A stretch of DNA of 64,000 nt, taken from the NCBI GenBank assembly GCA_026391835.1, contig JAPLDF010000068.1, forward strand, positions 188,101 through 252,100. Direction: 5' to 3'. This DNA is from Bacteroidota bacterium. Its GTDB lineage: Bacteria > Bacteroidota > Bacteroidia > Bacteroidales > FEN-979. Both the position numbers and the translations under genes were made by a program. Of this stretch, positions 1 through 64,000 are shown piece by piece (the first letter of the stretch is position 1; the number at the start of each line of letters is the position of its first letter). The notes beneath the pieces were generated by a model. The model was not told the origin of the DNA. It saw only the letters and a list, made by a program, of their open reading frames with translations, and did not search any database.

Positions 1-374
1 ATAAACTTGATATTCTGCCGTCCTTCGTTGATGGTCATCAATTCCTTGTAGGCCCCTGCAGGGAAAGCTCCGGCAAATTCATTGTACACGGAAACCGCCT
101 TCACAATTTTTGACGAATCAAAAGCGTATGTCAAAACCTTGAGACCGTTAAGCTGTTCCATCATTTTCTTTATTTCCACTATATTGGTATCTTTCGCATC
201 ACCCTGTCCCAACTGCATCAGCATCTGGAACATCTCTTTGGAGATATTCACAGTCGTAAAACCATCCTGTCCAGAATATTTTTCGAATACCTTATCAATC
301 GGGCTCTGGGATTTCACGAGGAGCGGCATTACCAGGAATACCATGCATACTAAACTCAACATCAACTTTTTCAT
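1..374 (-). CDS. DUF4252-like secreted protein (C-terminal end runs off the window edge)
   Basis: Absent from the ORF track because the window cuts it. Hand translation of the minus strand from ATG at 374 gives MKKLMLSLVCMVFLVMPLLVKSQSPIDKVFEKYSGQDGFTTVNISKEMFQMLMQL...YKELMTINEGRQNIKF. It has a signal peptide and the motif pattern I associate with DUF4252. That family usually follows an ECF sigma/anti-sigma pair in Bacteroidota. Confidence 0.55.
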   Translation of the reverse strand, partial: MKKLMLSLVCMVFLVMPLLVKSQSPIDKVFEKYSGQDGFTTVNISKEMFQMLMQLGQGDAKDTNIVEIKKMMEQLNGLKVLTYAFDSSKIVKAVSVYNEFAGAFPAGAYKELMTINEGRQNIKF

Positions 375-376
375 GG

Positions 377-955
377 CTATTTTGTTTTTATGGACTTATT
401 TGAAATTTCGTCCGGGTTTATAATTAGGGTTTGTGCTTGATAAAACTTATTAAAGAGCTGCATGTTTTTCATTGCCCTGTCGACCATTTGCAGCCGTTCA
501 GCCTGTTTCAGGCCATGATTGAGGTTACCGGAGACCAGCATCAGGGCCGCACTGGCATCGGCATAGGCAATCTCGGTTTCGGCGTTGCCCTGTTGTGTCA
601 ACGATCCTTTAAACATCTCATTCTGAAAGGTGAAAAACAGGCCGACCAGGATGACGATGCTTGCCGCAATGCCTGTAATGAACATCATCCTGTGACGAGC
701 AGGGTGTAGTTGTACAACCGGTGTCATGGCCGCCGGTTCAGTGGCAAACAGGGTTGTCAGTTTGTGTTCAAAATCCCGGTCTCCGAGTTCCTGCAGCTGC
801 TCATCACGGTAACATTCAAACAACGGCTGATGAGGCTTCAGGTGAACCGGCACATCAGGCCCCAGGAAATAATCGCGGAGGATCATTTCTTCCCCAAGGC
901 TGGTATCCCCTTCATAGAACTTTTCGAGCAAGGCTTCAATTTCGCTGGTATTCAT
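377..955 (-). CDS. putative membrane-anchored anti-sigma factor (hypothetical)
   Basis: 192 aa with one central TM helix (MMFITGIAASIVILVGLFFTF). It overlaps the 3' end of the ECF sigma gene by 20 nt, and its TAG stop abuts the next ATG. The call rests on position and architecture only. Confidence 0.45.
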   Translation of the reverse strand: MNTSEIEALLEKFYEGDTSLGEEMILRDYFLGPDVPVHLKPHQPLFECYRDEQLQELGDRDFEHKLTTLFATEPAAMTPVVQLHPARHRMMFITGIAASIVILVGLFFTFQNEMFKGSLTQQGNAETEIAYADASAALMLVSGNLNHGLKQAERLQMVDRAMKNMQLFNKFYQAQTLIINPDEISNKSIKTK

Positions 956-1451
956 ATAAGCTGGTTTTTGTCAACAATTCACGAATCCTTTTCCTGGCAC
1001 GGGACAAAGCAACACGTATTGCATTTTCATTCATATCTACAATTTCTGCAATCTCCTCGAATTCATACCCTTCAATATCCCTCAAATGGATAATGACCTG
1101 CTGTTGTTCAGGGAGCAATTTGATGGCCTGATGGATTCCATGGATCAGGTCCGACCGGTCAACCTTTGTTTCATCAGGCATATTTTCAAGGAACTGGCGG
1201 TGATTTTCCATATTCTCGACCGGGTATCTTTTTGCTTTAATTTTATCAAGGCACAAATTTTTTGTGGTGATCATTGCGAGCGCTTCCACACTCCGGTACT
1301 CGTCAAGTTTATCGCGCCTGTTCCAAAGTTTGATAAACACCTCCTGTACAATATCTTCAGCTTCCTCGGATTGATCAAGCATCCGTTTCGCAAAACGAAA
1401 CAGCTTGTTTTTCAATGGGTAAACCTTTATCTGGAATTCCTGGAGGTTCAT
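936..1451 (-). CDS. RNA polymerase ECF-type sigma-70 family factor
   Basis: 171 aa. Region-2-like EDIVQEVFIKLW and region-4-like LPEQQQVIIHLRDIEGYEFEEIAEIVDMNENAIRVALSRARKRIRE. Confidence 0.85.
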   Translation of the reverse strand: MNLQEFQIKVYPLKNKLFRFAKRMLDQSEEAEDIVQEVFIKLWNRRDKLDEYRSVEALAMITTKNLCLDKIKAKRYPVENMENHRQFLENMPDETKVDRSDLIHGIHQAIKLLPEQQQVIIHLRDIEGYEFEEIAEIVDMNENAIRVALSRARKRIRELLTKTSLYEYQRN

Positions 1452-1613
1452 ATGCGCAAAGAGACGATGTTCCTGTTAAAATATTACACCATTACAAACA
1501 AATATGCAAACATATGTATTTGATGATGATGGCTTGGATGGTATGCAAATTTGACTATTTTTGCAATATACATCCACAGTAACCAATGATTATTCACCAA
1601 CAACTTATTATTT

Positions 1614-3281
1614 ATGTTTAAAGGACATCCTAAAGGGCTTTATGTAGCATTTTTCGCCAATATGGGCGAAAGGTTCGGGTACTATACCATGCTGGCTATT
1701 TTCCTGCTATACCTTCAATCCAAATTTGGCTGGTCGACCACCCAGGCAGGTCATGTGTACGGTATTTTCCTGTTTGGCATCTATTTCCTGCCTCTCCTTG
1801 GGGGTGTAATTGCCGACAATGTGCTGGGATACGGAAAAACGATCCTTCTCGGGATCATCGTGATGTTTTCGGGATATGCCCTGCTGGCCATGCCGGGAAC
1901 CGGAGAATATTTCATCTACCTGGCGCTGGCAGTAATTTCATTGGGCACGGGATTGTTCAAGGGTAATTTACAGGCCCTCGTCGGCAACATGTACGACGAT
2001 CCAAAATACAGCAAACTGAGGGACTCCGCCTTCAACCTCTTCTACATGGGGATCAACATCGGCGCTTTTTTTGCCCCGAGCGCGGCAGGCGGAATGCGCA
2101 ACTGGATTCTTGCACGCAGCGGATTTACCTATGATTCCGCCATTCCAAATCTGGCCCATAAATTTTTAAACGGAACACTCGAAAACACCAGCCAGCTTGA
2201 AGCGTTCGCACATACCCAGGCCGGAGGCCGCATTACCGACCTTACCGAATTTTGCAATCAGTACATTGCGAGCATCAGCGCAGCTTACAATGCCGGTTTC
2301 GCAGTGGCAGCTGTAAGCATGATCGCCTCGCTGGCAATTTTCATCGGGTTCAGAAAATATTACAAAGCAGCCGACGTAACGCACAAACAACAAAAAGCAG
2401 CAAAGTCCTCCAACCTGGTCGAACTTACCGCAAGCCAGACCAAAGACAGGCTCATTGCACTTGGCCTGGTTTTCTTTGTCGTAATGTTTTTCTGGATGGC
2501 ATTTCACCAGAACGGCTTCACGCTGACCATCTTTGCCAGGGACTATACGGTTTCATCCGTATCCCGTGGTTCTGCGATCATCTTCAACCTTGCAACTTTT
2601 TTACCATTGCTGATCGCCATTCTGGGTTTTGTCCTGCTCTTTGGTAAGGGCAGCTCGCAAAAAACGAAAATCATCGGGGCACTGGTGGCGATTGGTTCAA
2701 TCATCGTGGCATTTTTCACCATTCGCCAGCTTCAGCCCGAAGGAAACCCGATTTCACCGGAGATTTTTCAGCAATTCAACCCTATTTTTATTGTATTTGT
2801 GACGCCAATCATCATCGGTTTCTTTGCCTATCTCAGTAAAAATGGGAAAGAGCCCTCGTCGCCCAAGAAGATCGGGATCGGGATGCTTATCACAGCGATC
2901 GGATTCCTGATCATGGTACTCGCTTCACAGGGTTTGATGAGCCCGGCTGAACTGGCTGTAAAAGGGGGTGTTTCTGATACGCTCCGTTCGCCATACTGGC
3001 TGATCGGCACATATTTTACTTTAACCATCGCTGAATTGTTCCTCAGCCCGATTGGGATTTCGTTTGTTTCAAAAGTTGCACCGCCTCAATTCAAGGGCCT
3101 GGCCCAGGGAGGCTGGTTTGGAGCAACCGCCATCGGCAACATGATGGCCGGCTTTATCGGTCCGTTCTGGGATAAATGGCAACTCTGGCAGTTCTTCATG
3201 TTACTGGTTTGTCTTACCGTATTGTCCGCCATTTTCATTTTCTCAATCCTTAAACGGCTTGAACGGGCAACAACAAGCTAG
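1614..3281 (+). CDS. POT/PTR2 family proton-dependent di/tripeptide transporter
   Basis: 555 aa polytopic membrane protein. The N-terminus GHPKGLYVAFFANMGERFGYYTMLAIFLLYL matches the PTR2 signature region. Confidence 0.85.
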   Translation: MFKGHPKGLYVAFFANMGERFGYYTMLAIFLLYLQSKFGWSTTQAGHVYGIFLFGIYFLPLLGGVIADNVLGYGKTILLGIIVMFSGYALLAMPGTGEYFIYLALAVISLGTGLFKGNLQALVGNMYDDPKYSKLRDSAFNLFYMGINIGAFFAPSAAGGMRNWILARSGFTYDSAIPNLAHKFLNGTLENTSQLEAFAHTQAGGRITDLTEFCNQYIASISAAYNAGFAVAAVSMIASLAIFIGFRKYYKAADVTHKQQKAAKSSNLVELTASQTKDRLIALGLVFFVVMFFWMAFHQNGFTLTIFARDYTVSSVSRGSAIIFNLATFLPLLIAILGFVLLFGKGSSQKTKIIGALVAIGSIIVAFFTIRQLQPEGNPISPEIFQQFNPIFIVFVTPIIIGFFAYLSKNGKEPSSPKKIGIGMLITAIGFLIMVLASQGLMSPAELAVKGGVSDTLRSPYWLIGTYFTLTIAELFLSPIGISFVSKVAPPQFKGLAQGGWFGATAIGNMMAGFIGPFWDKWQLWQFFMLLVCLTVLSAIFIFSILKRLERATTS

Positions 3282-3309
3282 CGCATTATAATATCCTCAC
3301 TAACTTTGT

Positions 3310-3359
3310 CCGGGGGTGCTGGGACGCATTTAGATGCATCTTTGCAGCCCCGGTTTTTT
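3310..3359 (+). terminator. candidate intrinsic terminator after the POT transporter
   Basis: ccgggggtgc (3310-3319) pairs 9/10 with gcagccccgg (3344-3353). There is an inner gcat/atgc stem, followed by TTTTTT (3354-3359). It overlaps the ATG at 3334, so the radical SAM gene may really start further downstream. Confidence 0.4.
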
Positions 3360-4512
3360 AATATCGAATATTGAACAACGAATTTTGAATAACGAACATT
3401 TTTCCTGGGGGCACACCCGACGGTTTAACTCTTATACGGAACATATCCGGAAAACATTTGGCGGACGGATGCAGAAGGTGGTGGTAGATGCCGGGTTTAC
3501 CTGTCCCAACCGGGATGGCACCAAAGGCACCGGCGGGTGCACCTATTGCAACAACGATGCATTCAACCCCTCCTACTGCAACCCGGTTGAACCGCTGCAC
3601 TACCAGATTGCAAAAGGCATCGGGTTTCACCTGGTCCGTTACCGCAAAGCTACGAAATACCTGGTTTATTTCCAGCCTTACAGCAACACCTATGCGCCCC
3701 TGGCTAGGCTGAAGGAACTGTATGAAGATGCACTTGCCTACCCGGATGTTGTCGGGCTCGTGATCGGGACCCGCCCCGATTGCATTGATGAAGCCAAACT
3801 GGACTATCTCAGGGAACTCTCGTTGAAACACTACATCCAGGTTGAATACGGCATTGAGTCGTGCAATGATAAAACCCTGAACCGGATCAACCGGCAGCAT
3901 GATTTCGCCATTGCGGAGCAGGTAATCAGGATGACACATGACCGCGGGATTAAAACGGGCGCACACCTCATTTTTGGTTTGCCGGGTGAATCACCGGACG
4001 AGATGCTCGCAACGGCTAAAACGATCTCGGAACTGCCGCTTGATTCTGTTAAATTCCACCAGCTGCAGGTTGTAAAGGGAACGGCCATGGAACATGAATT
4101 TGAGGAGAACCCTTCTGATTTTCATCAATTCACCCTGGAAGGGTATATTCGATTCATTATCAGGTTTGTGGAACAGCTTAACCCCGCCATTGTCATTGAA
4201 CGGTTTTCGGGGGAGGTCCCCCCGCGATTCATGAAATCATTTGATCCTGCCGGGGCGGGTTCGATTGATTCTGTCGGGGCGGGTTCGATTGATTCTGTCG
4301 GGGCGGGTCCGATTGATTCTGTCGGGGCGGGTTCGATTGATTCTGTCGGGGCGGGATCGATTGATTCTGTCGGGGCGGGTTCGATTGATTCTGTCGGGGC
4401 GGGTTCGATTGATTCTGTCGGGGCGGGTTCGATTGATTCTGTCGGGGCGGGTTCGATTGATTCTGTCGGGGCGGGTTCGATTGATTCTGTCGGGGCGGGT
4501 TCGAGCGTCTGA
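3334..4512 (+). CDS. TIGR01212-type radical SAM protein (YhcC/YtqA-like) with a C-terminal (GAGSIDSV)n repeat
   Basis: CPNRDGTKGTGGCTYCN is a CxxxxxxxxxCxxC-type radical SAM cluster motif. Family-like blocks are VYFQPYSNTYAP and GTRPDC. The start codon is uncertain. The C-terminus is replaced by the tandem repeat. Confidence 0.8.
   Translation: MHLCSPGFLISNIEQRILNNEHFSWGHTRRFNSYTEHIRKTFGGRMQKVVVDAGFTCPNRDGTKGTGGCTYCNNDAFNPSYCNPVEPLHYQIAKGIGFHLVRYRKATKYLVYFQPYSNTYAPLARLKELYEDALAYPDVVGLVIGTRPDCIDEAKLDYLRELSLKHYIQVEYGIESCNDKTLNRINRQHDFAIAEQVIRMTHDRGIKTGAHLIFGLPGESPDEMLATAKTISELPLDSVKFHQLQVVKGTAMEHEFEENPSDFHQFTLEGYIRFIIRFVEQLNPAIVIERFSGEVPPRFMKSFDPAGAGSIDSVGAGSIDSVGAGPIDSVGAGSIDSVGAGSIDSVGAGSIDSVGAGSIDSVGAGSIDSVGAGSIDSVGAGSIDSVGAGSSV
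4251..4504. repeat. 24-bp tandem minisatellite, 10 full copies plus a 14-nt partial copy
   Basis: The unit cggggcgggttcgattgattctgt was counted directly. There are only two substitutions, in copy 3 (gggtcc) and copy 5 (gggatc). A degenerate seed copy lies at 4237-4250. Confidence 0.95.
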
Positions 4513-4555
4513 TCGAAAAGGAACTGGAACTGCAGGATACCTGGCAGGGAAAATA

Positions 4556-5245
4556 TTATACGTGAAGGGAGACATTCGAGGCCATGATGGCCCTTGAAAT
4601 GGCTGTCTGTAAAAGCTTCATCACCTCCTCCGTTTCTGTGGCGGGAATTTTAAACTGGGTGATTTCGTTGATCTTGCCGCGAAGTTTTATATACTGAATG
4701 TATCCGCCAAAATTCTTCCGAACCATTTTACAACTGTTCATCACAACAAGCATCATCACTTCCTGGTCAGTCAATATACTGCCCGAAACGACGCTTTCAC
4801 AGATCTGCTCCTGCAATTTACGTTTTGCTTCGATATTGAGCAGGGGATATTTGGTTTGATAAAAAACCACCATCAGGCTGTATTCTTCCCTGGTGATGTA
4901 CTTGTTCTGAATCAGTTGTTTTAATAACGTTTTCCGGAGGAGGAGCTTTTTATAAACGATACGCTGGATCCAGGAACGGAGACCCCTGGCTTTCTTGGCC
5001 GATTTGATAAGGTTCAGCACCCTGTCGAGTATTACATCGTCGGTTGATTTGGCATTGATCACAACGACTTCATCGGCTGTAAACCTGATCCGGCCTTTCT
5101 GGTACAATTCGAAAAGAATGGCAGCAACCAGCCCGAACTTTATTTTATGTTCCGATGACCCAAACCATCCCTTATCGTCGAGGGCAAGCAGGACAATTTT
5201 CTGGAGATAGGTCAATTCACTGATTTTTTCTGATTTATCCATCAA
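4556..5245 (-). CDS. GPP34/GOLPH3 family protein
   Basis: 229 aa. LQKIVLLALDDKGWFGSS...GLVAAILFELYQKGRIRF matches the family-typical N-terminal pattern. Confidence 0.65.
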   Translation of the reverse strand: MMDKSEKISELTYLQKIVLLALDDKGWFGSSEHKIKFGLVAAILFELYQKGRIRFTADEVVVINAKSTDDVILDRVLNLIKSAKKARGLRSWIQRIVYKKLLLRKTLLKQLIQNKYITREEYSLMVVFYQTKYPLLNIEAKRKLQEQICESVVSGSILTDQEVMMLVVMNSCKMVRKNFGGYIQYIKLRGKINEITQFKIPATETEEVMKLLQTAISRAIMASNVSLHV

Positions 5246-5302
5246 ATAACGGGGAAATTATTTCCGGTGATAAAAATAAAGAAAATTTTACTGCAAAAAC
5301 AT

Positions 5303-6064
5303 TTAATTAAATGTTCCCCCAAGGTAAAGTTTAGTCTTTTCCATTTTGGGGTTTCCAAAAACCTCTTCCACACTGCCCTGTTCGATCACCTCGCCGAGGT
5401 ACATGAACACCACGTTGTCGGCAATGCGTTTCGCCTGGCGCAGCACATGGGTAACCAACACAATTGTATAGTCGTTCCTGAGCCTGCCAAACGTTTCCTC
5501 AATGAACTGGCTTGAGATCGGGTCAAGGGCGGAAGTAGGTTCATCTGCCAGGATGATTTCAGGATTGACAGCCAGCCCCCGTGCCAGGCACAACCGCTGC
5601 TGCTGTCCGATCGACAGACGGGAAGCCGGTTCGCGAAGGCGGGTTCTGATCTCATCCCACAGGTTGGCCTGCTGAAGGTAATGCATGACGAGTTTATGTG
5701 TCTCCCTCCGGTTCCTGATTCCCCTGAGTTTCAACGCATATGCAATATTGTTGTATATGGTCATGGGCAATGGATAGGGACGCTGCGACAACAGGCCCAT
5801 CTGCTGCCTCAGTTTATAAATATCTTCCTTCGCCTCCAGGATGTTGTTGTCATCAATCATGATCCTACCGCTCACCTTCAACTCGGGATAGAGATCGGTA
5901 AGCCTGTTCAGGCACTTCAGCAAGGTGGTCTTTCCGCATCCTGAAGGGCCCAGAATGACCGTGATCTTATTCTTTGGAATCTCGATGTTGACATTCTTCA
6001 GAATCTGGGTTTTCCCTGCAAATACGTTTAAGTCCCTGATCTCTATTTTTGTATCCTGATCCAT
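5303..6064 (-). CDS. pstB: phosphate ABC transporter ATP-binding protein
   Basis: Walker A GPSGCGKTT, signature LSIGQQQRL and Walker B ILADEPTSALD. It sits directly downstream of pstSCA. Confidence 0.95.
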   Translation of the reverse strand: MDQDTKIEIRDLNVFAGKTQILKNVNIEIPKNKITVILGPSGCGKTTLLKCLNRLTDLYPELKVSGRIMIDDNNILEAKEDIYKLRQQMGLLSQRPYPLPMTIYNNIAYALKLRGIRNRRETHKLVMHYLQQANLWDEIRTRLREPASRLSIGQQQRLCLARGLAVNPEIILADEPTSALDPISSQFIEETFGRLRNDYTIVLVTHVLRQAKRIADNVVFMYLGEVIEQGSVEEVFGNPKMEKTKLYLGGTFN

Positions 6065-6076
6065 CCGGTGTTCAAG

Positions 6077-6934
6077 CTAGAAATTGATTTTTGTTTTGTG
6101 GTAGCGCTTGCCAAGCCCACGGGAAAACAAACTTACGATTAAAATAATTAGCGTCAACACCAGTGCTGAGGCATATGCCCGGTTTTGAACCTCCGGTACA
6201 GGTGAAGAGAGCTGGAAGAAGATTGACAAAGGCAGTGTGGCCACGGGTTCCAGCAAACCATTCGGCAGGTGGTCGGTATAACCGGCCGTAAATAAAACAG
6301 CTGCGGCATCGCCGATTCCCCGGCCGAAGGAAAGCAAAACAGCGGTTATGATCCCGGAGAACGACTGGCGTGTGAATATTTTAAAGGCTATTTCCGACTT
6401 GTTTGAACCCAGTGAATACGCGGCTTCCTGCAATCCGATCGGGACAGTGCACAGGATCTCGTCCATCGAACGGATCATGATGGGCAGGATGAACAGTGTC
6501 ACCGTAAGGATACCGGCCAGAAGCGAAGTTTGCAGTCCAAAGAAAATCATCAGTGAGAAACCGAAAGCCCCATATACAATCGATGGGATTCCCCATACAA
6601 GGTCGAGCAGGAAGCGGATCACACTCACTACCCGTTTATGCCGGATCAGGAAAACATTGAGATAAAGGGCCACGGGCATCCCGATGATAAAAGCCAGTAC
6701 GGTTGCGCCAAACGCCAGTGAAAGGGATCCGAGTATCGCGTTCAGGATCCCGCCGCCTTTTCCATAGTAGTAACCTCCATGCGGTACCTGCGTCAGCATT
6801 TCCCAGGAAATCGATTTCAGCCCCTTTTCAAAAATGCTGTAAATAATGATTGCAAGAATAGCAAGAATGAAATAGGTTGCAATGATCATCAGCAACTTGA
6901 AAAACTTTTCTTCTATTTTCTGTGCTCGTGTCAA
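6077..6934 (-). CDS. pstA: phosphate ABC transporter permease
   Basis: 285 aa polytopic permease located between pstC and pstB. Confidence 0.9.
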   Translation of the reverse strand: MTRAQKIEEKFFKLLMIIATYFILAILAIIIYSIFEKGLKSISWEMLTQVPHGGYYYGKGGGILNAILGSLSLAFGATVLAFIIGMPVALYLNVFLIRHKRVVSVIRFLLDLVWGIPSIVYGAFGFSLMIFFGLQTSLLAGILTVTLFILPIMIRSMDEILCTVPIGLQEAAYSLGSNKSEIAFKIFTRQSFSGIITAVLLSFGRGIGDAAAVLFTAGYTDHLPNGLLEPVATLPLSIFFQLSSPVPEVQNRAYASALVLTLIILIVSLFSRGLGKRYHKTKINF

Positions 6935-6937
6935 TGG

Positions 6938-7828
6938 TTAATATTTGTTGTACCTGACGATAAAAAAATGCATGACAAGATTAAAAAAGAGCGAGACGGC
7001 CAGCAGCAGCAGTGCCGCGAACATCAGCGCAGAGTCGTATTTCGGGATTGAAAGCATCTCCCCGTAATTGTTGGCTATCAGCGCCGGCAGCGTATAACCG
7101 GGATCAAACACACTTTTGGGCAGCCGGACAACATTCCCTACCACCATCAGCACCGCCATGGTTTCCCCGAACGCACGGGCCAGTCCAAACCCAAAAGCTG
7201 CAATAATTCCCGGCAGGGCTTTTTTGACAAGCACATGTTTGATGGTTTGCCACTGGGTGGCCCCCAGCGACAGCGCAGCCTCCTTCAATTCGGTAGGGAT
7301 AGACCTGAAAATTTCGATCAGGATATTCAGCACGAACGGGATGATCATGATAGAGAGCACGAATGAAGCAGCCAGGATGCTGTATCCCATGGTTTTAACG
7401 CCCAGCCAGGGGCCGAGGTACCTCGAAATGAATGGTACGATGACCAGGATTCCCCAGAGGCCATACACGACCGAAGGAATCCCTGCAAGGATGTCGATGG
7501 CAGGATGCATGATGCGCAGGAAGAACTTCTTTGTATACTGCGTAACATAGATCGCAGTAAGCAGGCAAACCGGCGCAGTAATCATCATCGCCACCACCGT
7601 CACCCATATTGAACCTACGATGAAGGGATAAAATCCGAATTTGCCCGCTGAAGGCTTCCAGATTTTAGAAAAAATCAGGTCGCCAAGGGAATAATCATGC
7701 AGAAGCAGGACAGATTTAAGATAGAGGCCAATGAAAAGCAGGAAAGGTAAAAAAGCAACCAGCAGCAGACTGATGATCATCCACGTAGTGTTGACGGTAT
7801 GACGCTGGGCCCGGTTGAGAAGATACAT
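6938..7828 (-). CDS. pstC: phosphate ABC transporter permease
   Basis: 296 aa polytopic permease. An EAA-like loop (ELKEAALSLGATQWQT) is present. Confidence 0.9.
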   Translation of the reverse strand: MYLLNRAQRHTVNTTWMIISLLLVAFLPFLLFIGLYLKSVLLLHDYSLGDLIFSKIWKPSAGKFGFYPFIVGSIWVTVVAMMITAPVCLLTAIYVTQYTKKFFLRIMHPAIDILAGIPSVVYGLWGILVIVPFISRYLGPWLGVKTMGYSILAASFVLSIMIIPFVLNILIEIFRSIPTELKEAALSLGATQWQTIKHVLVKKALPGIIAAFGFGLARAFGETMAVLMVVGNVVRLPKSVFDPGYTLPALIANNYGEMLSIPKYDSALMFAALLLLAVSLFFNLVMHFFIVRYNKY

Positions 7829-7829
7829 T

Positions 7830-8813
7830 TCAGTTCAACTTTTGCAGTTCAGTGGCGACCTGTTCAGGTTTGATGGTAACATAACCCGCTTCAGTGACGA
7901 ACTTCTGGCCGTCGGACAGGACCCATTTGAGGAATGTCTGAACCAGTTTATCCCCTGGTTTTCCAGCCGAAACAAAATAGAGGTCGCGTGCAGGCGGGGA
8001 GGGATATTTCCCGTCGTTAATGGCCTTCATGACCTGGTCCATGCTTCCGTAAAAGTCCTCATCGGGATCGATCATTCCGTTTTCGTTCAGGTCGATCGGG
8101 ATGACATCCAATCCAGCATATATTTTCCGGGTTGACATTTCGTAAACAAACCCCAGGTTGTTAAAACCGATGCCTTCAGGTGTCCGGCGCACAGCATCCG
8201 CCACACCGGGATCGCCGTTCACACCAAGCCCCTGCAGGTCTTCCTGTTTTTTCCCATTCAGGTATTTTGCCCACATCTCGGCAGCACCGCAGGCATCGGA
8301 ACGTGTAAATGCATTGAGTTCAACTTTGGAGGTATTGCCAACAGCCTGTCCCCAGGTGGTGATTTTTCCGCTGATAAAAATATCATAGAATTTCTGCCGG
8401 GTGAGCCCCTTCTTTTTAAGCTCAGCCAGCACCGGGTTGTGCGCATTGATGGTTGGCAGCACGGCATCCTTGGCTACGGCGATCCACCACGCGCCTTTTG
8501 CCTGTTCTTCGGGACTTACCGATTTTGAATACATTCCGAGGTCGACCATTTTCGACAGGGCATCGGTCATTCCTTTCCCGGCACCGCCGGCAGAAACGTT
8601 GACGGTGACCTCAGGATGTAATTTCTGGAACTCCTCCGCCCATTTTACTGCCAGCGGATAAAGTGCGAATGCACCTGATAACGTGATTTTTCCCTTGACA
8701 GTGTCGCCAGCCGCGTTTGAGGAATTCCCCGAACGGTTGCAGGAATAGAAAGATGAAAGCAGGATAAGCCCGGTAAACAGTACAACTGCTGAAATAGAAA
8801 TCTTCCGGTTCAT
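7830..8813 (-). CDS. pstS: phosphate-binding lipoprotein, PstS family
   Basis: Lipoprotein signal LLSSFYSC. The block ITLSGAFALYPLAVKWAEEF...SAGGAGKG is PBP-like. It is the first gene of pstSCAB. Confidence 0.9.
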   Translation of the reverse strand: MNRKISISAVVLFTGLILLSSFYSCNRSGNSSNAAGDTVKGKITLSGAFALYPLAVKWAEEFQKLHPEVTVNVSAGGAGKGMTDALSKMVDLGMYSKSVSPEEQAKGAWWIAVAKDAVLPTINAHNPVLAELKKKGLTRQKFYDIFISGKITTWGQAVGNTSKVELNAFTRSDACGAAEMWAKYLNGKKQEDLQGLGVNGDPGVADAVRRTPEGIGFNNLGFVYEMSTRKIYAGLDVIPIDLNENGMIDPDEDFYGSMDQVMKAINDGKYPSPPARDLYFVSAGKPGDKLVQTFLKWVLSDGQKFVTEAGYVTIKPEQVATELQKLN

Positions 8814-9787
8814 ATGACCATGGTTTTAATAAAGTGGTTGATAATTCCTTCCACACTAATTCCTTCGGCCTCGGCTTTATAGTTCCTCACAATACGGTGC
8901 CTGAGGACAGAGGTAGCAACAGCCCGCACGTCTTCGATATCGGGGGAGTATTTCCCGTTGAGCACGGCATGGCATTTTGCGCCGAGAATCAGGTATTGTG
9001 ATGCCCGAGGCCCGGCACCCCAGGTAAGGTATTCATTGGCCCATGAATTTGCTTTGGCCGTTTTTGGCCGGGTTGACGAGACCAGGTTGACGGCAAAGTG
9101 GAATACGTTATCGGGGACGGGAATTTTCCGGATGAGGTTCTGGAAGAAGAGGATCTCCTCGGCCGACAGTACGACAGACGGTGTAACCGTTTTTTCGGTA
9201 GTTGTTGCCTTCACAATCCGGATCTCCTCGTCAAACGAGGGATAATCGAGCCAGATGTTGAACATGAACCGGTCGAGCTGGGCCTCGGGAAGAGGATAGG
9301 TGCCTTCCTGTTCGATGGGGTTCTGGGTAGCCAGCACGAAAAAAGGCTCTGTAAGGTGATAACTGGTACCGGCAACGGTAACAGCTTTCTCCTGCATAGC
9401 TTCCAACAGGGCCGATTGCGTTTTGGGCGGGGTGCGGTTTATTTCATCTGCAAGGATGATGTTGGCAAAAACCGGTCCTTTAATAAACCGGAAATGACGG
9501 TTCTCGTCCAATATTTCAGTACCGATAATGTCGGAAGGCATTAAATCGGGTGTAAACTGAATCCGGCTGTAACTAAGTCCAAGCGCTTTCGACAGGGTAT
9601 TCACCATCAGCGTTTTTGCCAGGCCGGGCACACCTACAAGCAGGCAGTGTCCCTTACAAAAAATGGAGATGAGGAGATTTTTAACCACCTCATCCTGGCC
9701 AACGATCACCTTGCCAATTTCAGCTTTTAAAAGATTATATTTTTCTACAAGAGCATCTACTGCTTCAACATCTGACGAAAATTGCAT
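8810..9787 (-). CDS. moxR: MoxR-family AAA+ ATPase
   Basis: VGQDEVVKNLLISIFCKGHCLLVGVPGLAKT, FTPDLMPSDIIGT and Walker B ILADEINR. Confidence 0.9.
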   Translation of the reverse strand: MQFSSDVEAVDALVEKYNLLKAEIGKVIVGQDEVVKNLLISIFCKGHCLLVGVPGLAKTLMVNTLSKALGLSYSRIQFTPDLMPSDIIGTEILDENRHFRFIKGPVFANIILADEINRTPPKTQSALLEAMQEKAVTVAGTSYHLTEPFFVLATQNPIEQEGTYPLPEAQLDRFMFNIWLDYPSFDEEIRIVKATTTEKTVTPSVVLSAEEILFFQNLIRKIPVPDNVFHFAVNLVSSTRPKTAKANSWANEYLTWGAGPRASQYLILGAKCHAVLNGKYSPDIEDVRAVATSVLRHRIVRNYKAEAEGISVEGIINHFIKTMVI

Positions 9788-9798
9788 GTTTTTACGGT

Positions 9799-11175
9799 TT
9801 AGTTTTTAATCCATGTACGCTGGAATGAACAGGTGCGGTATTCATCCATGATGGCAATGTAGGTTGAATTCACTTTCTGGACAATCCACGCATCAATGAC
9901 GTCCTGCTTTTTCTTTTCCAGGGCGAGTTGCTGTATCCGGGCATAATCCTCATCGAGGTTTGCCTTATGGGGATTTGTCCGGGTTTTCAGGTAATAAATC
10001 CGGTAGTCCTGCTTGCCACGGTCGTTTGTGAGCACAGGAGCAGAAACATCTCCGGTTTTCAGTTTATCGATGACGAAAAAAATCTTGGCATCTATCTGGC
10101 TGGCTTCGAATTTACTGTTCCCGCTTACAGGGTTGATCATCATGCCGCCGCTGTTCTTTCCGGGATCGTCCGAATATTTGACCACGGCCACGTCATAGGT
10201 TATCTTCTTACTCATGATGAGGGATGCCACACTGTCGAGGGACGCCTTTGACCTGATCAGGTTTAACGGCGACACCTTGGGCTGTATCAGGATGTGGCGG
10301 ACATTGATGTATTCACCCCTGCGTTCGATCATCTGGATCAGGTGATACCCGTCCTCCGTTTCGACAATGTCGGAAACTTCGCCCGGCTTAAGCCTGAATG
10401 CGGCCGCTTCAAATTCGGGACGCATGGTCCCGCGTTTGAACATGCCCAGTTCGCCCCCCTGTTTTGAAGAGCCGGGATCTTCGGAATAGAGCACGGCAAG
10501 CGTGCTGAAATCATCACCCTTGACAAACCGCTCCTTGAAGTTTTTAAGTTTATTTTTCGCCTCCTGTTTTTCGGCGTCCCCGATGGAAGGTTGCCTGACG
10601 ATCACACCAATTTCAAACTCTGAATTGATCAGCGGAATGCTGTCTTTCGGGATTTTCCTGAAAAACGCTTTCACTTCTGCGGGCGTAATTGTTGCGTCCT
10701 TGGTTATTTTCTGTTGTTCCTGGTCTGTAAGCATTTGTTCCTGGACAACATCATGAAGTTCGTTTTTAATCTCGAGCAGCGATTTGCCAAAATGCTCTTC
10801 CAACCGGTCGGGTGAGCCGGCCTGCGAGATGAAATAACGCATCCGCCGGTCCATTTCAAGTTCAACCTGGGCATCGGTCACCTTGATGCTGTCGACCTGT
10901 GCCTGGTGCAGGAGAAGTTTTTGAAAAAGCAGGTTTTCCATGATCTGGCATTTCAGCTTTGGGGCTGTACCCTGGATATTGCCCTGGCTTCGGATCTGCA
11001 TATACTGGTTTTCAATATCCGATTTAAGGATCACGTTGCCCCCGACGATGCCGACCACCCCGTCGATGATCGTGTCCTGGCCGGACTGGGCATATAGCGA
11101 ACCGGTTAAAAGGACCGCTATCGAAACAAAAAACAGAACAAACCGAAGAATTCTCATAATTAGTTTTTTGGACAA
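9799..11175 (-). CDS. SurA-like periplasmic chaperone / parvulin-type peptidyl-prolyl isomerase
   Basis: Signal peptide, a SurA N-terminal-like region and two parvulin-like blocks (including VRHILIQ). Confidence 0.8.
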   Translation of the reverse strand: MSKKLIMRILRFVLFFVSIAVLLTGSLYAQSGQDTIIDGVVGIVGGNVILKSDIENQYMQIRSQGNIQGTAPKLKCQIMENLLFQKLLLHQAQVDSIKVTDAQVELEMDRRMRYFISQAGSPDRLEEHFGKSLLEIKNELHDVVQEQMLTDQEQQKITKDATITPAEVKAFFRKIPKDSIPLINSEFEIGVIVRQPSIGDAEKQEAKNKLKNFKERFVKGDDFSTLAVLYSEDPGSSKQGGELGMFKRGTMRPEFEAAAFRLKPGEVSDIVETEDGYHLIQMIERRGEYINVRHILIQPKVSPLNLIRSKASLDSVASLIMSKKITYDVAVVKYSDDPGKNSGGMMINPVSGNSKFEASQIDAKIFFVIDKLKTGDVSAPVLTNDRGKQDYRIYYLKTRTNPHKANLDEDYARIQQLALEKKKQDVIDAWIVQKVNSTYIAIMDEYRTCSFQRTWIKN

Positions 11176-11184
11176 CCGGTGCCC

Positions 11185-12024
11185 TTAATAAATCTCAAAA
11201 ACATTTTTCTTTTGTGCTTTGACGAATATGTCCTCCTGCATTTTGCCAAGAAGTTCTATCTTCCTTTTATTGAGGATGATATCACGGATCCTCTCTTTTT
11301 CAAAATTCAGGGGAGAAACACTCTCCTTGATTTTAAAATCCTTGAACCGAACCAGGTAGACATACATGGAGTCCTGGTATTCAAGATCACGGTGGTTTTT
11401 TAAAAACTCCTCCTGGTTGTAAGTTTTGATTGGTATCTGTTTTAACAGATCATTGAACAGCAGCCAGTTTTCATCATCAAGGAAATAATCTGCAGCATTT
11501 TTTTCGCACAGGTCTGACAATTTGGTTTTATCATCCGACGCATCCGAATTCAGCAATTTCTTAATTTGCCTGGCGACGGGCGATTTTAAAGGCAGTTTGA
11601 CATATTGAACCAGCACGATGTTGTCTTTCAGCAGAAAATTCTGCTGGTTGGCATCATAATAATTCTGCGTCTCCTCTTCTGTGATCAGGGTATCGAGTTT
11701 TTGGCGGACAAGTGCATTTTCGTAAGCGTAGATGGTCAGCGAATTTTTATAGTTTTCGAGCTGCTTTGAAAAGTCCATCTGTGAACCTGACAAGTTCTTT
11801 TCGGCCTGCTGGATCATGAGCCTCTGCCGTACCCAGCTGTCGATAAAACTCCGTGTAATGACGAGGCTGTCTTTGGGCAATGTTCCGGGAGCCACAAGAC
11901 CTTTCAACTCGGATTCATAAAGATAATCATCATAAACCCTGGCTAAAACCCGCTCGTTTTTTTTTTTGAAAAATGTGGAGCAGGACGCAGCAAAGATCAG
12001 GAGTAGGATAAGTGACCGGTTCAA
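11185..12024 (-). CDS. hypothetical lipoprotein (SurA-N-like helper?)
   Basis: Lipobox LIFAASC. It lies between two PPIase genes in one operon. I recognise no catalytic motif. Confidence 0.5.
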   Translation of the reverse strand: MNRSLILLLIFAASCSTFFKKKNERVLARVYDDYLYESELKGLVAPGTLPKDSLVITRSFIDSWVRQRLMIQQAEKNLSGSQMDFSKQLENYKNSLTIYAYENALVRQKLDTLITEEETQNYYDANQQNFLLKDNIVLVQYVKLPLKSPVARQIKKLLNSDASDDKTKLSDLCEKNAADYFLDDENWLLFNDLLKQIPIKTYNQEEFLKNHRDLEYQDSMYVYLVRFKDFKIKESVSPLNFEKERIRDIILNKRKIELLGKMQEDIFVKAQKKNVFEIY

Positions 12025-12030
12025 TTGGTT

Positions 12031-14022
12031 TTATTTAATTTTAGCAAGCACTTCCTTTTTCACCTCAACCGGATACTTTACCCTGAGGGAAGTGATCCAC
12101 TCTTTTTCAAGGTAGTTCTGATAATCAGCTGTGATAAGTCCCCTGGCCTCGTTGAGTTCCTTGACTTCCGGTTTCAGGATCCTGCGAACGTAAACAAAAA
12201 CAGTCGTGCCTTTGTTGACCATGTCGGCAGAGAAGCCAGGTGTCCAGGGAATTGAATCGATCAGTTTATTATCCTTACGGGAAAATTTCCCGCTTTCAAG
12301 GGTAAGCACCTGCAAAGAGTCGGTATTCACCTCCTTCAGCAGGTCGGTATCGGATAATCCCGATTTGACGAAGTTTTTAACCTTTTGAACGGCTTTGACA
12401 TCTTTCACTGTGTAGATCGTAGCGTCAAGACGGGTTTCCCAGCGGTAGTTGTTTTTATTTTTCTGGTAAAAAGCAGCAAGCCCAACAGTATCTTTCACTG
12501 CTTTTGACCAAACCTTCTGATCGGTGAGATCGAACAGGAGGATGCCGTCGCGGTATTCACCCATGAGTGCCTTGAATTCGGGGTACTTTTGTTCAAGCCG
12601 GGAATTTTCAAATTTCAACAAACTTTCATCCACGAACTCGGTGTACTTTTTATCCACGTATGTTTCAATGGTTTGTTTTTCCTGCTTGCGCTGGGATGCT
12701 GCCAGGTAGTCGGCAAAATCCTTCTGGAGAAAGGTCATGTTGCCAATTTTAAAGATCATGCCGGTGAGGTCATTTGCCAGGGCGGCTCTCCATTTTGCGA
12801 TGAAGATACTGTCGTTGACAACCTTATAAAACGCCTTCACGGCTTCGGGGTTTTCGGTAATGCCATATTCACTCCTGATCCTTGCGATCACGACCTGGCG
12901 TGTCTGGTCACCACGGTTATCTTTCATGATCCGCTGTTTCAGTTCAGCCTTTTCTTCATCGATCGGCTTCTGGGTTTTGCGTTCGATGAGTTTCACGATA
13001 TGCCAGCCATAGGTTGTGAGGATGGGTTTGGTATAATCGCCGGCATTGTCGAGGGAATAAATTGCTTCAACAAACTCAGGAACCATGCGGTTTACGCCAA
13101 AAGCGGGAAGTACACCCCCTTTTGCAGCAGAACCCTTGTCGTCGGAATAGGTTTTCACAAGATCCTCAAATGAAGTGCCGCCTGTTAACTTAGTGTAAAC
13201 CGAGTCGATGCGCTTGTGCACCCTGGCAGAATCGTCGGCAGTGGCATTTTTAGGAATAGCAAGGAAGATATGGGCAACGGTTACCTTGCCAAGGGCAGGG
13301 CGCCGTGCTGTTACTTTAATGAGATGATAGCCATATTCGGTACGGACCGGCTGTGACACCTGTCCTACTTCGGTTGCCCATGCACCATTTTCAAAGGCAT
13401 AAACCATATCAAATACTGCAAAGAAACCGAGGTCGCCCTTGTTGCCTTTCAGAAACGGGTGTTGTTGTGTTGGTTCACGGTCTTTGGCCGAGGGGTCTTC
13501 GGAGAGTTCAACGGCAACAGCTTCAAACGATGCGCCGCTCATAAGTTTTTCCCTGGCTGCTGTTGCTTTTTTAAAAGCAATCAGCGTGTCTTCGGGAGTT
13601 GCATCCGGTGCCAGCCTGAAAAAGATATGGCTTGCCCGCAGGTCGGTCTTTTCGCGATCATACGCCTCGAGTATCAGGCGGTTGAGTGTGGCATCATCGG
13701 TAAAATAGGGTTTCGCAAGTTGTTCGCGGTACCCGTTCAATTCGGTCCTGAAGGAAGCTACGGTATCAAGTCCGAGTTCCTCGGCCTGTTTCACCTTGAG
13801 TTTGAAATTGATAAAGAGGTCCAGGTATTCATCAAGCGACTTTTTGTCGATCGCTTCACCTTTGACATTATTTTTCTGGTAGATGTTCAAAAATTCACTC
13901 ACATAAATCTGCTTGCCTGCGATGGTCATCAGCACTTCATCATTGCCGACCTGAGCTTTAGACGAGAGAATTGTTACAAGGACAAAAACCGGTAATAAAA
14001 GTTTTCCTTTCAAGCTATTCAT
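12031..14022 (-). CDS. large parvulin-type peptidyl-prolyl isomerase (PpiD/SurA family)
   Basis: 663 aa with a signal peptide. Two parvulin cores are marked by ASHIFFRL and VAHIFLAI, with GGDLGFF-like blocks. Confidence 0.75.
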   Translation of the reverse strand: MNSLKGKLLLPVFVLVTILSSKAQVGNDEVLMTIAGKQIYVSEFLNIYQKNNVKGEAIDKKSLDEYLDLFINFKLKVKQAEELGLDTVASFRTELNGYREQLAKPYFTDDATLNRLILEAYDREKTDLRASHIFFRLAPDATPEDTLIAFKKATAAREKLMSGASFEAVAVELSEDPSAKDREPTQQHPFLKGNKGDLGFFAVFDMVYAFENGAWATEVGQVSQPVRTEYGYHLIKVTARRPALGKVTVAHIFLAIPKNATADDSARVHKRIDSVYTKLTGGTSFEDLVKTYSDDKGSAAKGGVLPAFGVNRMVPEFVEAIYSLDNAGDYTKPILTTYGWHIVKLIERKTQKPIDEEKAELKQRIMKDNRGDQTRQVVIARIRSEYGITENPEAVKAFYKVVNDSIFIAKWRAALANDLTGMIFKIGNMTFLQKDFADYLAASQRKQEKQTIETYVDKKYTEFVDESLLKFENSRLEQKYPEFKALMGEYRDGILLFDLTDQKVWSKAVKDTVGLAAFYQKNKNNYRWETRLDATIYTVKDVKAVQKVKNFVKSGLSDTDLLKEVNTDSLQVLTLESGKFSRKDNKLIDSIPWTPGFSADMVNKGTTVFVYVRRILKPEVKELNEARGLITADYQNYLEKEWITSLRVKYPVEVKKEVLAKIK

Positions 14023-14069
14023 TGTTGGTGGTATTAGTTTGACAATTAGATTAACGATTGGATTGCTAT

Positions 14070-14098
14070 TTAATTTTTAATTTTTAATTTTTAATTTC
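14070..14098. repeat. AT-rich heptamer tandem repeat (TAATTTT)n
   Basis: tttaatttttaatttttaatttttaatttc lies in the 81-bp spacer between the PPIase start and the guaB stop. Confidence 0.8.
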
Positions 14099-14103
14099 AC
14101 CAG

Positions 14104-15579
14104 TTACCGGCTGTAATTCGGCGCCTCGCTGATGATGGTAACATCGTGCGGGTGGCTTTCGGCAACCCCGGCAGCACTGATCTTGATAAATTTTGCGTGC
14201 TGCAGTATTTCAATGGTTTGTGATCCCGTATAGCCCATACCGGCTTTCAGGCCGCCGACCATCTGGTAGATCACCTCCGACAGGGATCCCTTATAGGGAA
14301 CCCGGCCTACAATCCCTTCGGGAACAAGTTTCTTGATATCCTCTTCAACATCCTGGAAATAGCGGTCTTTGGAACCATGCTGCATGGCTTCGATGGAGCC
14401 CATCCCGCGGTAAGTTTTGTACTTCCGGCCTTCAAAAATTACGGTTTCGCCGGGAGATTCATCAACCCCGGCAAAGAGCGAACCCGCCATGATGGAGTGT
14501 GCTCCAGCGGCCAGTGCTTTGACTATATCGCCGGTATAGCGGATCCCGCCATCGGCTATTGCAGGAATACCGGTGCCTTTCAGCGCCGCAGTCACATCAT
14601 AGATGGCGGATAATTGCGGGACGCCGATGCCGGCGATAATGCGTGTCGTACAAATCGATCCGGGCCCGATGCCGATCTTGACACCGTCGACGCCAATTTT
14701 GGCCAGGTCAATGGCAGCTTCCCCGGTGCCGATGTTTCCGATGACCAGGTCTACGTCGGGGAAAGCGTTCTTCACGCGTTTGGCCATCTCCATCACGCCT
14801 TTGGAATGGCCGTGGGCGGTATCTATCACGATGGCATCTACGTTTTCACGAACCAGGGCGGCAACCCGTTCGAGGGTGTCGAATGTCACGCCTACCCCCG
14901 CTGCGACACGCAGGCGCCCGAGGCTGTCCTTGCAGGCGTTCGGACGTGCTTTCACCTTCAAAATGTCCTTATAGGTGATCAGTCCGATGAGTTTGTTGTT
15001 TTTATCGACAACCGGGAGCTTTTCAATTTTATGTTTCTGAAGGATGGCTTCGGCCTGCTCGAAATCGGTAAATTCACTGATGGTAATCACGGTTTTTGTC
15101 ATTACCTCCGTGACCGGCCGCATGTGGTCGCGTTCGAAGCGCAGGTCGCGGTTGGTGACGATTCCGACCAGTTCGTTGCCGGCATTGATCACCGGGATCC
15201 CGCCAATGCTGAACTCCTTCATCATCAGCAGGGCATCGCCGACCAGTGCATGCTCCATAAGTGTAACGGGCTGGAGGATCATGCCGTTTTCGGCACGCTT
15301 GACTTTTCGTACCTGCAATGCCTGGTCTTCAATGGACATGTTTTTGTGCAATACCCCGATCCCGCCTTCCTGCGCCATGGCAATCGCCATACGTGATTCC
15401 GTAACGGTATCCATCGCAGCAGAGACAATCGGAATGTTGAGTTTTATATTGCGGGAAAACAACGTCGTGACGTCGGTTTCCCGGGGAAGAACCTCGGAAT
15501 AGGCAGGAACAAGCAATACATCGTCATACGTCAACCCTTCACCCCGGAATTTATCTGAATTTAGGAACATATGCATCAA
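14104..15579 (-). CDS. guaB: IMP dehydrogenase
   Basis: [11 protein letters not shown], a CBS pair, the catalytic loop [11 protein letters not shown] and GGIRYTGD. The true start is probably the ATG at 15570 (MFLNSDKF). Confidence 0.95.
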
Positions 15580-15590
15580 AATTAAGTGTG

Positions 15591-15598
15591 CAAATGTA
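15591..15598 (-). promoter_or_regulatory. candidate Bacteroidota -7 box (TAnnTTTG) upstream of guaB
   Basis: The minus strand reads TACATTTG, about 12-20 nt upstream of the candidate guaB start codons. Confidence 0.3.
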
Positions 15599-15791
15599 CG
15601 AAAATATATTATTCAAACTCATTGTAAATTAAAACCGCATGAGGTTGTTTTGAATGTAAATAATCACTACAACGACGCCGGAATGCAATATAAAAAAGTT
15701 GCGGTTAACAGGTCCATAGATTCTTTCAACAACCGATGTGCCAGGTTGGGGTATGTTTATGTTGTGTCAGAATCAAAAAGATACAAAAATT

Positions 15792-17282
15792 TTACGGGTA
15801 CAGCTCCCTGTGACATTCGGTGCAGAAATAGGCCTTCCATTTGTCTTTGATATCAATTGGATGCTGAAACTCCATCAGGTTGTCGATGGTGGAATACTGA
15901 ATCTTACCTGTCGGGCCCTGGGCGATAATGGTATGGCAAAGGTTGCAGTCCCTCGATATTATTTTTCCCTTCTCGCTTTTATGCCGGCTGGAATGACAAC
16001 GGAAGCAGCCATCGGATTCAAGGTGGCCGATGTGGTTGAGGTATTTGTTTGCAGATGCCCGCATAAAGGGAAACACGTTCAGTGAAAACTCCTGCTGGAT
16101 ACCCGCAATGGCTTTATCAATCATCGGTTTCTGGGCCTTGAAGATCCCGGGATATCCTATCCTGTAAAAGTTGGTAATGCTGTCGCGGATATACATAAAA
16201 GCAGAATCCTTGTTGGTGAAAGATCCCTTGAGGACATCCATTGCGATTTTCTTAATAAACGGCAGCTCCTTTGGAATTTCACCCGAAATCATGGCATTGT
16301 CGACATAGACCATGGGCGATTTGTAGGAGTGCGACGGGCGGTTGTGACAGTCCATGCAGTCCATGATGCGGTGCGGCAGGGTGTCAAGCGCTTTCTTGTC
16401 AAGCATGTTATCGGTATCCTGGAAGATCTGGACATCCCCTGTTTTCAGGTTGGTGAATTTTACCCATGGAATCGATTCCCGGTCCCTGGCAGAAGCGACA
16501 TACTCAATACGCATGTCTTTGTTGATATGCCAGTGGATTCCTTCAATCAAACCCATCGGGCTGTAATTCGGACCTATGCGCATCAGCATGGAATAGTTGA
16601 ATTCCGTATTGAGCGAGTCGGTGAGATAAACCCGCTGACTGCGCAATTTACGGGCATAAAATTTTTGGGGCCAGTGGCAGCGTTCGCATGTTTCACGAGC
16701 CGGACGTAAGTTGAGGATCGGTGTTTCAATGGGTTGGGCATATTTATGGAAGATGACCGAATAGACCTGGTACATCCCCGACAACTTTGACTTCACATAC
16801 CAGCCGGCACCTTCGCCAACATGGCACTCAACGCAGGCAACACGTGCGTGGGGGGAATGGAGGTAGGTTACATACTCCGGCTCCATCACGTTGTGGCAAA
16901 GCTTTCCGCAGAATTCGACAGATTCGGTGTAATTGAACGCCTCATAACTGCCCATGGCGGAAACAATTAAAAACAAAAATGTAAACACGGAAACCATCAC
17001 CAGTTTCTGCCGCTGCTTTGGTACATTCATATCCAGTACAGGCCAGCGGTTATCCGGATCGTGTGTTTTCTTCCGGTTTATCAGCATTCCGATCGGGATC
17101 AGCAACAGGCCGATGACAAGAATTGTCGGAAGGATGATGTATGTAAATATCCCGTTATATGGATTCTGGTGATCGGAGAGCAATGCCTGTATAAACAATA
17201 CGACAATCAGGATGAAGCTGTTAACGGCAAAAATAAAACCGGTAATGCTGATCCAGTTGGAGGTAGATTTTGGTAATTTCAT
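15792..17282 (-). CDS. membrane-anchored multiheme c-type cytochrome (NapC/NirT/NrfH-like N-terminal module)
   Basis: Three N-terminal TM helices. Six CxxCH motifs (CVECH, CERCH, CMDCH, CFRCH, CNLCH, CTECH) plus one CxxxCH (CGKLCH). Confidence 0.75.
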   Translation of the reverse strand: MKLPKSTSNWISITGFIFAVNSFILIVVLFIQALLSDHQNPYNGIFTYIILPTILVIGLLLIPIGMLINRKKTHDPDNRWPVLDMNVPKQRQKLVMVSVFTFLFLIVSAMGSYEAFNYTESVEFCGKLCHNVMEPEYVTYLHSPHARVACVECHVGEGAGWYVKSKLSGMYQVYSVIFHKYAQPIETPILNLRPARETCERCHWPQKFYARKLRSQRVYLTDSLNTEFNYSMLMRIGPNYSPMGLIEGIHWHINKDMRIEYVASARDRESIPWVKFTNLKTGDVQIFQDTDNMLDKKALDTLPHRIMDCMDCHNRPSHSYKSPMVYVDNAMISGEIPKELPFIKKIAMDVLKGSFTNKDSAFMYIRDSITNFYRIGYPGIFKAQKPMIDKAIAGIQQEFSLNVFPFMRASANKYLNHIGHLESDGCFRCHSSRHKSEKGKIISRDCNLCHTIIAQGPTGKIQYSTIDNLMEFQHPIDIKDKWKAYFCTECHRELYP

Positions 17283-17482
17283 ACGTGTTTTTAATTTAGA
17301 ATGTTTCTATCTAACGTGCTGTAAATGACCGGATAAAATTAATACTAATTCTCACAAATAAAAATTTACGGGCTTCAATTGTGAAAAAAGAGACAGTTTT
17401 TTTTCTTCCCGGCACGCCGGATCCGGGCGGAGTCACCATTTCATCCGTTACTGTTGACTTTCCTCATTTTTGATCGTATATT

Positions 17483-17490
17483 TACATTTG
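17483..17490 (+). promoter_or_regulatory. candidate Bacteroidota -7 box (TAnnTTTG)
   Basis: TACATTTG lies 47 nt upstream of the ATG at 17537. No well-spaced -33 TTTG is seen. Confidence 0.3.
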
Positions 17491-17536
17491 TTTTTTAAGC
17501 AACCAGGGTTTTCACCAAATCAAGGGAGGTTAGATC

Positions 17537-19654
17537 ATGAAAAGTCAGTTATTCTTTCATAAAAGGTTTTTTGGAATTTTCTTTCTTACAACTATCTGGT
17601 TATCATCATTTTCACAGACCCGTGGATTAAAGGCCATGAACGATACGATTGATCTTTATCCCGGGGTGCCCCGGGTCTTCAACATACTGGCCAACGATTC
17701 CATTCCTGCCGGCAGTTATGTAAAATTGGTATCCCTTGGCGGAGCGGGCCATGTCCAATGCCTGAGAAGCCACGATTCAACGTGGACCTGGACATTTACC
17801 TTTACGGTTCCGTTTTGGGGATATGGAGGCAACCTGCTTTCAAAATACTCCATTGCAACGATTCCGATGGATACAAGTTCAGCCTATATTCTGTTCAGGA
17901 TCCATGATAAAAGCTACAGTTATCTCGATATAAACAATGTCAACGCTCGGTTCAGCGCTTCCGGTTCTCATTTTTTCTACGATACCGCCCAGTATGAAGT
18001 GCCCAAAGGAAGCGGGAAAACCTCCATGTTTTCAAATACCATGTGGATTGGCGGTAAAGACGGGCAGGGGCAGGTTCATTTTGCGGGGGAGCGGTACCGC
18101 CAGGGACCTGTTTTCGGCCCTGCCGGGACATGTCCCGACTTTTATGCCGGCCCCGTGATGGATTCCACCAAATATTCAATTTACCAGGATACCATCTGGA
18201 ACTACATCTGGAATTTGAAAAAAAGCGATATCGACTATCACAGGGCCCATTTCACGGATGCCGGCTATACGCCCATTCATGATATTCTAACCTGGCCGGG
18301 AAACGGGAAGACATCCCTGGGGCAGGCCCCGCAGCTGGCACCTTATATCGACGAAAATGAGAACAGCATCTATGATCCGCTGAACGGCGATTACCCTGCA
18401 ATCCGGGGAGACCAGGCATTGTTCTTTATTTTCAACGACGACCGCGGTCAGCACTATGAATCACAGGGAGCAAAACTCAGGGTGGAAATTCACGGCATGG
18501 CATATGCGTATGACATGCCCGAAGATTCGGCGCTGAAAAATACGGTATTTCTGTACTACCGGTTATACAATCGTTCACAGACCACGTACGACAGCACACT
18601 GCTGGGCATCTTCTCGGATATCGACCTCGGATATGCCAATGATGATTACGTTGGTTGTGACGTTGAACGAAGCATGTATTTTGGTTACAACGGCATGCCC
18701 ATTGATGGCACCGGCCAGTCAAACGCATACGGGGAAAATCCGCCGACACAGTCTGTAACACTCCTGGCAGGACCTTATATGGATGCAGACGGCATCGACA
18801 ACCCCCGCTATGACCTGAATGGAAACCAGTTGTGTGATTTCAGTGTGAACGGTTTAAATTTCGGCGATTCAGTTGCCGACAATGAACGGTTTGGACTGCA
18901 AAGGTTCCTGTATATCAACAATTCAAACTCGGGGGTGCCGTCATACATGCAAGACCCGAATTATGCCCCTGAATATTACCAGTTATTATGCGGGAAATGG
19001 AAAAACGGAACAACGATGGTATACGGCGGCAACGGTAGCCCGACTGCAGGAGGGTACGGGCCTGAATGCCGGTTTATGTTCCCCGGCGAATCTGACACCC
19101 TGAACTGGGGAGTTGGGTGTGCCCCTCCCAACGGACCGGTTAACTGGACTGAAGAAACAGCAAAGAATAACCCGGGCGACCGGCGGGGTTTGGGTGTGAC
19201 AGGCCCGGTTACCTTCAAACCCGGAGATATCCAGGAAGTGGACCTTGCCTTTTCCTGGGCAAGGGACTACACATCGGACAACCCGCTGGGTTCACTTGCA
19301 AAACTGCGGCTGATTACCGACAAGATCAACAAGGCGTTTGCTTCAAACCGGCTGCCTGATGGCACCCTGATCAACGGGTTCAGCGATCAGCATAAACCTT
19401 GCGATCTCCTGGCAACTGTTTATCCCAACCCGTCCAGGGATCAGTTAACCATCAAATCTGTAAATGAATTCCTGCCGGCGAACACGGTCATCGACCTGGT
19501 GACCACCCAAGGGAGTTGCGTCCAAAGCATCGTAACAACCAACCGCACAAAATTGGTTCACCTCGACATCTCTCAAATTCCTCCAGGCGTTTATTTTATC
19601 AGGATAAAAACGGGTGAAGGCCAGGTTGTTAAAAAAGCTGTGGTCATGCACTAG
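17537..19654 (+). CDS. secreted protein with T9SS type-A C-terminal sorting domain
   Basis: Signal peptide. The C-terminus VYPNPSRDQLTIK...GVYFIRIKTGEGQVVKKAVVMH is a typical Por/T9SS CTD. I do not recognise the body of the protein. Confidence 0.7.
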   Translation: MKSQLFFHKRFFGIFFLTTIWLSSFSQTRGLKAMNDTIDLYPGVPRVFNILANDSIPAGSYVKLVSLGGAGHVQCLRSHDSTWTWTFTFTVPFWGYGGNLLSKYSIATIPMDTSSAYILFRIHDKSYSYLDINNVNARFSASGSHFFYDTAQYEVPKGSGKTSMFSNTMWIGGKDGQGQVHFAGERYRQGPVFGPAGTCPDFYAGPVMDSTKYSIYQDTIWNYIWNLKKSDIDYHRAHFTDAGYTPIHDILTWPGNGKTSLGQAPQLAPYIDENENSIYDPLNGDYPAIRGDQALFFIFNDDRGQHYESQGAKLRVEIHGMAYAYDMPEDSALKNTVFLYYRLYNRSQTTYDSTLLGIFSDIDLGYANDDYVGCDVERSMYFGYNGMPIDGTGQSNAYGENPPTQSVTLLAGPYMDADGIDNPRYDLNGNQLCDFSVNGLNFGDSVADNERFGLQRFLYINNSNSGVPSYMQDPNYAPEYYQLLCGKWKNGTTMVYGGNGSPTAGGYGPECRFMFPGESDTLNWGVGCAPPNGPVNWTEETAKNNPGDRRGLGVTGPVTFKPGDIQEVDLAFSWARDYTSDNPLGSLAKLRLITDKINKAFASNRLPDGTLINGFSDQHKPCDLLATVYPNPSRDQLTIKSVNEFLPANTVIDLVTTQGSCVQSIVTTNRTKLVHLDISQIPPGVYFIRIKTGEGQVVKKAVVMH

Positions 19655-19704
19655 GCCTGCTTCCTGAAAAAAGTTATTTTTGCAGCATCTGCAGGTAGCA
19701 TTCT

Positions 19705-20346
19705 ATGAAAAACACCTTTGCCCTACTTTTCATAATGTTGGTATTTTTGCCAGCCTTCGCCCAGGTAATCCCCGACCAGTCGACGATGATGGCCAGGTCG
19801 CCCGCAACCTTCAGGGCCCTGTTTAAAACAACCAAGGGTGATTTTACTATTGAGGTATACAGGGAGTGGTCGCCAGCGGGCGCCGACAGGCTCTATCAGC
19901 TGCTGATGACAGGCTTTTACAACCAGAATGCGTTGTTCAGGGTCCAGAAAGGGTACGTGGTTCAATTCGGGATCGGGAATGCAAAAGATGTTAACTATTT
20001 CTGGGACAAGCATCCTATCACCGATGAGCCCGTGAGGACAGCAAACCTGAAAGGAACCATCTCGTATGCCCGCGACGGCATGAACAGCAGGACATCCCAG
20101 TTGTTTGTCAACCTGAAAGACAACAACAAGCTGGATACGGTTAATTACAACGGGTTGCAGGGGTTTCCACCTGCCGGAAGAGTTGTTTCGGGGTTTGAGG
20201 TTATTGAAGCCCTTTTTGCCGGGTATGGGTTTGAACCTGCCAACCACCAGGACTCAGTCATGATTTACGGAAACAGTTACCTGAAGAAGAAATTCCCGGA
20301 TCTGGATTATATTATTGAAGCTCATCTGATCACCTCATCCCCCTGA
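19705..20346 (+). CDS. cyclophilin-type peptidyl-prolyl isomerase (periplasmic)
   Basis: Signal peptide. Blocks FKTTKGDFTIEVY...FYNQNALFRVQKGYVVQFG and SQLFVNL. Confidence 0.9.
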   Translation: MKNTFALLFIMLVFLPAFAQVIPDQSTMMARSPATFRALFKTTKGDFTIEVYREWSPAGADRLYQLLMTGFYNQNALFRVQKGYVVQFGIGNAKDVNYFWDKHPITDEPVRTANLKGTISYARDGMNSRTSQLFVNLKDNNKLDTVNYNGLQGFPPAGRVVSGFEVIEALFAGYGFEPANHQDSVMIYGNSYLKKKFPDLDYIIEAHLITSSP

Positions 20347-20400
20347 CCCCTTCTCCTGAAGGGGAGTTCCCTCTCCTCCAGGAGAGGGTTAGGGTGAGGC
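20347..20400. repeat. double GC-rich hairpin element (REP-like, probable terminator)
   Basis: cccctt/aagggg (20347-20364) and ccctctcc/ggagaggg (20369-20388, perfect 8-bp stem, 4-nt loop). It sits immediately after the cyclophilin stop. Confidence 0.5.
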
Positions 20401-20415
20401 GCCTAAATTAATGCT

Positions 20416-21690
20416 ATGTTCTATCTGATGATCGTTGTTTTTATCCTGGGCTATACAATTATTGCCCTCGAACACCCGCTCAGGGTTAACAAATCGGGTA
20501 CAGCCCTGCTCCTTGCCGTGGCAATGTGGGTGCTTTTTAATTTTCACCTGCCTGTGCGCCTTCCGGACACTGCACTTCAGGCGCATCTTGGTGACATTGC
20601 AGGGATCCTCTTCTTCCTGCTCGGCGCCATGACCATTGTTGAACTGATCGATTCGCACGAAGGGTTCCGGATCATTACCGATAAAATTAAAACCACCAAT
20701 AAGGTAAAACTCCTGTGGGTGATCAGCATCATCTCCTTTTTTCTTTCGGCGGTGCTCGACAACCTTACAACTGCGATCGTCATGGTTGCCATGTTGCGCC
20801 AGCTGGTCGGGGATAAAAAGGAACGCTGGTTCTATGCCGGGATGGTCGTGGTGGCTGCAAACAGCGGGGGGGCGTTCAGTCCGATCGGCGATGTGACCAC
20901 CATCATGCTCTGGATCGGGGGACAGGTCACTGCCACGAATATCATCCTGAAAACATTCATCCCCAGCGTATTGTCGATGACCATCCCCCTGGTTTTGCTT
21001 TCGCTGAAAATGAAAGGAGATGTGCAGAAGCCTGCCCGCGTTGCAGCCGGGCATGGATTCTCCACCAAGCCTCTTGAACGGAACATCGTTTTTTTTCTTG
21101 GTATAGGTTTGCTCCTGTTTGTACCCGTTTTTAAAACCCTGACAAATCTCCCACCTTACATGGGCATCCTGCTTGCCCTCGGGGTTTTGTGGGTCGTCAC
21201 AGAAATCATGCACAAGTCAAAGAATGACGCATACCGCCCGATGGTAACCGTAGCAGGGATCATACGAAGAATTGACACCCCCAGCATCCTCTTTTTCCTG
21301 GGGATACTGCTGGCCGTTGCCGCACTCGAATCGGCCGGCCACCTGGAGTTGCTTGCCAGGGTGCTCGATCAGCATGTAGGCAACCTTTACCTGATCAATG
21401 TCATTATCGGGCTGCTCTCGGCTGTTGTCGACAATGTTCCGCTTGTGGCCGGCGCCATGGGGATGTACCAGCATAGTTTCCCAACCGATCACTATTTCTG
21501 GGAGATGCTGGCATATTGTGCCGGAACCGGGGGAAGTATCCTGGTGATCGGCTCAGCCGCCGGGGTTGCCGTGATGGGAATGGAAAAAATTGACTTTATC
21601 TGGTACCTGAAGAAAATATCGTTGTGGGCATTGATCGGTTACCTGGCCGGGGCGGGGGCGTATTGGGGGTTGAGTGTGTTGGGGGTATAA
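20416..21690 (+). CDS. NhaD/ArsB-superfamily Na+/H+ antiporter-like permease
   Basis: 424 aa polytopic protein. The N-terminus LGYTIIALEHPLRVNKSGTALLLAVAMW resembles the NhaD family. Confidence 0.75.
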   Translation: MFYLMIVVFILGYTIIALEHPLRVNKSGTALLLAVAMWVLFNFHLPVRLPDTALQAHLGDIAGILFFLLGAMTIVELIDSHEGFRIITDKIKTTNKVKLLWVISIISFFLSAVLDNLTTAIVMVAMLRQLVGDKKERWFYAGMVVVAANSGGAFSPIGDVTTIMLWIGGQVTATNIILKTFIPSVLSMTIPLVLLSLKMKGDVQKPARVAAGHGFSTKPLERNIVFFLGIGLLLFVPVFKTLTNLPPYMGILLALGVLWVVTEIMHKSKNDAYRPMVTVAGIIRRIDTPSILFFLGILLAVAALESAGHLELLARVLDQHVGNLYLINVIIGLLSAVVDNVPLVAGAMGMYQHSFPTDHYFWEMLAYCAGTGGSILVIGSAAGVAVMGMEKIDFIWYLKKISLWALIGYLAGAGAYWGLSVLGV

Positions 21691-21753
21691 AAGTGACGAG
21701 TGACAAGTGACGAGTGACAAGTGACGAGTGACAAGTGACAAGTGACAAGTGAC
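21691..21753. repeat. heptamer tandem repeat (RAGTGAC) x9
   Basis: aagtgac/gagtgac alternate three times, then aagtgac occurs three more times. The array fills the spacer between two convergent genes. Confidence 0.95.
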
Positions 21754-21757
21754 GGGG

Positions 21758-22387
21758 TTATTTTGAGGTGTAGGTTGTGTTTACATTGATAAAGCCGGGG
21801 AAGGTGATGGCTGTGCCGGCAATGATTACGGTGGGTTTCAGTTTAATTTTAAAGCGGGTCGGGGTGTTTCCGGCGCCGGCGAGGTTCATGCAGAAATTGA
21901 GCATGGCCGTGGCAGATTTTCCGTTCAGTACCTGCTTTAAGTCAAGTCCTACATCAACCGGTATCTTCGCGGTGGTCATGGGTGGAACTGTGAACGGCTT
22001 ATCAACGATCCCCGACGTCATCTGAATATCGTCGATAAACAGGATCCATTCAAGCCGGTTGAGGCCGGCTTCAGCCGCATTCGGGTTCCTGACATCGAGA
22101 TTCAGCTGGAGTGACAGCGGGAATACCGGGCTGGCAAACCCTGCCAGGACACGTGCCACATCGGCGAAGCCAAGGTCGCTTACCGATTTGATGTACTGAA
22201 GTTCGACGCCTGCAAGATTAACATGATCCACCGAAGCTATCCGAAAATCGCATTTTGCCAGGTTTGACACCTGCCTGGCCTGCCGTGCCACATCACAGCC
22301 AGAAAAAAAAAGTACAAGGGCGGTAAAAAACGTTGCCACGATAATCAGCCGGGGTGAACTGGGCATATGCGGGAATTTTGCCTGCAA
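21758..22387 (-). CDS. LEA_2 / NDR1-HIN1-like lipoprotein
   Basis: Lipobox LFFSGC. A beta-rich body with LQLNLDVRNPNA...LEWILFIDD is typical of LEA type 2 (WHy) domains. Confidence 0.55.
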   Translation of the reverse strand: MQAKFPHMPSSPRLIIVATFFTALVLFFSGCDVARQARQVSNLAKCDFRIASVDHVNLAGVELQYIKSVSDLGFADVARVLAGFASPVFPLSLQLNLDVRNPNAAEAGLNRLEWILFIDDIQMTSGIVDKPFTVPPMTTAKIPVDVGLDLKQVLNGKSATAMLNFCMNLAGAGNTPTRFKIKLKPTVIIAGTAITFPGFINVNTTYTSK

Positions 22388-22404
22388 ATTTAGGCGATTT
22401 GATG

Positions 22405-25400
22405 TTAATATTCGTCCCAGCTTTTTATTTCAATCTCGCCGGGTTTGATTTTGCAGAAGGCCATGATAAATGCCGCAGCAAGATTCGGGTTGGTGATGAG
22501 CGGAATATTGCAGTCAACCGCCGACCTCCGGATGGAATAATCGTTGTCGAGTTCATGTTTCGACAGGTTTTTGGGGATGTTTACAACCAGGTCGATCCGC
22601 CGGTTCTGCAGGTAATCGAGCACATTCGGGGTGGCCTCTTCATCAGGCCAGTGCAGGATGGTGGCCGGGATCCCGTTGGTTGCAAGAAAACCGGCCGTTC
22701 CGGGCGTTGCGAAAATGGAATATCCTTTTTTATGCAACTGATGGCAACATTCGAGCAGGATCGTTTTTGACTTTGTGGGGCCTGAAGAAACCAGGATATT
22801 CTTCTCGGGAATCCGGTATCCCACCGACAGCATGGCTTTGAGAATGGCTTCATGAAAGGAGTCGCCGATGCACCCGACTTCGCCGGTTGATGCCATGTCA
22901 ACCCCCAGCACAGGGTCGGCCTTCAGCAGGCGGGAAAAGGAGAACTGCGGCGCCTTGATACCGATGTAATCAATGTCGAACATCGATTTGTCGGGCTTTT
23001 CGAACGGGATTCCCAGCATTACCCGGGTGGCAATGTCGATAAAATTTATTTTCAGCACCTTCGATACAAAAGGGAAACTGCGCGAAGCCCGCAGGTTGCA
23101 TTCAATTACTTTTATGTCGTTTTCCCGGGCCAGGAACTGGATGTTGAACGGCCCGGAAATGTTGAGGGAACCGGATATTCCGCGTGCCACCCGCTTGATC
23201 TTGCGGATGGTCTCCACGTAAATCTTCTGCGGCGGGAACACGATGGTGGCATCACCTGAGTGAACACCGGCAAATTCAACATGTTCGGAGATGGCATAGG
23301 CCACGATTTCACCATTCCGCGCCACGGCATCCATCTCGATTTCCTTGGCCTCCTCTATGAATTCGGATACGACTACGGGATGATCTTTGGAGACATTGGC
23401 CGCAAGCGTAAGGAAATATTCAAGTTCACTGTTGTTCGACACCACATTCATGGCGGCACCCGAAAGCACATACGATGGCCTGATCAGCAATGGAAAGCCC
23501 ACCTGCGCGGCAAAAGCATAGATTTCATCCAGGTTGGTCATCTCCTGCCACCTGGGCTGGTCGATTTCGAGCCTGTCGAGCATGGAGGAGAATTTGTGAC
23601 GGTCCTCGGCCCTGTCAATGTCAACCGGGGATGTTCCAAGGATCGGAACCTGCTGCGCATGCAGGCGCATGGCGAGGTTGTTGGGAATCTGCCCGCCCAT
23701 GGACACCACCACTCCTTTCGGATCTTCCAGTTCAACGATGTCCATCACCCGCTCAAAGGAGAGTTCATCAAAGTAGAGCCGGTCGCAGATATCGTAATCG
23801 GTGCTTACCGTTTCGGGGTTGTAGTTGATCATGACCGACCGGTAGCCGGCCGATTTCACCGTGTTCAGCGTGTTCACGCTGCACCAGTCGAATTCAACGG
23901 AACTGCCGATGCGGTATGCCCCTGAACCCAGGACGATCACCGACAGCCTGTCGGAAGGAAAGTCAACATCGTGTTCATCGCCATTGTAGGTGAGGTAAAG
24001 ATAATTTGTCCGGGCCGGATATTCAGCCGCAAGGGTATCGATATTTTTCACGCATGGGAGGATGCCCAGCGCTTTGCGGCAGGCGCGCACGGTGAGCATA
24101 TCCTGCTCTGTGTCGCCTTTCCCGCGTTTTCCGACCAGCCTGGCCAGCTGAAAATCGGAGAAACCCTGGCGTTTTGCATCACGGAACATTGCGGGCGGAA
24201 TGGCAGTGAGGTCGTTGACAGCGGCCATCACCAGTCCTGTATCATAAATATTTTTCAGCCGGTAGAGGAACCATTTGTCGATCCGGGTCAAACTCCAGAT
24301 GCGGTCGATGGTAACCCCTTCGGCAAATGCCTGCGCGATGACGAAGATGCGCGTATCCGTCGGGTTGGCGAGGGCCTCCTCAATATTCTCCACATCGAGA
24401 TCCTTGTTACCAACGAACCCGTGCATGCCCTGCCCGATCATCCTCAATCCCTTTTGAATGGCCTCTTCGAAGGTGCGGCCAATGGCCATGATCTCTCCCA
24501 CGCTCTTCATGCTTGAGCCGATCTGCTTGGAAACCCCGGTGAATTTGCTCAGGTCCCACCGCGGGATCTTGCACACAATGTAATCGAGGGAAGGCTCAAA
24601 ACAGGCCGTGGTGACTTTGGTAACCGAGTTTTTCAACTCATGCAGCCCATATCCAAGGCCGAGTTTGGCTGCCACAAAGGCCAGCGGGTAGCCTGTTGCC
24701 TTGGAGGCGAGGGCCGATGACCGCGAGAGCCGGGCGTTGACTTCGATCACCCGGTATTCCTCCGACACCGGGTTGAGGGCATACTGGATGTTGCATTCAC
24801 CGATGATTCCCAGGTGGCGGATGACTTTGATGGAAAGTTCGCGGAGCTTGTAGTATTCCATGTTGGTAAGCGTTTGCGACGGTGCTACCACGATGCTTTC
24901 GCCGGTGTGGATGCCCAGCGGGTCGAAATTTTCCATGTTGCACACAGTGATGCAGTTGTCGTAGCAATCGCGCACCACCTCGTATTCGATCTCTTTCCAC
25001 CCTTTCAGCGACTCCTCCACCAGTATCTGGCCCGAATAGGAGAAGGCATTTGCGGCCAGCACATCCAGTTCCGCTTCATTGGTGCAGAACCCGCTCCCCT
25101 GCCCTCCCAGCGTATAGGCCGCACGGATGATCACCGGGTAGCCGATGGATGCAGCGGCAATCCTGGCTTCAGGAAGAGCGGTCACTGCATGGCTTTTGGG
25201 CGTTGCAACATCAATTCCATGGAGCATCCGGGAGAAGAGGTCGCGGTCTTCGGTTTGTATGATCGTTGCCACCGGGGTTCCGAGCACCTTCACATGGTGC
25301 TTTTCCAGGAAACCCGATTGATACAGCGCAACACCGCAATTGAGCGCCGTTTGCCCCCCGAAAGCCAGCAGGATCCCGTCGGGCCGCTCCTTTTCAATTA

Positions 25401-25623
25401 CCTTTTCAACAAACTGCGTTGTGACCGGGAGAAAGTAGACCTTATCGGCAATCTCCCCGGAAGTTTGAATGGTGGCGATGTTGGGGTTTACCAGGATGGT
25501 TGTAATCCCCTCTTCTTTCAGTGCTTTCAGCGCCTGCGACCCGGAGTAGTCGAATTCGCCGGCCTCCCCGATCTTGAGGGCACCGGAACCCAGGACAAGT
25601 ACCCTATTTACCTTCTGAACCAT
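22405..25623 (-). CDS. carB: carbamoyl-phosphate synthase large subunit
   Basis: 1072 aa with two ATP-grasp halves and an MGS-like tail. N-terminus VLVLGSGALKIGEAGEFDYSGSQALKALKEEG. Confidence 0.97.
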   Translation of the reverse strand: MVQKVNRVLVLGSGALKIGEAGEFDYSGSQALKALKEEGITTILVNPNIATIQTSGEIADKVYFLPVTTQFVEKVIEKERPDGILLAFGGQTALNCGVALYQSGFLEKHHVKVLGTPVATIIQTEDRDLFSRMLHGIDVATPKSHAVTALPEARIAAASIGYPVIIRAAYTLGGQGSGFCTNEAELDVLAANAFSYSGQILVEESLKGWKEIEYEVVRDCYDNCITVCNMENFDPLGIHTGESIVVAPSQTLTNMEYYKLRELSIKVIRHLGIIGECNIQYALNPVSEEYRVIEVNARLSRSSALASKATGYPLAFVAAKLGLGYGLHELKNSVTKVTTACFEPSLDYIVCKIPRWDLSKFTGVSKQIGSSMKSVGEIMAIGRTFEEAIQKGLRMIGQGMHGFVGNKDLDVENIEEALANPTDTRIFVIAQAFAEGVTIDRIWSLTRIDKWFLYRLKNIYDTGLVMAAVNDLTAIPPAMFRDAKRQGFSDFQLARLVGKRGKGDTEQDMLTVRACRKALGILPCVKNIDTLAAEYPARTNYLYLTYNGDEHDVDFPSDRLSVIVLGSGAYRIGSSVEFDWCSVNTLNTVKSAGYRSVMINYNPETVSTDYDICDRLYFDELSFERVMDIVELEDPKGVVVSMGGQIPNNLAMRLHAQQVPILGTSPVDIDRAEDRHKFSSMLDRLEIDQPRWQEMTNLDEIYAFAAQVGFPLLIRPSYVLSGAAMNVVSNNSELEYFLTLAANVSKDHPVVVSEFIEEAKEIEMDAVARNGEIVAYAISEHVEFAGVHSGDATIVFPPQKIYVETIRKIKRVARGISGSLNISGPFNIQFLARENDIKVIECNLRASRSFPFVSKVLKINFIDIATRVMLGIPFEKPDKSMFDIDYIGIKAPQFSFSRLLKADPVLGVDMASTGEVGCIGDSFHEAILKAMLSVGYRIPEKNILVSSGPTKSKTILLECCHQLHKKGYSIFATPGTAGFLATNGIPATILHWPDEEATPNVLDYLQNRRIDLVVNIPKNLSKHELDNDYSIRRSAVDCNIPLITNPNLAAAFIMAFCKIKPGEIEIKSWDEY

Positions 25624-25624
25624 G

Positions 25625-26701
25625 CTATAATCCCGATTTGTATGTCCTGACCATTTTTATGAAATCGTCGAATAAAAACCGTGTATCGGTAGGGCCGCCG
25701 GATGCTTCCGGGTGGAACTGGGTCGAAAAAAACGGTTTGGTTTTGTGCCGGATACCCTCGTTGGTGTGGTCGTTGAGGTTGACAAAGAAAGGATCCCAGC
25801 CATCTCCCAGCGTTGCATCATCCACGGCGAACCCATGATTCTGCGAGGTGATGTATGCCCGGTTTGACCCCACTCTCAGCACCGGCTGGTTATATCCGCG
25901 GTGGCCATATTTCAGTTTATAGGTCTTTGCCCCGCCTGCGAGGGCGAGCAACTGGTTCCCGAGGCATATTCCGAAAATGGGCCGCTCCTGCCCGATGGCA
26001 TGCTGCTAATGGCGGATGGTGATTGCGCACTGCAGCGGATCGCCCGGGCCGTTGGAGACCACCAGTCCGTCATAATCGTCACCTGTAAAGTCGTAATCCC
26101 ATGGCACCCTGGTCACCGTGGCCCCCGTGCCGAGGAGGCAGCGGATGATGTTGTTTTTTACACCGCAGTCGACGAGCATGATATTCTCTTCGCCTCCAGG
26201 GTATGTCTCTTTTTCGTGTGTACTTACCTGTGAAACCAGGTTTTCCCTGTCAGGATCATAAAAACCGGTTTCCCCGGGATCATGCTGTACAAGTTTCCCC
26301 AGCATGGTCCCCCGTTCGCGCAGCAATTTGGTCAGTGCCCGCGTATCGATGCCGCAGATCCCCGGGACGTTGTGCTCTTTCAGCCATTCCGACAGGCTCT
26401 CCAATGAATTCCAGTGACTGTATTCGGCCGAATAACTTGCCACAACCAAACCGGAGATATGAATGTGGCCGGATTCAAAATGTTTTGAAAGCTGCTCACT
26501 GATCGCCCTGCCGGGTACCCCGTAATTCCCGATGAGCGGGTAGGTCAGAACCAGTATCTGCCCTTTGTAGGAGGGGTCGGTAAGGCTTTCGGGGTAGCCG
26601 GTCATGGCTGTATTGAAAACCACCTCCCCGGCGGCATCGCATTTCGCCCCGAACGACCGGCCGGTGAAGCAGGTACCGTCATCCAATATCAGCTGTGGCA
26701 T
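25625..26701 (-). pseudogene. carA: carbamoyl-phosphate synthase small subunit, interrupted by one in-frame TAG (26006-26008)
   Basis: ORFs 26006..26701 and 25625..25951 are in the same frame. Hand translation across the gap gives [45 protein letters not shown]. The catalytic Cys block GICLG lies in neither called ORF. Total length of 358 codons is normal for CarA. Confidence 0.85.
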
Positions 26702-26711
26702 CTGTTAAAAA

Positions 26712-29700
26712 TTATTTCGAAACATATATAAATTTGGTCTCCAGGGGTTTGAACGTAATCCACAGCTGATGAGAAGGCCGTAACGCTGGCGACGACTGCC
26801 ATCGCAATTTCAGCAGTTCACCGAGCACATTTACTTCTGACACCGAAGCTGCCCCGGTTGCCATGGCCAGCGTTCCAGGTGAATGTGCCGGATCGTCAAC
26901 CAGGATGGAGTCCGGCTTTCCGGTTGTTTCCCTCATCTGCAAAATAAAACCGTTGCCGGCAGCGGATGGCGTTGCGGAGACCAGCACCAGGTTGTTATTG
27001 GTACCGGGAAAAAATGAGACGGGCTGCAGGCTGGAACCAGGTGTGGCTGAGGCAGGGAAAACCCTGGCCAGGAAAGGGATGCGGTTTTCCATTCCAAACC
27101 GCGTGGCCAGCGCATTCGAAGGATCAGCCACCGATGTGACCTGGTAGCTCCATTTCAGCTCCCCCTCCTGGCTTGCCAGGAAGTTGGTCGTCCAGTAGTT
27201 GTTCAACACCCAGGAATAGATATACCCCGACACCGGATTCGCCACCCTTGCAAACTTTCCAAGATTGATATCTCCCAATTGAACCAGGGGTATTTCGGGG
27301 GAAGAAAAAACAATCTGCCCGCTGTCGTTTCGCAACGCAACAAAATTTTGGATCCCCATCCAGTCGGATGCAGATCCCTCAACCTGCTCCTTGCCGGGAA
27401 CCATGGTACCTCCTGCGACTTCGGCAACATGGCGGCTGTTCTCCAACCTGAATGGAAAGGCAATGTAAACACCTTCGGGATCGGTTACCGCGCGTTTTTT
27501 CATCGAATAACAAAATTCCACCTTTTTTTCAAGGTTGTACAACCTGATCTCACAGCGGATACCTGTTGAATCGGCACATCCTTCCATCCTGCCGGTGATG
27601 GTGATGCTGTGCCACACCGGCCCCGGGTGAATGCCGCTCACACGGAGTCCATGCCAGGAAGTCCGGGTATATTCATCCAGCTTCCGTTGTTCCAGCTGCC
27701 CGCGGTTCTTTCCAAGCCGTTCATAGATAAATTCACCCAGGGCATAAGGCGCGGTTTTGTCTGTCAATTCCCGTTTCCACTCCTTGTCATAGAGCCCGGT
27801 GATTTTCCCGGTCTTCCGATCCACCACCAGCCGGTAGAAATCATTTTCAAAAACCCCGCTGAACGGCTTTTCCTGCAGGTTATCCCGGGATTCCCAGTCA
27901 ACGGCGATCCGGTATACACTATATCCCAGCGGCGGCACATCCTTCACATGCAGCATCCACCAGGTGCCCTCTTCGCGGCTTGAGACAGGCTGCAGCACCA
28001 TGACCTGGTTCGCCGCGTCCAATATCCTGTATTCCTTGTCCTTCGGCAAAAGCTGGTGGTCAATGTAGACCATGACATTCCCGGTGCGGGCCCGGTTCAG
28101 TGTGTTGAATACCGCAATGGAGGGGACATCCGCTTTCGGGATAAATAGCTGAACCTGCCCCATCACCTCTTCGCGCAGGATGCTGTTTTTCTTGACCGCA
28201 CTCCACACCCACGACTCCTTTTCGCCAAGCTGCACCACGCTGTTCTCGCAAAGCGGGTCGGTGATGCTCTCGGCTGCGCCGAAGGTATGCTCGTCATAAA
28301 AAGCGATGTCGTCGGTGACCTGGTCCTGCAACGCACGTATGGCCGGTCCCTGAGGCACGCCCATGCAGACTGCCATGGCCATCAGCCCTTCGTTGGCAAT
28401 GTAATCGGAATGTGCGCTGCGTGCAAAGGCAGTTTGCATGGCTGCCGAACCGAATCCATCCATCCACCAGTCGGGCCATGCCCCCCTGATCACCGGCAGT
28501 TCCTGTGCATGGTTTCGTTTCATGTAATCCATGAATTCCGATACCGTTGCCAGCCGCAGCTTCGGCCAGATATAGACCTTGTTCCATTGCTCCACCAGTT
28601 TGCAGGCAGTGGTCGACGGCGGGGAGTTGTCGGTGAGATACCCGCTGAACTGGACCGCATAGTGGTCCCAGGGATAGCCCCTGGCTATTATGTCCTGGAG
28701 ATGCAGAAACAAACCGCTGCCAAAGGTTTCGATGGTGCCAAGGATGCCAAGGCTGTTGCCCCACATGTAATGCTCGGGACGGTTCACCAGTACCCGGTTT
28801 CCCGAAGGCGACTCCCACCAGAATGTTGTGGGCCTTTCAAACGGTTTCAATGCCCGGGTATCGTTTTGCCCCATGTTGAGGAATTCTATTCCCGCTCCCG
28901 GCAGATAGTCGGCCAGGCACCAGGGCACCCCGTTGATGTCGCTTTGCATGGCCGCTTTCACCGGGAACCCGAGTTTCCGGAACTCCTGGATTGGCCGGAG
29001 GGTGGCGGCGATCATGGTTTCATCGGCCAGGTCGGATGCGTTGAGAAACAACCCGGTAAGTTCAATCCGCCCTTCGCCGATCCGGCGGCGGAGCCGCTCA
29101 ACCTGCGATGCCGGCCTGGTTCCCAGGTATTCCCTCACCGCCCAGGATGTTTCGCATGTCCACCGGAACCGGGCATCATCGGGCAGGGAATCGGTTTGGT
29201 CGCAGAAATCGAGCGCATAATCGATATACCTCAAATGGTCGGGCAGGATTTCCGTTTGCGGGCGGGTGTAGCCGATATCGGTGTGGGTGTGCTGGACAAG
29301 GTAAATGGTAAAATGGCCCACAGGCGCAATGTTAAAATTTTTGCGGAAGGGCTTCTCACCGGCGAGGCAGATGGTGGCGGTGTGTTTGCCCGGCGGCGTA
29401 TCTTCGGGCAGCATCACCTTCACTTCATTGAACCCGGTTTCAAGGGTGAAGGATGTTTTCGGGGCGCCGGCCGTTTCCAGGGTACCGGTTACCGCATCGC
29501 CCAAATGAACAAACTGGAACAAAACAGGGATGGCGTTTCCGTGATCACCCCTGAGCAGTGCAGGAACCTGTTTGATGGCCAGGTTCTCCTCCACCCCTGC
29601 TTCAAAGGTCATATACCATGATCGGCTCTCCTTCGACTCGCCGACAATGCGGATATGCTGCGGCTTCCCTTTGTCAACAAGGTTCACAGGCAAACTGAGC

Positions 29701-30149
29701 ACCGCGTATCCCATCGGATCGCCATATTTGTCAAGCATGGTGGTTTTGAAGAGCAGCGAAGAACCACCGATACCCCCCACCCGCCAGGGTTTTATTTCTG
29801 AAACAGGCGGGTTGGCAAAGGAAAGACAGTACTTTCCGTTCACGTAAAGTTTAAAACTGTGGCTGTCGGCATTGGCATCGATGCCAAACATCCAGACCAG
29901 GTTGACTGTTTGTACGGCATAGCTGCCAGGAAGAACGTCAGTTTCCCATTCAATATATTGCACCGAATCGATGGAGCGGATCAGCAGTGAGGAGGTGATG
30001 CCGGGCTGGGGGGAATGATACTCAAACCCGCCGCCTTTGATCGATTTTGCATATCCTTTAAAAAACAATTCAGCCGGGTGGCCGGCGTTTTGCGGGACTG
30101 CGGCAAGAGAGAAGGCTACGCCCAGGAGCAGTAAGAATTTGCGCATCAT
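26712..30149 (-). CDS. secreted glycoside hydrolase family 38-like (alpha-mannosidase-like)
   Basis: Signal peptide. The block IYLVQHTHTDIGYTRPQTEI...RFRWTCETSWAVREYL resembles the GH38 N-terminal catalytic domain. Confidence 0.75.
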   Translation of the reverse strand: MMRKFLLLLGVAFSLAAVPQNAGHPAELFFKGYAKSIKGGGFEYHSPQPGITSSLLIRSIDSVQYIEWETDVLPGSYAVQTVNLVWMFGIDANADSHSFKLYVNGKYCLSFANPPVSEIKPWRVGGIGGSSLLFKTTMLDKYGDPMGYAVLSLPVNLVDKGKPQHIRIVGESKESRSWYMTFEAGVEENLAIKQVPALLRGDHGNAIPVLFQFVHLGDAVTGTLETAGAPKTSFTLETGFNEVKVMLPEDTPPGKHTATICLAGEKPFRKNFNIAPVGHFTIYLVQHTHTDIGYTRPQTEILPDHLRYIDYALDFCDQTDSLPDDARFRWTCETSWAVREYLGTRPASQVERLRRRIGEGRIELTGLFLNASDLADETMIAATLRPIQEFRKLGFPVKAAMQSDINGVPWCLADYLPGAGIEFLNMGQNDTRALKPFERPTTFWWESPSGNRVLVNRPEHYMWGNSLGILGTIETFGSGLFLHLQDIIARGYPWDHYAVQFSGYLTDNSPPSTTACKLVEQWNKVYIWPKLRLATVSEFMDYMKRNHAQELPVIRGAWPDWWMDGFGSAAMQTAFARSAHSDYIANEGLMAMAVCMGVPQGPAIRALQDQVTDDIAFYDEHTFGAAESITDPLCENSVVQLGEKESWVWSAVKKNSILREEVMGQVQLFIPKADVPSIAVFNTLNRARTGNVMVYIDHQLLPKDKEYRILDAANQVMVLQPVSSREEGTWWMLHVKDVPPLGYSVYRIAVDWESRDNLQEKPFSGVFENDFYRLVVDRKTGKITGLYDKEWKRELTDKTAPYALGEFIYERLGKNRGQLEQRKLDEYTRTSWHGLRVSGIHPGPVWHSITITGRMEGCADSTGIRCEIRLYNLEKKVEFCYSMKKRAVTDPEGVYIAFPFRLENSRHVAEVAGGTMVPGKEQVEGSASDWMGIQNFVALRNDSGQIVFSSPEIPLVQLGDINLGKFARVANPVSGYIYSWVLNNYWTTNFLASQEGELKWSYQVTSVADPSNALATRFGMENRIPFLARVFPASATPGSSLQPVSFFPGTNNNLVLVSATPSAAGNGFILQMRETTGKPDSILVDDPAHSPGTLAMATGAASVSEVNVLGELLKLRWQSSPALRPSHQLWITFKPLETKFIYVSK

Positions 30150-31216
30150 GTATGAATTATATATTTCTCCTCTTTCCCCGCCTTTTTCAACAGTTCGTTT
30201 ATCTCCTTTTTGAGTTCGATCATTTTCAACTCCCTGTCAACCATGAGATGATTAAAATATTCGAGATCATCCGATTTCTTTTTCAGGGCAATTTCGGCAA
30301 GTTTACGTTCGGTGATATCCCTGATTGCGCCATCGATATGGTTGGGCTGGCCGCCGGCATCGAAAATTAACCGGGCATTGATGGAGGCATACCTGGTTTT
30401 GCCTGTTCTGGTTTTGAGTTTTAATTCATAGTCATTGAGGAATCCCCGTTGTGCGATCGTATCAAGGAAGATGAGCCGGTCGTCAGGGTTTTCGTAGAGA
30501 CTGGAAACGTTCATCCCAAGTATCTCATCCTTGTCAAAATCGCTGAAATGCTTAATGGACGGACTGATTTCAAGCACATTGCCCGAAAGGTCGGTGCGGT
30601 AGAACACATCCTGGACATTTTCGAAAATAGTCCTGTATTTTTCCTCGCTTTCCACCAGCTTTTCTTCAACCCTCCTGTGTTCGGTAAAATCAACTGCCGT
30701 CAGGAGGCACTGTTCTCCATCTTCGGCCATGATACCGGTCAGGTGCACATACATCGGCACATCTCCTACGCCCAACAACACAACTTCACAGGTTGTCTTT
30801 ACCTGGCTTTTAAACACCCTGTCGAGAAAATTGTTGTAGCCCGGGTGCGTTGCAGGGGAAACGAAAAACCCGAAAGTACTGTTTATCAAATGAGACCGGT
30901 CCTTGCCAAGCATCTTTGAGCCGCAAAGATTCAGTTCAAGAATGTTGCCTTCAATGGAAAGTGTGTAGTAGCCGGTGGGTGCAAAATCATATAATGCAGC
31001 ATACTTGGCCACTGCAGCTGCCGCCTCCTCTTTTGCCAGGATGAGCTCCTCATACTGCATTTCGAGCTCGATATGGTGTACTTCCAGCTCGTGAATAAGC
31101 CTGATCATCTGTGATTCGGAAAGTTCGACATCGACATTTTCCAACTTCCTTTTCAGCAACTCCTCGGCTTTGTGGCGCAGGAGCGCAGCAGCTTCTGCAA
31201 GAGTGTCTTTTTTCAT
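30146..31216 (-). CDS. PAS-domain signalling protein (no output domain)
   Basis: Contains the coiled-coil plus PAS cassette LIHELEVHHIELEMQYEEL...YAALYDFAPTGYYTL and a second PAS. It has an ATGA overlap with the GH38 gene. Confidence 0.75.
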   Translation of the reverse strand: MKKDTLAEAAALLRHKAEELLKRKLENVDVELSESQMIRLIHELEVHHIELEMQYEELILAKEEAAAAVAKYAALYDFAPTGYYTLSIEGNILELNLCGSKMLGKDRSHLINSTFGFFVSPATHPGYNNFLDRVFKSQVKTTCEVVLLGVGDVPMYVHLTGIMAEDGEQCLLTAVDFTEHRRVEEKLVESEEKYRTIFENVQDVFYRTDLSGNVLEISPSIKHFSDFDKDEILGMNVSSLYENPDDRLIFLDTIAQRGFLNDYELKLKTRTGKTRYASINARLIFDAGGQPNHIDGAIRDITERKLAEIALKKKSDDLEYFNHLMVDRELKMIELKKEINELLKKAGKEEKYIIHT

Positions 31217-31274
31217 GGCAACCTGAATTAACGGTTACAAAAGAACGGGTTCTGATCCTTTTTGGTATCGGGGT

Positions 31275-32891
31275 TCAAATCCATACCAGGTTTTTGGTAA
31301 TCGTAAAATAAAAAACACTGCCTTCGCCGGGCTTCGATTCCACCCATATTTTTCCTCCGTGCAATTCCACTATTTTTTTGCAGTGGGAGAGCCCGATGCC
31401 GGTTCCTTCATATTCATCCCTGTTATGCAACCGTTTGAAGATGACAAAAATCTTTTCAGCATCTTTCTCCTCAATGCCGATGCCATTGTCGGCCACCGAA
31501 AACAGCCATTCCTTTTCGCCGGATACGGCTGAAATTCTGATTTCCGGGGCAGCATTCTTTTTCCTGAACTTGATGGCATTGTTGATGAGGTTTTGGAACA
31601 GGAGCCTTAATTCGGTGGCATAGCCCATGATCGCGGGCAGGTCCGAAACAGTAATTTGCGCATGGCATGCATTTATTGCATTGGCAATATCGGAAATAAC
31701 CTCCCCGACAATTTTATTGCAGTCAACAGGTGCAACCACCCGCTCTTTCCCCAGCAGGGAATATTCAAGCAATCCCCTGACAAGCTCCCGCATCCGACCG
31801 GCCGAATTAAATATGAAATCAATGTACTGATCCCCCGTTTTATCGAGTTTCCCGGTGTACTCCTCCCTGATCAGCTCGGTAAAGTTGGTGAGGGTGCGCA
31901 AGGGTTCCTGCAGGTCGTGGGAGGCAATGTAGGTAAACTGTTCTATCTCCCTGGTATGAAAAGCAAGTTCCTTGTTGATGGTCTCCAGCTGGATGGTACG
32001 CTCAGCCACGCGTTGTTCAAGGGTTTCGTTCAGTTTGCGGATCTCACCTTCCGCCCGTTTGCGCAGGGTGATATCCATCATCATGCCCACAATAACATCC
32101 CCTGAAACAAAAGCGCTGATCAAAACAACAATGGGATTGCCTTTCTTTGTTACCAAATCAAGCTCAACATCGGCTACCTGTTTTGACGTTTTTATTCTTT
32201 CAATAAATTTCGTCCTCTCTTCGTTATTCCTGTATACGGAAACAGCATTTGCATGCGAAATCTCCTCAACGGATCCATACTCCAGCATTTGACACAATGC
32301 TTCATTTGCAAACAAATACCTGCCTTCAAGGTTTGTCGAATAGATGCCGATGGGGGCGTTCTGGACAAGGTCCCTGTACTTTTTTTCAGAAATCCGCAGG
32401 GCCTCCTCAATTTGCTTGAGGTTGGTGATGTCGACCACGGTGACCAGGCACTGGTTCAGATCCCCGGCCGCGATGCCTGTAAGATAAGCATGCATTGGAG
32501 GCCGGCCTTCCGCCGACAGGATCACCTCGCAGGTTTCTTTGACATTACTTGTAAAAACCCTGCCGAGAAACTGATTGAACGCTGGTTTAGTTCCGGCAGA
32601 TATAAAAAATCCGAAATTGCTGTTTTTCAGGTGCGACCGTTCTTTGCCAAGCATGGCGGCCCCGTATAGGTTTACCTCGACAATTTCAGCTGCATTTTTG
32701 AGGGTGAAAAAGCCAGAAGGGGCAAAATCGTACAATTCAGTGTATTTTTCCGCCGATTCCTGCGCCGCTGATCTTGCCAGGATGAGCTCTTCATTCTGCA
32801 ACTCCAGCTCGATCTGGTGAACCTCCAGCTCATGAATAAGTTTTAACTCCGGTTCGGTTTTCTTCCCGGTCTCTTTCTCGGTTTTTTTCAT
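31275..32891 (-). CDS. PAS sensor histidine kinase
   Basis: Same N-terminal cassette. HisKA H-box FTYIASHDLQEPLR, N-box LINNAIKF and G-boxes DNGIGI and GTGIGL. Confidence 0.9.
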   Translation of the reverse strand: MKKTEKETGKKTEPELKLIHELEVHQIELELQNEELILARSAAQESAEKYTELYDFAPSGFFTLKNAAEIVEVNLYGAAMLGKERSHLKNSNFGFFISAGTKPAFNQFLGRVFTSNVKETCEVILSAEGRPPMHAYLTGIAAGDLNQCLVTVVDITNLKQIEEALRISEKKYRDLVQNAPIGIYSTNLEGRYLFANEALCQMLEYGSVEEISHANAVSVYRNNEERTKFIERIKTSKQVADVELDLVTKKGNPIVVLISAFVSGDVIVGMMMDITLRKRAEGEIRKLNETLEQRVAERTIQLETINKELAFHTREIEQFTYIASHDLQEPLRTLTNFTELIREEYTGKLDKTGDQYIDFIFNSAGRMRELVRGLLEYSLLGKERVVAPVDCNKIVGEVISDIANAINACHAQITVSDLPAIMGYATELRLLFQNLINNAIKFRKKNAAPEIRISAVSGEKEWLFSVADNGIGIEEKDAEKIFVIFKRLHNRDEYEGTGIGLSHCKKIVELHGGKIWVESKPGEGSVFYFTITKNLVWI

Positions 32892-34372
32892 GATTTTTTC
32901 CCGGAAGCGTCTTTAACCCCTTTCTGGCTGATGATTTCGCGGATGTTGCACTGGATTACTTTGAGCTTGTTTTCGGAATATGCGTTGCTGATAAATTCAA
33001 CATTGATCTTGCGTCCGTCGGCCGTCTCAAGCGGAAAATTGTCATACCGCACAAATTCCTTCCGTTGCAATTCATTGAATTTATCCCTGTTGGCAACGAT
33101 GTCTTTAAAGAAACCTATTTCCCATATAGCTTTTTCAACAAATTCCGCTTTTGTGTATCCCAGCAATTCAATCAGGAACGGATTCACATCGATGATCTTC
33201 CCGGTTTCATAATTCAGGATGATGATACCGTCTTTTGTCGATTCAAAGAGGCCCCGGTAACGGGTTTCTGATATTTCCAGCGCCTTTTCCTTTGTTTCAA
33301 GTGCGGCAAAGGTTTCTTTCAGTTGTAATTCCAAATTTTTCGCTGTCGTGATTTCAGAAAAGGTCATCACCAGTCCGTCGATGCGGTCGTCGACAGTACG
33401 GTATGGCATGATCCGTATGTTAAACCACCTGTTGTCGCGTGTTTCGATGGCCTTTTCAACCGCGATGAGGGTTTTGATCACCTGCCTGGCATCATGCTCG
33501 ATCTGGGGATACTGCAGATCAGAGACAATGTCGGTAAAGGGCCTGCCGATATCCGGTTTGCGCAGTTTGATGATGCTCACCACCTGGTCGGTGAACCTGC
33601 GGATGTTCAACTCCCTGTCGAGGAAAAGCGTGGCAATCTCGGTACTGTTGAGCAGGTTTTTCATGTCGTCGTTTGCCTGGACAAAGTCGCTGACCTTGGA
33701 CCGCAGTTCGATGTTTATTGTTTGCAGCTCCTCGTTGAGGCTCTGCATCTCCTCCTTCGAAGTGGTGAGCTCCTCGTTGGTGGATTGCAGCTCTTCGTTG
33801 GTTGACTGCAGCTCCTCGTTGGTCGATTTCAGCTCCTCCTGCGAGGTTTGCATCTCTTCGCGGGTGCTTTGCATGTCTTCATAACTTCGATGCAGTTTTA
33901 ATTCAAGTTCTTTAATTTTACCGGACGAAGCCCCTTTCCGGATTTTCGCACTCACTGTTTCATGGGCTATCATCGCCGGTACGTCTGTAAATACCACCAT
34001 CACCAATCCACGGATTGATTCAGGACTTTCGATGCGCTGAACGGTGACATCCACAAACTGGGTTCCGCCGTTGGTTCCCACCTTCATGTTCCGCAACACC
34101 ACCGGGTCAAAATGCTGCATTGCCTTGCGGAAAGCCCCGGGCAGGTCATGCCTGAGTCCTTCGCGTGCCATCGCATGGATGTTCCAGTTTGCCTTGCCTG
34201 CAACCGGTTCAAGGTATTTCCCGGTGCGCCCCGTGATGTAGATGATGTCGCCCTTGCCGTTTACCAGCACACTTGCCGGCGCAAAACGCTGGAGTAAGAT
34301 CTGGTCGGCAAGTGAATGCAGGTTTTCGACAACCTCGGGCACTGATTTCATGACTTTTGTCACTTTATTCAC
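32888..34372 (-). CDS. PAS / coiled-coil / PAS signalling protein (likely the C-terminal part of the upstream CheB-CheR fusion)
   Basis: Heptad repeats TNEELQSTNEELQSTNEEL are typical of CheBR-PAS fusion proteins. The ORF is in frame with 34403..35953 and separated from it only by a TAG plus 10 sense codons. Confidence 0.8.
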   Translation of the reverse strand: MNKVTKVMKSVPEVVENLHSLADQILLQRFAPASVLVNGKGDIIYITGRTGKYLEPVAGKANWNIHAMAREGLRHDLPGAFRKAMQHFDPVVLRNMKVGTNGGTQFVDVTVQRIESPESIRGLVMVVFTDVPAMIAHETVSAKIRKGASSGKIKELELKLHRSYEDMQSTREEMQTSQEELKSTNEELQSTNEELQSTNEELTTSKEEMQSLNEELQTINIELRSKVSDFVQANDDMKNLLNSTEIATLFLDRELNIRRFTDQVVSIIKLRKPDIGRPFTDIVSDLQYPQIEHDARQVIKTLIAVEKAIETRDNRWFNIRIMPYRTVDDRIDGLVMTFSEITTAKNLELQLKETFAALETKEKALEISETRYRGLFESTKDGIIILNYETGKIIDVNPFLIELLGYTKAEFVEKAIWEIGFFKDIVANRDKFNELQRKEFVRYDNFPLETADGRKINVEFISNAYSENKLKVIQCNIREIISQKGVKDASGKKS

Positions 34373-34402
34373 GCGGGAGAAGGAACTTGGGAAATCGATG
34401 AC

Positions 34403-35890
34403 CTAGTGGGGCAGCGGAGCGGCCGTTCGCCTGTAAAACTTCAGGCGGGAATCAATCTCTTCAAACCCTTCTTTATGGGCTCCATGGTTTTCGGCACTGC
34501 CAAGCAATAAGGTCCCTCCCGGGTTGAGGCTGTAATTAAACAATACCATCAATTTTTCCTGCAGGGCCGGCTCCATGTAAATCAGCATGTTCCGGCAGGT
34601 AAGGATGTCAAGTTTTGTAAAAGGCGGGTCCTTGATCACATTCTGTGTGGCGAACACCACCATTTCGCGGATGGCAGTATTCACATGGAACCCATCGCTT
34701 TCATCTGTGAAGTAACTGTCGAGCCGTTGAGGGGAGACATCGTTTGCAATGTTTTTGGCAAAAACACCTCTTCGGGCCACCTCGATCGCATCCTGGTCCA
34801 GGTCGGTGGCAAATATCTGCAAGGTCAGCTTTTTATGTTTTGTAAGTTTCGCCATGACCTCCTTAAAAACAATTGCCAGTGAATAAGCTTCTTCGCCGGA
34901 GGAGCAGCCCGGGACCCAGGCGCGCATCATGTATCCGTCGGGCAGTTCATCAACCATGGCCGGAAGGATGGCCTCTTTCAGGTATTCCCATACGGCCGCA
35001 TCGCGAAAAAAGCTGGTAACACCGATCAGCAGCTCTTTGAAAAGTATTTCAGTTTCCTTTGGATTCTCCTGCATGAAGCGGACATAGTTCTGGATCTTGT
35101 CGATCTGGTGTATGCCTTTGCGCCGTTCGATGCGGCGAATCAGCGTATTTTTCTTATACTGTGAGAAATCGTGTCCCGACTGTTCACGCAGCAGCAGGAT
35201 GATTTTATCGAGGTTGCTTTTATTTTTACTGTCCAGTTCGGGATCAGGGTGTATTACCGGGATATACTTCAGGAAAGTGATCAGTTTGCCCGGCAATTCT
35301 GCGGCAGGGGCTACAATATCCGCAGCAACTGCTTCAGCTGCACTGCGGGGCATGCCGTCGAATTTTGCCGAATCCGGATCCTGTATCATGACCACCCCGT
35401 TTTTTTCCTTGATCGCTTTGAGTCCCAGGCTGCCGTCGGAACCCATGCCTGATAGAATAATGCCAATGCTTTTCTCCTCCCGGTCGGCGGCAAGTGAACG
35501 AAAAAAGACATCAACAGGCAAACGCAGTCCGCGGGATTCAACAGGGGCAAACAGCTGCAGGGTTCCGTTGAGCATCGACATACTCTTGTTCGGTGGTATC
35601 ACATAGAGGCAGTTGGGTTTTATTTTGAGCCCGTCGGTTGCCTGGAATACCTTCATGGGGGTGATGCGCTGCAACAGTTCGGGCATGATGCCGGCATGGT
35701 TGGGATCGAGGTGCTGGATCACGACGAATGCCATCCCGCTGTCAACGGGCATGTTCTCGAAAAAGTTTTCCAGTGCTTCCAGGCCACCTGCTGAGGCGCC
35801 AATGCCTACAATGGGGAAGTCGCTGAGAACGCTCCCGGCATGTGTTTTTTCTTTAACCGGTTTTGCTGATTTTGGCTTTCTGGTGGTCAT
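34403..35890 (-). CDS. CheB methylesterase - CheR methyltransferase fusion protein
   Basis: CheB block IVGIGASAGGLEAL...VVIQHL and a CheR SAM-binding block RAWVPGCSSGEEAYSLAI. The likely start is the ATG at 35890 (MTTRKPKS). The ORF track extends it to 35953. Confidence 0.85.
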   Translation of the reverse strand: MTTRKPKSAKPVKEKTHAGSVLSDFPIVGIGASAGGLEALENFFENMPVDSGMAFVVIQHLDPNHAGIMPELLQRITPMKVFQATDGLKIKPNCLYVIPPNKSMSMLNGTLQLFAPVESRGLRLPVDVFFRSLAADREEKSIGIILSGMGSDGSLGLKAIKEKNGVVMIQDPDSAKFDGMPRSAAEAVAADIVAPAAELPGKLITFLKYIPVIHPDPELDSKNKSNLDKIILLLREQSGHDFSQYKKNTLIRRIERRKGIHQIDKIQNYVRFMQENPKETEILFKELLIGVTSFFRDAAVWEYLKEAILPAMVDELPDGYMMRAWVPGCSSGEEAYSLAIVFKEVMAKLTKHKKLTLQIFATDLDQDAIEVARRGVFAKNIANDVSPQRLDSYFTDESDGFHVNTAIREMVVFATQNVIKDPPFTKLDILTCRNMLIYMEPALQEKLMVLFNYSLNPGGTLLLGSAENHGAHKEGFEEIDSRLKFYRRTAAPLPH

Positions 35891-36122
35891 GGTGGGTGGG
35901 TTGTTGACTGAAATTATGAAAGGCCGGAAAAAATGATTGGTAAAGATAAGCATATATTACATAAACAGCATACCATGGTGCAGCAAAGAAGAAATAACCC
36001 TGCATAAGCATTAAGCCATAACCGGGAAAACAAATTACCAATATGTTTTATTTTGCTATTACACAGGCCTAACATTTTCGTGGCGCGCCGTGTCTTCTCC
36101 GTTTCGGCATTTGGTTGGGGAT

Positions 36123-36600
36123 ACGGTTAGGATTTGTTACACGAAGGTCCGCGAAGGAAACACGAAGGTCCACGAAGAAGTCACGAAGGTCCACGAAGGA
36201 TTTTGAATCCATATTTATATGAAAAGAGGGTTGAAAAGTAATTGATACAAAATGCCCCCTCCCCGATCCTCCCCTTGGAGGCTATGCTTTAAACAAATCT
36301 TTCCCAGCCAAAATAAATTGCTGAAAGTATGATTACCTTTTCCTGTTTTTCCGATTAGGCAATAATTAAGGATAGCAATATCCCTTTTGATTAATTAACC
36401 TGGTGTTAACCCCTCTGTGCTTCTCCTTGTGGGCTCTGTGTTTCTCCGTGCAACAAATAATTACACGGAGGTTCACGGAGATCTTGAGAGAACCACAGAG
36501 ACAAAAAACGGAATGATGGAACTTCTAAAGCATTATATAAACATTGTTCTTCGTGGCTCTTCGTGATTCCTTCGTGGACCTTCGTGTAATCTAACCGTGG
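36123..36600. repeat. nested inverted-repeat element built from CACGAAG / CACGGAG / CACAGAG units
   Basis: The left arm (36123-36200) and the reverse complement of the right arm (36545-36600) share acggttag..acacgaaggtccacgaagga. An inner imperfect hairpin lies at about 36412-36500. Left-arm units recur every 10-11 bp. Confidence 0.7.
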
Positions 36601-36609
36601 CCGGATGGT

Positions 36610-38103
36610 TTATGAGACAACCGGCAATGAAAAGTAAAAGGCAGATCCCTTGTTTTTTTCTGATTCCAGCCTGATTTCTGCGCCCATCAACTTCAGCAAC
36701 CCCCTGGTGATCGACAGCCCCAGCCCGCTCCCTTCGTGGCCACGGGTAAGTGAACCATCTTCCTGCACAAAATGTTCAAAGATGGTTGCCTGTACTTCCG
36801 GGTCGATGCCCGTCCCGGTATCTTTGACAAAGAAATCCAGGGTACCTTCCTTTTTTTCAAAGCCAAACGAAACAGTGCCCCGGCTTGTAAATTCAATGGC
36901 ATTGCCGATGAGGTGCGAGAATACTTTTCGCAGCATTTCGGCATCGGATTTCACATGGTAGCTCCCGGCATCCGGTGGCAGGAGAAGCTCCATGACCAGG
37001 CCCGCGGCGGCAAAGGCAGGCCTGAACTGGTCACCCATCTCAATTAACAATTTTTCAGGAGCAAATACCGTTTCCTTCACCGCCAGGTTCCCCGAAACAA
37101 TAAGTGCCGTGTCCATGTAATTTGTGACAGTTTTGATGAGCCGGTCACTGCTCGATTGTAAAATCGCAAAGTATTCTTCCTTTTCCTCCTGCGAAAGGCT
37201 GTCGTCGAGGAGTACCTGGTACATCCCAAGGATTCCGTTCAGCGGGGTGCGGATTTCGTGTGAAATACTGCTGATGAACTCTGTTTTCAGCCGGTCGCTG
37301 GCCTCCGCCCGCTCCTTTGCCGCCTTCAGTTCGGAGATCATCGCTTTTTTCCCGGTTACATCCTCCTTAATGGCAACATAGTGGGTGATGCTCCCGCCTG
37401 CGTCGAATACAGGTGAAATGGCCACCGACTCCCAGTAAAGCTCACCGGTTTTCTTCCTGTTGTGAAATTCTCCATGCCACTGGTTGCCTGCACTGATGGT
37501 ATCCCAGAGGTCCTTGTATACAATGTACGGAACTTCGCCCGACTGCAAGACACGCGGATTTTTACCCAGGAGTTCCTCACGGCTGTAGCCGGCCGTTTCA
37601 CAAGCCCAGGGGTTGACAAATTCAATATTGCCATCACGGTCGGTGATCACGATGGAAACAGAACTTTGTTCCACCGCACGGGAGAGTTTCCTTCGTTCAT
37701 TCTCGGCAAGATTTTTTTCGCGGAGCAGTGCTGCTTCATGCAGCGCTCTTTTAATGGCCGGCACGAGGCGCTGCAATTTTGTTTTGAACACATAATCAAC
37801 TGCCCCGTTCAGCAGGGATGCGATGGCGGCATCTTCACCCATCACCCCGCTAACAAAGATAAACGGCACCTCGGAGTACCTGCTCTTTACCAGGGCAAGG
37901 GCATCTGTTCCCGAATAGTCAGGAAGTTCATAATCAGACAGGACAATATCTATTTTCTTCTCTTCCAGCGCTTTGATAAAAGCAGCCGCCGAGTCGGCAA
38001 AGTGATAGTCGAACGAGTCAAATCCCTTTTTGATTTCAGCTTTTACCAAAATTGAATCGGCAAGCTGGTCCTCGAGGTGCAGGATGCATATCTTGTTCTC
38101 CAT
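36610..38103 (-). CDS. hybrid response-regulator receiver / PAS / histidine kinase
   Basis: REC domain (DIVLSDYELPDYSG), a PAS domain (GKNPRVLQSG...W.GEFHNRKKTGE), H-box ISHEIRTPLN and an HATPase domain. The likely start is ATG 38103 (MENKICIL). Confidence 0.85.
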   Translation of the reverse strand: MENKICILHLEDQLADSILVKAEIKKGFDSFDYHFADSAAAFIKALEEKKIDIVLSDYELPDYSGTDALALVKSRYSEVPFIFVSGVMGEDAAIASLLNGAVDYVFKTKLQRLVPAIKRALHEAALLREKNLAENERRKLSRAVEQSSVSIVITDRDGNIEFVNPWACETAGYSREELLGKNPRVLQSGEVPYIVYKDLWDTISAGNQWHGEFHNRKKTGELYWESVAISPVFDAGGSITHYVAIKEDVTGKKAMISELKAAKERAEASDRLKTEFISSISHEIRTPLNGILGMYQVLLDDSLSQEEKEEYFAILQSSSDRLIKTVTNYMDTALIVSGNLAVKETVFAPEKLLIEMGDQFRPAFAAAGLVMELLLPPDAGSYHVKSDAEMLRKVFSHLIGNAIEFTSRGTVSFGFEKKEGTLDFFVKDTGTGIDPEVQATIFEHFVQEDGSLTRGHEGSGLGLSITRGLLKLMGAEIRLESEKNKGSAFYFSLPVVS

Positions 38104-38113
38104 GGTGTAAGGC

Positions 38114-41100
38114 TCAGGCTGGCAAGGTAAAGAAAAAAGTTGAACCCTTTTCCACTTCTCCCGTGGCACCACAATATCCCCCGTGGCGGGTTACAATGCT
38201 GTTTACATTGGCCAGCCCTACACCGATGCCTTCAAAATCGCCGGGCCGGTGCAACCGCTTGAACACACCAAAGAGCCGCCCTGCAAATTGCATGTCAAAC
38301 CCTGCCCCATTGTCTTTTACAAAATAAGTAATCTTGCCATCCTGTTTTGTGCTCCCGATTTCAATGAAGGCTTCCGGCTTTTTGCCTGTATATTTTATCG
38401 CGTTCGAAATCAGGTTGACCCATACCTGCCTGATAAGTTGTTCATCACCCCGGCTGTCATGAACCGTTCCGATGGTGAACGAAACAGCCCTGTCGCGGGT
38501 TTCCGGTTCAAAAAAACTGATAACCTGCTTGACCAGCGAAGCGTTGTTGATATTGGTTTTTCGCAATTCGGCACGGTTGAGCTTTGAGAAAGAGAGCAAC
38601 GCATCAATGAGCAGGCTCATTTCTGAAGAACCCTTTGAAATGATATCCATATATTGAAGTTCCTCAGGGGAATTTCCCGTTTTCAGTTCCTTCAACAGGC
38701 CTATAAAGCCGTTGATATGACGCAGCGGGGCCCGCAAATCGTGTGAAATCGAATAAGAAAATGCGTCCAGTTCCTTGTTGGCGGCCTCAAGCTGGGAGGT
38801 GCGTTCATCCACCCGCAATTCAAGCTCTGCGTTTAATTCATGCAGCTGTTCCGCAGCATATTTTCGCTCGGTGATGTCGGAATCGGCACCCAGGTATCCA
38901 AGCAAACCGCCATGCTCATCAAGGATGGGGATGCCGTTGGTACTCACAAAAATCCGGGTACCATCAGGTTTCAGGATTAGGTTCACGAAGTCGCAGAAAC
39001 GCTCTTTTCGGCTGAACATCTCAAGGGCCGCAGCCTTGAATTGCTCCCTTTGATATTCGGGGTGCAGCTCATAGAAATGAAGTTTCCCGACCATCTGATC
39101 GGGGGTATAGCCATATACTGGCAAGGCCAGCGGGCTTACATAGGTGTACAACCCGGCAGCGTCAACTTCCCAGACAACCTCATGGCTCTGCTCGACTACC
39201 TGCCGGAACCGCTCTTCGCTTTTTTCAAGTTGCAGCCGGGCCTGCTTTGTTTCGGTAATGTCCCTGAATACCCCGTATGCACCAAGGTAATTGCGGTGCT
39301 CATCGAATTTTGGCGAAGTACTGACATTGAGGAATTTTTCAGTGCCTTTTTTCGTAACGATTTGAATTTCATAGGCGCCTGTAAGTCCACCCTTCCTGAA
39401 CTGTGTCTGCTGCCTGATTTTTTCAGTTTCACCGGGTGTTAAAAAATCGAACAACGAAGTTCCGACCAGTTCGCCGTCACCTGTCTCAAAGATCTTTTCG
39501 GCAGCGGGATTGGCAAATTCAAAAATTTCATTGTTATCGGTAAAACCTATTCCTTCGGCCTGGAACTGAATAATTTCTTTAAATCTCTTCTCGCTCTCTT
39601 CGGTTTTTTCCCTTGCTTTTTCCAGTTCCTCTTCAACCTGTTTCCGGTGGGAAATATCGCGGATGATAAAAAGCATGCTGGTGGGTTTCCCTTCGGCATT
39701 CCTGATAAACTCTGTATTGACCTCCACATCAAAAATACTTCCGTCGGACTTTACACCATGGAATTCACCCAGGCCGCTGGAAAGGCCCTGGTGCATTCGG
39801 GCAATCTCCGTCTGGGCCGCCCGGTAATCATCGGGAATGAGGAACTCAAGGATATTGCGGTTAAACAATTGTTCACTGTTTTCGTAGCCAAACATCGTCA
39901 ACGCCTTGGGGGAGGTGAAGAGGATGTTTCCCTCCAAATCGGCAATGGTGATGTCGTCGGGCGAAGCGTTGAGGATGGAACGGTAAAGTGCTTCACTCTT
40001 ATGAAGGACATCCTCTGTTTGTTTTCGCTGGGTGATGTCCTGCCCTTGTGCGATGGTTGCGATAGGTGTGACACCATCGGGTGCGAAGAGGGTTGCGGAA
40101 TTCCAGAGCACAATCCGTACAGAATTGTCGCGGTGCAGGATCCTGATCTCAACCGATTCCCACCGCTGGCCGGTTGAAGTATGCCGGATAAGGGCCATCG
40201 AATGTTCCACAAATCCAGGCGGAAAAAGAATTTTCAGCGATTTTCCGCGCACTTCCGCCTCGGTGCGGCCGGTGAGGAATTCAAAGGCGTGGTTGAAGCG
40301 GGTGATGCATAGTTGCGGGTTCCAGACAATGATGGGGGCATTGGCATAGTTGATCAGGTTTTCGAGATAGGCATTGGTTTCCCACAGGGACTGTTCGCCC
40401 TTTTTTCTTTCGGTGATATCGTTGATGCTCGAAAGAATGAAGGGCTCATTGTTCAACTGAATAACCTGGGAGGAGACCAGCCCTGTCAGGATCTGGCCAT
40501 CCTTTTTACGGAACAGGTTTTCCATTCCTGAAACATCCCTGCCTGCTTTCAGTTCCGCTATCACCTTGTCACGATCACTGATATCTGCCCAGAGTTTCAG
40601 CCCGACGGATGAATCATTCATCGCTTCTTCCTTTGTATAACCGGTAATCGCAGTAAACGCACGGTTGACTTCGATAAACTTCCCGTCTGCCATCCGTGTG
40701 ATGGTAACGGCATAGGGCGCCGTCTGGAAAGCTCTTGCGTATCGTTCTTCGCTCTGTCGCAATAGTTCCTCAGCCTGCTTCCGCATGGTTATGTCAACCA
40801 TTGTCGCAAGGCACTGCCCCCCGCTTCCGGAGAGCCTGCCATCCATGTGCACAGAAATGGGCTGCCGGTCCTCAACCTCAAGCGTCACTTCGCAGGTTGC
40901 ACCTGACATGTCTGTGAATATGGATTGAAAAAAGTCATTAAACAAATGCCGGGTATCGTCAGAAACAAAGAAGGCAAAGGTGCTTCCTGTCAACCGTGAC
41001 GACTCTTTCCCAATCATGCGGGCACATGCGTGGTTTAATTTCAGGATTTCACCGGACGGGGAGAGTACGAGATAACCTGACGGCGCATAATCATACAGTT

Positions 41101-41326
41101 CGGCATATTTTTCGGCTTCATCCTCGGCAATTGACCTTGCCACGAGGAGTTCCTCGTTTTGCAGTTCCAGTTCAATCTGGTTCACCTCAAGTTCATGAAG
41201 AAGTTTGTGCACGCCTGCTTCATCAAGCCGGCCGCCATGTTTCGATACCTTACTTTTCACCAGCGCTTCCGCTTTCCGGCGAAGGTTTGAGGAATCAGTA
41301 TTTTCGTCTTTTTTTGTTGCCTTCAA
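38114..41326 (-). CDS. multi-PAS sensor histidine kinase
   Basis: 1070 aa. It has the N-terminal coiled-coil/PAS cassette, at least five further PAS repeats, H-box ISHDLRAPLR and HATPase G-boxes. It starts 53 nt after the gvpK stop on the same strand. Confidence 0.9.
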   Translation of the reverse strand: MKATKKDENTDSSNLRRKAEALVKSKVSKHGGRLDEAGVHKLLHELEVNQIELELQNEELLVARSIAEDEAEKYAELYDYAPSGYLVLSPSGEILKLNHACARMIGKESSRLTGSTFAFFVSDDTRHLFNDFFQSIFTDMSGATCEVTLEVEDRQPISVHMDGRLSGSGGQCLATMVDITMRKQAEELLRQSEERYARAFQTAPYAVTITRMADGKFIEVNRAFTAITGYTKEEAMNDSSVGLKLWADISDRDKVIAELKAGRDVSGMENLFRKKDGQILTGLVSSQVIQLNNEPFILSSINDITERKKGEQSLWETNAYLENLINYANAPIIVWNPQLCITRFNHAFEFLTGRTEAEVRGKSLKILFPPGFVEHSMALIRHTSTGQRWESVEIRILHRDNSVRIVLWNSATLFAPDGVTPIATIAQGQDITQRKQTEDVLHKSEALYRSILNASPDDITIADLEGNILFTSPKALTMFGYENSEQLFNRNILEFLIPDDYRAAQTEIARMHQGLSSGLGEFHGVKSDGSIFDVEVNTEFIRNAEGKPTSMLFIIRDISHRKQVEEELEKAREKTEESEKRFKEIIQFQAEGIGFTDNNEIFEFANPAAEKIFETGDGELVGTSLFDFLTPGETEKIRQQTQFRKGGLTGAYEIQIVTKKGTEKFLNVSTSPKFDEHRNYLGAYGVFRDITETKQARLQLEKSEERFRQVVEQSHEVVWEVDAAGLYTYVSPLALPVYGYTPDQMVGKLHFYELHPEYQREQFKAAALEMFSRKERFCDFVNLILKPDGTRIFVSTNGIPILDEHGGLLGYLGADSDITERKYAAEQLHELNAELELRVDERTSQLEAANKELDAFSYSISHDLRAPLRHINGFIGLLKELKTGNSPEELQYMDIISKGSSEMSLLIDALLSFSKLNRAELRKTNINNASLVKQVISFFEPETRDRAVSFTIGTVHDSRGDEQLIRQVWVNLISNAIKYTGKKPEAFIEIGSTKQDGKITYFVKDNGAGFDMQFAGRLFGVFKRLHRPGDFEGIGVGLANVNSIVTRHGGYCGATGEVEKGSTFFFTLPA

Positions 41327-41379
41327 AACGTTGGTTTTTCAGCGGTTGTTCTTCTAACTCCGGGAACACCAGGGTGCTG

Positions 41380-41727
41380 TTACATCAGGTCGCCCAGCGG
41401 GCCAAGGTTGATGTTTAAATCCCTGTCGGTCAGGTTAAAATGCTTTTTCATCTCTTCCATTTTCAGTTCCAGTTTCATCAGGGTTTCTCCCAGCCGTTCT
41501 ATTTCGGTATCGGTCAATGTTCCGCCATCGACTCTTCGCATAGCCTGTTTTTCAACAAGTTTTCGGATGAGTTCAACCAGGGTGAGTACCAGTTTTGCCA
41601 ACCCCGAATCGGCATTGTCGGGCGTGAGTTTCAGTTTTGATTTTTCCGGATTGGCGGTAAAATTCCCGATCTCCCCCGAAAGATCATCGAGCGATCCTGT
41701 ATTGAAAAGTATTTTGTTTTCACTCAT
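41380..41727 (-). CDS. gvpK: gas vesicle protein K
   Basis: LAKLVLTLVELIRKLVEKQAMRRVDGGTLTDTEIERLGETLMKLE...LNINLGPLGDLM matches the GvpK consensus pattern. Confidence 0.9.
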   Translation of the reverse strand: MSENKILFNTGSLDDLSGEIGNFTANPEKSKLKLTPDNADSGLAKLVLTLVELIRKLVEKQAMRRVDGGTLTDTEIERLGETLMKLELKMEEMKKHFNLTDRDLNINLGPLGDLM

Positions 41728-41741
41728 TTCGGTATATGCCG

Positions 41742-42500
41742 TTATTTTATATCCAAATCAACAAAATTGTAGGGTGGCCATGGCCCGGTGAGGATAAATC
41801 TCAGCCCGGCGTTCTGGCGTTGCAAATCCTTTACAACCTGGATCAGTTCAGCTTTTTTATCCCTTTCAAGTAAAAAAACCGCATCGATGATCAGGGCCTC
41901 TGATACCATCTTTTTGAAATTGTTCACAGCACCCAGGTGTTCCAGGCGACCGGCGATTTCAGTGATGACAGCATCGACATAGGCCAGCATCGATTCTTCA
42001 AGCCTGTGTTCGGCAAGTTTTTTATCCAGGTAATCGCGGTATACCGAATTTTTGATTTCCGGGGAGGGTTTGAGGTGCATTTTCTCACCGGCCCCGGATT
42101 TCAGCCGCAGTTCCTCCATCAGTTTCCCTGAATCACAAAACACCTTCAGCCCAAACTCATATTTGTTTTCGACCTTCAGCAGGTTCTGTAAAATTTCATG
42201 ACGGTTCCTTTCAAGCATTTTTACGATCGCATCGGCCGAACCCATCAGGGAGCCAAACCTCACGGGAAGCAGGGTGAATTGCTGGGCGAGGGTATCGATC
42301 ACGCCGGCAAAGGTGAGTGCATTGATTTTATCTGCGATGAGGTTTGCACCCTTCACATTGCTGACAACTGTATAAATATCATCATATGAAACTGCAAAAA
42401 GGTCACACCCCACCACACCCTTCATCCCCATCAGCAGGGCGTTTAGCTTGTCGGAGTTGTTTTTTACAGATACTATTGCATAAGACATCATATTCATCAC
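41742..42500 (-). CDS. GvpF/GvpL family gas vesicle protein (paralogue 5)
   Basis: Central LLPVRFGS block and C-terminal TGPWPPYNFV, which is the family signature. Confidence 0.85.
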   Translation of the reverse strand: MMNMMSYAIVSVKNNSDKLNALLMGMKGVVGCDLFAVSYDDIYTVVSNVKGANLIADKINALTFAGVIDTLAQQFTLLPVRFGSLMGSADAIVKMLERNRHEILQNLLKVENKYEFGLKVFCDSGKLMEELRLKSGAGEKMHLKPSPEIKNSVYRDYLDKKLAEHRLEESMLAYVDAVITEIAGRLEHLGAVNNFKKMVSEALIIDAVFLLERDKKAELIQVVKDLQRQNAGLRFILTGPWPPYNFVDLDIK

Positions 42501-42730
42501 TGCATGGCCTGATTAACCTGTTTGTTCTTTCCCGCGATTGACTGCCCCGACTTCAATTGTTCCATGGTTTCAACAGAACTTAACATCAGCTTTAGTCCCA
42601 GGTATACAAGGTCGACATCAGCGACTGAAATGACAACATCGCCTGTTATGATGACCCCCTTGTTGAGCACCCGGTCGAGTAATTCAAGAATGGTAATTTC
42701 CTTTGACCGGTCAATTTCATTGTCGTACAT
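42497..42730 (-). CDS. GvpA-family minor protein (GvpJ/M/S-like)
   Basis: 77 aa. ITILELLDRVLNKGVIITGDVVISVADVDLVYLGLKLMLSSVETM is a GvpA-fold core. Confidence 0.8.
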   Translation of the reverse strand: MYDNEIDRSKEITILELLDRVLNKGVIITGDVVISVADVDLVYLGLKLMLSSVETMEQLKSGQSIAGKNKQVNQAMQ

Positions 42731-43524
42731 TATTGTTTTTCTTTTATTGAGATAAAGCTGAATGGTGGCCAGGGACCCGTTGCCTCAACAGAAATTCCGG
42801 TATTCCGGCCTTTGCTGCGCAGGGCATCAGCAACACTGCAGAAACCAGCCACCCTGCTTTTATCAACCAGGAAAGTGGCATTGAGGATCATCGTATCTTC
42901 CCTGCCCGTAAACTCTTTCGGGATCAGGTTGCTGATCTTTGTTGATTCGCTCAGGTTTTTAAATTCCACAAAATATTCATGCCCGTATCTCTTGCAAAGC
43001 CGGTCAATCTCATTTTCGATCAGTTCGTTTTTTTTCCGGCCCAGCAGGAATGCTTTTCCCGGCGAACTTGCCCTGATCTGCACTTCCATTGCAGCAGCTT
43101 CCGCGCTCAGTTCGTCAATTTTTTCGTTCAGCGCCTTGCGATCGCAGTAAATTTTAACCGACCATTCCTCTTTGCCCCTGATATTCAGGAAGTTTTCGGC
43201 CAGGGAGGCTGAGTAATCCGCAACGAATTGTTTCAGGCTGGCCTCCGTCTGATAGATCGTACCAAATTTAAAAGGGATGACCGCGCCCTGCTCCATGACC
43301 ATCAGGATTACCTCGATGTGTTCCCTGGCATTTTTTTCTAGCCACTGAATATCCGATACATTTTGCCTGAAATTCGCTTCAGAGAAACCATCTTCAGAAA
43401 CCAGTTTTACGATCACGGTAAAACCACCCGACACGACAAATTTCACCCCCCTGGCTTCAAACCTGCCGGTTTCCCGGGGGAGCGCCTCAGCAATGCAGTA
43501 CACATATATCAGGTTGCCTGTCAT
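42730..43524 (-). CDS. GvpF/GvpL family gas vesicle protein (paralogue 4)
   Basis: N-terminal LIYVYCIAE, central VIPFKFGT and C-terminal TGPWPPFSF. Confidence 0.85.
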   Translation of the reverse strand: MTGNLIYVYCIAEALPRETGRFEARGVKFVVSGGFTVIVKLVSEDGFSEANFRQNVSDIQWLEKNAREHIEVILMVMEQGAVIPFKFGTIYQTEASLKQFVADYSASLAENFLNIRGKEEWSVKIYCDRKALNEKIDELSAEAAAMEVQIRASSPGKAFLLGRKKNELIENEIDRLCKRYGHEYFVEFKNLSESTKISNLIPKEFTGREDTMILNATFLVDKSRVAGFCSVADALRSKGRNTGISVEATGPWPPFSFISIKEKQ

Positions 43525-43808
43525 GACTGTGAAGTGCTATCCATGCCCTCGAAGGAGTTAAGCCGTTCAAAAGAGGTGATCTCAAGCTGCTCATCCATTT
43601 TAACCATATAAAACAGCCTGACCTGTTTCGGTGGAAGGTTCATTGATTTCAAAAAGGAGTCGTTCTCATATACCTCCGCAATGGAATTCCAGCTTTCCTG
43701 TACTTTTTCAATCTTTATGACCGTTACATCATAACAGTTAATGTTCTCTTTCAGAAACTTAACCACTGTTTTCTTAACGTCAATAATATTTCCCATCGGT
43801 TCCTCCAA
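43521..43808 (-). CDS. putative GvpO-like gas vesicle accessory protein
   Basis: 95 aa. The pattern W..IAEVYE...YMVKMDEQLEITSFER resembles the W..VVEV.ER...YE..LD core that I recall for GvpO. The call is supported by position in the cluster only. Confidence 0.4.
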   Translation of the reverse strand: MEEPMGNIIDVKKTVVKFLKENINCYDVTVIKIEKVQESWNSIAEVYENDSFLKSMNLPPKQVRLFYMVKMDEQLEITSFERLNSFEGMDSTSQS

Positions 43809-43826
43809 TTGTTTCCCAGTTTGTTA

Positions 43827-44063
43827 TTACCTGTTTTGTTTTTCTTCCCTGATTTGTTCCAGCAATTTCAACAATTCATCTTCCCGCCTGTCGTACTCCT
43901 CCTCGTCGATTTCGTCCATTTCAAACTTTAACTGCAAGCCCATCAGCCGTTCCTTGATGGCTCCTTCATCCGACATTTCCCGGTCGATCACCTCATTTAT
44001 CTTCTTCCCGATAAAAATTACGCCTTTCAGCGGTGCCAGAAGGATATCATCGATTAAAAACAT
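43827..44063 (-). CDS. gvpG: gas vesicle protein G
   Basis: MFLIDDILLAPLKGVIFIGKKINEVIDRE...EEYDRREDELLKLLEQI is the typical GvpG pattern. The start was chosen at ATG 44063. The ORF track starts at 44090. Confidence 0.8.
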   Translation of the reverse strand: MFLIDDILLAPLKGVIFIGKKINEVIDREMSDEGAIKERLMGLQLKFEMDEIDEEEYDRREDELLKLLEQIREEKQNR

Positions 44064-44064
44064 G

Positions 44065-44847
44065 CTACACTCCTTTTGTTTTGATGACAAGGTTCACAAA
44101 ATTATACGGAGGCAGGGTGCCTACGTATTTGAAGGTCATTAATGCCCCGTATTTTTCGTCGAGGTCGTTTACCGCCTTGTCGAAATCAGGTTCCGAAATG
44201 TTTTTAATCAGGAAGGCCGCATTGATGATCATCATCTCGCCATAGTTCTCGTTTATTTTCGTGTCGTCGCAAAGCGGGGTGAGAACATCGAGGATTGTTT
44301 TTTTATAATTCTCCGTCTCCTTTTTCAATGCTTCGGCCACCATTTCGCCGATTTTCATACGCTGGTAATGTGTTTTATCGACCGGCAGGTTCATCAGCTT
44401 TCCACGCATCGTCCTTATTTCATCATATTTTTCAACAATACTTTCATACATGGGCGCTTCGTGGGCAAGTACCTTGAGCCCCAGCTCTTTTTTCCCGTCC
44501 ATTTTATTCAGCAGGTCGTCGAATTTCCTGTACTCCTGTTCAAGGATCTTCAGGAGCCCTGAATCATCGCTGTATTCGGAGATGGTTGAAAACCTCACCG
44601 GGAGTACCGTGAACTGCCTCATCACCTCCTCGAGTACTTTTTCATGGGTGGTCATGTTTATTCTCCGGGCTTCATACTGGATGACCGGCGAATTGCTGAC
44701 GATGGCGCTGATATCCCTGTAATTGATACCGTATACCGCATCGGCGCGTTTTCCGATGCCGATAGGGCCGAATTCAATCGGGCCTGCATGCCTGATGATC
44801 CCGTAAATGTACTTTCCCTCCTTTGGTATTTCCTGTTCGCTGCTCAT
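44065..44847 (-). CDS. GvpF/GvpL family gas vesicle protein (paralogue 3)
   Basis: GKYIYGIIRH...ISAIVSNSP...VLPVRFST...GTLPPYNFV. Confidence 0.85.
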   Translation of the reverse strand: MSSEQEIPKEGKYIYGIIRHAGPIEFGPIGIGKRADAVYGINYRDISAIVSNSPVIQYEARRINMTTHEKVLEEVMRQFTVLPVRFSTISEYSDDSGLLKILEQEYRKFDDLLNKMDGKKELGLKVLAHEAPMYESIVEKYDEIRTMRGKLMNLPVDKTHYQRMKIGEMVAEALKKETENYKKTILDVLTPLCDDTKINENYGEMMIINAAFLIKNISEPDFDKAVNDLDEKYGALMTFKYVGTLPPYNFVNLVIKTKGV

Positions 44848-44870
44848 AAAGACTGTTCAAAAAGTTTATT

Positions 44871-45644
44871 TTACAATTCCCATTTTTCGGGAAATATTTT
44901 CAGGTCGATAAAGTTAAAAATCGGGAGGGGGGCCGTATAAACAAAGTCGCACCGGTCCTGGTACCGGGCACCAATGGTGGCCATGATGTTGTCAAATTCG
45001 ACCTCCCTGCCGCTGTTTACAAGGAATGCAGTATTCATAAACACGGCATCGCTGCCTGTCTTGTTGTGTTTAAACTCGAATACGGATTTCCTGAAAGCAT
45101 CGGTTATTTTTTCAGTTTCTTCCTCTTTCATTGCTATAAGGGCACGTTCGACCAGTTTCCCGGCCTCATCGATCTTCAGGTTCCGCTCTTTCGAATCTGC
45201 CAGTTTATTTATTTCCGCCCTGAGTTTTTGAAGTTCCACATGCTCCCTGTCGATTTCGTTATAGATGATTCCCATATTTTTCCAGGTTCCCCGCACATTG
45301 AGTTCAACCTTGTTTTCAAACTGTCTCAGCAGCTCCATAAACTCGCTGTACCTGCGGTTGAGCAGGTTCCTGATTTCGTCGGGGGTTGCGGCGATGGTGC
45401 CGAACCTGATGGGAAGTATGCTCCTGAATTCCTTCATCACCTCTTCGATCACCTTCTGATGCGCCAGCATGTTTTCGGGATTGACAACAAACCGGCTCAG
45501 CGGGTGATCGCTGACGACCATACACAATCCGTCGAAACCTATGGTGGACACCAGGTCGCCGCGTCCGCCTACCCCGATCGGGCCCAGGTTGATGTCGTAA
45601 TCCGACGCAATGATGCAATAGATGTATTTTCCGTCGCGCTGCAT
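44871..45644 (-). CDS. GvpF/GvpL family gas vesicle protein (paralogue 2)
   Basis: GKYIYCIIAS...LCMVVSDHP...ILPIRFGT...APLPIFNFI. Confidence 0.85.
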   Translation of the reverse strand: MQRDGKYIYCIIASDYDINLGPIGVGGRGDLVSTIGFDGLCMVVSDHPLSRFVVNPENMLAHQKVIEEVMKEFRSILPIRFGTIAATPDEIRNLLNRRYSEFMELLRQFENKVELNVRGTWKNMGIIYNEIDREHVELQKLRAEINKLADSKERNLKIDEAGKLVERALIAMKEEETEKITDAFRKSVFEFKHNKTGSDAVFMNTAFLVNSGREVEFDNIMATIGARYQDRCDFVYTAPLPIFNFIDLKIFPEKWEL

Positions 45645-45645
45645 A

Positions 45646-46686
45646 CTACTCCTTAATTTTTACTAAAATCAAATTCCCGGCCACGTCTTCCTTTGCCAGG
45701 GATATCAGGTCCTCTTTGACAGACTGCCTTACCGATGCCGAATAATCAAGCAGGGAGTGGTAGGCATCAATGATCATGTTAAAGTTTTCGACATCATCGG
45801 AATTGAGGTTGTTGTCGGGATGGAACAACTTTGCCCTTTCGAGGTATGCCTTTTTTATCTCCTGCTCGGTAATCCTTTCCTTTACGCCCAGGGCCCTCCT
45901 TGCCTGGTCAACCCTCCTGGCATTCAGTTCAATAACTTCAAGTGTAAAAAAACTGTAACAGGGTAGCGGGCCTACCAGCTTGAAATTCAACGTTCCCCGG
46001 TATTCTTCATCCAGCAGGTCAATGGCATGCTCGAACTTTTCCTTCTTGTTGCGGTTTATTAAAAATGCCGCATTGACCACCATCTCGTCGTTCATCACTT
46101 CATGCATTTTGATATCAAGTCCATATGGCGATAAGGCATCCAGTATTTTCAGTTCAACGTCTTTATTTTTCGCCTCAACAATATCCTTGATCAGCATCCC
46201 CACTTTCACCTGGTCTACTTTTGTGACGTTGCCGTTTTTTTGTAAAATTTCGGCCTTCATGGCACGGATGTCCGGAAGGGAAGAAATGGCTCCCAGTATC
46301 CCCGGGAAATCCGCCCAGGTTATGACCAGGTCGATTTCCGTCAGGTACTCGATTTTCTTCAGGGCATCAATGATCAGGTCATGGCCGCATGTAAGGACCT
46401 TCAGCACCTCATCTATTGAGTTTACGATCGTGCCAAGCCGCATGGGGAGGATCATGGTGAATCCTTTACCCTGCAACTCTTCTATGATCTCCTGGTGATG
46501 AACCAGCAGGTATCCCAGGGATTCCCGGTCGGAATAGTTGACCTGCGTTCCATCCCTGTCGGAAACAATCGCCGATATGTTTTGAAAAGTGATGGCGTAA
46601 ACCCCCGAATTTTCAAGTGATTGAAAGTGGGTTGTCCCGTAAAAATTCGGCACGATCCCATAGATGTAAATTCCTTTTGCAGCCAT
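45646..46686 (-). CDS. GvpF/GvpL family protein fused to a C-terminal DnaJ J-domain (paralogue 1)
   Basis: Residues 1-250 are GvpF/L-like (IYIYGIVPN...ISAIVSDRD...ILPMRLGT...GPLPCYSF). Residues about 258-314 read ALGVKERITEQEIKKAYLERAKLFHPDNNLNSDDVENFNMIIDAYHSLLD, with an HPD motif at 289-291. Confidence 0.85.
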   Translation of the reverse strand: MAAKGIYIYGIVPNFYGTTHFQSLENSGVYAITFQNISAIVSDRDGTQVNYSDRESLGYLLVHHQEIIEELQGKGFTMILPMRLGTIVNSIDEVLKVLTCGHDLIIDALKKIEYLTEIDLVITWADFPGILGAISSLPDIRAMKAEILQKNGNVTKVDQVKVGMLIKDIVEAKNKDVELKILDALSPYGLDIKMHEVMNDEMVVNAAFLINRNKKEKFEHAIDLLDEEYRGTLNFKLVGPLPCYSFFTLEVIELNARRVDQARRALGVKERITEQEIKKAYLERAKLFHPDNNLNSDDVENFNMIIDAYHSLLDYSASVRQSVKEDLISLAKEDVAGNLILVKIKE

Positions 46687-46736
46687 AATCTATTATCTTA
46701 ATTGGTTGTTTTCAGTCCGCTTGTCCGCCCGTCCCT

Positions 46737-48896
46737 TCATTTCTTCACCGAATTTTGTTGAATTACAAGTTGTATCGCCTCTTCAAAATGTGCTTCCAGG
46801 ATGGAAATTTCTCCTGTAATTTCATCCTGGTTGTTGCGGTTTTTCTCTATAAGTTCCCTGATAGCGAGCATGGCCGCTTTCCGGCAGATGAATTCAATAT
46901 CCGAGCCGGTGAGCCCGTCGGTTTTAAGCGCCAGTTTTTTGATGCTGACCTTTTTCCCGAGGGGTTTGTTCCGGGTATGAATCGTGAATATTTTCTCCCT
47001 GGTGTTAACATCGGGCAGGGGCAATTCAAAAATCAGGTCGAACCGTCCGCTTCGCAGCAGGGCCGGGTCGATCAGGTCGATGCGGTTTGTTGCTGCGAGT
47101 ACAATGACTCCTTTCAGGTCTTCGATGCCGTCCATTTCGGTAAGAAACTGGCCAATGACCCTTTCGATGACCCCGGATCCTGAACTGTCGCTGCTGCGCC
47201 TGGGTGTAAGGCTGTCAATTTCATCAAGGAACAGGATGCACGGCGATGCCTGTTTTGCCATCCGGAAGAGTTCCCTGACACCTTTTTCCGACTCGCCGAT
47301 ATACCGGCTCAGGATTTGCGGCCCTTTTACTGAGATGAAATTGACACCGCTTTCGCTTGCCAGCGCTTTTGCCAGGTAGGTTTTGCCGGTTCCCGGCTTG
47401 CCGTGGAGGATGATCCCCTTGGGCGGTTTGGTATCGGCTTTTTTAAACAGTTCTGCATATTTCAGGGGCCATTCCACTGTTTCTTTCAATGCGTCCTTAA
47501 TTTCCTCAAGTCCGCCCACATCGTCCCATTTCACATCGGGAACCTCAACGAAAACCTCACGGATGGCCGAGGGTTCCACCTCCTTCATGGCATCCATGAA
47601 ATTGTCCATGGTCACCTCGAGCGACATTAAAAGTTCGTAGGGAATTTCGGCCATTTCGAAATCGATCTGCGGGAGTATTTTCCTGAGGGCGGTCATGGCG
47701 GCTTCCCGCGCCAATGCTTCAAGATCGGCGCCCACAAAGCCATGCGTGATCTCCGCCAGCTTTTCCATATCCACGTCCATCGACAGGGGAATTCCCCGCG
47801 TATGGATGTGCAGGATCTCAAGCCTTCCTTTTTTGTCGGGAATGGAGATGGAAATTTCCCGGTCGAACCGTCCCGGCCTTCTCAATGCAGGATCAATGGA
47901 ATTGGGAATGTTGGTCGCACCGATCACGATCACCTTACCCCTCGATTCCAGCCCATCCATGAGCGACAACAGCTGGGCTACCACACGTTTTTCAACCTGC
48001 TTTTCGCCGCCCATGTCCTCACGCTTGGGGGCAATGGCATCGATTTCGTCGATAAAAATGATGGAAGGAGCATGGGCCTGGGCTTCCTCAAAGAGTTTCC
48101 GGATACGCCCTTCGCTCTCACCGTAAAACTTCCCCATGATCTCGGGGCCGGAGATGTTTATAAAATAGGCATCCGTTTCATGGGCCACAGCCCTGACGAT
48201 GAGGGTTTTGCCGGTTCCCGGGGGGCCGTAGAGAAAAACCCCTTTGGGTGGCTGGACCCCGAGCCGCTCGAAGATTTCGGGATATTTCAGCGGAAGTTCG
48301 ATCATCTCCCTGATCCGCTGAACCTGGTTTCCAAGACCACCGATATCTTCGTACGAAACCTTGCTTTTGCGCTCTCCCTCCTGTTTTGCCAGTTCGAGCT
48401 GGAAAACTGTGTTCGGGTGTATCAGGACCACTCCTTCAGGGTTGACACCTGTTACGGTATAATCCACCGAACGGGAGCCAAACAGGTTGGCCCTCACCTT
48501 GTCGCCTTTTATCACCGGCAAGCCGTTGAACAGCGAACCAATGTATTTACCGTCGTCGCTTTTAAACAGCGAACCGGACTTGGTGTCGGGTTTGAGTTTT
48601 ATTTTTGCAGCCTGGCGGAAGGAGGTCTTCACGACCTTCACTTTTTCATCGATCCCGGCCTGGGCATTTTCCCTGGTAATGCCGTCAATCTGAATCAGGT
48701 TCTTGTCCCTGTCTTCGGGATAGCAGGGCATGATCTTGACCGGGGTGGCCCGTTTGCCTTCGATCACCACCAGGTCGCCACTTTCGAGGCCGAGCAGTTT
48801 CATGTCTTTCGGATCCATCCGGGCAATCGCCCTTCCCACATCTTTCACCAGGGCTTCTTTTACCCGCAGTACTATTTCTTCCTTGATTTTGGCCAT
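46737..48896 (-). CDS. Cdc48/VCP-like double-ring AAA+ ATPase
   Basis: 719 aa. Cdc48-N-like domain ([38 protein letters not shown]). D1 Walker A GPPGTGKT with Walker [10 protein letters not shown]2 Walker A GKPGTGKT with Walker B ILFLDEID. Confidence 0.9.
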
Positions 48897-48913
48897 GGTT
48901 ATATTTTTTTCCG

Positions 48914-49858
48914 CTACGACAACTCGTTAAAAAGACACCTCTTCAATTCATTCAGTGCATTCAATCCTTTGATCTCTTCAGGGAACCTGGGCACCTCCAC
49001 TTTGTTCAGGGAGCCGAAGGTTTCGCCTATTTCAGTTAAATACGGCAACTGGCCGGCTTTGCTACGCCTGCAGAAATCACATCCGTCGGAAACCATGACA
49101 TTGTTCACAATGATCTGCCTGGCAATTATTTCAGAATTGGCAAGGATCGACAGCAGCCTACCTGTTTCCATGATCGCCATCGCTTCGGGTATGCAAACCG
49201 GGATAAATTCACACCTTGTGCCGTCGCGTAAAATGTTTTCGATCCTTTTCACCGTTTTCTTCAAGCTGAGCAACAGCACATCCACCTCGTCCGGCTGGTA
49301 GGACCCGGAAAAGCTGGTGATCATGTACCGGTATTTCCAGCGCATCCTTGCCGCGACCTTGATCCACTCGTCCAGCAATTTCGGGGAGGAAATCAGCCGC
49401 AATGCATGACCGGTGGGCGCAGTATCCACAACATATTTGTCGTACTCCCCTTCCTCTATAAAATCGATGATGGTTTTGAAGCTCATCACCTCGTCAATCC
49501 CGGGAATCGAGAGGGAAAGCATCTCTTCGATATCCTGGTTATCAAGATTTGTAGATGTTTCGAACAGCTTTTTCAGTTCTGCCTGGTACCCGGTGATGAA
49601 CTCCGAAAGCGCCTCATCTGCAACCACTTCAATGGCAGAGAGGTTGTCGGTACCGTCAACCTTTACCACGTTAAAACCAATTTGCTGTTCGAGTCCGTCC
49701 GACAGCGAATGGGCCGGATCGGTGGAAATGAGAAGTGTTTTATAATTTCCGGCCAGCGCCAGGGATGTGGCAATGGCACAACTGGTTTTTCCAACACCGC
49801 CTTTTCCGCCGAAAATAATAAGTTCCAGGTCGCTGTTTTCCAAGCCAGTCAGTGCCAT
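48914..49858 (-). CDS. ArsA/Get3-family P-loop ATPase
   Basis: Deviant Walker [11 protein letters not shown], the family motif [10 protein letters not shown] and [11 protein letters not shown]. Confidence 0.85.
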
Positions 49859-49862
49859 TACG

Positions 49863-50411
49863 TTATTTTTTTATCCTGATCTCAAGAATGCCGTTTGTAA
49901 ATTTATGCCTCAGGTTTTTCCGGTCGGCTTTTTCAGGAAGCAGCAGTTCCTTGCGGTACGACCTGCTTTTGCTTACTGCCGAAATTTCAAGGATGTCTTC
50001 CTTCAGATCGATGTGGATATCGCTTTCCTCTATTCCGGGCATTTCTGCAATGATCACCAGTTCATTCTTTTCATTGAAGACATCGGTGATGGGCTCCCGC
50101 TCTTCATCCACCTTTGGTCCCTCCGGTGTTTTTTTGATATTCCCGAAGGTTTCAACCCTGGGAGAGCCTCCGCCGGCCGTATTGATGGTAAACCCATAAA
50201 CGCCTTTCATGCCTTTTTTGATGTGATCAAAGTTGATCTCCCCCTCCTTTTTTATACCACCACTTTCATCGAGTTTCCCTGCAAGGTCAACAAGTTTCTC
50301 AATGCCTTTGAAAAGGCCACCAAGTCCGAAAAGATCAAAATCGGCTTCATCTTTTTTTTCTTTTTTCTTGTCGTTTTCCATTTTATACCAGGTTTTAACG
50401 GTTCTTAACAA
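49863..50411 (-). CDS. Hsp20/alpha-crystallin family small heat-shock protein (GvpH-like position)
   Basis: ITDVFNEKNELVIIAEMPGIEESDIHIDLKEDILEISA...KFTNGILEIRIKK is an alpha-crystallin domain. The N-terminus is Lys/Glu-rich. Confidence 0.85.
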   Translation of the reverse strand: MLRTVKTWYKMENDKKKEKKDEADFDLFGLGGLFKGIEKLVDLAGKLDESGGIKKEGEINFDHIKKGMKGVYGFTINTAGGGSPRVETFGNIKKTPEGPKVDEEREPITDVFNEKNELVIIAEMPGIEESDIHIDLKEDILEISAVSKSRSYRKELLLPEKADRKNLRHKFTNGILEIRIKK

Positions 50412-50463
50412 TATTCCTTCACCGGTCCGTCCATCTGAAGGGAAGGAATCCGGTACAGGGTTA

Positions 50464-50760
50464 TCATGGTTTATTCATTGCCTCCAGTTTCTCCAGCCGC
50501 GACTCCAGCGCATCCTGTTGCTGCATCAGTTCTTTTTCCCTGGCTTTGGTTGAAAGATAGGTGTCTTCCTGCCACCAGTTTATGCCCATCTCCATCGCCT
50601 TGTCAACCGACGCCACCAGCAACCTGATCTTGATGGTCAGCAGGTCAATATCCGCAATCTGAATTTTAATATCGCCGGCAATCACGATGCCTTTGTCGAG
50701 GACTCTTTCGAGGATATCGGCCAGGCCGGTCGCCTGGATCGAATGGGTAGGTTCTGACAT
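50464..50760 (-). CDS. gvpJ: gas vesicle protein J-like (GvpA family)
   Basis: LADILERVLDKGIVIAGDIKIQIADIDLLTIKIRLLVASVDKAMEMGINWW. Confidence 0.85.
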   Translation of the reverse strand: MSEPTHSIQATGLADILERVLDKGIVIAGDIKIQIADIDLLTIKIRLLVASVDKAMEMGINWWQEDTYLSTKAREKELMQQQDALESRLEKLEAMNKP

Positions 50761-50772
50761 AACAAATTGTTT

Positions 50773-51087
50773 TTAATAATCTATTGACATGGTTTTCCAC
50801 TCCTTTTTATCATCTTTCTTTGATTTCCTGCTCTTTTCCGAGGGCCCAGGTGTATGCATTTCCCCTGCTTTTTCATCATAATATGCCTGGATCTCCTTAA
50901 GTCTGTCCTGGATGATCTCAAGCCTTTGCAAAATCCTGATCTCTTCGCTCTTCAGCCGGGTTCTCTCCTTTTCGAACATATACAGTTTAATAAAATCCGA
51001 ATCCTCCTTGTTTGGAATACCCGATTTAACTACATTCTGCATGCTTTTGATGCTCTGAAGTCCTTTTATTGCGGTGGATATTGGCAT
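50773..51087 (-). CDS. coiled-coil gas-vesicle accessory protein (possibly GvpV-like)
   Basis: 104 aa. LYMFEKERTRLKSEEIRILQRLEIIQDRLKEIQ resembles the pattern I recall for cyanobacterial GvpV. This is weak, memory-based evidence. Confidence 0.35.
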   Translation of the reverse strand: MPISTAIKGLQSIKSMQNVVKSGIPNKEDSDFIKLYMFEKERTRLKSEEIRILQRLEIIQDRLKEIQAYYDEKAGEMHTPGPSEKSRKSKKDDKKEWKTMSIDY

Positions 51088-51092
51088 ATGGC

Positions 51093-51140
51093 TTGGATTT
51101 GAAGATTTGAAAATTTGACAATTTGAAGATTTGAAAATCT
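51093..51140. repeat. octamer tandem repeat (GAARATTT-like) x6 filling the spacer downstream of gvpN
   Basis: ttggattt gaagattt gaaaattt gacaattt gaagattt gaaaatct. Confidence 0.9.
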
Positions 51141-51152
51141 TAAAATAATTCT

Positions 51153-52070
51153 TCAGGAATATTGTTCAATAAGTTCATTCACAATGATTTTTACCTTTTC
51201 CTGGTTGGTTTTTGATCCAATCCGGCTGGTTTCGGACGTGAGGATGTCCTGGCATATTTTCCGGAACATATCCTTTGATTTTGACGGCGTTGTTTTTAAT
51301 GTCGCCAGGGTTTTTGCAATCATGATGGAACCACGGATGGTCGGATCGAATTCAGTTTTCCCCGATTCGCGCAACCCTCTCACAATCTTCACGATGATTT
51401 CGGTATCCTTCAATGAAAGCAGAGATTTTGCCCGGGTGATCTGCAATTCCGTTTCATAGTCAAAATGATCCAGATCCATGGTCACCATGCGGTCGCGCAA
51501 GGCATCCTGGGTACGGTTCACCCCTGCGTACTCCTCGGGATTTGAGGTAAAGATGGCACGGAATTCGGGATGCACCTTCATGTAGTAATCCTCCTCCTTT
51601 GCCGCCGAAGTGCTCAGCATTCTCTCCTGCAGGATGGGAAGCAGGATGTTGTTGGCTTCGGGACGTGAACGCGTGAACTCGTCATATATCAGTGTAAACC
51701 CGTTTTTTACGGCAATGGTCAAACGGTTGTTCACCCACTGCTTGGTCATGTCCTCTTCATACTTATGCACCGAATGAATAAACTTGTCATCCAGCTTTTT
51801 GTACTTATATCCCTGTTCACTGCCAATGAGATCGGACGTTTTATACTCGGCATCGCCATGGATGATCACCACCGGGCGGCCTATTTTACTGGCCAGGTGC
51901 ATGGCTACGGTCGTTTTCCCGGTACCCGACGGCCCCCTGAAATGAACAGGGAATCCGGCTTTGATATAGGTCAGACCACGGTTGGTGATATCCCTGATAT
52001 AGTCTGTTTCTACAAAATTTGACATCGGCTTCAGTTCGAGCACGGTATTCATTTCATTGTTGTCGCTCAT
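51153..52070 (-). CDS. gvpN: gas vesicle protein N (AAA+ ATPase)
   Basis: FVETDYIRDITNRGLTYIKAGFPVHFRGPSGTGKTTVAMHLA, Walker B LIYDEFTR and a size of 305 aa. Confidence 0.92.
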   Translation of the reverse strand: MSDNNEMNTVLELKPMSNFVETDYIRDITNRGLTYIKAGFPVHFRGPSGTGKTTVAMHLASKIGRPVVIIHGDAEYKTSDLIGSEQGYKYKKLDDKFIHSVHKYEEDMTKQWVNNRLTIAVKNGFTLIYDEFTRSRPEANNILLPILQERMLSTSAAKEEDYYMKVHPEFRAIFTSNPEEYAGVNRTQDALRDRMVTMDLDHFDYETELQITRAKSLLSLKDTEIIVKIVRGLRESGKTEFDPTIRGSIMIAKTLATLKTTPSKSKDMFRKICQDILTSETSRIGSKTNQEKVKIIVNELIEQYS

Positions 52071-52083
52071 GGATAGAGGTTGT

Positions 52084-52121
52084 GAAGATTTACGATTTAC
52101 GATTTTTGATTTACGATTTTT
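52084..52121. repeat. short tandem repeat (ACGATTT-like) upstream of gvpN
   Basis: gaagattt acgattt acgattttt gattt acgattttt. Confidence 0.8.
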
Positions 52122-52154
52122 GCATTTTATACTTTCCCTTTTGCTTTTTGATTT

Positions 52155-52337
52155 TTATCCAAAGGGTTTGTTTGGGATTTGTTTCAGCGACTCCTCCCAC
52201 ATGGCTCCGGCCTCTTCAATTTCCCTGAGGATGAGTTCTCTTTTAAGTAAAAACTCCCTCTTCCCGGCCTGGAACCGTTCCATTGCTTCCTGTCGTTTTT
52301 TCAGGCTGTTCCTGATACCACTTGCCGCATCCTTCAT
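52155..52337 (-). CDS. small helical hypothetical protein (60 aa)
   Basis: Same strand as the cluster and tightly bounded by repeat spacers. It has a charged amphipathic sequence, RQEAMERFQAGKREFLLKRELILREIEE. No family is recognised. Confidence 0.35.
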   Translation of the reverse strand: MKDAASGIRNSLKKRQEAMERFQAGKREFLLKRELILREIEEAGAMWEESLKQIPNKPFG

Positions 52338-52340
52338 TTT

Positions 52341-52372
52341 CCAATTTTCAAATTTTCAAATCTTCAAATTTC
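52341..52372. repeat. octamer tandem repeat (CAAATYTT) x4, inverse orientation of the 51093-51140 array
   Basis: ccaatttt caaatttt caaatctt caaatttc. Positions 52348-52369 are the exact reverse complement of 51097-51118. Confidence 0.9.
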
Positions 52373-52682
52373 AACAGACACCCCGGCCTTTACATTGGGT
52401 ACAAGGCAGGCCATCGCCCGATTTACCGCTTCCGTTGCATTGCCGGCATTTTTTATTGTTTTCGACATGGTTGTTTCCCTTTCCGCCGCATACGATACAC
52501 GGCACCCTTGCACCCAACGGATTTTTACCGGAACCGTCACAAAACACACACTTTTTCATGGGTTCATCAACCCCAACGCTCCCGGTGCCATTGCAAACGA
52601 GGCATTTTGAGATCGGAGAAAGCAGGTCAAAAGGATCCTTTCCCGTGGCGCTGCAAAACGGACAATTGAATGTTTTTATCAT
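52371..52682 (-). CDS. stand-alone DnaJ-type (CR) zinc-finger protein, six CxxCxGxG repeats
   Basis: 103 aa with CPFCSATG, CLVCNGTG, CVFCDGSG, CIVCGGKG, CRQCNGSG and CTQCKGRG. Confidence 0.7.
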   Translation of the reverse strand: MIKTFNCPFCSATGKDPFDLLSPISKCLVCNGTGSVGVDEPMKKCVFCDGSGKNPLGARVPCIVCGGKGNNHVENNKKCRQCNGSGKSGDGLPCTQCKGRGVC

Positions 52683-52699
52683 GGGTTGAGAATAGGTAC

Positions 52700-52965
52700 G
52701 GTTCGAGATAGTTGGTGGCTTCGGCTTCGCTCAGCCACCGGATGTGCTCAGCCACCATAAGCGCTAAGCCACCGGATGACTTCGACCTTGCTCAGTACCC
52801 GGGTACCCACCCGGACGCTTCAACCTAGTTCGTGCCAGGAGCCCCACCCCGGACACTTCAATCCTACGCGTACCCCGGGTACCCACCCCGGATACTGAGC
52901 GTAGCCGAAGTGTCTGCGGGTTGGGTTAACTGAGCGAAGCCGGTTTCCCGACCCCACCCAGTACC
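52700..52965. repeat. degenerate GC-rich direct or inverted repeat spacer inside the gvp locus
   Basis: Recurrent motifs are gctcagccaccgg, gctaagccaccgg, (g)tacccgggtacccacc(c)cgga and cttc(g/a)a(c/t)c. No credible ORF is present. Confidence 0.6.
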
Positions 52966-52972
52966 CCAAACG

Positions 52973-54193
52973 CTATTTTATCGGATAATAAATATTATCA
53001 ATTTTCTGAACTTTTCCTCCATCGAGCAACGTTTTTGCAGTATACCCGAGCTTCATCCTTGTTTCGCCGAGGGGTTCTTCCATTTCCGAGATCTTAACCC
53101 CCTTGGGATGCTTGTTGATATAATCCAGGACTTTCTGATCCAGTGTTCTGGTATCTGAAAGAACCGCCTTAACTGCTGCAACGGGAGTTTCTTTAACAAC
53201 TTCCGCGGAAGCCTCCTTTTTCACCTCTTTCTTTTCGGTTTTCTTTACGGTCTGCTTCGGTGCGGGGGCAACGCCTGTTTTCCTTACGTGGGCCATTGTT
53301 TCCTGCATTTTATTCCATTCTGCCGAGGCATCAACCCTGTTTTGCAGCAAATCATCCAGCATCCCGGCAGTGGCTTTTTGAACATCCCTGACCTCTTTCT
53401 GAATTCCCTTGATTGAAACATGAATTCCCTTCATGATCGCATTGTAATCGGTGATCCTGTCTGTTTCGCCTTTGGAGAGATCTTTTCTCAGTTTTTGGGC
53501 CATTTTCTGATTTTCCCTCCCGATTTCCGACAGCCTCTTCTGGAAGCCATGCAGCAGTGCCCTGGTATAATCGACTCTTTCACCAAGGTTTTTGCCCAAT
53601 TCCGCTTTCAGTTCTTCCGACATCTCCTTGTGTTCCTTTTCAAACCGGTCGAGCATGTTGTTCGTGTTCAGGAAGATCGTTGAAACCTCATCGTTGATGA
53701 TTTTAATATCGTCGCCGATATTCGACATGAGTGCATCAAACTCCGCCATCCTGTTCTTTTCCTCCTGCATCCTGTCGGCCCGGCCCTGTGCAAAGGTTTT
53801 ATCCAGGTCGTCGGCCATGTGTGCCCGGTCTTTTGTGAATTCGCTGATCATTTTGAAGGTGGAAGTTTGAATGGCCACCACTTCATGCTGAATGGAGGCG
53901 ATTGTTCCATGGATCCCCGACATCAACCCGTTAAAATTGTGCAGCCGTTCTTTCTCCCCGCGCGCAAGACCTTTCCTCAGGGCAGCGGCATTTGCATTCA
54001 ATGCTACAGCCAATTCCATATGATCCTTGCGGAAACCGTCGAGGGTTACCTGGACGTCATTAACAAGTTCTTCATTTTCCCTGATGCGTTGCTTGAACGA
54101 AGCAAGTAACTCTTCTGTCAACACCTTCATGTCTGATGCTAGTCCCATTTGTTTATCTCCTATTTTAAATGAATTTAATGTTTCCTGGGTCAA
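52973..54193 (-). CDS. helical-repeat protein with Lys/Ala/Val linker and C-terminal winged-helix-like domain (GvpC-position protein, long paralogue)
   Basis: 406 aa. Internal repeats are LRKGLARGEKERLHNFNGLMSGIHGTIASIQHEVVAIQ, RADRMQEEKNRMAEFDALMSNIGDDIKIINDEVSTI and LRKDLSKGETDRITDYNAIMKGIHVSIKGIQKEVRDVQ. The tail is LDYINKHPKGVKISEMEEPLGETRMKLGYTAKTLLDGGKVQKI. Confidence 0.7.
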   Translation of the reverse strand: MTQETLNSFKIGDKQMGLASDMKVLTEELLASFKQRIRENEELVNDVQVTLDGFRKDHMELAVALNANAAALRKGLARGEKERLHNFNGLMSGIHGTIASIQHEVVAIQTSTFKMISEFTKDRAHMADDLDKTFAQGRADRMQEEKNRMAEFDALMSNIGDDIKIINDEVSTIFLNTNNMLDRFEKEHKEMSEELKAELGKNLGERVDYTRALLHGFQKRLSEIGRENQKMAQKLRKDLSKGETDRITDYNAIMKGIHVSIKGIQKEVRDVQKATAGMLDDLLQNRVDASAEWNKMQETMAHVRKTGVAPAPKQTVKKTEKKEVKKEASAEVVKETPVAAVKAVLSDTRTLDQKVLDYINKHPKGVKISEMEEPLGETRMKLGYTAKTLLDGGKVQKIDNIYYPIK

Positions 54194-54798
54194 CTGATTT
54201 CCTTAATGATTTGATTTTTAACAATTTTTATGTCTTCAATCCGGATATGATCGCCTTTTTCAAGCAGTCCTTCCAGGCACTCCATCATCCTGTTGTGCAT
54301 GTGCTGAAATTCCAGGAACGTCTTCATCACCGTTTCCTTTCTCGACTCCTGCAATTTTGAAACCTGTGAAAGCTGGTCCTTGATGATGTTAATCTTTTCG
54401 GTAGCATCCTGGGATGCAATATCTTTAATGCCCAGCAGGCTCGCTTTCAGCGATTGGGCAGTCTCTTTCTGCGCTTCAATGAATGAGAGGAACAAACTTT
54501 CGGCGGCCCGTTCTTTTTCATCGAGTGCACAAAGAATGCCTGACATCATTGCGTTGTAATCTTTTTTCCGAAGGGAACCCTTTTTGGCGAGGGTTTCGCA
54601 CAACCTCGAATTCATGATATCCCGCTCCTTTTTCAGATCGTGCAGTGAGTTATGCACATTATCGAACAGGGAGTGGGACGATTCAGTAATGTATTCGGAC
54701 GACTGGAAAGCAGTTTGTATTTTCTGGATGCGGTTTTCGTATGAGGTTATGATGTTGTTGAAAAAACCATCGATGTTTAATTCGGGCAGGGGACTCAT
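54190..54798 (-). CDS. helical-repeat protein, short paralogue of 52973..54193
   Basis: It shares the repeat LRKKDYNAMMSGILCALDEKE. It has a 4-nt overlap with the next gene. The likely start is ATG 54798 (MSPLPEL). The ORF track uses TTG 54804. Confidence 0.65.
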   Translation of the reverse strand: MSPLPELNIDGFFNNIITSYENRIQKIQTAFQSSEYITESSHSLFDNVHNSLHDLKKERDIMNSRLCETLAKKGSLRKKDYNAMMSGILCALDEKERAAESLFLSFIEAQKETAQSLKASLLGIKDIASQDATEKINIIKDQLSQVSKLQESRKETVMKTFLEFQHMHNRMMECLEGLLEKGDHIRIEDIKIVKNQIIKEIS

Positions 54799-54957
54799 AT
54801 TCAATTATTAATTTATTTACAAACAGGGTGTTGGGTTATGGGATGGTTGTGCTGGCTATTCAGGGGCTGAAAAAGAAATTCTTGGTAATCCATGCTTTCA
54901 TGTATTAAACAGGGAAGGATGTCTTAGCAAGAATAGCTGTTAAACTGCAGGACTGCC

Positions 54958-55161
54958 TTATGCGGCTTTTGCAGTCAATCCGATTGCTTCAGCATACTTC
55001 AGGTATGTCTCAACAGAGGCAACAACGATTCTTGCTTCAATTGCAAGCAGTTCGATACCTACCAATGAAACTCTTACCCATGCATCAACTACGACACCTT
55101 TGTCAAGGATACGGTCGATAACTTCTACCAGGCTGGATGATCCGATCGTCTTTTCTACCAT
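54958..55161 (-). CDS. gvpA: major gas vesicle structural protein GvpA
   Basis: 67 aa. [55 protein letters not shown] is near-canonical GvpA. AGGAG lies 9 nt upstream of the ATG. Confidence 0.95.
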
Positions 55162-55283
55162 TTTTTTAATCTCCTATATTGAATGAATGAACACCGTGCT
55201 TGACATTCGAGGGACGGTTTACCTCTTGTGCCGGAAGCATAAACAAAGGGCGGGCCGGAAATGGCAGGCAATACAGGAGCAGT

Positions 55284-55313
55284 CATATTCAGACGGCTAA
55301 TTCCCTGAATATG
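55284..55313. promoter_or_regulatory. perfect 9-bp inverted repeat (catattcag N12 ctgaatatg) in the gvpA upstream region
   Basis: Read directly. It lies about 125-150 bp upstream of the gvpA ATG, in the divergent intergenic region. It could be an operator or enhancer site. Function is unproven. Confidence 0.3.
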
Positions 55314-55487
55314 AAACGCAAAAAAAAATCATTTTTTTTCAGGAGGAAATTCACCGGTGATGAATGATCGCAGGATTACCGGCAAACGGCAAATTAATCG
55401 CGTAGCCTACGCGAAAACGCGTGGGGCTGCCTGGCTTATATCTCCCTATCTTTGCATCATTATTTAAAAGATTTAGAGAGTCGAAAT

Positions 55488-56129
55488 ATGAAGAGATTAT
55501 TATATATCCCGATGCTCCACAATCAAACTGATTTAGGATCACTTGGCGGCAGATTATCCATTGAGGGAGGGAAAAAATATGGAATTTCCAACTGGCAGGA
55601 GCACGTTGAGCAGGTTGATAAATCGTGGCATAGGATAGATGCTGAAATTTCCAGGCTTATCAGGCGCATATCACCCGGCAAGATCAAAATTTACCAGGAC
55701 GGGTTACCGGCGGTTGATGAAGTTGGAAGAAAAATCGTGCAGGAAGCCGCTAAAAGCGGCAGCATAAATTACAGGATCATCGATGACCTGATGGTACGGG
55801 GAGCAAAACTGGAAATCGCTGAAAACAAAGAATTGTTGCTCAGGGAGTATTTTCTTCTGACTGATATAGCGAAGGCTGAAACCCCTGAAGATGCGTTAAA
55901 AGCCTACCAGGATTACCAAAAAGTGGCGCAGGAACTGCTGAATGACCGGGATACCCATATCGCAAACCAGATCAATGCGACACTTGCCAACGGGGAAACC
56001 GGGATTGCATTTTTTGGTGCGGCCCATGCCATCACAGGCAAATTAAACAAAGACATAAAAGTAACTGTCATTCAAATGTTTACCGACGACATTTCTCGGT
56101 TTTTACTTAACAACCCGGGTCAAGCGTAG
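55488..56129 (+). CDS. TraB/GumN/Tiki-superfamily-like protein (hypothetical)
   Basis: N-terminal YIPMLHNQTDLG, with C-terminal NDRDTHIANQINATL...GIAFFGAAHA. This resembles the GxxH ... RDxxM ... G.aH pattern of TraB-family proteins. The start was chosen at ATG 55488. Confidence 0.45.
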   Translation: MKRLLYIPMLHNQTDLGSLGGRLSIEGGKKYGISNWQEHVEQVDKSWHRIDAEISRLIRRISPGKIKIYQDGLPAVDEVGRKIVQEAAKSGSINYRIIDDLMVRGAKLEIAENKELLLREYFLLTDIAKAETPEDALKAYQDYQKVAQELLNDRDTHIANQINATLANGETGIAFFGAAHAITGKLNKDIKVTVIQMFTDDISRFLLNNPGQA

Positions 56130-57498
56130 CGATAGCATACTTTTTAATCTTCCTGCTTAGGGCATCACGGTGTATTCCAAGGGCATTGGCGGCGGCCTGC
56201 TGGTTGTAGTTGGCTTTTTTGAGCGCCTTTTGTATCAGTCGGACCTCGTTGTTTTTCAGGTTCACTGAATCGACTTCATCCGCCGGTGGCGTTTTTATTT
56301 TTGGTGCTACAGGGAAATCATTGGCCCCAAGCGTGTTTCCCTTGCACAAAATGATGGCTCTTTCAGCCAGGTTTTTCAGTTCCCTCACATTTCCCGGGAA
56401 ATCATATTTCATAAGGAGATCAAAAACTTCAGTTGAAACGCGCAGGCTTGGTTTATTGAATTTCGTGGCAAAAACATCGACAAAATGGGTCAGCAGGGGT
56501 TTGATGTCTTCGGGTCTTTCCCTGAGCGCCGGGATATGTATATGCAGCGTATTGAGCCTGTGCAGCAGGTCGAGCCTGAATTTCTTCTTCTCCACCCTTT
56601 TGTTGATGTCATGGTTTGTGGCCGAAATAATACGGAAGTTGGTACGGATCTGGGCTGTATCCCCAACCCTGGTAACCACCTTTTCTTCGGAAGCACGCAG
56701 AATTTTCGCCTGCAGGTTCAAAGGCATGTCAGCGATCTCATCAAGAAAAAGGGTCCCGCCGTTACACAACTCGAAAAAGCCCATTTTATCGGTGATGGCC
56801 CCGGTAAAAGAGCCTTTTTTGTGTCCGAAAAACTCGCTCTCCAACAGCGTTTCCGTAATTGCGCTGCTGTTAACAGCCCCAAAAATATGGTCCTTCCTGA
56901 TGCCTGAATAGTGTATGATCCTGGCAATGTTCTCCTTTCCCGTACCACTCTCCCCGGTGATCAGAACATTGGCGTCGGGATAATTTGCCGCGGCCAGCGC
57001 CTGGTCAAATACTTCCAAAATCTTCGGGCTGACGCCGATAAACTGCCGGTCGATTTTTTCTTCAAGGGATTTTGAGATCAATGAATTTTTCTCTTCCATC
57101 TGCTTCAGCCTTCGCTGCATCTGAAGATATTTCTGGGTGCGCTCAATGGCAATCTGGATGTCGAGGAACCTGAAGGGTTTGCGCAGGTAATCGAACGCAC
57201 CGAGCCGCATGGCTTTGATCACGGTATCCATATCGCCGTGCGCCGAAATGATGATGACTTCCATGAAGGGGTAATCATTTTTCACCTCCTTCAGGATATC
57301 CAGGCCATTTACGCCTGGAAGCCTGACGTCGAGGATGAGGAGGTCGATTGCGTGGCTGGTCAGGATCTTCTTTCCTTCGGCTGCAGTGTTGGCCTCGAAG
57401 GAATCAAAGTTCGAATCCACAAAAAAACCACTCAACTCTTCTGTAAACTGTTTCTCATCATCAAGGATCAGGATCTTTATCTTGTCTTTTCCTTCCAT
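56107..57498 (-). CDS. sigma-54-dependent response regulator (NtrC/Fis family enhancer-binding protein)
   Basis: REC domain (LLILDVRLPGVNG). AAA+ domain with GESGTGKE, the GAFTGA-like loop GSFTGA and ESEFFGH. C-terminal Fis-type HTH NYNQQAAANALGIHRDALSRKIKKY. Confidence 0.92.
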   Translation of the reverse strand: MEGKDKIKILILDDEKQFTEELSGFFVDSNFDSFEANTAAEGKKILTSHAIDLLILDVRLPGVNGLDILKEVKNDYPFMEVIIISAHGDMDTVIKAMRLGAFDYLRKPFRFLDIQIAIERTQKYLQMQRRLKQMEEKNSLISKSLEEKIDRQFIGVSPKILEVFDQALAAANYPDANVLITGESGTGKENIARIIHYSGIRKDHIFGAVNSSAITETLLESEFFGHKKGSFTGAITDKMGFFELCNGGTLFLDEIADMPLNLQAKILRASEEKVVTRVGDTAQIRTNFRIISATNHDINKRVEKKKFRLDLLHRLNTLHIHIPALRERPEDIKPLLTHFVDVFATKFNKPSLRVSTEVFDLLMKYDFPGNVRELKNLAERAIILCKGNTLGANDFPVAPKIKTPPADEVDSVNLKNNEVRLIQKALKKANYNQQAAANALGIHRDALSRKIKKYAIATLDPGC

Positions 57499-57506
57499 AT
57501 TATCTT

Positions 57507-60500
57507 TTACTTTTGAATGTTCAGTACAATTTTAACCGTTGTTCCCTGCATCATGTTGCTCGCAATGTCAATGGTTCCGTCCATTGCCTTTATAATCTGA
57601 TAGCAAATGGATAATCCGAGGCCGGTTCCCTTTCCCTCGTCCTTGGTCGTATAAAAAGGGAGCAGGATATGGTTGATATCATCATTGCTGATGCCTATGC
57701 CATTGTCTGACACTTCAACGATCAGCGACAGATTTTCCTGGTATGACCTGATACCGACAATCAATTCGGTAAATCCATCCTGGTGGCTTTTTTTGTCGAT
57801 CACCGCATCTTTGGCATTTACCAGCAGGTTTATGATAACCTGTTCAAATTCATAGGTATTTCCAAATATCTGGGGAAGCTGTTTTTCAAGGTCAAGGTTG
57901 AGGCTTATTCCAAGGTGTTTGAACTGTTCAGCGATCATTGAAACACCATTTTCGATGCTTGCGTTGATATCGAAAGCCGTCAGCACATAATCATCATGGC
58001 TTCTCGAAAATGCCCTGACATGATCAATGATGTTCCTGATCCTGGTGATATTTTCAAAGATCTTTTCCGATTTGGCTGTCAGGAACCCGACGTCGACCGA
58101 TGCGGTTTTTGCCGTCTCGAACAGGATTTTATCCATCACCATTGAGATGATATTAAGCGGCTGGTTGATCTCATGGGCAATACCCGAAGCCATCTCGCCA
58201 AGGTTGGCCATCCGGTCGGCATGCATCTGTTTTGTCTCGGTTTTTTTGCGCTGCGATATATCACGGACAATGATCATAAACGACAAGGGGTTGCCCCCAG
58301 GGTCCTGGATCAACGTTGTGCTGATTTCGGCGGGGAACAGGGACTGGTTTCTTTTTCTGATCTTCAGCTCAATATTCTGAGCCAGCCCTTCGTTCATAGT
58401 CTTTTCATACAAATCACGGAGGGCATCCCGTTCTTCGGAAGGTACGAAGAGCATGGCACTTTTCCCGACCAGGTCATTGCGGGAGATGGCGCCGAACAAT
58501 TCAAGACCGATTTCGGATGCTTCGGTAATGATGCCATTGAGGTCGATCAGTAAAATTCCATCCGGCGAAGCGTTTAGCATTGTTTTGTATTTTTCTTCGC
58601 TGACTTTTCTCGCCTGTTCGGCCAGTTTGAGGTCGGTGATGTCCTCGGAGATGCCCAGCAGGTATTCCGGTTCACCGTTGGCGTTAAACATGGGCACTTT
58701 CTGGGTATGCAGGATCCGAAGCCCTTTGTTCCTGGTCTGTATCGGCTCTTCGGGGATGTCGATCATGACCCTGTTGCGTATCACTTCGCGGTCCTTTTCC
58801 ACAAAGCTGTCGGCCTGTTCTTTAGAAAAGAAATCATAATCACTTTTACCGACAAGATCTTCCATGGTGTAGCCCAGCAGGTTCTCCCCGGCCCGGTTGA
58901 TACGGACAAAACGGAAGTCCACTGCGTCCTTGATAAATATCATATCCGGAATATTGTCAATGACCGAATCCAGGAAATTGTTCACCCGGCGTATCTCCTC
59001 ATCGGCCAGCTTGCGCCGGGTAATGTCACGTATGATCCCGGTGAAAAACTTGCCCGAAGCTGTCTCCCACGCCGCCAGGGAAATTTCTATCGGGAACTCA
59101 TTGCCGTTTTTATGCAACCCGAAGAGTTCCACTGTTTTTCCAATAAAATGGCTGTCTCCTCCCCTGATGATCCGTTCGATATATTCAGTGTGCTCCCGGG
59201 CATATTGCTGCGGCATGATTGTCTTGAGATTTTTTCCGACAATTTCGTCATGAGTATAGCCGAATACTCTTTCTGCACCTTTGTTCCAGCCAATGATGAT
59301 CCCGCCGCTGTTGGCTGAGATGATCGCATCGTTCGCCGACTGCGTCACAGCACGGAACCGCTCTTCGCTTTCACGAAGCATCTCCTCCGCCTGTTTCCGA
59401 TTGGTGATGTCATGAACAACGGTATACCGGAACTTTTTATCCTGGATTTGGATAATTTCAGCCGAAAGCAGGACATGTTTGATCTCGCCGTTCTTCGCCC
59501 TTAGGGTTGCTTCGAGATTCGATTCATTCTGCCTGACTGCTATCGCTTTCATGAGCCCTTTTAAACTTTCATCGGTTAAAATACCCAGTTCCAGAGCCGT
59601 TTTGCCAATCACTTCATCCTTGTCAAATCCCAGCAGGTTATAAAATGCTTCATTCACTTCGATGTATTCGCCGGTAACATAATCGCTCAATCCGCAAGCG
59701 GATGGATTGAGATAGAACACTTTGGAGAATTTCTCCTCCGACAGTTTAATCTGGGTAATGTCTTTACTGACCCCGAAAATTACCGGTTTCCCATCCCAAT
59801 AGCCCTTCGACACCTTTGTTTCAACGGCGATGTGAATTCCGGATTTGGTCATAATAGGAATGGGGCAGAATGCGGTTACTCCAAGCAACATCTCATCGAT
59901 GATTCTTGCGGCCTCAATACGGAGTTCAGGCGGATGAACCATGAGCATTGAATTTCCGAAAAGTTCTTCGTGCTCGTAACCGAGCCGGTCAGTAACGGTT
60001 TTATTGGCGTGAACAATGTTCCCCTGAACATCGATCACAAAGAGGAAATCGTCAATGGCATTAAAAAAAGTCTCAAAGTTTTGCTGTGTTTGCTGCAGTA
60101 ATCTTTCGGTCTGTATACGACGTGTGATATCAATTACGTTTAACAGGCATTGCTGTTCGTTTGCAAAAACGATTCCTTCGATATGGACATTTGCCGGCTG
60201 CCCCCCCCCGGCTTCTATGATTATTTCACATATTTGCTTGGTTTTCGTTTTCAAAACAGCTTGAAAAAAAGCATTGAAAGAATGACGTGTTTTCTTTGAA
60301 ACAAAGTCATCGAAATGAAGGTTCATCAAGCGTGAACGCTCACTTCCAAGCATGCGTGCACCGCTGTGGTTGAGCTCCTCGATTGCTTTTTCCTTCGACA
60401 GTGTAAAATATGCCGACGGGGCGAAATCGTATAGTTCCGTATATTTCTGGGAAGCGATCTCTATTTTGATATTTGCCTGGAGAAGTTCTTCATTCTGCAT

Positions 60501-61298
60501 TTCAAGTTCAACCTGGTGCGTTCGCAGGTTTTCTTCCATCTCCTTCCGCTGAGAGATGTCCTTGGCAAAACCGAGAAACCGTGTTTCAGAAAGTTTAACT
60601 GCTTCCAAAACCATCCAGCGCGTTTTACCGTGTTTATCCCTGAACATCAAATCGGCCTGTGATGATCCGGTGCTGACCAATTTTCTGAGATGAGCCATAC
60701 CATCTTCGCGTGATTCTTCAGGAAGGAAATCTGAAAAAGACATTTCAAGCAATTGCTCCTTCGAATACCCGGTCATGCGGCATGCAGCAGGGTTTACCTC
60801 AATATATTTTCCTGTCTCATCAATGATAAAAACACCGTCGGGAGCATGGTCAATATAGTCCTTGTATTTTTGTTCGCTTATTGCAAGGGAAGTATTTAAT
60901 TTAATCAACTCCCGCCGGTTAACGGCCTCCCTGAGTTCGCGTTCTACAACCGGGATGAAGCGCGACATTTTTCCCTTGAGCAGGTAATCGTGCACGCCTG
61001 ATTTGATCAGTTCAACTGCCTTTTCCTCTCCGATCATCCCCGAAATAACAATAAACGGAATGTCGGTGCCATGGGCATGATAAATTTCGAGTGCCGATTG
61101 GACACTGAAACGGGGCATGGAATAATCGGAAAGAATGATGTCCCAGCTGGTTTGTTCCAGCGCGGCCTGCATCTCCTCACCCGTCTCGATCCGCCGGTAG
61201 GTTACATTGTACCCTCCCGTCCTGAGCATCCGTATGTTGATCTCGGCATCAGCCTCGCTATCCTCGATAACCAGTACATTCAGGTTCTTTCCAGACAT
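57507..61298 (-). CDS. hybrid sensor: N-terminal receiver, about seven PAS domains, HisKA and HATPase
   Basis: 1263 aa. REC domain (DIILSDYSMPRFS), an internal HQVELEMQNEEL...YTELYDFAPSAYFTL cassette, H-box IAHEINQPLN and G-boxes DNGIGI and GTGLGL. Confidence 0.9.
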   Translation of the reverse strand: MSGKNLNVLVIEDSEADAEINIRMLRTGGYNVTYRRIETGEEMQAALEQTSWDIILSDYSMPRFSVQSALEIYHAHGTDIPFIVISGMIGEEKAVELIKSGVHDYLLKGKMSRFIPVVERELREAVNRRELIKLNTSLAISEQKYKDYIDHAPDGVFIIDETGKYIEVNPAACRMTGYSKEQLLEMSFSDFLPEESREDGMAHLRKLVSTGSSQADLMFRDKHGKTRWMVLEAVKLSETRFLGFAKDISQRKEMEENLRTHQVELEMQNEELLQANIKIEIASQKYTELYDFAPSAYFTLSKEKAIEELNHSGARMLGSERSRLMNLHFDDFVSKKTRHSFNAFFQAVLKTKTKQICEIIIEAGGGQPANVHIEGIVFANEQQCLLNVIDITRRIQTERLLQQTQQNFETFFNAIDDFLFVIDVQGNIVHANKTVTDRLGYEHEELFGNSMLMVHPPELRIEAARIIDEMLLGVTAFCPIPIMTKSGIHIAVETKVSKGYWDGKPVIFGVSKDITQIKLSEEKFSKVFYLNPSACGLSDYVTGEYIEVNEAFYNLLGFDKDEVIGKTALELGILTDESLKGLMKAIAVRQNESNLEATLRAKNGEIKHVLLSAEIIQIQDKKFRYTVVHDITNRKQAEEMLRESEERFRAVTQSANDAIISANSGGIIIGWNKGAERVFGYTHDEIVGKNLKTIMPQQYAREHTEYIERIIRGGDSHFIGKTVELFGLHKNGNEFPIEISLAAWETASGKFFTGIIRDITRRKLADEEIRRVNNFLDSVIDNIPDMIFIKDAVDFRFVRINRAGENLLGYTMEDLVGKSDYDFFSKEQADSFVEKDREVIRNRVMIDIPEEPIQTRNKGLRILHTQKVPMFNANGEPEYLLGISEDITDLKLAEQARKVSEEKYKTMLNASPDGILLIDLNGIITEASEIGLELFGAISRNDLVGKSAMLFVPSEERDALRDLYEKTMNEGLAQNIELKIRKRNQSLFPAEISTTLIQDPGGNPLSFMIIVRDISQRKKTETKQMHADRMANLGEMASGIAHEINQPLNIISMVMDKILFETAKTASVDVGFLTAKSEKIFENITRIRNIIDHVRAFSRSHDDYVLTAFDINASIENGVSMIAEQFKHLGISLNLDLEKQLPQIFGNTYEFEQVIINLLVNAKDAVIDKKSHQDGFTELIVGIRSYQENLSLIVEVSDNGIGISNDDINHILLPFYTTKDEGKGTGLGLSICYQIIKAMDGTIDIASNMMQGTTVKIVLNIQK

Positions 61299-61337
61299 AT
61301 TCTTACATTTTGAACAAAGTTATCGCTTAGTATGACA

Positions 61338-63476
61338 TTAATGGCACAGCCACTCTTTTGGTATCACCATCTTTTCCATCTTCTGGCTTTTGACGAATAC
61401 CGCAAGGTTGTCACTGCCCGTACGTTCAAAGAAGCCAACCCTGATTTTATGCAAGCCTCCGGCAAGCGCAATGCTCCCGGATTTTTCGGTCAGCCCGTGA
61501 AGGCCGTCGTTGTTTACCACAGGCACATCGTCGATCCACAGACGGCTGCCATCGTCGGAACCCGTATAAAAAATACAGACACTCGTTTCGGGGAGCATCA
61601 CGTACCCGTCATAGACAAACCCAAAAAGGTCGTCCCGGGTGCGCGGGGTGAATTGAAAATCAGGAATGATGCCCTCTCCCGCAGGTTTCAGTGTATTGAA
61701 ATCGGGTAGACTGTCCCAGGAGCCTTCAAAATACCTGTAATGCAATCCCGGTGCCACCCCGGCAGGGGGAGGTGTTGCAGCCTGCAGCGGGGTGGCTTTT
61801 GTGAATTCTTTTGAAACCGTACCACTTACGGGTTTGCCGTCGCGGAAACACCTGGCACTGATCACCGAGGTCGCTTTTACAAGGATCGGGTTTGAATACA
61901 GTGCCGAGGTTATTGCCGGCTCAGATTTTCCAATGTTGTACCTGATCTCAACGCGATCGCGGTCGCTGGCAAGGGAGACGAAAAGAGAATCGGTAAACGT
62001 GTCAAACCCGGTTTTAAATTCAGGCGGATCGGTGAGATCAGGTTTACCCTGTATGTTCAAGGCAATCACGCTGTTCACCGGATCAGGGGCTTTTGGTGGC
62101 AGCGTGATCACCAGGGCATCGCTTTTACGTGTGACGGTTAACGGGGACCTGCCGGGATCGGCCAGCAAATATGCTTTACCCGGCGTGTTCAGCACCCCCG
62201 ACAGGACAAGTTTGCCATTGGCGGGCCAGTCGAACACATGCAGGTAAAGAATGGCTCCAGTGGCAGTCAGTTTTTTGGTGCACCTCCCCCACTTCAGCTG
62301 GCTGAACGGGCTTGCCCCTGTGCCGTATATGGATTCACCGTTTACCTTCATCCATTTCCCGATTGCATCGAGCCGGCTGATGCTCTCCGGCGGAAACAGG
62401 CCTTCAGCCGTTGGCCCTACATTCAGCAGGTAATTGCCTCCTTTTGAAGCAATATCGGCCAGCATCCGGATGATCTCTCCGGCCGGTTTGAAATTCTTAT
62501 CGGCGCTGTTATAACCCCAGTGGTCGTTCATGGTCATGCAGGTTTCCCAATCCACCCCGGGAAGCCCGGTTGCGGGAATCTGTTGTTCGGGGGTGCCGAA
62601 ATCCCCGCCGAAAGCGCCTTCCGCAGTCAGCCCCTCCATGTCGAGCCTGCCCGCCCCCACCCGGTTGTTTACCAGGATGCCTGGCTGAATACTCTTTACA
62701 TAATTATAAATCTCTTTCCCGTACTTCTCGTTCCAGGTGCTTTCCCATTCGCCGTCGAACCATAAAACACCGATATCCCCGTAGTGGGAGAGCAACTCCT
62801 TCAGTTGTGCCTTCATGTAGGCAACATAGCGCGAAAAATCTGCTCCTTCGGCCGTACGATCCTTTTCCCATTCGCGTCGTGGAAGGTAATCGGGGTGGTG
62901 CCAGTCCATGATCGAATGATAAAAACAAAACTTCAGCCCGTATTTTTTACATGCTGCCGCAAGTTCAGTCATCGGATCGTGTTTAAAAGGTGTCGACATG
63001 ATGTTGAAATCGGTTAGTTTCGTGTCGAACATGCAAAACCCGTCATGGTGTTTCGAGGTGATCACAATGTATTTCATCCCGGCATCCCTGGCCATTCGCA
63101 CCCAGGCATCGGCGTCGAACTGCACCGGGTTGAATTTTGGACGGAACTGGTCATAGACCTCCAGTGGAATCTCGGCCGAAGTCCTGATCCATTCGCCATA
63201 ACCTGTTTTACCTTTCCACTCCCCCGCAGGAACCGCATACAGCCCCCAGTGGATGAACATACCGAAACGGGCATCGCGCCACCATTCCATTCGGTCGGGC
63301 TGGTCGCTGCGTAGGGATAACGGATCGGGAACCTGCGTAGGCGCTTGCTGGTCGCGGGGTGACAAAAAGGGAAGTTTGCCGGACGCGTCGGGGAGGTTTA
63401 CACCATTTTGTGCGCTGGTGCTGAGCAACCCGGCTGTATAAAAAAAGATAAAAATGAACAAAAAACGATTTTTCAT
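61338..63476 (-). CDS. secreted GH29 alpha-L-fucosidase with C-terminal PA14-like domain
   Basis: Signal peptide. WWRDARFGMFIHWGLYAVPAGEW and ITSKHHDGFCMFDT. The C-terminus is GLHYRYFEGSWD...YTGSDDGSRLWIDD. Confidence 0.85.
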   Translation of the reverse strand: MKNRFLFIFIFFYTAGLLSTSAQNGVNLPDASGKLPFLSPRDQQAPTQVPDPLSLRSDQPDRMEWWRDARFGMFIHWGLYAVPAGEWKGKTGYGEWIRTSAEIPLEVYDQFRPKFNPVQFDADAWVRMARDAGMKYIVITSKHHDGFCMFDTKLTDFNIMSTPFKHDPMTELAAACKKYGLKFCFYHSIMDWHHPDYLPRREWEKDRTAEGADFSRYVAYMKAQLKELLSHYGDIGVLWFDGEWESTWNEKYGKEIYNYVKSIQPGILVNNRVGAGRLDMEGLTAEGAFGGDFGTPEQQIPATGLPGVDWETCMTMNDHWGYNSADKNFKPAGEIIRMLADIASKGGNYLLNVGPTAEGLFPPESISRLDAIGKWMKVNGESIYGTGASPFSQLKWGRCTKKLTATGAILYLHVFDWPANGKLVLSGVLNTPGKAYLLADPGRSPLTVTRKSDALVITLPPKAPDPVNSVIALNIQGKPDLTDPPEFKTGFDTFTDSLFVSLASDRDRVEIRYNIGKSEPAITSALYSNPILVKATSVISARCFRDGKPVSGTVSKEFTKATPLQAATPPPAGVAPGLHYRYFEGSWDSLPDFNTLKPAGEGIIPDFQFTPRTRDDLFGFVYDGYVMLPETSVCIFYTGSDDGSRLWIDDVPVVNNDGLHGLTEKSGSIALAGGLHKIRVGFFERTGSDNLAVFVKSQKMEKMVIPKEWLCH

Positions 63477-63561
63477 GGCAAAAGGATTCTATGGTCAGTA
63501 AATGATTACCAAACCGTAAAAATAAGAAATTACGCTTAGAAATGCCTCAATTCTTCCGGGA

Positions 63562-64000
63562 TCACCTTGCCAGGGTAAATGTTCCGGTTGCGCGGTGCGT
63601 ATCTCCGGGGAACAGCCGGCTTTCATAGGTCGCATTGTAGGTATAAACATCCGGTTCGGCTTCTCTTCCTTTAACGCTGCCATCCCACCCGTCGGCGACG
63701 TTGTTTGATTCGAAGATGAGGGTTCCCCAGCGGTCATAGATCTGAAGGTTGTATTTGCCGATCTCGTTGCCAACCGGCCTGAAGAGATCATTCAGCCCGT
63801 CCCCGTTTGGCGTAAAGGCATTCGGGAACCAGATCAGCAGCGGGCAATCGTTAAACTGAAGGTTTGTTTTCACGATGCTGTCGCAACCCGAAGCCATCCG
63901 CAGGGTATCACGGTAAATCCCCGGAACGGTCTGCATGCCGTTCTGGGCCGGGTATGCCAGGCCCTTGCACAATGTGGTGTCAACCAGGGTTTCGGTGTTG
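63562..64000 (-). CDS. C-terminal part of a large T9SS type-B (gliding-motility CHU_C) sorting-domain protein; N-terminus lies beyond the window
   Basis: FPNAFTPNGDGLNDLFRPVG...YNLQIYDRWGTLIFES...GWDGSVKG...VYTYNATYE. The reading frame stays open to position 64000. Confidence 0.7.
   Translation of the reverse strand, partial: NTETLVDTTLCKGLAYPAQNGMQTVPGIYRDTLRMASGCDSIVKTNLQFNDCPLLIWFPNAFTPNGDGLNDLFRPVGNEIGKYNLQIYDRWGTLIFESNNVADGWDGSVKGREAEPDVYTYNATYESRLFPGDTHRATGTFTLAR

Follow-up and report, generated by a model that had tools for sequence, protein, structure and literature searches.

GvpF and GvpL (Pfam PF06386), known from Microcystis (4QSG), Anabaena (6L5D) and Halobacterium, are gas vesicle proteins whose characterised members stop at about 250 aa. 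For the GvpF/L proteins of Halobacterium and B. megaterium, Gvp binding and the need for them in vesicle formation are known (PMC7688916, PMC11445434): GvpF partners the half of GvpA at the N-terminus, and GvpL binds every other accessory Gvp (F-M) (PMC7688916). GvpF has been proposed to be a transient chaperone of GvpA, and the "chaperone-like" label that it carries in current models derives solely from interaction data (PMC11445434). How the very hydrophobic, aggregation-prone GvpA stays soluble and enters the growing gas-filled shell is an open question, and the role of the essential GvpF/L proteins is part of it.

J-domains recruit Hsp70 and stimulate its ATPase. Class C (type III) J-domain proteins, such as HscB (which brings IscU to HscA), auxilin (clathrin uncoating), Mycoplasma TopJ (terminal-organelle assembly) and DjlA, join an HPD-containing J-domain to a client or location module and lack both a G/F region and the C-terminal substrate domains of DnaJ, and the same arrangement is found in the product of one gene in the window (the whole stretch of 64,000 nucleotides analysed here). 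Judged by its sequence, this GvpF/L-J fusion is a class C J-domain protein, because the G/F region and the DnaJ C-terminal domains are missing and only the J-domain stretch is matched; the NCBIfam models of TopJ, DjlA and ActJ gave weak, sub-threshold matches confined to the J-domain. The fusion differs from the described class C proteins in that its targeting module is GvpF/L, and in that its J-domain is C-terminal and, in the predicted model, apparently held against the body through a strand at the very end of the chain. Compared with the characterised GvpF/GvpL, it adds the J-domain and a conserved 32-residue tail with an extra beta-strand, and the operon of the window encodes five GvpF/L paralogues against two in the model systems.

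The J-domain of the fusion aligns to residues about 5-59 of class A DnaJ, whereas the G/F region, the C-terminal domain and the dimerisation domain of DnaJ are absent; likewise, the G/F region and C-terminal substrate-binding domains of class A and of class B CbpA-type Hsp40 were not found, and the full-length DnaJ models of NCBIfam scored at most 33 bits against cutoffs of 338-619 (33 against 377 for one). Like the zinc finger of class A DnaJ, a CXXCXGXG protein is encoded in the operon of the fusion, but J-domain and zinc finger lie on separate polypeptides about 6 kb apart, and the window protein has six motifs in place of the four of DnaJ. In being small (103 aa) and nearly all CxxCxGxG repeats, this protein resembles plastid BSD2 and ORANGE and B. 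subtilis anti-TRAP, although it is bacterial and gvp-operon encoded and its kinship is at the motif or domain level only (matches to the anti-TRAP models were weak and sub-threshold). The plastid DnaJ-like zinc-finger proteins act as assembly holdases for one complex (PMC12063368).

The fusion gene and its operon

The fusion gene (Table 1) starts with ATG, has no internal stop or frameshift, and is packed tightly in a 19-gene gvp operon, with cdc48 on one side and the next gvpF/L, whose start codon lies one base from the stop codon of the fusion, on the other. It encodes the first among the five GvpF/L paralogues. The preliminary description, in which the gene was read as joining a GvpF/L paralogue to a J-domain whose HPD motif is intact, is borne out: both Pfam domains score above their cutoffs, the tripeptide is H289-P290-D291, the GPLPCYSF motif said to end the GvpF/L part is found at residues 239-246, and the DNA interval given for the J-domain (45745-45915) is right and encloses the HPD codons.

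Table 1. Positions of the fusion gene, of its parts and of the other operon genes in the window
Feature	Position	Strand	Basis
Canonical gvpA, 67 aa, first operon gene	54958..55161	-	ORF and sequence; syntenic 67-68-aa GvpA gene in related loci
Stand-alone DnaJ-type zinc-finger protein, 103 aa, six CxxCxGxG motifs	52371..52682	-	Pfam DnaJ_CXXCXGXG, 34 bits (cutoff 32.7)
gvpN-type AAA+ ATPase, 305 aa	51153..52070	-	Pfam AAA_5, 74.6 bits; position conserved
GvpA-family protein, GvpJ-like, 98 aa	50464..50760	-	Pfam Gas_vesicle, 62 bits
Hsp20/alpha-crystallin small heat-shock protein, 182 aa	49863..50411	-	Pfam HSP20, 33.2 bits; position conserved in related loci
Single-domain Get3/TRC40/ArsA-family ATPase, 314 aa	48914..49858	-	Pfam ArsA_ATPase, 251 bits; NCBIfam TIGR00345, 244 bits
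Cdc48-family AAA+ ATPase (double-ring), 719 aa, directly upstream of fusion	46737..48896	-	Pfam CDC48_N, CDC48_2, two AAA; NCBIfam TIGR01243, 923 bits
GvpF/L-J fusion gene, 346 aa and stop codon	45646..46686	-	ORF and translation; Pfam GvpL_GvpF and DnaJ; AlphaFold
GvpL_GvpF domain, residues 5-247	45946..46674	-	Pfam PF06386, 159.3 bits
J-domain, residues 256-314	45745..45921	-	Pfam PF00226; AlphaFold secondary structure; Foldseek; PDB sequence matches
HPD tripeptide, helix II-III loop	45814..45822	-	Translation and conservation
Conserved C-terminal tail, residues 315-346	45649..45744	-	AlphaFold; strand motif conservation
GvpF/L paralogue 2, 257 aa	44871..45644	-	Pfam, 185 bits
GvpF/L paralogue 3, 260 aa	44065..44847	-	Pfam, 206 bits
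gvpG	43827..44090	-	Pfam GvpG, 71 bits
GvpO-like gene	43521..43808	-	Pfam GvpO, 19.4 bits (below cutoff 25); same-position Chloroflexota gene called GvpO
GvpF/L paralogue 4, 264 aa	42730..43524	-	Pfam, 173.5 bits
GvpA-family minor protein, GvpJ/M/S-like, 77 aa	42497..42730	-	Pfam Gas_vesicle, 58.7 bits
GvpF/L paralogue 5, 252 aa	41742..42500	-	Pfam, 146 bits
gvpK, last operon gene	41380..41727	-	Pfam GvpK, 115 bits

Residues 1-250 are a bona fide GvpF/L member by profile, fold, the GPLPxYSF motif and location in a gvp operon. The PF06386 match (E 2.2e-46, cutoff 23.6 bits) covers profile positions 1-244 of 245, and these residues matched the solved GvpF by sequence (4QSG, E 1e-17; 6L5D, E 4e-15). 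The AlphaFold prediction of the whole fusion (pLDDT 93.4, pTM 0.85) was a single confident fold across the junction, in which the two-subdomain alpha/beta fold of solved GvpF was present (Foldseek: 6L5D_B, E 5e-15, target TM 0.78; 4QSG, target TM 0.74). The same strand carries gvpA, gvpN, gvpG, gvpK, two GvpA-family minor genes and four further GvpF/L genes.

For the C-terminal part, PF00226 matched residues 265-314 (E 8e-11, 42.3 bits in the whole protein; cutoff 27.8), and the DnaJ-family models of NCBIfam matched only the same 50-residue stretch; when the C-terminal 94 aa were scored separately, 45.3 bits were obtained, so that the early concern about a sub-threshold J-domain falls away. 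In the model, helices I (256-266), II (274-288) and III (from 296) form the helical hairpin of the J-fold, and helix IV is not separate, with helix III extending to residue 322. Foldseek gave a probability of 1.00 to many J-domains (target TM 0.76 for 5NRO_B, the structure of DnaJ bound to DnaK, and 0.75 for 7JTK_y; rmsd 1.0 A over 48 columns for 4J7Z), and about 28 J-domain chains were matched by sequence in the PDB. The structure prediction proposed in the preliminary description thus resembles both the GvpF crystal structures and the solved J-domains. The surface of helix II through which J-domains contact the nucleotide-binding domain of Hsp70 is basic. In helix II of the fusion, the positions of K26/R27 of E. 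coli DnaJ are, by sequence reading, L282/E283 and thus carry no basic pair; K278 and K279 align with R22 and K23 of DnaJ, R284 and K286 are nearby, and the consensus lines of other clades show Arg at these positions. The tail consists of the end of the long helix III, a short helix and a terminal beta-strand (340-345, LILVKIKE), whose motif is conserved across all clades (e.g. LLINIRR in Chloroflexota). The high pTM suggests that the J-domain is packed at a fixed position on the GvpF/L body, and the terminal strand would dock back onto the GvpF/L sheet.

A gvp cluster type with arsA and hsp20 has been described from Polaribacter irgensii, Pelodictyon luteolum and Geobacter uraniireducens (Castillo & Saier 2010, PMC2963123), and its gene content (gvpN, four or five L/F paralogues, G, J, K, M, hsp20 and an arsA homologue) is shared by the operon of the window. 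J-domain, zinc-finger protein, Cdc48 and Hsp70 are not mentioned there, and the gas-vesicle ArsA in that study is a two-domain protein of about 600 aa, whereas that of the window has a single domain and 314 aa (PMC2963123). In Bacteroidota, Omnitrophota and Chloroflexota, most of the clusters with the fusion also had an equivalent of the zinc-finger gene, and cdc48 directly preceded the fusion in every listed locus of Bacteroidota and Omnitrophota with upstream coverage. The zinc-finger, Hsp20, Get3/ArsA and Cdc48 genes of this operon had been passed over in the preliminary description. For orf406, considered as a candidate analogue of GvpC built from repeats, BLASTP self-comparison revealed no internal repeats, and no Pfam family was assigned.

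Distribution of the fusion and linked Hsp70 genes

Among the matches listed, both Pfam domains occur together in at least 360 distinct clusters at 90% identity, and the fusion is represented by about 150 sequences at 50% identity, with identity down to 28%. The closest 120 relatives (59-100% identity), drawn from NCBI, JGI, ENA and Logan assemblies, all have both domains, 100 of them with a length of exactly 346 aa. The search for the GvpL_GvpF+DnaJ architecture that had been suggested thus returned many carriers, with source labels including Bacteroidota, Chloroflexota, Nitrospirota, Omnitrophota, Schekmanbacteria, Lentisphaerota and Chlamydiota; note that these labels were taken from MAG names, so that mis-binned contigs are possible. 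Cultured carriers are Flavobacterium sp. LS1P28 and Prolixibacteraceae bacterium JC049. On this sequence evidence the fusion is an old, large multi-phylum family and not a rare oddity of the window. In two sequences (P0281 and P0282), a GvpF/L-J-GvpF/L tandem is encoded in one polypeptide, the second GvpF/L being closest to paralogues 2 and 3 of the window.

In the preliminary description, no described Gvp-J-domain fusion was known to its author. With respect to papers this stands, since none was found in a full-text literature search (most subscription journals lay outside its scope), and in the main text of a 2023 PNAS survey that covers 280,000 J-domain proteins Gvp is not mentioned; with respect to databases it does not, since NCBI, UniRef and JGI already hold the family with both Pfam domains auto-assigned, under names that include "GvpL/GvpF family gas vesicle protein", "Gas vesicle synthesis protein GvpL/GvpF/DnaJ domain" and "DnaJ-domain-containing protein 1".

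The HPD motif was kept in 119 of the 120 close homologues (QPD in the other), in 136 of the 150 representatives at 50% identity and in all 101 fusions from fetched loci, and it makes up three of the six invariant columns in a 58-sequence multi-phylum alignment. In the distant representatives the J-domain is conserved as well as the GvpF/L core (identity 0.32 vs 0.31). In about 9% of the 50%-identity representatives the motif is replaced (RPD, RSD, SRD, NTS, QRS, QSH) and the domain is retained, so that some lineages keep the J-domain without canonical Hsp70 activation.

A diverged DnaK-type Hsp70 was encoded in or directly after the fusion-bearing gvp cluster in all four Chloroflexota-type loci (L082-L085) and in five Bacteroidota loci (L015, L021, L113, L118 and L131). 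A co-encoded Hsp70/J pair like HscA/HscB, in which the cluster of the J-protein also holds a specialised Hsp70 paralogue, is thus found in these loci and not in the window. The gvp-linked Hsp70s of Bacteroidota share 79-89% identity among themselves but only about 70% with the canonical-tailed DnaK in L126, and their C-terminus is distinct; they score as DnaK in NCBIfam and keep the Arg aligned with R167 of E. coli DnaK and the VLLLDV interdomain linker. Because the linkage occurs in three different gene-order contexts, it appears to be more than the inheritance of one accident. The Hsp70 of L126 was not counted as linked, being a housekeeping DnaK with the canonical ...DVDFEEVK tail 3.7 kb away. 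The rule that the zinc finger is missing where an Hsp70 is linked fits L015 and L021 and fails for L113, L118, L131 and the Chloroflexota loci.

An Hsp70 lies directly downstream in only 6 of the 43 loci that extend beyond the cluster, which we counted against a role with Hsp70, and none turned up in the window when its 64 kb were searched by tblastn with four gvp-linked Hsp70s as queries. A housekeeping DnaK is near-universal among bacteria, and an unlinked partner is therefore expected; in the genome of the window, either the housekeeping DnaK or a paralogue encoded outside the window would serve as partner.

Candidate function and alternative explanations

We consider it fairly probable that the fusion acts as a class C J-domain protein whose GvpF/L module brings Hsp70 to GvpA-family shell proteins or to the nucleation complex. 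For Hsp70 recruitment to gas-vesicle assembly as such, the comparative support from the cross-phylum HPD and the gvp-linked DnaK paralogues is strong; its direct delivery to GvpA-family clients or to the vesicle being formed, as put forward in the preliminary description, may occur. The missing K26/R27 basic pair of helix II, the representatives that have lost HPD and the fixed packing of the J-domain that the pTM suggests speak against the Hsp70 reading. The GvpF/L module would bind the hydrophobic GvpA-family shell proteins, the GvpG/J/K nucleation complex or both, a step based on experiments on GvpF and GvpL in other organisms. By established J-domain biochemistry, the C-terminal J-domain with its HPD would dock on an ATP-bound DnaK-type Hsp70 and trigger ATP hydrolysis, and the Hsp70 would then clamp the client held by the GvpF/L module. 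Cycling of Hsp70 would keep the shell subunits soluble and assembly-competent; alternatively, it might remodel or release assembly intermediates, or extract subunits from a mis-assembled or collapsed shell. Other operon products would probably share the work: the zinc-finger protein would act as a holdase, as would Hsp20, the Cdc48-type AAA+ ATPase would unfold proteins, and hydrophobic segments would be shielded by the Get3/ArsA ATPase. In related clusters a dedicated DnaK paralogue belongs to the gvp cluster.

A broader proposal is advanced tentatively, at not quite even chances: the Hsp20/Cdc48-type gvp clusters of Bacteroidota, Chloroflexota, Omnitrophota, Nitrospirota and PVC lineages, which make up much of the bacterial total, would encode a complete, dedicated, ATP-driven machine for shell proteostasis. 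Its parts would be the GvpF/L-anchored J-domain, the zinc-finger holdase, the sHsp, the Cdc48 unfoldase and the Get3-like ATPase, with an own DnaK paralogue in some lineages; vesicle assembly or recycling would be Hsp70-dependent, with the J-fused GvpF/L as the adaptor that hands over GvpA-family proteins. The operon suite (J-domain, zinc finger, Hsp20, Cdc48, Get3/ArsA) suggests that dedicated chaperones for building or recycling gas vesicles occur across much of the uncultured bacterial world, whereas the cyanobacterial, Bacillus, Serratia and haloarchaeal models are without such a suite. A J-domain on a GvpF/L paralogue, encoded in some genomes beside a private DnaK, makes the chaperone idea a specific, testable mechanism, and the fusion adds a well-populated prokaryotic subfamily of class C J-domain proteins whose client system can be identified. 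If the broader proposal is true, an energy-dependent chaperone step would for the first time be defined in the biogenesis of gas vesicles, and a practical cause would be suggested for the failure or toxicity of many clusters in heterologous hosts; for acoustic reporter genes, heterologous gas-vesicle expression is limited by proteotoxic stress and cluster failure (PMC12848028).

The cooperation of sHsp, Hsp70/J and AAA+ disaggregase is established chaperone biology. The fusion lies directly after the Cdc48-type gene and near Hsp20, and this trio mirrors the same logic, which speaks for an auxilin-like role in uncoating or recycling, in which Hsp70 would be brought to finished intermediates or to a collapsed or mis-assembled shell and not to new subunits. 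Hsp70 would either strip the accessory Gvps (GvpF/L, G, J, K) off the growing vesicle, or feed collapsed GvpA sheets to the Cdc48 unfoldase. Mature vesicles hold little accessory Gvp, so that a release is needed (PMC7688916). We nevertheless judge such a role unlikely: all the sequence evidence is common to it and to delivery of new subunits and does not distinguish the timing, and the fusion gene sits in an operon with early assembly genes. Bacterial Cdc48-type ATPases are not known to have an Hsp70 coupling comparable to that of the ClpB M-domain.

The J-domain might instead be a structural or interaction appendage without Hsp70 function, which braces the GvpF/L fold, oligomerises with a neighbouring GvpF/L paralogue, or contacts Cdc48 or GvpN. 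The degenerate motifs and the single QPD noted above are in keeping with this, as are the high pTM, the conserved terminal strand that in the model appears to tie the J-domain to the body, the tandem fusions, and the lack of a linked Hsp70 in most clusters, that of the window included. If the J-domain did not couple to Hsp70, however, the invariance of HPD in the locus-derived fusions and across phyla would be difficult to account for; fusion clusters of two phyla repeatedly contain specialised DnaK paralogues, in three gene orders, and an unlinked housekeeping partner is expected in any case; thus we rate the appendage as a distinctly improbable explanation.

That an assembly, frameshift or gene-calling artefact joined a gvpF/L to a separate small J-protein gene can be dismissed, since the frame is continuous, both domains recur in all 120 closest relatives from several assembly sources and down to 28% identity, the two cultured isolates carry the fusion, the junction residues 248-257 are conserved, the junction is intact in more than 100 independent contigs, and one fold spans the junction. 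The flanks of the window encode PAS histidine kinases, a sigma-54 response regulator, a CheB/CheR fusion and glycosidases.

Domain composition and predicted structure of the fusion

The preliminary description had reported a fusion reading frame with a J-domain at 45745-45915 (-) and an intact HPD motif, and all three were borne out: the frame starts with ATG and runs over 346 codons without a break, the J-domain coordinates were correct, and the HPD lies at residues 289-291 (DNA 45814-45822 (-)). With Pfam, residues 5-247 were assigned to GvpL_GvpF (159.3 bits; cutoff, 23.6) and residues 265-314 to DnaJ (PF00226, 42.3 bits; cutoff, 27.8); the PF00226 search of the C-terminus suggested there gave 45.3 bits, above the same cutoff, when the last 94 residues were scored alone. 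The matches to the DnaJ-family models of NCBIfam were confined to the 50-residue J stretch and were far below the full-length cutoffs; a J-domain is present, yet the protein itself is no DnaJ. In the PDB sequence search, the N-terminal part matched GvpF from Microcystis (4QSG, E 1e-17) and from Anabaena (6L5D), and the C-terminal part matched about 28 J-domain chains, among them DnaJ bound to DnaK (5NRO).

AlphaFold2, given a multi-phylum alignment of 58 sequences, produced a confident model (pLDDT 93.4, pTM 0.85). In the model, the GvpF/L fold extends to a strand (residues 248-253), followed by helix I (256-266), helix II (274-288) leading into the HPD loop, a long helix III (296-322), a short helix, and a terminal beta-strand (340-345); helix II has no basic pair equivalent to K26/R27. 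Foldseek against the PDB retrieved structures of GvpF (target TM 0.74-0.78) as well as J-domains (5NRO_B, target TM 0.76). Sequence, fold and context place the fusion in the GvpL/GvpF family, and its HMM match, HPD and fold place it in the J-domain family as well. Assignment to the class A or B Hsp40s was ruled out, as the protein has no G/F region, zinc finger or C-terminal domains; it is therefore a class-C J-domain protein.

Distribution and conservation of the architecture

An assembly or annotation artefact was ruled out, because both Pfam domains were present in all of the best 120 matches (59-100% identity) from a 5.8-billion-protein collection, which lie on many independent contigs (NCBI, JGI, ENA and Logan). 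These matches, among them one from the isolate Flavobacterium sp. LS1P28, were 344-360 aa long (exactly 346 aa in 100 of the 120), and 119 had HPD and the other one QPD. Of 1.84 billion 50%-identity representatives searched exhaustively, 182 reached E < 1e-30; among the best 150 of these, down to 28% identity, nearly all were 330-370 aa with the alignment spanning the J-domain, HPD was at the aligned position in 136, and a few had degenerate triplets (RPD, RSD, SRD, NTS, QRS, QSH). The Lys/Arg ratios of the representatives (0.12 to 6) indicate very different genomes. Profile searches were performed from two distant clades, and both Pfam domains were found in 120/120 listed matches each, with the labels Anaerolineae, Dehalococcoidia, Chloroflexi and Coprothermobacterota for the first, and Nitrospirae, Omnitrophica, Candidatus Schekmanbacteria (also in UniRef) and Chlamydiota for the second. 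Further look-ups added Lentisphaerota and the isolate Prolixibacteraceae JC049. Full-length matches in reference genomes came from Bacteroidales, Prolixibacteraceae, Mariniphaga, Draconibacterium and Maribellus MAGs, and the closest relatives were freshwater Bacteroidales MAGs (79% identity). The fusion is neither an artefact nor rare.

Identity to the window fusion was 0.57 in the J-domain versus 0.68 in the GvpF/L core for close relatives, and 0.32 versus 0.31 for distant representatives. Only six columns were invariant in the 58-sequence alignment, from which representatives already known to have degenerate motifs were left out, and H, P and D make up three of them. HPD was present in 101/101 full-length fusions translated from the fetched genomic and metagenomic loci, and the terminal strand motif was kept in all clades (LILVKIKE in the window fusion, LLINIRR in Chloroflexota). 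The natural 'J-dead' homologues P0127, P0129, P0133, P0137, P0227, P0243 and P0268 have lost HPD and kept the J-like domain and the terminal strand; such variants could reveal a role of this domain apart from Hsp70 activation. Two metagenome proteins, P0281 (629 aa) and P0282 (601 aa), are tandem GvpF/L-J-GvpF/L fusions, whose second GvpF/L domain is most like paralogues 2 and 3 of the window; this Rosetta-stone hint suggests that the J-fusion partners another GvpF/L paralogue.

The automated names in the source databases were 'GvpL/GvpF family gas vesicle protein', 'Gas vesicle synthesis protein GvpL/GvpF/DnaJ domain', 'DnaJ-domain-containing protein 1' and 'Chaperone protein DnaJ'. Public databases already contain the sequences and the two-domain annotation in large numbers; to them, the architecture as such is nothing new. 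We found no paper on the fusion, the linked DnaK paralogue or the gvp-cluster zinc-finger gene, in a search with most subscription journals outside its scope. The fusion is a real, conserved and mechanistically suggestive feature, not unique to the window.

The gvp operon and its chaperone genes

The fusion sits in a 19-gene minus-strand operon (55161 to 41380). Its gene order hardly varied across 21 reference-genome loci and about 45 metagenome loci of sufficient length, and recurred in an Omnitrophota genome.

Features of the window operon, its flanks and related loci (L-numbers, fetched loci bearing related gvp clusters)
Feature	Locus	Position	Strand	Remark
Multi-PAS hybrid kinase, 1263 aa	window	57507-61298	-	upstream
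Sigma-54 activator response regulator	window	56107-57498	-	upstream
gvpA, 67 aa	window	54958-55161	-	
orf204	window	54190-54804	-	no Pfam family; conserved cluster gene
orf406	window	52973-54193	-	no Pfam family; conserved cluster gene
DnaJ-type zinc-finger protein, 103 aa	window	52371-52682	-	Pfam DnaJ central domain
gvpN	window	51153-52070	-	
orf104	window	50773-51087	-	no Pfam family; conserved cluster gene
GvpA-family, 98 aa	window	50464-50760	-	
Hsp20	window	49863-50411	-	
Get3/TRC40/ArsA ATPase, 314 aa	window	48914-49858	-	single-domain
Cdc48-family double AAA+ ATPase	window	46737-48896	-	TIGR01243, 923 bits
GvpF/L-J fusion	window	45646-46686	-	
GvpF/L 2	window	44871-45644	-	
GvpF/L 3	window	44065-44847	-	
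gvpG	window	43827-44090	-	
gvpO-like	window	43521-43808	-	
GvpF/L 4	window	42730-43524	-	
GvpA-family, 77 aa	window	42497-42730	-	
GvpF/L 5	window	41742-42500	-	
gvpK	window	41380-41727	-	
Sensory genes	window	36610-41326; 31275-35953	-	downstream
gvp-linked Hsp70	L082	15771-17507		
gvp-linked Hsp70	L083	15837-17324		
gvp-linked Hsp70	L084	14952-16697		
gvp-linked Hsp70	L085	16522-18267		
gvp-linked Hsp70	L015	14764-16578		
gvp-linked Hsp70	L021	14952-16784		
Putative four-CxxC ORF	L003	12961-13152		also in others
Putative four-CxxC ORF	L009	12915-13118		
Putative four-CxxC ORF	L012	12903-13106		
Putative four-CxxC ORF	L021	12876-13076		

This type of gvp cluster, in which arsA and hsp20 accompany four or five L/F copies, was recorded for Polaribacter irgensii and Pelodictyon luteolum in a 2010 paper that makes no mention of a J-domain, zinc finger, Cdc48 or Hsp70 (PMC2963123). 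The Cdc48-family and single-domain Get3/ArsA ATPases belong to the conserved core of the type; the gas-vesicle-linked ArsA homologues described in 2010 are two-domain proteins of about 600 aa (PMC2963123), whereas the window type is half that size. The orf406 product is long, charged and probably helical, and occupies a position that might suit a GvpC-like outer-surface protein; no internal repeats were found by BLASTP self-comparison.

The zinc-finger protein has six CxxCxGxG motifs (34 bits; cutoff, 32.7). Most of the clusters that bear the fusion in Bacteroidota, Omnitrophota (two copies) and Chloroflexota have an equivalent, which in the last lies directly upstream of the fusion; the gene was absent from L015, L021 and the subgroup having 339-aa fusions. 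This protein and the J-domain together look like a DnaJ split over two genes.

The gvp operon of L082, from a Chloroflexi MAG, has this upstream zinc-finger gene and Hsp20, and its last GvpA-family gene is followed directly by one for a 578-aa HSP70. This Hsp70 was also found in L084, L085 and L083 (4/4 loci of this type); in L083 (76-81% identity) it is uncalled in the source annotation, lies in a 1.75-kb 'gap' and may be truncated. In Bacteroidota, Hsp70 genes directly follow the gvp genes of L015 and L021 (tblastn), and the metagenome sample added L113, L118 and L131. Among 43 loci that have the J-fusion and gvpK and extend at least 2.2 kb past the cluster (L082-L084 left out), six had an Hsp70 gene in the same orientation that starts less than 1.5 kb downstream, which is far above chance for a gene of about one copy per genome, by an informal estimate on phylogenetically non-independent loci. 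Three gene orders were seen, in which Hsp70 follows gvpK, GvpF/L 4 together with a 227-aa ORF, or a GvpA-family gene. No Hsp70 gene was found within the 64-kb window.

The Bacteroidota gvp-linked Hsp70s (600-622 aa, mutual identity 79-89%) are about 70% identical to the 634-aa DnaK of L126, which lies 3.7 kb from the gvp cluster and has the canonical ...DVDFEEVK tail; theirs is distinct (...NLSSxCQSAGEYL...). The gvp-linked DnaK paralogues (578-622 aa) are diverged and have no canonical acidic EEV-type tail. With NCBIfam, the Bacteroidota copies were classed as DnaK (950 bits for L015), and the Chloroflexota protein (749 bits) was under the TIGR02350 cutoff. In the Bacteroidota copies, the Arg that corresponds to R167 of E. 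coli DnaK is kept, as is the VLLLDV linker.

Proposed role and genomic surroundings

An HPD J-domain docks on ATP-state Hsp70 where the nucleotide-binding domain, linker and substrate-binding domain meet and triggers hydrolysis, and in class-C J-proteins the client or location is chosen by a second module. By analogy with HscB, auxilin and TopJ, the J-domain of the fusion would ride on a dedicated targeting module, and the sister clusters having linked Hsp70 resemble the HscB/HscA arrangement with its private Hsp70. Halobacterium GvpF is the sole accessory protein that binds GvpA, via its N-terminal half, and GvpL interacts with every other accessory Gvp (PMC7688916). Work on the B. megaterium system showed transient binding of GvpF to GvpA2, with GvpG displacing GvpF, and GvpF was proposed as a chaperone of GvpA (PMC11445434), an idea directly testable through the fusion. 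The GvpF/L body would bind its client, either a GvpA-family protein or the nucleation complex, onto which the J-domain would load Hsp70. As the operon also encodes the zinc-finger protein, Hsp20, and the Cdc48 and Get3-like ATPases, a shell-dedicated holdase/Hsp70/unfoldase network is suggested. By analogy with auxilin, this network may act in removal and recycling instead of assembly. The window without a linked Hsp70, helix II without the K26/R27-equivalent pair, and the loss of HPD in some lineages count against Hsp70 loading.

Downstream, the operon is followed by another two PAS histidine kinases, along with a CheB-CheR fusion protein and additional PAS proteins; these dense sensory flanks suggest sigma-54-dependent, signal-controlled buoyancy. 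In the Omnitrophota locus L081, a sigma-54 activator also lies upstream of the gvp cluster. A putative 63-78-aa ORF with four CxxC motifs, which may be a gene in its own right or an alternative frame of gvpO, recurs in several related loci, where it lies close to the gvpG/gvpO position on the strand of the genes.

Follow-up and report, generated by a model that had tools for sequence, protein, structure and literature searches.

The window, a stretch of 64,000 nucleotides from a Bacteroidota contig, carries a gas vesicle (gvp) operon of about 14 kb. Three contiguous genes on its minus strand, encoding an Hsp20, a Get3/ArsA-type ATPase and a Cdc48-type ATPase, share that strand with the structural gvp genes and lie between gvpJ and a gene for a GvpF/L paralogue fused to a J domain (GvpF/L::J). 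The genes of the cluster are as follows:

54958..55161, minus strand: gvpA, which opens the cluster and encodes the major shell protein of 67 aa (PF00741, 4.4e-16)
52371..52682, minus strand: stand-alone DnaJ_CXXCXGXG zinc-finger protein, 103 aa (PF00684, 34 bits against a cut-off of 32.7)
51153..52070, minus strand: GvpN, AAA_5-type ATPase (PF07728, 1e-20; plasmid homologues annotated gvpN)
50464..50760, minus strand: GvpJ-like member of the GvpA family, directly 5' of the trio (PF00741, 5.9e-17)
49863..50381, minus strand: Hsp20/alpha-crystallin small heat-shock protein, GvpH-like, 172 aa from the ATG (PF00011, 5.9e-8)
48914..49858, minus strand: Get3/TRC40-type ATPase, annotated as ArsA family, 314 aa (PF02374, 2e-74)
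46737..48896, minus strand: Cdc48/VAT-type double-ring AAA+ ATPase, 719 aa (CDC48_N, CDC48_2, two AAA domains and two lids)
45646..46686, minus strand: GvpF/L paralogue with a C-terminal J domain containing HPD (PF06386, 2e-46; PF00226, 8e-11)
41380..45644, minus strand: remainder of the operon 3' of the trio, assigned by Pfam and made up of the next eight genes
44871-45644, minus strand: GvpF
44065-44847, minus strand: GvpF
43827-44090, minus strand: GvpG
43521-43808, minus strand: GvpO-like protein, weak match
42730-43524, minus strand: GvpF/L
42497-42730, minus strand: GvpS-like protein of the GvpA family
41742-42500, minus strand: GvpF/L
41380-41727, minus strand: GvpK

According to the coordinates, the spacers were 4 nt between hsp20 and arsA, 17 nt between arsA and cdc48, and 50 nt between cdc48 and the GvpF/L::J gene. 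The mechanical open reading frame of hsp20 extends to a TTG at 50411 (49863-50411), and the ATG at 50381 is the likely start because the orthologues are 172 aa long; measured from the TTG, gvpJ is 52 nt away, and from the ATG, 82 nt. From this spacing we infer that the trio is co-transcribed with the gvp genes. An earlier, sequence-only reading had described the trio as standing back to back in the gvp operon, with 4-17 nt spacers, between gvpJ and the GvpF/L genes, which agrees with the coordinates. Its three family assignments (Cdc48-like, ArsA/Get3 and Hsp20) held when scored against Pfam and TIGR profiles, and GvpN, the J-domain fusion and the DnaJ-type zinc-finger protein were all found by Pfam. 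The gene order of the downstream gvp genes was also seen in relatives, and the zinc-finger gene likewise lies 5' of gvpN in two distant relatives (L090 and L100). Hydrophobicity in the cluster peaks in segments of GvpA, GvpS and GvpG, with the top 19-mer in GvpA (KD19 maximum of 1.87, residues 23-41). No tail-anchored protein is encoded in the cluster and no Get1/2/4/5 partners were found nearby, while signalling genes flank it, comprising a sigma-54 response regulator, multi-PAS kinases and a CheB-CheR fusion.

The Cdc48-type protein scored 923 bits against TIGR01243 (cut-off 803), and its best PDB match (5g4f, 4.9e-216) bears the title 'VCP-like ATPase' for a chain that we take to be Thermoplasma VAT. 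It consists of an N domain (CDC48_N and CDC48_2) followed by two rings, D1 and D2; the Walker A, Walker B and arginine-finger residues are intact in both, and the aromatic pore loops are KFYG 256-259 and RYIG 531-534. These ATPase and pore-loop motifs were invariant in 81 sequences. The HbYX tail was absent, a penultimate Tyr being found in 0/81 of the same sequences, and Bacteroidota, to our knowledge, lack 20S proteasomes; therefore, the motor probably remodels its substrates rather than feeding a protease. The N domain is encoded by a separate gene in two distant relatives (L090 and L092) and is missing altogether from the cyanobacterial ones.

The second protein of the trio carries the P-loop GGKGGVGKT, the switch I motif DPAHS, the switch II motif DTAPTGH and a CxxC at C260/C263 in a single domain with a Get3-type helical-subdomain insert after switch II. 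It scored 244 bits against TIGR00345 (cut-off 135) and only 97 of the required 650 bits against the arsenical-pump equivalog TIGR04291. Its PDB matches were ARSA1 (5zme, 1.5e-73), 3zq6 (5e-50) and E. coli ArsA (1f48, 2e-26). The metalloid-binding cysteines of ArsA, named in the sequence-only reading as residues to look for, are all three missing, as no cysteine of the protein aligned with C113, C172 or C422 of ArsA. Judged by these features, the protein is a Get3-type ATPase and not an arsenite pump. A single domain of 311-317 aa was found in about 66 close relatives and in L090 and L100. The CxxC, retained in 56/66 and 64/66 orthologues, is not invariant, being absent from about 15% of them, and the subfamily has an (L/M)RWKYR motif of its own where the client-binding region is presumed to lie.

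The Hsp20 comprises a conserved N-terminal region of about 95 aa and an alpha-crystallin domain, with no C-terminal extension, and its orthologues of 172 aa end in ...ILEIRIKK. Its match to PF17886 (ArsA_HSP20; 6.8e-4) was below the cut-off of that model, its score against NF041800 (archaeal Hsp20) was 134.9 against a cut-off of 140, and its best PDB match was the entry 'Small heat shock protein hsp20 family' (4rzk). The closest plasmid homologues lie within gvp clusters, one of them annotated gvpH; RefSeq already annotates the Hsp20 of gvp clusters as GvpH. The RefSeq 'GvpH' of the Methylosinus gvp cluster is an Hsp20 homologue with 29% identity over 85% of the window protein, while the only Halobacterium matches were to a generic Hsp20 adjoining a Cdc48 gene (27% identity, E = 7e-4). 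In bacteria, fusions of Get3 homologues to alpha-crystallin domains occur commonly (PMC6593721), and both these fusions and the Hsp20-Cdc48 pair that Halobacterium plasmids carry outside gvp clusters count in favour of the proteostasis module proposed below.

The linkage of the trio to gvp genes was strict and deep. In species-representative genomes, 79 of the 80 nearest relatives of the Cdc48 gene, which came from Bacteroidales, Prolixibacteraceae, Polaribacter filamentus, Ignavibacteriae and Chlorobium and were 82-93% identical, were located within the same gvp cluster. The order Hsp20-Get3-Cdc48 was kept in 66 of the 68 among them that had enough flanking sequence, the Get3 gene being cleanly missing from the other two (L051 and L056). 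All eight sampled distant relatives were also embedded in gvp clusters (L089, L090, L091, L092, L100, L101 and L102, as well as L087 for the tandem Get3), including metagenome-assembled genomes (MAGs) of Atribacteria (L089), Nitrospirota (L091, Nitrospiraceae) and Omnitrophota (L100). Since 79/80 close and 8/8 distant loci lie within gvp clusters, the position of the trio in the operon is not a chance insertion, and the synteny on which the sequence-only reading depended was found. Open reading frames read through in all intact cases recovered (80 Cdc48, 65 Get3 and 68 Hsp20), and the median identity of Cdc48 was 90% (80 species) compared with 94% for GvpN; Cdc48 was also more conserved than the GvpF/L paralogues. 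With open reading frames intact, motifs invariant and Cdc48 about as conserved as GvpN, the trio genes look functional. According to the isolate names, many carriers are MAGs of stratified lakes.

Across the anaerobe-type clusters, no feature varies less than the adjacency of the Cdc48 and GvpF/L::J genes. The fusion gene adjoins the Cdc48 gene in 65/70 genome loci under a strict distance rule and lies directly 3' of it in all six distant relatives with a readable downstream flank (L089, L090, L091, L092, L101 and L102), while the HPD motif is kept in 73/74 orthologues. The methanotroph and cyanobacterial clusters have no such fusion beside their AAA gene. On the Methylosinus and Methylocella plasmids, an Hsp20-X-Cdc48 arrangement closes the gvp cluster, whereas in Nostoc, Microcystis and Planktothrix a tandem Get3-like gene and a Cdc48-like AAA gene without the N domain, the latter conserved across gas-vacuolate genera, stand immediately 3' of gvpW. 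The Get3 gene is not found in the L092 or methanotroph gvp clusters, and an Hsp70 gene is located within that of L092. Bacteria of many phyla, bloom-forming cyanobacteria among them, thus have related pairs or trios in their gvp clusters, and the association involves at least two AAA lineages, varied architectures, and both single and tandem Get3.

Part of this linkage has been described before. Castillo and Saier (2010) found an arsA homologue and hsp20 among gvpN/L/F/G/J/K/M in Polaribacter irgensii, Pelodictyon luteolum and Geobacter uraniireducens, and arsA after the gvp genes in Anabaena/Nostoc, with an acidobacterium also listed; they proposed that the ATPase energises a step of gas vesicle biogenesis and that Hsp20 is a chaperone (PMC2963123). 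Consequently, the suggestion that an ArsA/Get3 homologue dedicated to gas vesicles would be a new use of the family does not stand, because the ArsA and Hsp20 link was published in 2010. Cdc48 has no occurrence in that paper, and a term search of it did not find the J-domain fusion. No paper noting a Cdc48-gvp link or the invariant Cdc48-GvpF/L::J pairing was found in the literature. The Cdc48-type motor, its fixed GvpF/L::J partnership and the breadth of the association, including cyanobacteria, are the most novel aspects of the locus, and were undervalued in the sequence-only reading.

GvpA, GvpJ and GvpM are reported to aggregate without chaperones, GvpH to stop the aggregation of GvpM, and GvpF to bind GvpA in a chaperone-like manner (PMC9501494; PMC11445434), and vesicle expression in a heterologous host leads to proteotoxic stress (PMC12848028). 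We give roughly even chances to the reading that the trio is a proteostasis module dedicated to gas vesicles, which would extract and reset hydrophobic, aggregation-prone shell proteins of the GvpA family; its clients, hand-offs and physiological effect we infer from family knowledge and gene linkage. Presumably co-expressed with the structural gvp genes, the atypical small heat-shock protein and the Get3-type ATPase would act as holdases for the hydrophobic hairpin of new or released GvpA, GvpJ or GvpS. The Get3-type protein is probably dimeric, and in most orthologues the CxxC could clamp the dimer via Zn. The GvpF/L::J protein may mark GvpA-family clients and recruit Hsp70/DnaK, and the Cdc48/VAT-type hexamer would thread and unfold off-pathway, mis-assembled or aggregated shell subunits by means of its aromatic pore loops. 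As it emerges, the chain could be recaptured by Get3 or Hsp20 and fed back into assembly by GvpF/GvpG, in a loop that would resemble both disaggregation by sHsp-Hsp70/J-ClpB and the capture by Get3 of tail-anchored proteins that an AAA+ motor has extracted. Such a module would lift the yield and fidelity of vesicle assembly while standing outside the minimal shell-building set. Counting against this reading, the CxxC of the Get3-type protein varies and the trio is not universal in gvp clusters: the Get3 gene is lacking from L051, L056, L092 and the methanotroph loci, Octadecabacter has only the Hsp20 and Spartinivicinus none of the three genes. As far as we know, neither Get3 nor Cdc48 is needed for vesicles to form from the well-studied clusters of Halobacterium, Bacillus megaterium and Serratia, or when E. 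coli expresses cyanobacterial gvpA-gvpW sets.

The same proteins might instead serve to dismantle vesicles, the motor stripping GvpA from collapsed or unwanted, otherwise extremely stable shells, and Get3 and Hsp20 capturing the subunits for re-use or disposal, which would allow slow-growing bacteria of anoxic waters to reset their buoyancy without diluting old shells by growth. The VAT-like motor with its N domain, two intact rings and aromatic pore loops suits this role, as the classical activity of Cdc48 is to pull subunits from stable assemblies; the many carriers named for stratified lakes are in keeping with it, and in clusters of FCB bacteria, Omnitrophota and cyanobacteria Get3 stands directly before or after the AAA gene, which fits a hand-off from extraction to capture. 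However, the trio lies in the middle of a biogenesis operon with 4-17 nt spacers and is therefore probably made during vesicle building, neither a protease nor any separate regulation is linked to it, and we know of no report of enzymatic gas vesicle disassembly. We regard recycling as rather unlikely, about which it must be said that it overlaps mechanistically with the proteostasis module, and that assembly-side quality control and the recycling of finished or collapsed vesicles are indistinguishable by sequence. It is less probable still that Cdc48, with the J-domain GvpF/L protein as adaptor, controls a Gvp assembly factor or regulator rather than a shell protein, for example by removing GvpF/G/J/K nucleation complexes or a repressor and so timing initiation against elongation. 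The invariant Cdc48-GvpF/L::J adjacency suggests an adaptor-motor pair, and the signalling genes around the cluster would suit regulation, but this proposal leaves unexplained both the co-conserved holdases and the cyanobacterial and methanotroph versions, which have no J-domain fusion beside the AAA gene, and no regulator-like client is evident.

A purely hitch-hiking origin, in which an archaeal-type sHsp/Get3/Cdc48 cassette for general proteostasis was inserted into an ancestral gvp cluster and spread by horizontal transfer with no vesicle-specific role, appears very improbable. Halobacterium plasmids do hold an Hsp20-Cdc48 pair outside gvp clusters, and all three proteins score best with archaeal-type models or, for Cdc48 and Get3, with structures that we presume to be archaeal. 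The cluster itself looks horizontally mobile, as Cdc48 is 82-87% identical across Bacteroidales, Polaribacter, Ignavibacteriae and Chlorobium while the neighbouring regulator is 63-67% identical in Polaribacter and Chlorobium. On the other hand, the gvp linkage of the sampled Cdc48 clade members and its recurrence in different architectures are not expected of a passenger, and purifying selection on Cdc48 is about equal to that on GvpN. We give least credence of all to the ArsA-like protein being a real arsenite-pump ATPase or a ParA/MinD-like vesicle-spacing ATPase functionally unrelated to Hsp20 and Cdc48. Several annotation sources call it 'ArsA family / arsenite-transporting ATPase', and its deviant Walker A is shared with ParA/MinD (weak CbiA/ParA Pfam matches); nevertheless, its TIGR04291 score, single domain and lack of the three cysteines contradict a pump, no arsB, acr3, arsD or arsR was found among the cluster genes by Pfam, the ParA match is marginal (E = 0.0077), and both the best matches, to Get3/ARSA1 proteins, and the helical insert point to Get3.

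The motor resembles Thermoplasma VAT and archaeal Cdc48 in its N domain and its two catalytically intact rings, whose aromatic pore loops read KFYG/RYIG here and KYYG/KWVG in 5g4f, but it is bacterial, lacks the HbYX proteasome-docking tail and is dedicated to gvp by linkage. Similarly, the ATPase shares with archaeal and eukaryotic Get3 (TRC40) its family, with TIGR00345 above the cut-off, its P-loop and switch motifs, its helical-subdomain insert and a CxxC aligned with the CEFC of the 3zq6 chain, presumably Methanothermobacter Get3. It differs in being encoded within an organelle operon without Get1/2/4/5 or tail-anchored clients nearby, and its group is set apart by the partial loss of the CxxC and by the (L/M)RWKYR motif in the putative client-binding region. 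The ArsA and Hsp20 linkage is like that of Castillo and Saier (2010; PMC2963123), whose gvp-associated ArsAs have two domains and about 600 aa, in contrast to the single domain with a Get3-type CxxC in the window. Haloarchaeal GvpH is comparable to the Hsp20 as a non-essential accessory Gvp reported to stop GvpM from aggregating (PMC9501494), and its name is shared by the Methylosinus homologue, but it is no more than a candidate orthologue. The comparison with the IbpA/B, DnaK/DnaJ and ClpB system, in which the sHsp keeps clients extractable, the J-protein targets Hsp70 and a two-ring AAA+ threads, is a likeness of mechanism and not of membership. The motor here is of the Cdc48 type rather than ClpB/Hsp104 and has no M-domain, the J domain sits on a GvpF/L scaffold rather than on a DnaJ client-binding domain, and a Get3-type ATPase is added. 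The putative counterparts, namely sHsp, J domain, DnaJ zinc finger and motor, are all encoded in one operon, to which L092 adds Hsp70.

The region from 41.4 to 55.2 kb of the window was resolved by ORF and Pfam annotation as one minus-strand gas-vesicle (gvp) cluster. In it, the genes for an Hsp20, an ArsA/Get3-like ATPase, and a Cdc48-like ATPase (the trio) lie between a gvpJ-like gene and the gene for a GvpF/L paralogue fused to a C-terminal J domain (GvpF/L::J). The gene order was as follows.

54958-55161, minus strand: gvpA, first in gene order
52973-54804, minus strand: two coiled-coil-looking proteins of 204 and 406 aa, no Pfam or NCBIfam family
52371-52682, minus strand: DnaJ-type CXXCXGXG zinc-finger protein
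between the zinc-finger gene and gvpN, minus strand: 60-aa ORF
51153-52070, minus strand: GvpN
between gvpN and the gvpJ-like gene, minus strand: 104-aa protein
50464-50760, minus strand: GvpJ-like protein
49863-50411 (TTG start as listed), minus strand: Hsp20 with an alpha-crystallin domain
48914-49858, minus strand: ArsA/Get3-family ATPase
46737-48896, minus strand: Cdc48-family ATPase
45646-46686, minus strand: GvpF/L with a C-terminal J domain
thereafter in order, minus strand: two GvpF, GvpG, a weak GvpO-like protein, GvpF/L, a GvpA-family protein, GvpF/L, and GvpK
41380-41727, minus strand: GvpK, end of the cluster

The spacers within the trio were 4 and 17 nt, exactly the figures given in the sequence-only reading. 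The likely start of hsp20 is the ATG at 50381 and not the listed TTG, because its orthologues are 172 aa long. The two coiled-coil-looking proteins, with a median identity of 61-74% in relatives, could be a GvpC-like outer scaffold, as judged by their position. A 519-aa ORF on the plus strand (47742-49301), antisense to the cdc48 and get3 genes, had no supporting evidence and most likely just shadows the coding strand, which is highly constrained.

The conservation of this arrangement was assessed by a Cdc48 scan with one genome per species, which returned 459 relatives, and the best 80 of these (82-93% identical) were mapped. Genes for gvp proteins stood beside cdc48 in 79 of the 80 loci, the exception being a 2.4-kb contig, and the order GvpJ-Hsp20-Get3-Cdc48-GvpF/L::J was kept in 66 of the 68 loci with enough upstream sequence. 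The co-localization noted earlier from the window thus recurs in its relatives, and the trio is not a chance insertion. The carriers comprised many Bacteroidales, Polaribacter filamentus ATCC 700397, and Ignavibacteriae and Chlorobium MAGs, several of these taxon labels being MAG bins of which some may be mis-binned. Judged by these relatives, the window itself stems from a Bacteroidales-type bacterium. Two Bacteroidales loci, L051 (~9966-10001; a complete chromosome) and L056 (~9900-10001), cleanly lacked the get3 gene, so that Hsp20 abutted Cdc48. Median identities among the best 80 were 90% for Cdc48, 94% for GvpN, 83% for Hsp20, 76% for Get3, and 47-82% for the GvpF/L paralogues, which places the conservation of Cdc48 near that of GvpN and above that of the others. 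An extra GvpO-like gene (e.g., L001:9149-9403) was found between gvpJ and hsp20 in 3/80 close loci and in some further contigs, and a small zinc-ribbon gene behind gvpG in 31/80 (e.g., L001:16116-16313); the window contains neither the former (50381-50464) nor the latter (43808-43827).

Linkage extended to distant lineages. All eight sampled distant loci, comprising those of the Cdc48 clade and L087, lay in gvp clusters. L087 carried a Get3-like protein of tandem type with 650 aa, which was the nearest representative at 50% clustering. A metagenome scan with the tandem Get3-like protein P0121 gave three loci, of which L087 and L089 were informative. L089 (Atribacteria) had the order Cdc48 (65% identical)-GvpF/L::J-GvpF-GvpF-GvpG-...-tandem Get3, and L100 (Omnitrophota) had DnaJ-Znf-GvpN-...-Hsp20-Get3-Cdc48. 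Hsp20-Get3 (311 aa)-Cdc48-GvpF/L::J was found in L090, and Cdc48-GvpF/L::J in L091 (Nitrospiraceae), L092, L101, and L102. Get3 was absent from L092, which retained Hsp20, Cdc48, and GvpF/L::J. On plasmids of Methylosinus sp. C49 and Methylocella tundrae, the end of the gvp cluster read GvpJ-gvp-Hsp20 (annotated GvpH)-hypothetical-CDC48. The hypothetical protein (L096:11382-11939, L094:11080-11661) had 185-193 aa and no significant Pfam match; its gene occupies the place of get3 in the window. The Octadecabacter gvp cluster contained Hsp20 only, and that of Spartinivicinus none of the three trio genes.

A related gene pair was found in classical cyanobacterial clusters. Directly after gvpW, Nostoc sphaeroides p4, Microcystis, and Planktothrix carried a tandem Get3-like gene (633-634 aa), followed by a gene for a double-AAA protein of 613-615 aa without the N domain.

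L103:9801-13584: tandem Get3 and double-AAA pair, Nostoc sphaeroides
L105:8016-11845: tandem Get3 and double-AAA pair, Microcystis
L106:7929-11848: tandem Get3 and double-AAA pair, Planktothrix

The one copy compared, from Nostoc, was 49% identical to the two AAA rings (D1-D2) of the window protein and lacked its N domain. In gas-vacuolate cyanobacteria, the double-AAA protein was 76-100% identical across Nostoc, Anabaena, Trichormus, Gloeotrichia, Microcystis, Planktothrix, Arthrospira, Nodularia, Raphidiopsis, and others. In Arthrospira NIES-39 (L107), its gene stood alone among IS elements.

An Hsp20-Cdc48 pair adjoining a universal stress protein gene was also present on Halobacterium salinarum pHSAL1 (L095:8558-11208). 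It was not counted as gvp linkage, since it lies outside the gvp cluster, ~27 kb from gvpN on the same plasmid, a spacing repeated on other Halobacterium plasmids; this location suggests that Hsp20-Cdc48 may be an older two-gene unit. A neighbour-joining tree of the AAA proteins (345 columns) separated archaeal and rhizobial Cdc48s without gvp linkage, an anaerobe-type gvp-linked clade, and a cyanobacterial and methanotroph gvp-linked clade with 83% support. As the deep nodes of this tree are weak, the gvp-linked AAA ATPases may go back to one recruitment or to two.

The Cdc48-like protein (719 aa) scored 922.9 bits against a cut-off of 802.65 for the CDC48 family (TIGR01243), with CDC48_N, CDC48_2, and two AAA modules in Pfam. 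Its closest solved structure was 5g4f (4.9e-216), deposited as 'VCP-like ATPase', which we take to be the archaeal unfoldase VAT, with eukaryotic p97 behind. The Walker A and B motifs, Arg fingers, and aromatic pore loops (KFYG, RYIG) were intact in both rings. The motif positions 224-231, 255-262, 279-286, and 339-347 as well as 499-506, 530-537, 554-561, and 614-620 showed no or almost no variation among 81 sequences. The protein carries the features expected of an active, VAT-like threading motor. While archaeal Cdc48/VAT and PAN dock on the 20S proteasome through a C-terminal HbYX motif, the gvp-linked Cdc48 orthologues lack it, with a penultimate Tyr in 0/81 and a QNxxKK tail. In two unrelated contigs, the N domain (CDC48_N and CDC48_2) was a separate ORF just upstream of D1-D2, which points to a genuine gene split or to repeated frameshifting.

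L090:8240-8737 and 8837-10411: split Cdc48 N domain and D1-D2
L092:2598-3164 and 3187-4773: split Cdc48 N domain and D1-D2

GvpF/L::J was encoded directly downstream of cdc48 in all six distant clusters with a readable flank and in nearly all close relatives, and its HPD motif was present in 73/74 orthologues.

L089:1193-2215: GvpF/L::J
L090:10404-11447: GvpF/L::J
L091:1673-2692: GvpF/L::J
L092:4788-5828: GvpF/L::J
L101:1987-2997: GvpF/L::J
L102:2158-3186: GvpF/L::J

A full-length Hsp70 (577 aa, PF00012 7e-185) was encoded within the L092 gvp cluster (10618-12351, plus strand), which fits recruitment of an Hsp70 by the J domain. Tight Get3-AAA adjacency recurred in the FCB group (Bacteroidota, Ignavibacteriae, Chlorobium), Omnitrophota, and cyanobacteria, and tight AAA-GvpF/L::J adjacency in clusters of the anaerobe type. 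These recurrent adjacencies suggest direct hand-offs between Get3 and the AAA protein and between the AAA protein and GvpF/L::J.

The Get3-like protein (314 aa) scored 244.2 bits against a cut-off of 135 for GET3/ArsA/TRC40 (TIGR00345) and 250.9 against 24.3 for PF02374. Its deviant Walker A (GKGGVGKT), switch I (DPAHS), and switch II (DTAPTGH) lined up with Get3/ArsA and were invariant in 42 aligned relatives. Among solved structures, it was closest to Chlamydomonas ARSA1 and to two chains, 3zq6 and 3ug6, with E. coli ArsA far behind; both chains were named arsenical pump-driving ATPases by their depositors and are regarded here as archaeal Get3. After switch II, the helical subdomain carried an insert of ~33 residues more than ArsA A1 in a MAFFT alignment; E. 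coli ArsA lacks this insert, and the TRC40-insert region of 3zq6 is ~6 residues longer. A CxxC motif (C260-D-F-C263) aligned with CEFC of 3zq6. In Get3, this motif clamps the homodimer through zinc. Its first Cys was retained in 56/66 orthologues and its second in 64/66, so the motif is not universal.

An arsenite-pump identity was weighed against these features. The protein reached only 97.4 bits against a cut-off of 650 for the arsenical pump model TIGR04291 and 145 against 800 for NF041417, and it is a single domain, not a tandem A1-A2 ArsA of ~580 aa. The sequence-only reading had left the metalloid-binding Cys residues of ArsA to be checked; in the alignment, Cys113, Cys172, and Cys422 had no counterpart, Leu or Gly stood at the aligned positions, and no Cys occurred between residues 28 and 215. 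The cluster contained no arsB/acr3, arsD, or arsR. Unlike in the E. coli plasmid ars locus, all neighbours of the get3-like gene are gvp or chaperone genes. Judged by model scores, motifs, and neighbours, the ArsA-like protein is Get3-type and not an arsenite pump.

Within the presumed client-binding helical region, MRWKYR (residues 172-177) was invariant. It recurred in the nearest relatives with a single domain and, among tandem proteins, in the C-terminal half of the closest two, and was found neither in 3zq6 nor in most tandem homologues. The pattern (W/Y/F)KY(R/H) was rejected as a general marker of gvp-linked Get3, being present in only 6/12 single-domain and in the C-terminal half of 2/138 tandem representatives; as a sequence signature, it marks the nearest subfamily only. 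The matches listed in the protein search with the window Get3 were all closely related (77% identity or more), and the search of 50% representatives gave diverse tandem relatives as proteins without genomic context. AlphaFold2 with 42 sequences, all at least 77% identical, gave no reliable fold (mean pLDDT 46, pTM 0.38).

Hsp20 matched PF00011 (33.2 against a cut-off of 20.8) and 4rzk (1.7e-14 over residues 99-182), and scored just below the cut-off of the NCBI archaeal Hsp20 model. No GvpH model was among its NCBIfam matches; a Methylosinus homologue with 29% identity is annotated gvpH. In the window and the large majority of 68 orthologues, the protein ended at the last alpha-crystallin strand (...GILEIRIKK) and therefore lacks the C-terminal anchoring extension (I/V-x-I/V) with which classical sHsps form large oligomers.

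Signalling genes lay on both sides of the cluster (30146-41326 and 56107-61298), those upstream encoding a sigma-54-dependent response regulator along with a kinase of 1263 aa that bears about six PAS domains, and those downstream a CheB-CheR fusion in addition to several PAS kinases. A sigma-54 regulator was also seen ahead of the methanotroph gvp clusters. A sigma-54 promoter search (TGGYAYN5TTGCW, one mismatch) gave 8 matches against 8.4 expected, none upstream of gvpA, and inspection of that region by eye revealed no convincing -24/-12 element. Sigma-70 and terminator scans, whose consensus models are ill-suited to Bacteroidota, gave counts not above shuffles. With no signal from these scans, operon structure and co-transcription were inferred from gene spacing.

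The trio is a genuine and strongly conserved feature of the gvp cluster, of which the literature describes only a part. Homologues of arsA together with hsp20 have been reported in gvp clusters of several phyla, with a proposed role in biogenesis (Castillo & Saier 2010, PMC2963123). The association of Get3 and Hsp20 with gvp clusters is therefore already known, and the idea of a gvp-dedicated ArsA/Get3, which had been put forward as a new use of the family, is an older one. Many bacterial Get3-like homologues of unknown function are fused to an alpha-crystallin domain (PMC6593721), which hints independently at cooperation between Get3 and sHsp domains. Within an incomplete literature coverage, no paper was found that combined 'gas vesicle' with Cdc48, unfoldase/disaggregase, or J-domain/Hsp70, and a search of partial coverage found no published description of the GvpF/L::J fusion. 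In papers on green-sulfur and cyanobacterial gvp clusters, the terms ArsA, Hsp20, and chaperone were absent, and AAA was used for GvpN only. No earlier description appears to exist of the Cdc48-type motor, of the J-domain protein paired with it, or of the extension of Get3 plus AAA to classical cyanobacterial clusters.

GvpA, GvpJ, and GvpM aggregate without chaperones, and GvpF binds transiently, like a chaperone, to the hydrophobic part of GvpA (PMC9501494, PMC11445434). The aggregation of GvpM is prevented by GvpH (PMC9501494), and current shell-assembly models contain GvpF, GvpG, and GvpN only (PMC11445434, PMC9501494). Vesicle production in foreign hosts is reported to cause proteotoxic stress, which limits the expression of vesicles as ultrasound reporters (PMC12848028); in that application, the trio genes would be natural candidates for helper factors. 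The most hydrophobic segments of the window's cluster were those of GvpA, a GvpS-like protein, and GvpG, and no tail-anchored protein was encoded in it. In light of this literature and these potential clients, we read the trio with GvpF/L::J and the zinc-finger protein as most likely a client-specific proteostasis line. Hsp20 and a Get3 dimer would act as holdases, the J domain would bring Hsp70 to clients bound by GvpF/L, and the Cdc48 threading motor would pull apart mis-assembled or aggregated shell subunits, which would then be re-fed. GvpA has 67 residues, and its hydrophobic hairpin would still be largely in the ribosome tunnel at termination, so that its capture after translation would make sense on the same grounds as that of tail-anchored proteins.

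In the main rival reading, this machinery would take apart vesicles that have collapsed or are in surplus. Operon-encoded holdases and a predicted unfolding motor are concrete candidates for shell dismantling as well as for GvpA solubility, delivery, and insertion, in organisms ranging from Bacteroidota to bloom-forming Microcystis and Planktothrix; the position of the trio in the operon favours action during assembly. The trio is probably an accessory outside the minimal gvp set. Get3 was lost in some carriers, and several functional clusters, among them those of Octadecabacter and Spartinivicinus and the model gvp clusters, do without all or part of the module. We consider it rather improbable that the Get3-like and Cdc48-like proteins form an overlooked two-ATPase machine of an ancestral gvp toolkit, shared from cyanobacteria to Bacteroidota, Omnitrophota, and Atribacteria, that extracts and re-inserts GvpA. 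If this were true, the 'inert' shell would be enzymatically remodelled and recycled, and a Get3 fold would chaperone a membrane-less, gas-facing hydrophobic surface.

With the preferred proteostasis line, Get3 and Cdc48 biology would reach a membrane-less prokaryotic organelle. Disaggregation by sHsp-Hsp70/J-ClpB and AAA+ extraction followed by Get3 capture are known routes; by analogy, the proposed gvp line would follow the logic of the former and mirror the latter.

Follow-up and report, generated by a model that had tools for sequence, protein, structure and literature searches.

The gas vesicle cluster

The stretch of DNA analysed here, called the window below, is 64,000 nucleotides long and comes from a Bacteroidota bacterium. 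It holds a complete gas vesicle (gvp) cluster on the minus strand, running from position 55161 down to 41380. Table 1 lists its genes in cluster order, starting with GvpA and ending with GvpK, preceded by two regulatory genes found upstream of gvpA. The fourth gene encodes a small zinc-finger protein, which is the subject of this work.

Table 1 Features of the window in cluster order, with the evidence for each assignment.
Feature	Position	Strand	Evidence
Hybrid PAS histidine kinase, upstream of gvpA	57507-61298	-	ORF
Sigma-54 response regulator, upstream of gvpA	56107-57498	-	ORF
GvpA, major gas-vesicle shell protein, 67 aa, no Cys	54958..55161	-	PF00741, 59 bits
Conserved 204-aa protein, no family, between gvpA and 406-aa gene	54190..54804	-	
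Conserved 406-aa helical protein, upstream of zinc finger	52973..54193	-	Sub-threshold Pfam matches only
Zinc-finger protein, 103 aa, predicted three Zn(Cys)4 modules	52371..52682	-	PF00684, conservation, AF2
Small conserved 60-aa ORF, between zinc finger and GvpN	52155..52337	-	
GvpN (AAA+), commonest downstream neighbour of zinc finger	51153..52070	-	TIGR02640, 344 bits vs 267
Conserved 104-aa coiled-coil-like ORF	50773..51087	-	Weak family matches only
GvpJ-like GvpA-family protein, 98 aa, no Cys	50464..50760	-	PF00741, 62 bits
Hsp20/alpha-crystallin-type small heat-shock protein	49863..50411	-	PF00011, 33 bits vs 20.8
GET3/TRC40/ArsA-family ATPase, 314 aa	48914..49858	-	PF02374, 251 bits; TIGR00345, 244 vs 135
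CDC48-family double-ring AAA+ ATPase	46737..48896	-	TIGR01243, 923 bits vs 803; Pfam
GvpF/L with C-terminal J-domain (GvpF/L-J), 346 aa	45646..46686	-	PF06386 + PF00226
J-domain helices I-III of GvpF/L-J, residues ~255-322	45721..45924	-	
Rest of gvp cluster	41380..45644	-	Pfam, ORFs
GvpF	44871-45644	-	Pfam, ORF
GvpF	44065-44847	-	Pfam, ORF
GvpG	43827-44090	-	Pfam, ORF
GvpO-like	43521-43808	-	Pfam, ORF
GvpF	42730-43524	-	Pfam, ORF
GvpA-family protein, 77 aa	42497-42730	-	Pfam, ORF
GvpF	41742-42500	-	Pfam, ORF
GvpK	41380-41727	-	Pfam, ORF

With its Hsp20, CDC48-type AAA+ and GET3-type ATPases, the cluster is rich in proteostasis genes. No Hsp70 gene is found in the window, also not directly after gvpK, where PAS histidine kinases follow instead. 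The gene order in the part after GvpF/L-J matches that of the cultured Flavobacterium sp. LS1P28.

Three genes without a well-matching family recur in the related loci described below. The 406-aa protein is present in 82 of 85 close and 43 of 80 distant loci, and the 104-aa ORF in 71 of 85. The 60-aa ORF matches nothing in Pfam or NCBIfam; a tblastn match in the same position is found in 79 of the 85 Bacteroidota-type loci. An Rfam search of the locus gave no match.

The zinc-finger protein

The gene starts with ATG, and its product is MIKTFNCPFCSATGKDPFDLLSPISKCLVCNGTGSVGVDEPMKKCVFCDGSGKNPLGARVPCIVCGGKGNNHVENNKKCRQCNGSGKSGDGLPCTQCKGRGVC. The preliminary description had called this 103-aa protein almost nothing but six CxxCxGxG repeats. 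This is borne out: there are six CxxC pairs (C7/10, C27/30, C45/48, C62/65, C79/82 and C94/97), and five of the six knuckles are strict CxxCxGxG. Knuckle 1 reads CPFCSATG, with an alanine at a position where 98% of orthologues have glycine. A thirteenth cysteine, C103, is the last residue and is not conserved among orthologues.

The same description suggested a search with the Pfam DnaJ_CXXCXGXG model (PF00684). The protein passes it marginally, at 34.0 bits where the gathering score is 32.7, and distant gvp-linked relatives score 44-48 bits. PF00684 is the sole domain above threshold, and there is no J-domain on the same chain. The Anti-TRAP models stay below their cut-offs (26.0 bits against 32 for Pfam PF15777, 26.1 against 65 for NCBIfam NF058604), as does a Pfam match to DUF5351. 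No named Gvp family of Pfam or NCBIfam gives a match, and neither collection has a dedicated model for this family.

Orthologous coding sequences were collected from 84 fetched loci, which together with the window's own gives 85. Across these, all twelve knuckle cysteines are 100% conserved, and all six motifs are strict in 62. Lengths cluster at 103-105 aa, and the median pairwise dN/dS is 0.14. The invariant cysteines, the similar lengths and the low dN/dS together are strong evidence for a translated protein under purifying selection, and such conservation goes far beyond what chance would give. The ORF almost certainly encodes a real, gvp-specific zinc-knuckle protein, which is predicted to bind zinc.

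Arrangement of the knuckles

The AlphaFold (AF2) model of the protein has a pLDDT of 91.4. It contains isolated beta-bridges at 15/26, 53/61 and 87/93, and these flank the loops between knuckles 1-2, 3-4 and 5-6 respectively. In addition, there are strands at residues 2-6 and 35-39, at 42-44 and 70-72, and at 78 and 102.

A similar division into pairs is visible in the family at large. In 260 six-knuckle members, the odd knuckles follow the pattern CxFCxGTG plus a loop, and the even ones CxVCxGKG-xVxVxEP. Family proteins with more than six knuckles exist, but only with even counts (8, 10, 12 and 16). Together with the modelled bridges, this alternation suggests that knuckles repeat in twos, and hence that there are three sequential Zn(Cys)4 modules of the kind found in Anti-TRAP. 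Judging by both lines, this sequential arrangement is the most likely one, rather than a nested hairpin, with the cysteines probably paired within each module.

This matters for the comparison with the cysteine-rich (CR) region of DnaJ (PF00684; structures 1EXK and 2CTT). The two share their CxxCxGxG knuckles, the Pfam match and a probable link to Hsp70 and the J-domain. The DnaJ region has four motifs however, where the gvp protein has six, and it forms part of a J-protein (the type I Hsp40), set into its client-binding domain, whereas the gvp protein stands free. The DnaJ motifs also make two nested zinc centres (1+4, 2+3) within a V-shaped hairpin, an arrangement that the gvp protein does not seem to share. 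No significant global match to the DnaJ CR fold was found with this model, and its sequence resembles solved CR domains only weakly (E=0.003, with 1EXK the best among structures).

The family also has conserved loops of its own that are not a feature of DnaJ. DPFxxLS, after knuckle 1, is kept across phyla. NPLGAR follows knuckle 3 in Bacteroidota, and LPC precedes knuckle 6. These three stretches are candidates for contacts with a partner or client.

Distribution of the family

A word-indexed search delivered 72 homologues of around 100 aa, with 53-75% identity to the zinc-finger protein. Those that carry an organism name come from Bacteroidota metagenome-assembled genomes. Scanning one genome per species gave 123 relatives, from which 80 loci were retained.

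A profile search over 1.84 billion representative proteins gave 722 matches at E<1e-3 and 249 at E<1e-10, where the 249 are clusters at 50% identity. The majority of the matches span the whole six-knuckle domain, so the profile is not simply collecting ordinary DnaJ proteins. Few members carry names; the sources that are named are Bacteroidota, Latescibacterota, Ca. Scalindua, Dehalococcoidia and Zixibacteria. Twelve distant members, 36-47% identical to the protein in the window, were then used to scan metagenomes. This led to 540 relatives, again with 80 loci kept.

Core gvp genes lie beside the zinc finger in every locus of at least 3 kb: 77 of 77 in the close (Bacteroidota-type) set and 50 of 50 in the distant set. 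With 127 out of 127 loci pooled, the co-occurrence with gvp genes that had been proposed for checking is upheld, and the possibility that the ORF is not conserved next to such genes falls away. The zinc-finger protein is a conserved component of gvp clusters in several phyla.

Within these clusters, zinc-finger genes occur in two gene-order contexts. The Bacteroidota-type order of 406-aa protein, zinc finger, 60-aa ORF and GvpN is almost invariant. Many non-Bacteroidota clusters have a second zinc-finger paralogue further downstream, and some have three to six copies.

Among distant family members, domain fusions are limited to weak wHTH/MarR hints, and no Gvp domain was found on them. One member (P0089) has an N-terminal stretch that by eye looks like the start of GvpA, which Pfam does not support. 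An apparent PF27659 assignment came down to a faint CHP02642 match.

The J-domain partner and Hsp70

The preliminary description placed a J-domain on a GvpF/L fusion about 6 kb downstream of the zinc finger, in the same direction. Indeed, 5.7 kb downstream on the same strand, the GvpF/L-J ORF matches Pfam GvpL_GvpF with 159 bits and DnaJ (PF00226) with 42.3 bits, where 27.8 is needed. The HPD motif is found at residues 289-291 (codons 45814-45822), and H289, P290 and D291 are invariant in the GvpF/L-J alignment (A4).

The AlphaFold model of this protein has a pLDDT of 87. DSSP assigns helices to residues 256-266, 274-288 and 296-322, with the HPD between the last two. The GvpF fold matches 6L5D and 4QSG (Foldseek E about 5e-15). 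The J-domain superposes on that of Thermus thermophilus DnaJ (4J7Z) with an rmsd of 1.1 Å over 48 residues, and on Ydj1 with 1.7 Å over 56. By Pfam threshold, HPD motif and fold, the J-domain on the GvpF/L protein is genuine. Both signature modules of a type I Hsp40 are therefore present in one gvp cluster on separate proteins, as had been claimed.

This pairing is not limited to the window. A locus is informative here if it has the zinc finger plus at least two complete GvpF-family ORFs, which leaves 70 loci. In 69 of these there is a J-domain on a GvpF-family protein, a count to be read with the sampling in mind, since the loci had been picked for having the zinc finger, and phylogenetic independence cannot be assumed for related clusters. 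Every J-domain detected is located on a GvpF-family ORF. The HPD is present in all 46 Bacteroidota-type loci that reach the J-domain gene, and in all 17 J-domain matches of the distant set.

Some clusters also bring their own Hsp70. Ten clusters with both the zinc finger and GvpF/L-J encode a DnaK-type Hsp70, and Hsp70 genes occur in seven distant clusters. Flavobacterium sp. LS1P28 (GCA_003970335.1) has an equivalent gvp cluster, with a 105-aa zinc finger that has six strict motifs. Directly after its GvpK comes a 601-aa Hsp70 that passes the NCBIfam DnaK equivalog cut-offs (947 against 648, and 923 against 823). Five metagenome clusters (L102, L103, L113, L125 and L132) have the gene order GvpN, Hsp20, Hsp70, GvpF/L-J, GvpF, two to four zinc fingers and GvpG, with the stretch from Hsp70 to the zinc fingers contiguous. 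Gvp clusters thus repeatedly place an Hsp70 next to a J-domain protein and zinc-knuckle proteins of the CR type.

As a control, 13 PLSDB plasmids with GvpF/L genes were studied. On 12 of these (from Streptomyces, Rhodococcus, Nostoc, Methylosinus and others) only the GvpF domain matches and there is no J fusion. A zinc-finger homologue is absent from all 13. The remaining plasmid, pOA238_160 of Octadecabacter arcticus, does encode a GvpL/F that bears a J-domain with HPD; even with the HMM cut-off relaxed to E<=1, no zinc finger shows up within 15 kb. One ORF close to gvpA there is rich in cysteine, but turned out to be a tandem-repeat artefact. Conversely, one locus (L159) has a zinc finger without a J-domain and without Hsp70. 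Zinc finger and J fusion show a strong association, yet either can occur without the other.

The preliminary description summarised the locus as a possible 'split DnaJ'. This idea survives in part. Its main support is the recurrence of Hsp70, J-domain protein and zinc knuckles next to each other, along with the near-constant co-occurrence of the modules. Against a literal reading, the knuckles appear to form three two-knuckle units and the modules are separable.

Proposed role

The protein may well be a zinc-dependent holdase or co-chaperone in gas-vesicle assembly. It would be cytoplasmic and consist of three beads linked by short beta-hairpins, each bead holding one Zn(Cys)4 made from two consecutive knuckles. 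Its clients would be non-native, aggregation-prone Gvp proteins, either the GvpA/J/M family or accessory proteins. GvpF/L-J would act in the same pathway, with the GvpF domain binding the client or assembly site and the J-domain activating an Hsp70. In the window this Hsp70 would be the housekeeping DnaK, and in some relatives a DnaK paralogue encoded by the cluster. The zinc finger might then supply in trans what the cysteine-rich region does in cis in a type I Hsp40. We give this trans-acting role in a GvpF/L-J-Hsp70 pathway a probability of around one half, where client binding and cooperation with Hsp70 are the conjectural parts. The Hsp20, CDC48-type AAA+ and GET3-type ATPase in the cluster are compatible with a chaperone-rich assembly line of this kind.

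A more ambitious version is that many bacterial gvp clusters, a large group of them, encode an Hsp70 system in parts, dedicated to the organelle. GvpF/L-J as targeting co-chaperone, one to six zinc holdases and, in some lineages, a private DnaK would then deliver the insoluble shell protein GvpA to the vesicle as it grows. This is tentative, and we would bet somewhat against it.

Other functions are conceivable. The zinc finger could be a partner, adaptor or regulator of GvpN, recruiting substrates to it or controlling its oligomerisation, without involvement of Hsp70. What keeps this explanation alive is that gvpN, and not the J-domain gene, is the immediate neighbour in most clusters, with the zinc-finger gene directly upstream; in Bacteroidota only the 60-aa ORF sits between the two. 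This proximity is not general however. In the five metagenome clusters with Hsp70 listed above, the zinc fingers are four genes away from gvpN and beside GvpF/L-J and GvpF, and in many clusters the second paralogue is also located away from gvpN. On balance a role through GvpN is rather unlikely. It is more doubtful still that the protein is a structural or nucleating one, sitting on the vesicle surface or at the cone tip as a minor shell-associated component. The gene is found strictly in gvp clusters, between gvpA-proximal helical proteins and assembly genes, and its paralogues expand to six copies per cluster, all of which would suit a structural part. Yet this is a small, basic protein (pI 8.8) rich in Gly and Cys, it has no similarity to GvpA or GvpC, and it co-varies with chaperone genes and not with shell genes.

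Zinc fingers of the CR type may have disulfide isomerase or oxidase activity (PMC4806229, PMC7865324), and by analogy with LQY1, PSA2 and ZnJ6 the gvp protein might be a thiol-disulfide oxidoreductase, or a redox or zinc switch, acting on Gvp proteins. The GET3-like ATPase of the cluster does have a CxxC, at residues 260/263. But there is no cysteine at all in GvpA, GvpJ, the GvpM-like protein, GvpK, Hsp20 or the 406-aa protein, and the cytoplasm, where the zinc finger is expected to reside, is a reducing compartment. Because GvpA, GvpJ and the GvpM-like protein have no cysteines, disulfide chemistry on these clients is excluded, and with it, as far as they are concerned, the thiol-disulfide activity that the preliminary description mentioned. 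Taken as a whole, a redox role is highly improbable.

Equally slim are the chances of an inhibitor like Anti-TRAP, which could for example titrate the sigma-54 activator or another gvp regulator. Anti-TRAP (RtpA from Bacillus; PF15777; 2BX9, 3LCZ, 3LD0) is likewise small and free-standing, and also uses two consecutive knuckles per zinc site. It superposes locally on one two-knuckle module with an rmsd of 0.9-1.7 Å over 27-35 residues, and its models give the matches noted earlier. These remain under the family cut-offs however, and Anti-TRAP has one module where the gvp protein has three. The target of Anti-TRAP is TRAP, through which it regulates tryptophan genes; gvp clusters contain nothing comparable. 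The zinc-finger gene sits amid assembly genes, is multiplied in clusters, and also occurs where no sigma-54 regulator is nearby. Of all these, the holdase or co-chaperone reading has the best support.

Relation to earlier work

Client-specific J-proteins with dedicated Hsp70s are known, HscB/HscA being an example. GvpF/L-J resembles such class C (type III) J-proteins in that a domain specific for the client is fused to an HPD-bearing J-domain, with an Hsp70 adjoining in some clusters. It differs from HscB-HscA in that the targeting domain is GvpF/L, there is a separate zinc-knuckle companion, and the in-cluster Hsp70 is a DnaK equivalog and not HscA.

Free-standing CxxCxGxG proteins are not new either. 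In plastids, BSD2, OR, PSA2, LQY1 and ZnJ6 are stand-alone, J-less assembly chaperones of the DNAJE type, each serving one difficult client or complex (PMC4806229, PMC12063368, PMC7865324), and so set a precedent for the role proposed above. They are defined by four repeats at the C-terminus (PMC4806229). What they share with the gvp protein is knuckles without a J-domain. They are eukaryotic however, located in plastids, and their motifs end a larger protein, while the gvp protein is bacterial, consists of nearly nothing but its six knuckles, and shares an operon with the proteins presumed to be its clients. Matches between the BSD2 structure and the zinc-finger model were all insignificant, and the BSD2 Pfam model gave a faint match on one relative.

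An earlier survey reported ArsA and Hsp20 genes in gvp clusters, and did not note the zinc finger, the J fusion or DnaK (PMC2963123). In our literature search no paper connected gas vesicles with a DnaJ-type zinc finger, a J-domain or an Hsp70 inside the cluster. Three things appear to be new: a family with six knuckles in three modules that spans several phyla and is restricted to gvp clusters, the almost constant company of the GvpF/L-J fusion, and the DnaK paralogues inside gvp clusters.

The extremely hydrophobic GvpA has to stay soluble and enter the growing gas vesicle. For this, a conserved in-cluster chaperone kit would offer a concrete and testable assembly pathway. The candidate members of this kit are the zinc-knuckle protein and the J-domain GvpF/L, sometimes with DnaK, as well as Hsp20 and the CDC48-type and GET3-type ATPases. 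Gas vesicles are also engineered as acoustic reporters, and proteotoxic stress on heterologous expression is reported (PMC12848028). The genes of the kit would be candidate helpers for expressing difficult gvp clusters.

A large protein family without a name is now defined, the members of which are currently annotated as 'hypothetical' or 'DnaJ-class chaperone'. Flavobacterium sp. LS1P28 is a carrier that has been cultured and could be used for genetics. Should the organelle-dedicated Hsp70 reading be true, a protein organelle of bacteria would for the first time be seen to have an Hsp70/Hsp40 machinery of its own, and the zinc-finger proteins would form a new, essential family of Gvp proteins.

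Regulation and expression

The sigma-54 response regulator and the hybrid PAS kinase upstream of gvpA likely regulate the cluster. Homologous genes with Response_reg, Sigma54_activat and HTH_8 domains are found at the equivalent site in four other loci (L001, L004, L166 and L170). Inspection by eye of the region upstream of gvpA gave no convincing GG-N10-GC match for a sigma-54 promoter.

Assembled contigs from four lake metatranscriptomes contain no transcript of the zinc-finger ORF, even at 80% likeness, although such contigs cannot show absence. Pieces that hit positions 52335-52371 were low-complexity matches. The contigs do cover gvpA, gvpJ, the 104-aa ORF and part of the 406-aa gene, and gvpA is thus seen to be transcribed in these lakes.

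Expression and neighbouring genes

The gvp locus is transcribed in lake water, in situ. This follows from lake-water metatranscriptomes, whose contigs include nearly identical matches to gvpA, gvpJ, the 104-aa ORF and a portion of the 406-aa gene (window 50400-55400). The gvpA contigs differ at several positions, which indicates co-occurring strains. The features discussed here are collected in the table; L-numbers denote the gvp loci compared.

Features in and around the gvp clusters
Feature	Location	Strand	Remarks
PAS histidine kinases in a row and CheB-CheR fusion	window 30146-41326	-	directly 3' of gvpK
GET3/TRC40-family ATPase (ArsA-like), single domain	window 48914-49858	-	
60-aa ORF	window 52155-52337	-	between zinc finger and gvpN
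8-nt tandem repeat, ATTTTCAA-like	window 52336-52367		four units
GC-rich spacer, 290 nt	window 52683-52972		between 406-aa gene and zinc-finger gene
225-aa protein	window 55452-56129	+	between gvpA and sigma-54 regulator, opposite strand to gvp genes
Second six-knuckle paralogue	L001:6591-6995; L106:12198-12575		also many loci of L086-L165
DnaK-equivalog Hsp70, in-cluster	L166:15318-17123		Flavobacterium sp. LS1P28
GvpL/F-J-domain fusion with HPD	L172 14947-16029		Octadecabacter arcticus 238 plasmid pOA238_160
Annotated CDS	L172 9651-10085	-	translation is a LAAGDAGVGLLV-type repeat

Surroundings of the zinc-finger gene

The spacer upstream of the zinc-finger gene is crowded with direct and inverted repeats, and the RNA of its sense strand has a folding energy of -140.7 kcal/mol (z = -4.9). 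It has no Rfam match. The orthologous loci lack this repeat-packed stretch; there the spacer mostly measures 40-200 nt, with extremes of 8 and about 1300 nt, at 24-49% G+C. The spacer looks like a lineage-specific insertion or a structured element.

Downstream, the tandem repeat fills the gap from the zinc-finger stop codon to the start of the 60-aa ORF. This ORF matches no family, and is kept at the same position in 79 of the 85 Bacteroidota-type loci; none was detected among the distant gvp clusters.

A second six-knuckle paralogue, more divergent and about 125-135 aa long, is present in many clusters from outside the Bacteroidota and in a few from within this phylum; it is located between the 104-aa-like ORF and GvpO/GvpJ. 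The window is without it.

Chaperone-related and unnamed genes

Hsp70 genes of the DnaK equivalog type occur within gvp clusters not only in Flavobacterium sp. LS1P28, but also in L086, L090, L102, L103, L113, L125 and L132. The window's own gvp cluster has no such gene. In LS1P28, the Hsp70 is followed by a 230-aa protein that is homologous to the 225-aa protein of the window, at 38% identity. Further relatives are found in several other gvp clusters (L117, L126, L147 and L162). The sole family match of the 225-aa protein is a weak one to TraB/PrgY/GumN, and it therefore represents another gvp-associated family without a name.

Octadecabacter arcticus 238 is a cultured, gas-vacuolate alphaproteobacterium. 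No zinc-finger homologue was found alongside the J-domain fusion on its plasmid pOA238_160. The annotated CDS on this plasmid is probably a spurious call over a tandem repeat.

The GET3/TRC40-family ATPase has a CxxC at residues 260/263, reminiscent of the motif of the zinc-bridged Get3 dimer. Separately, the row of kinases with the CheB-CheR fusion adjoins the buoyancy locus as a block in which sensory genes are unusually densely packed.
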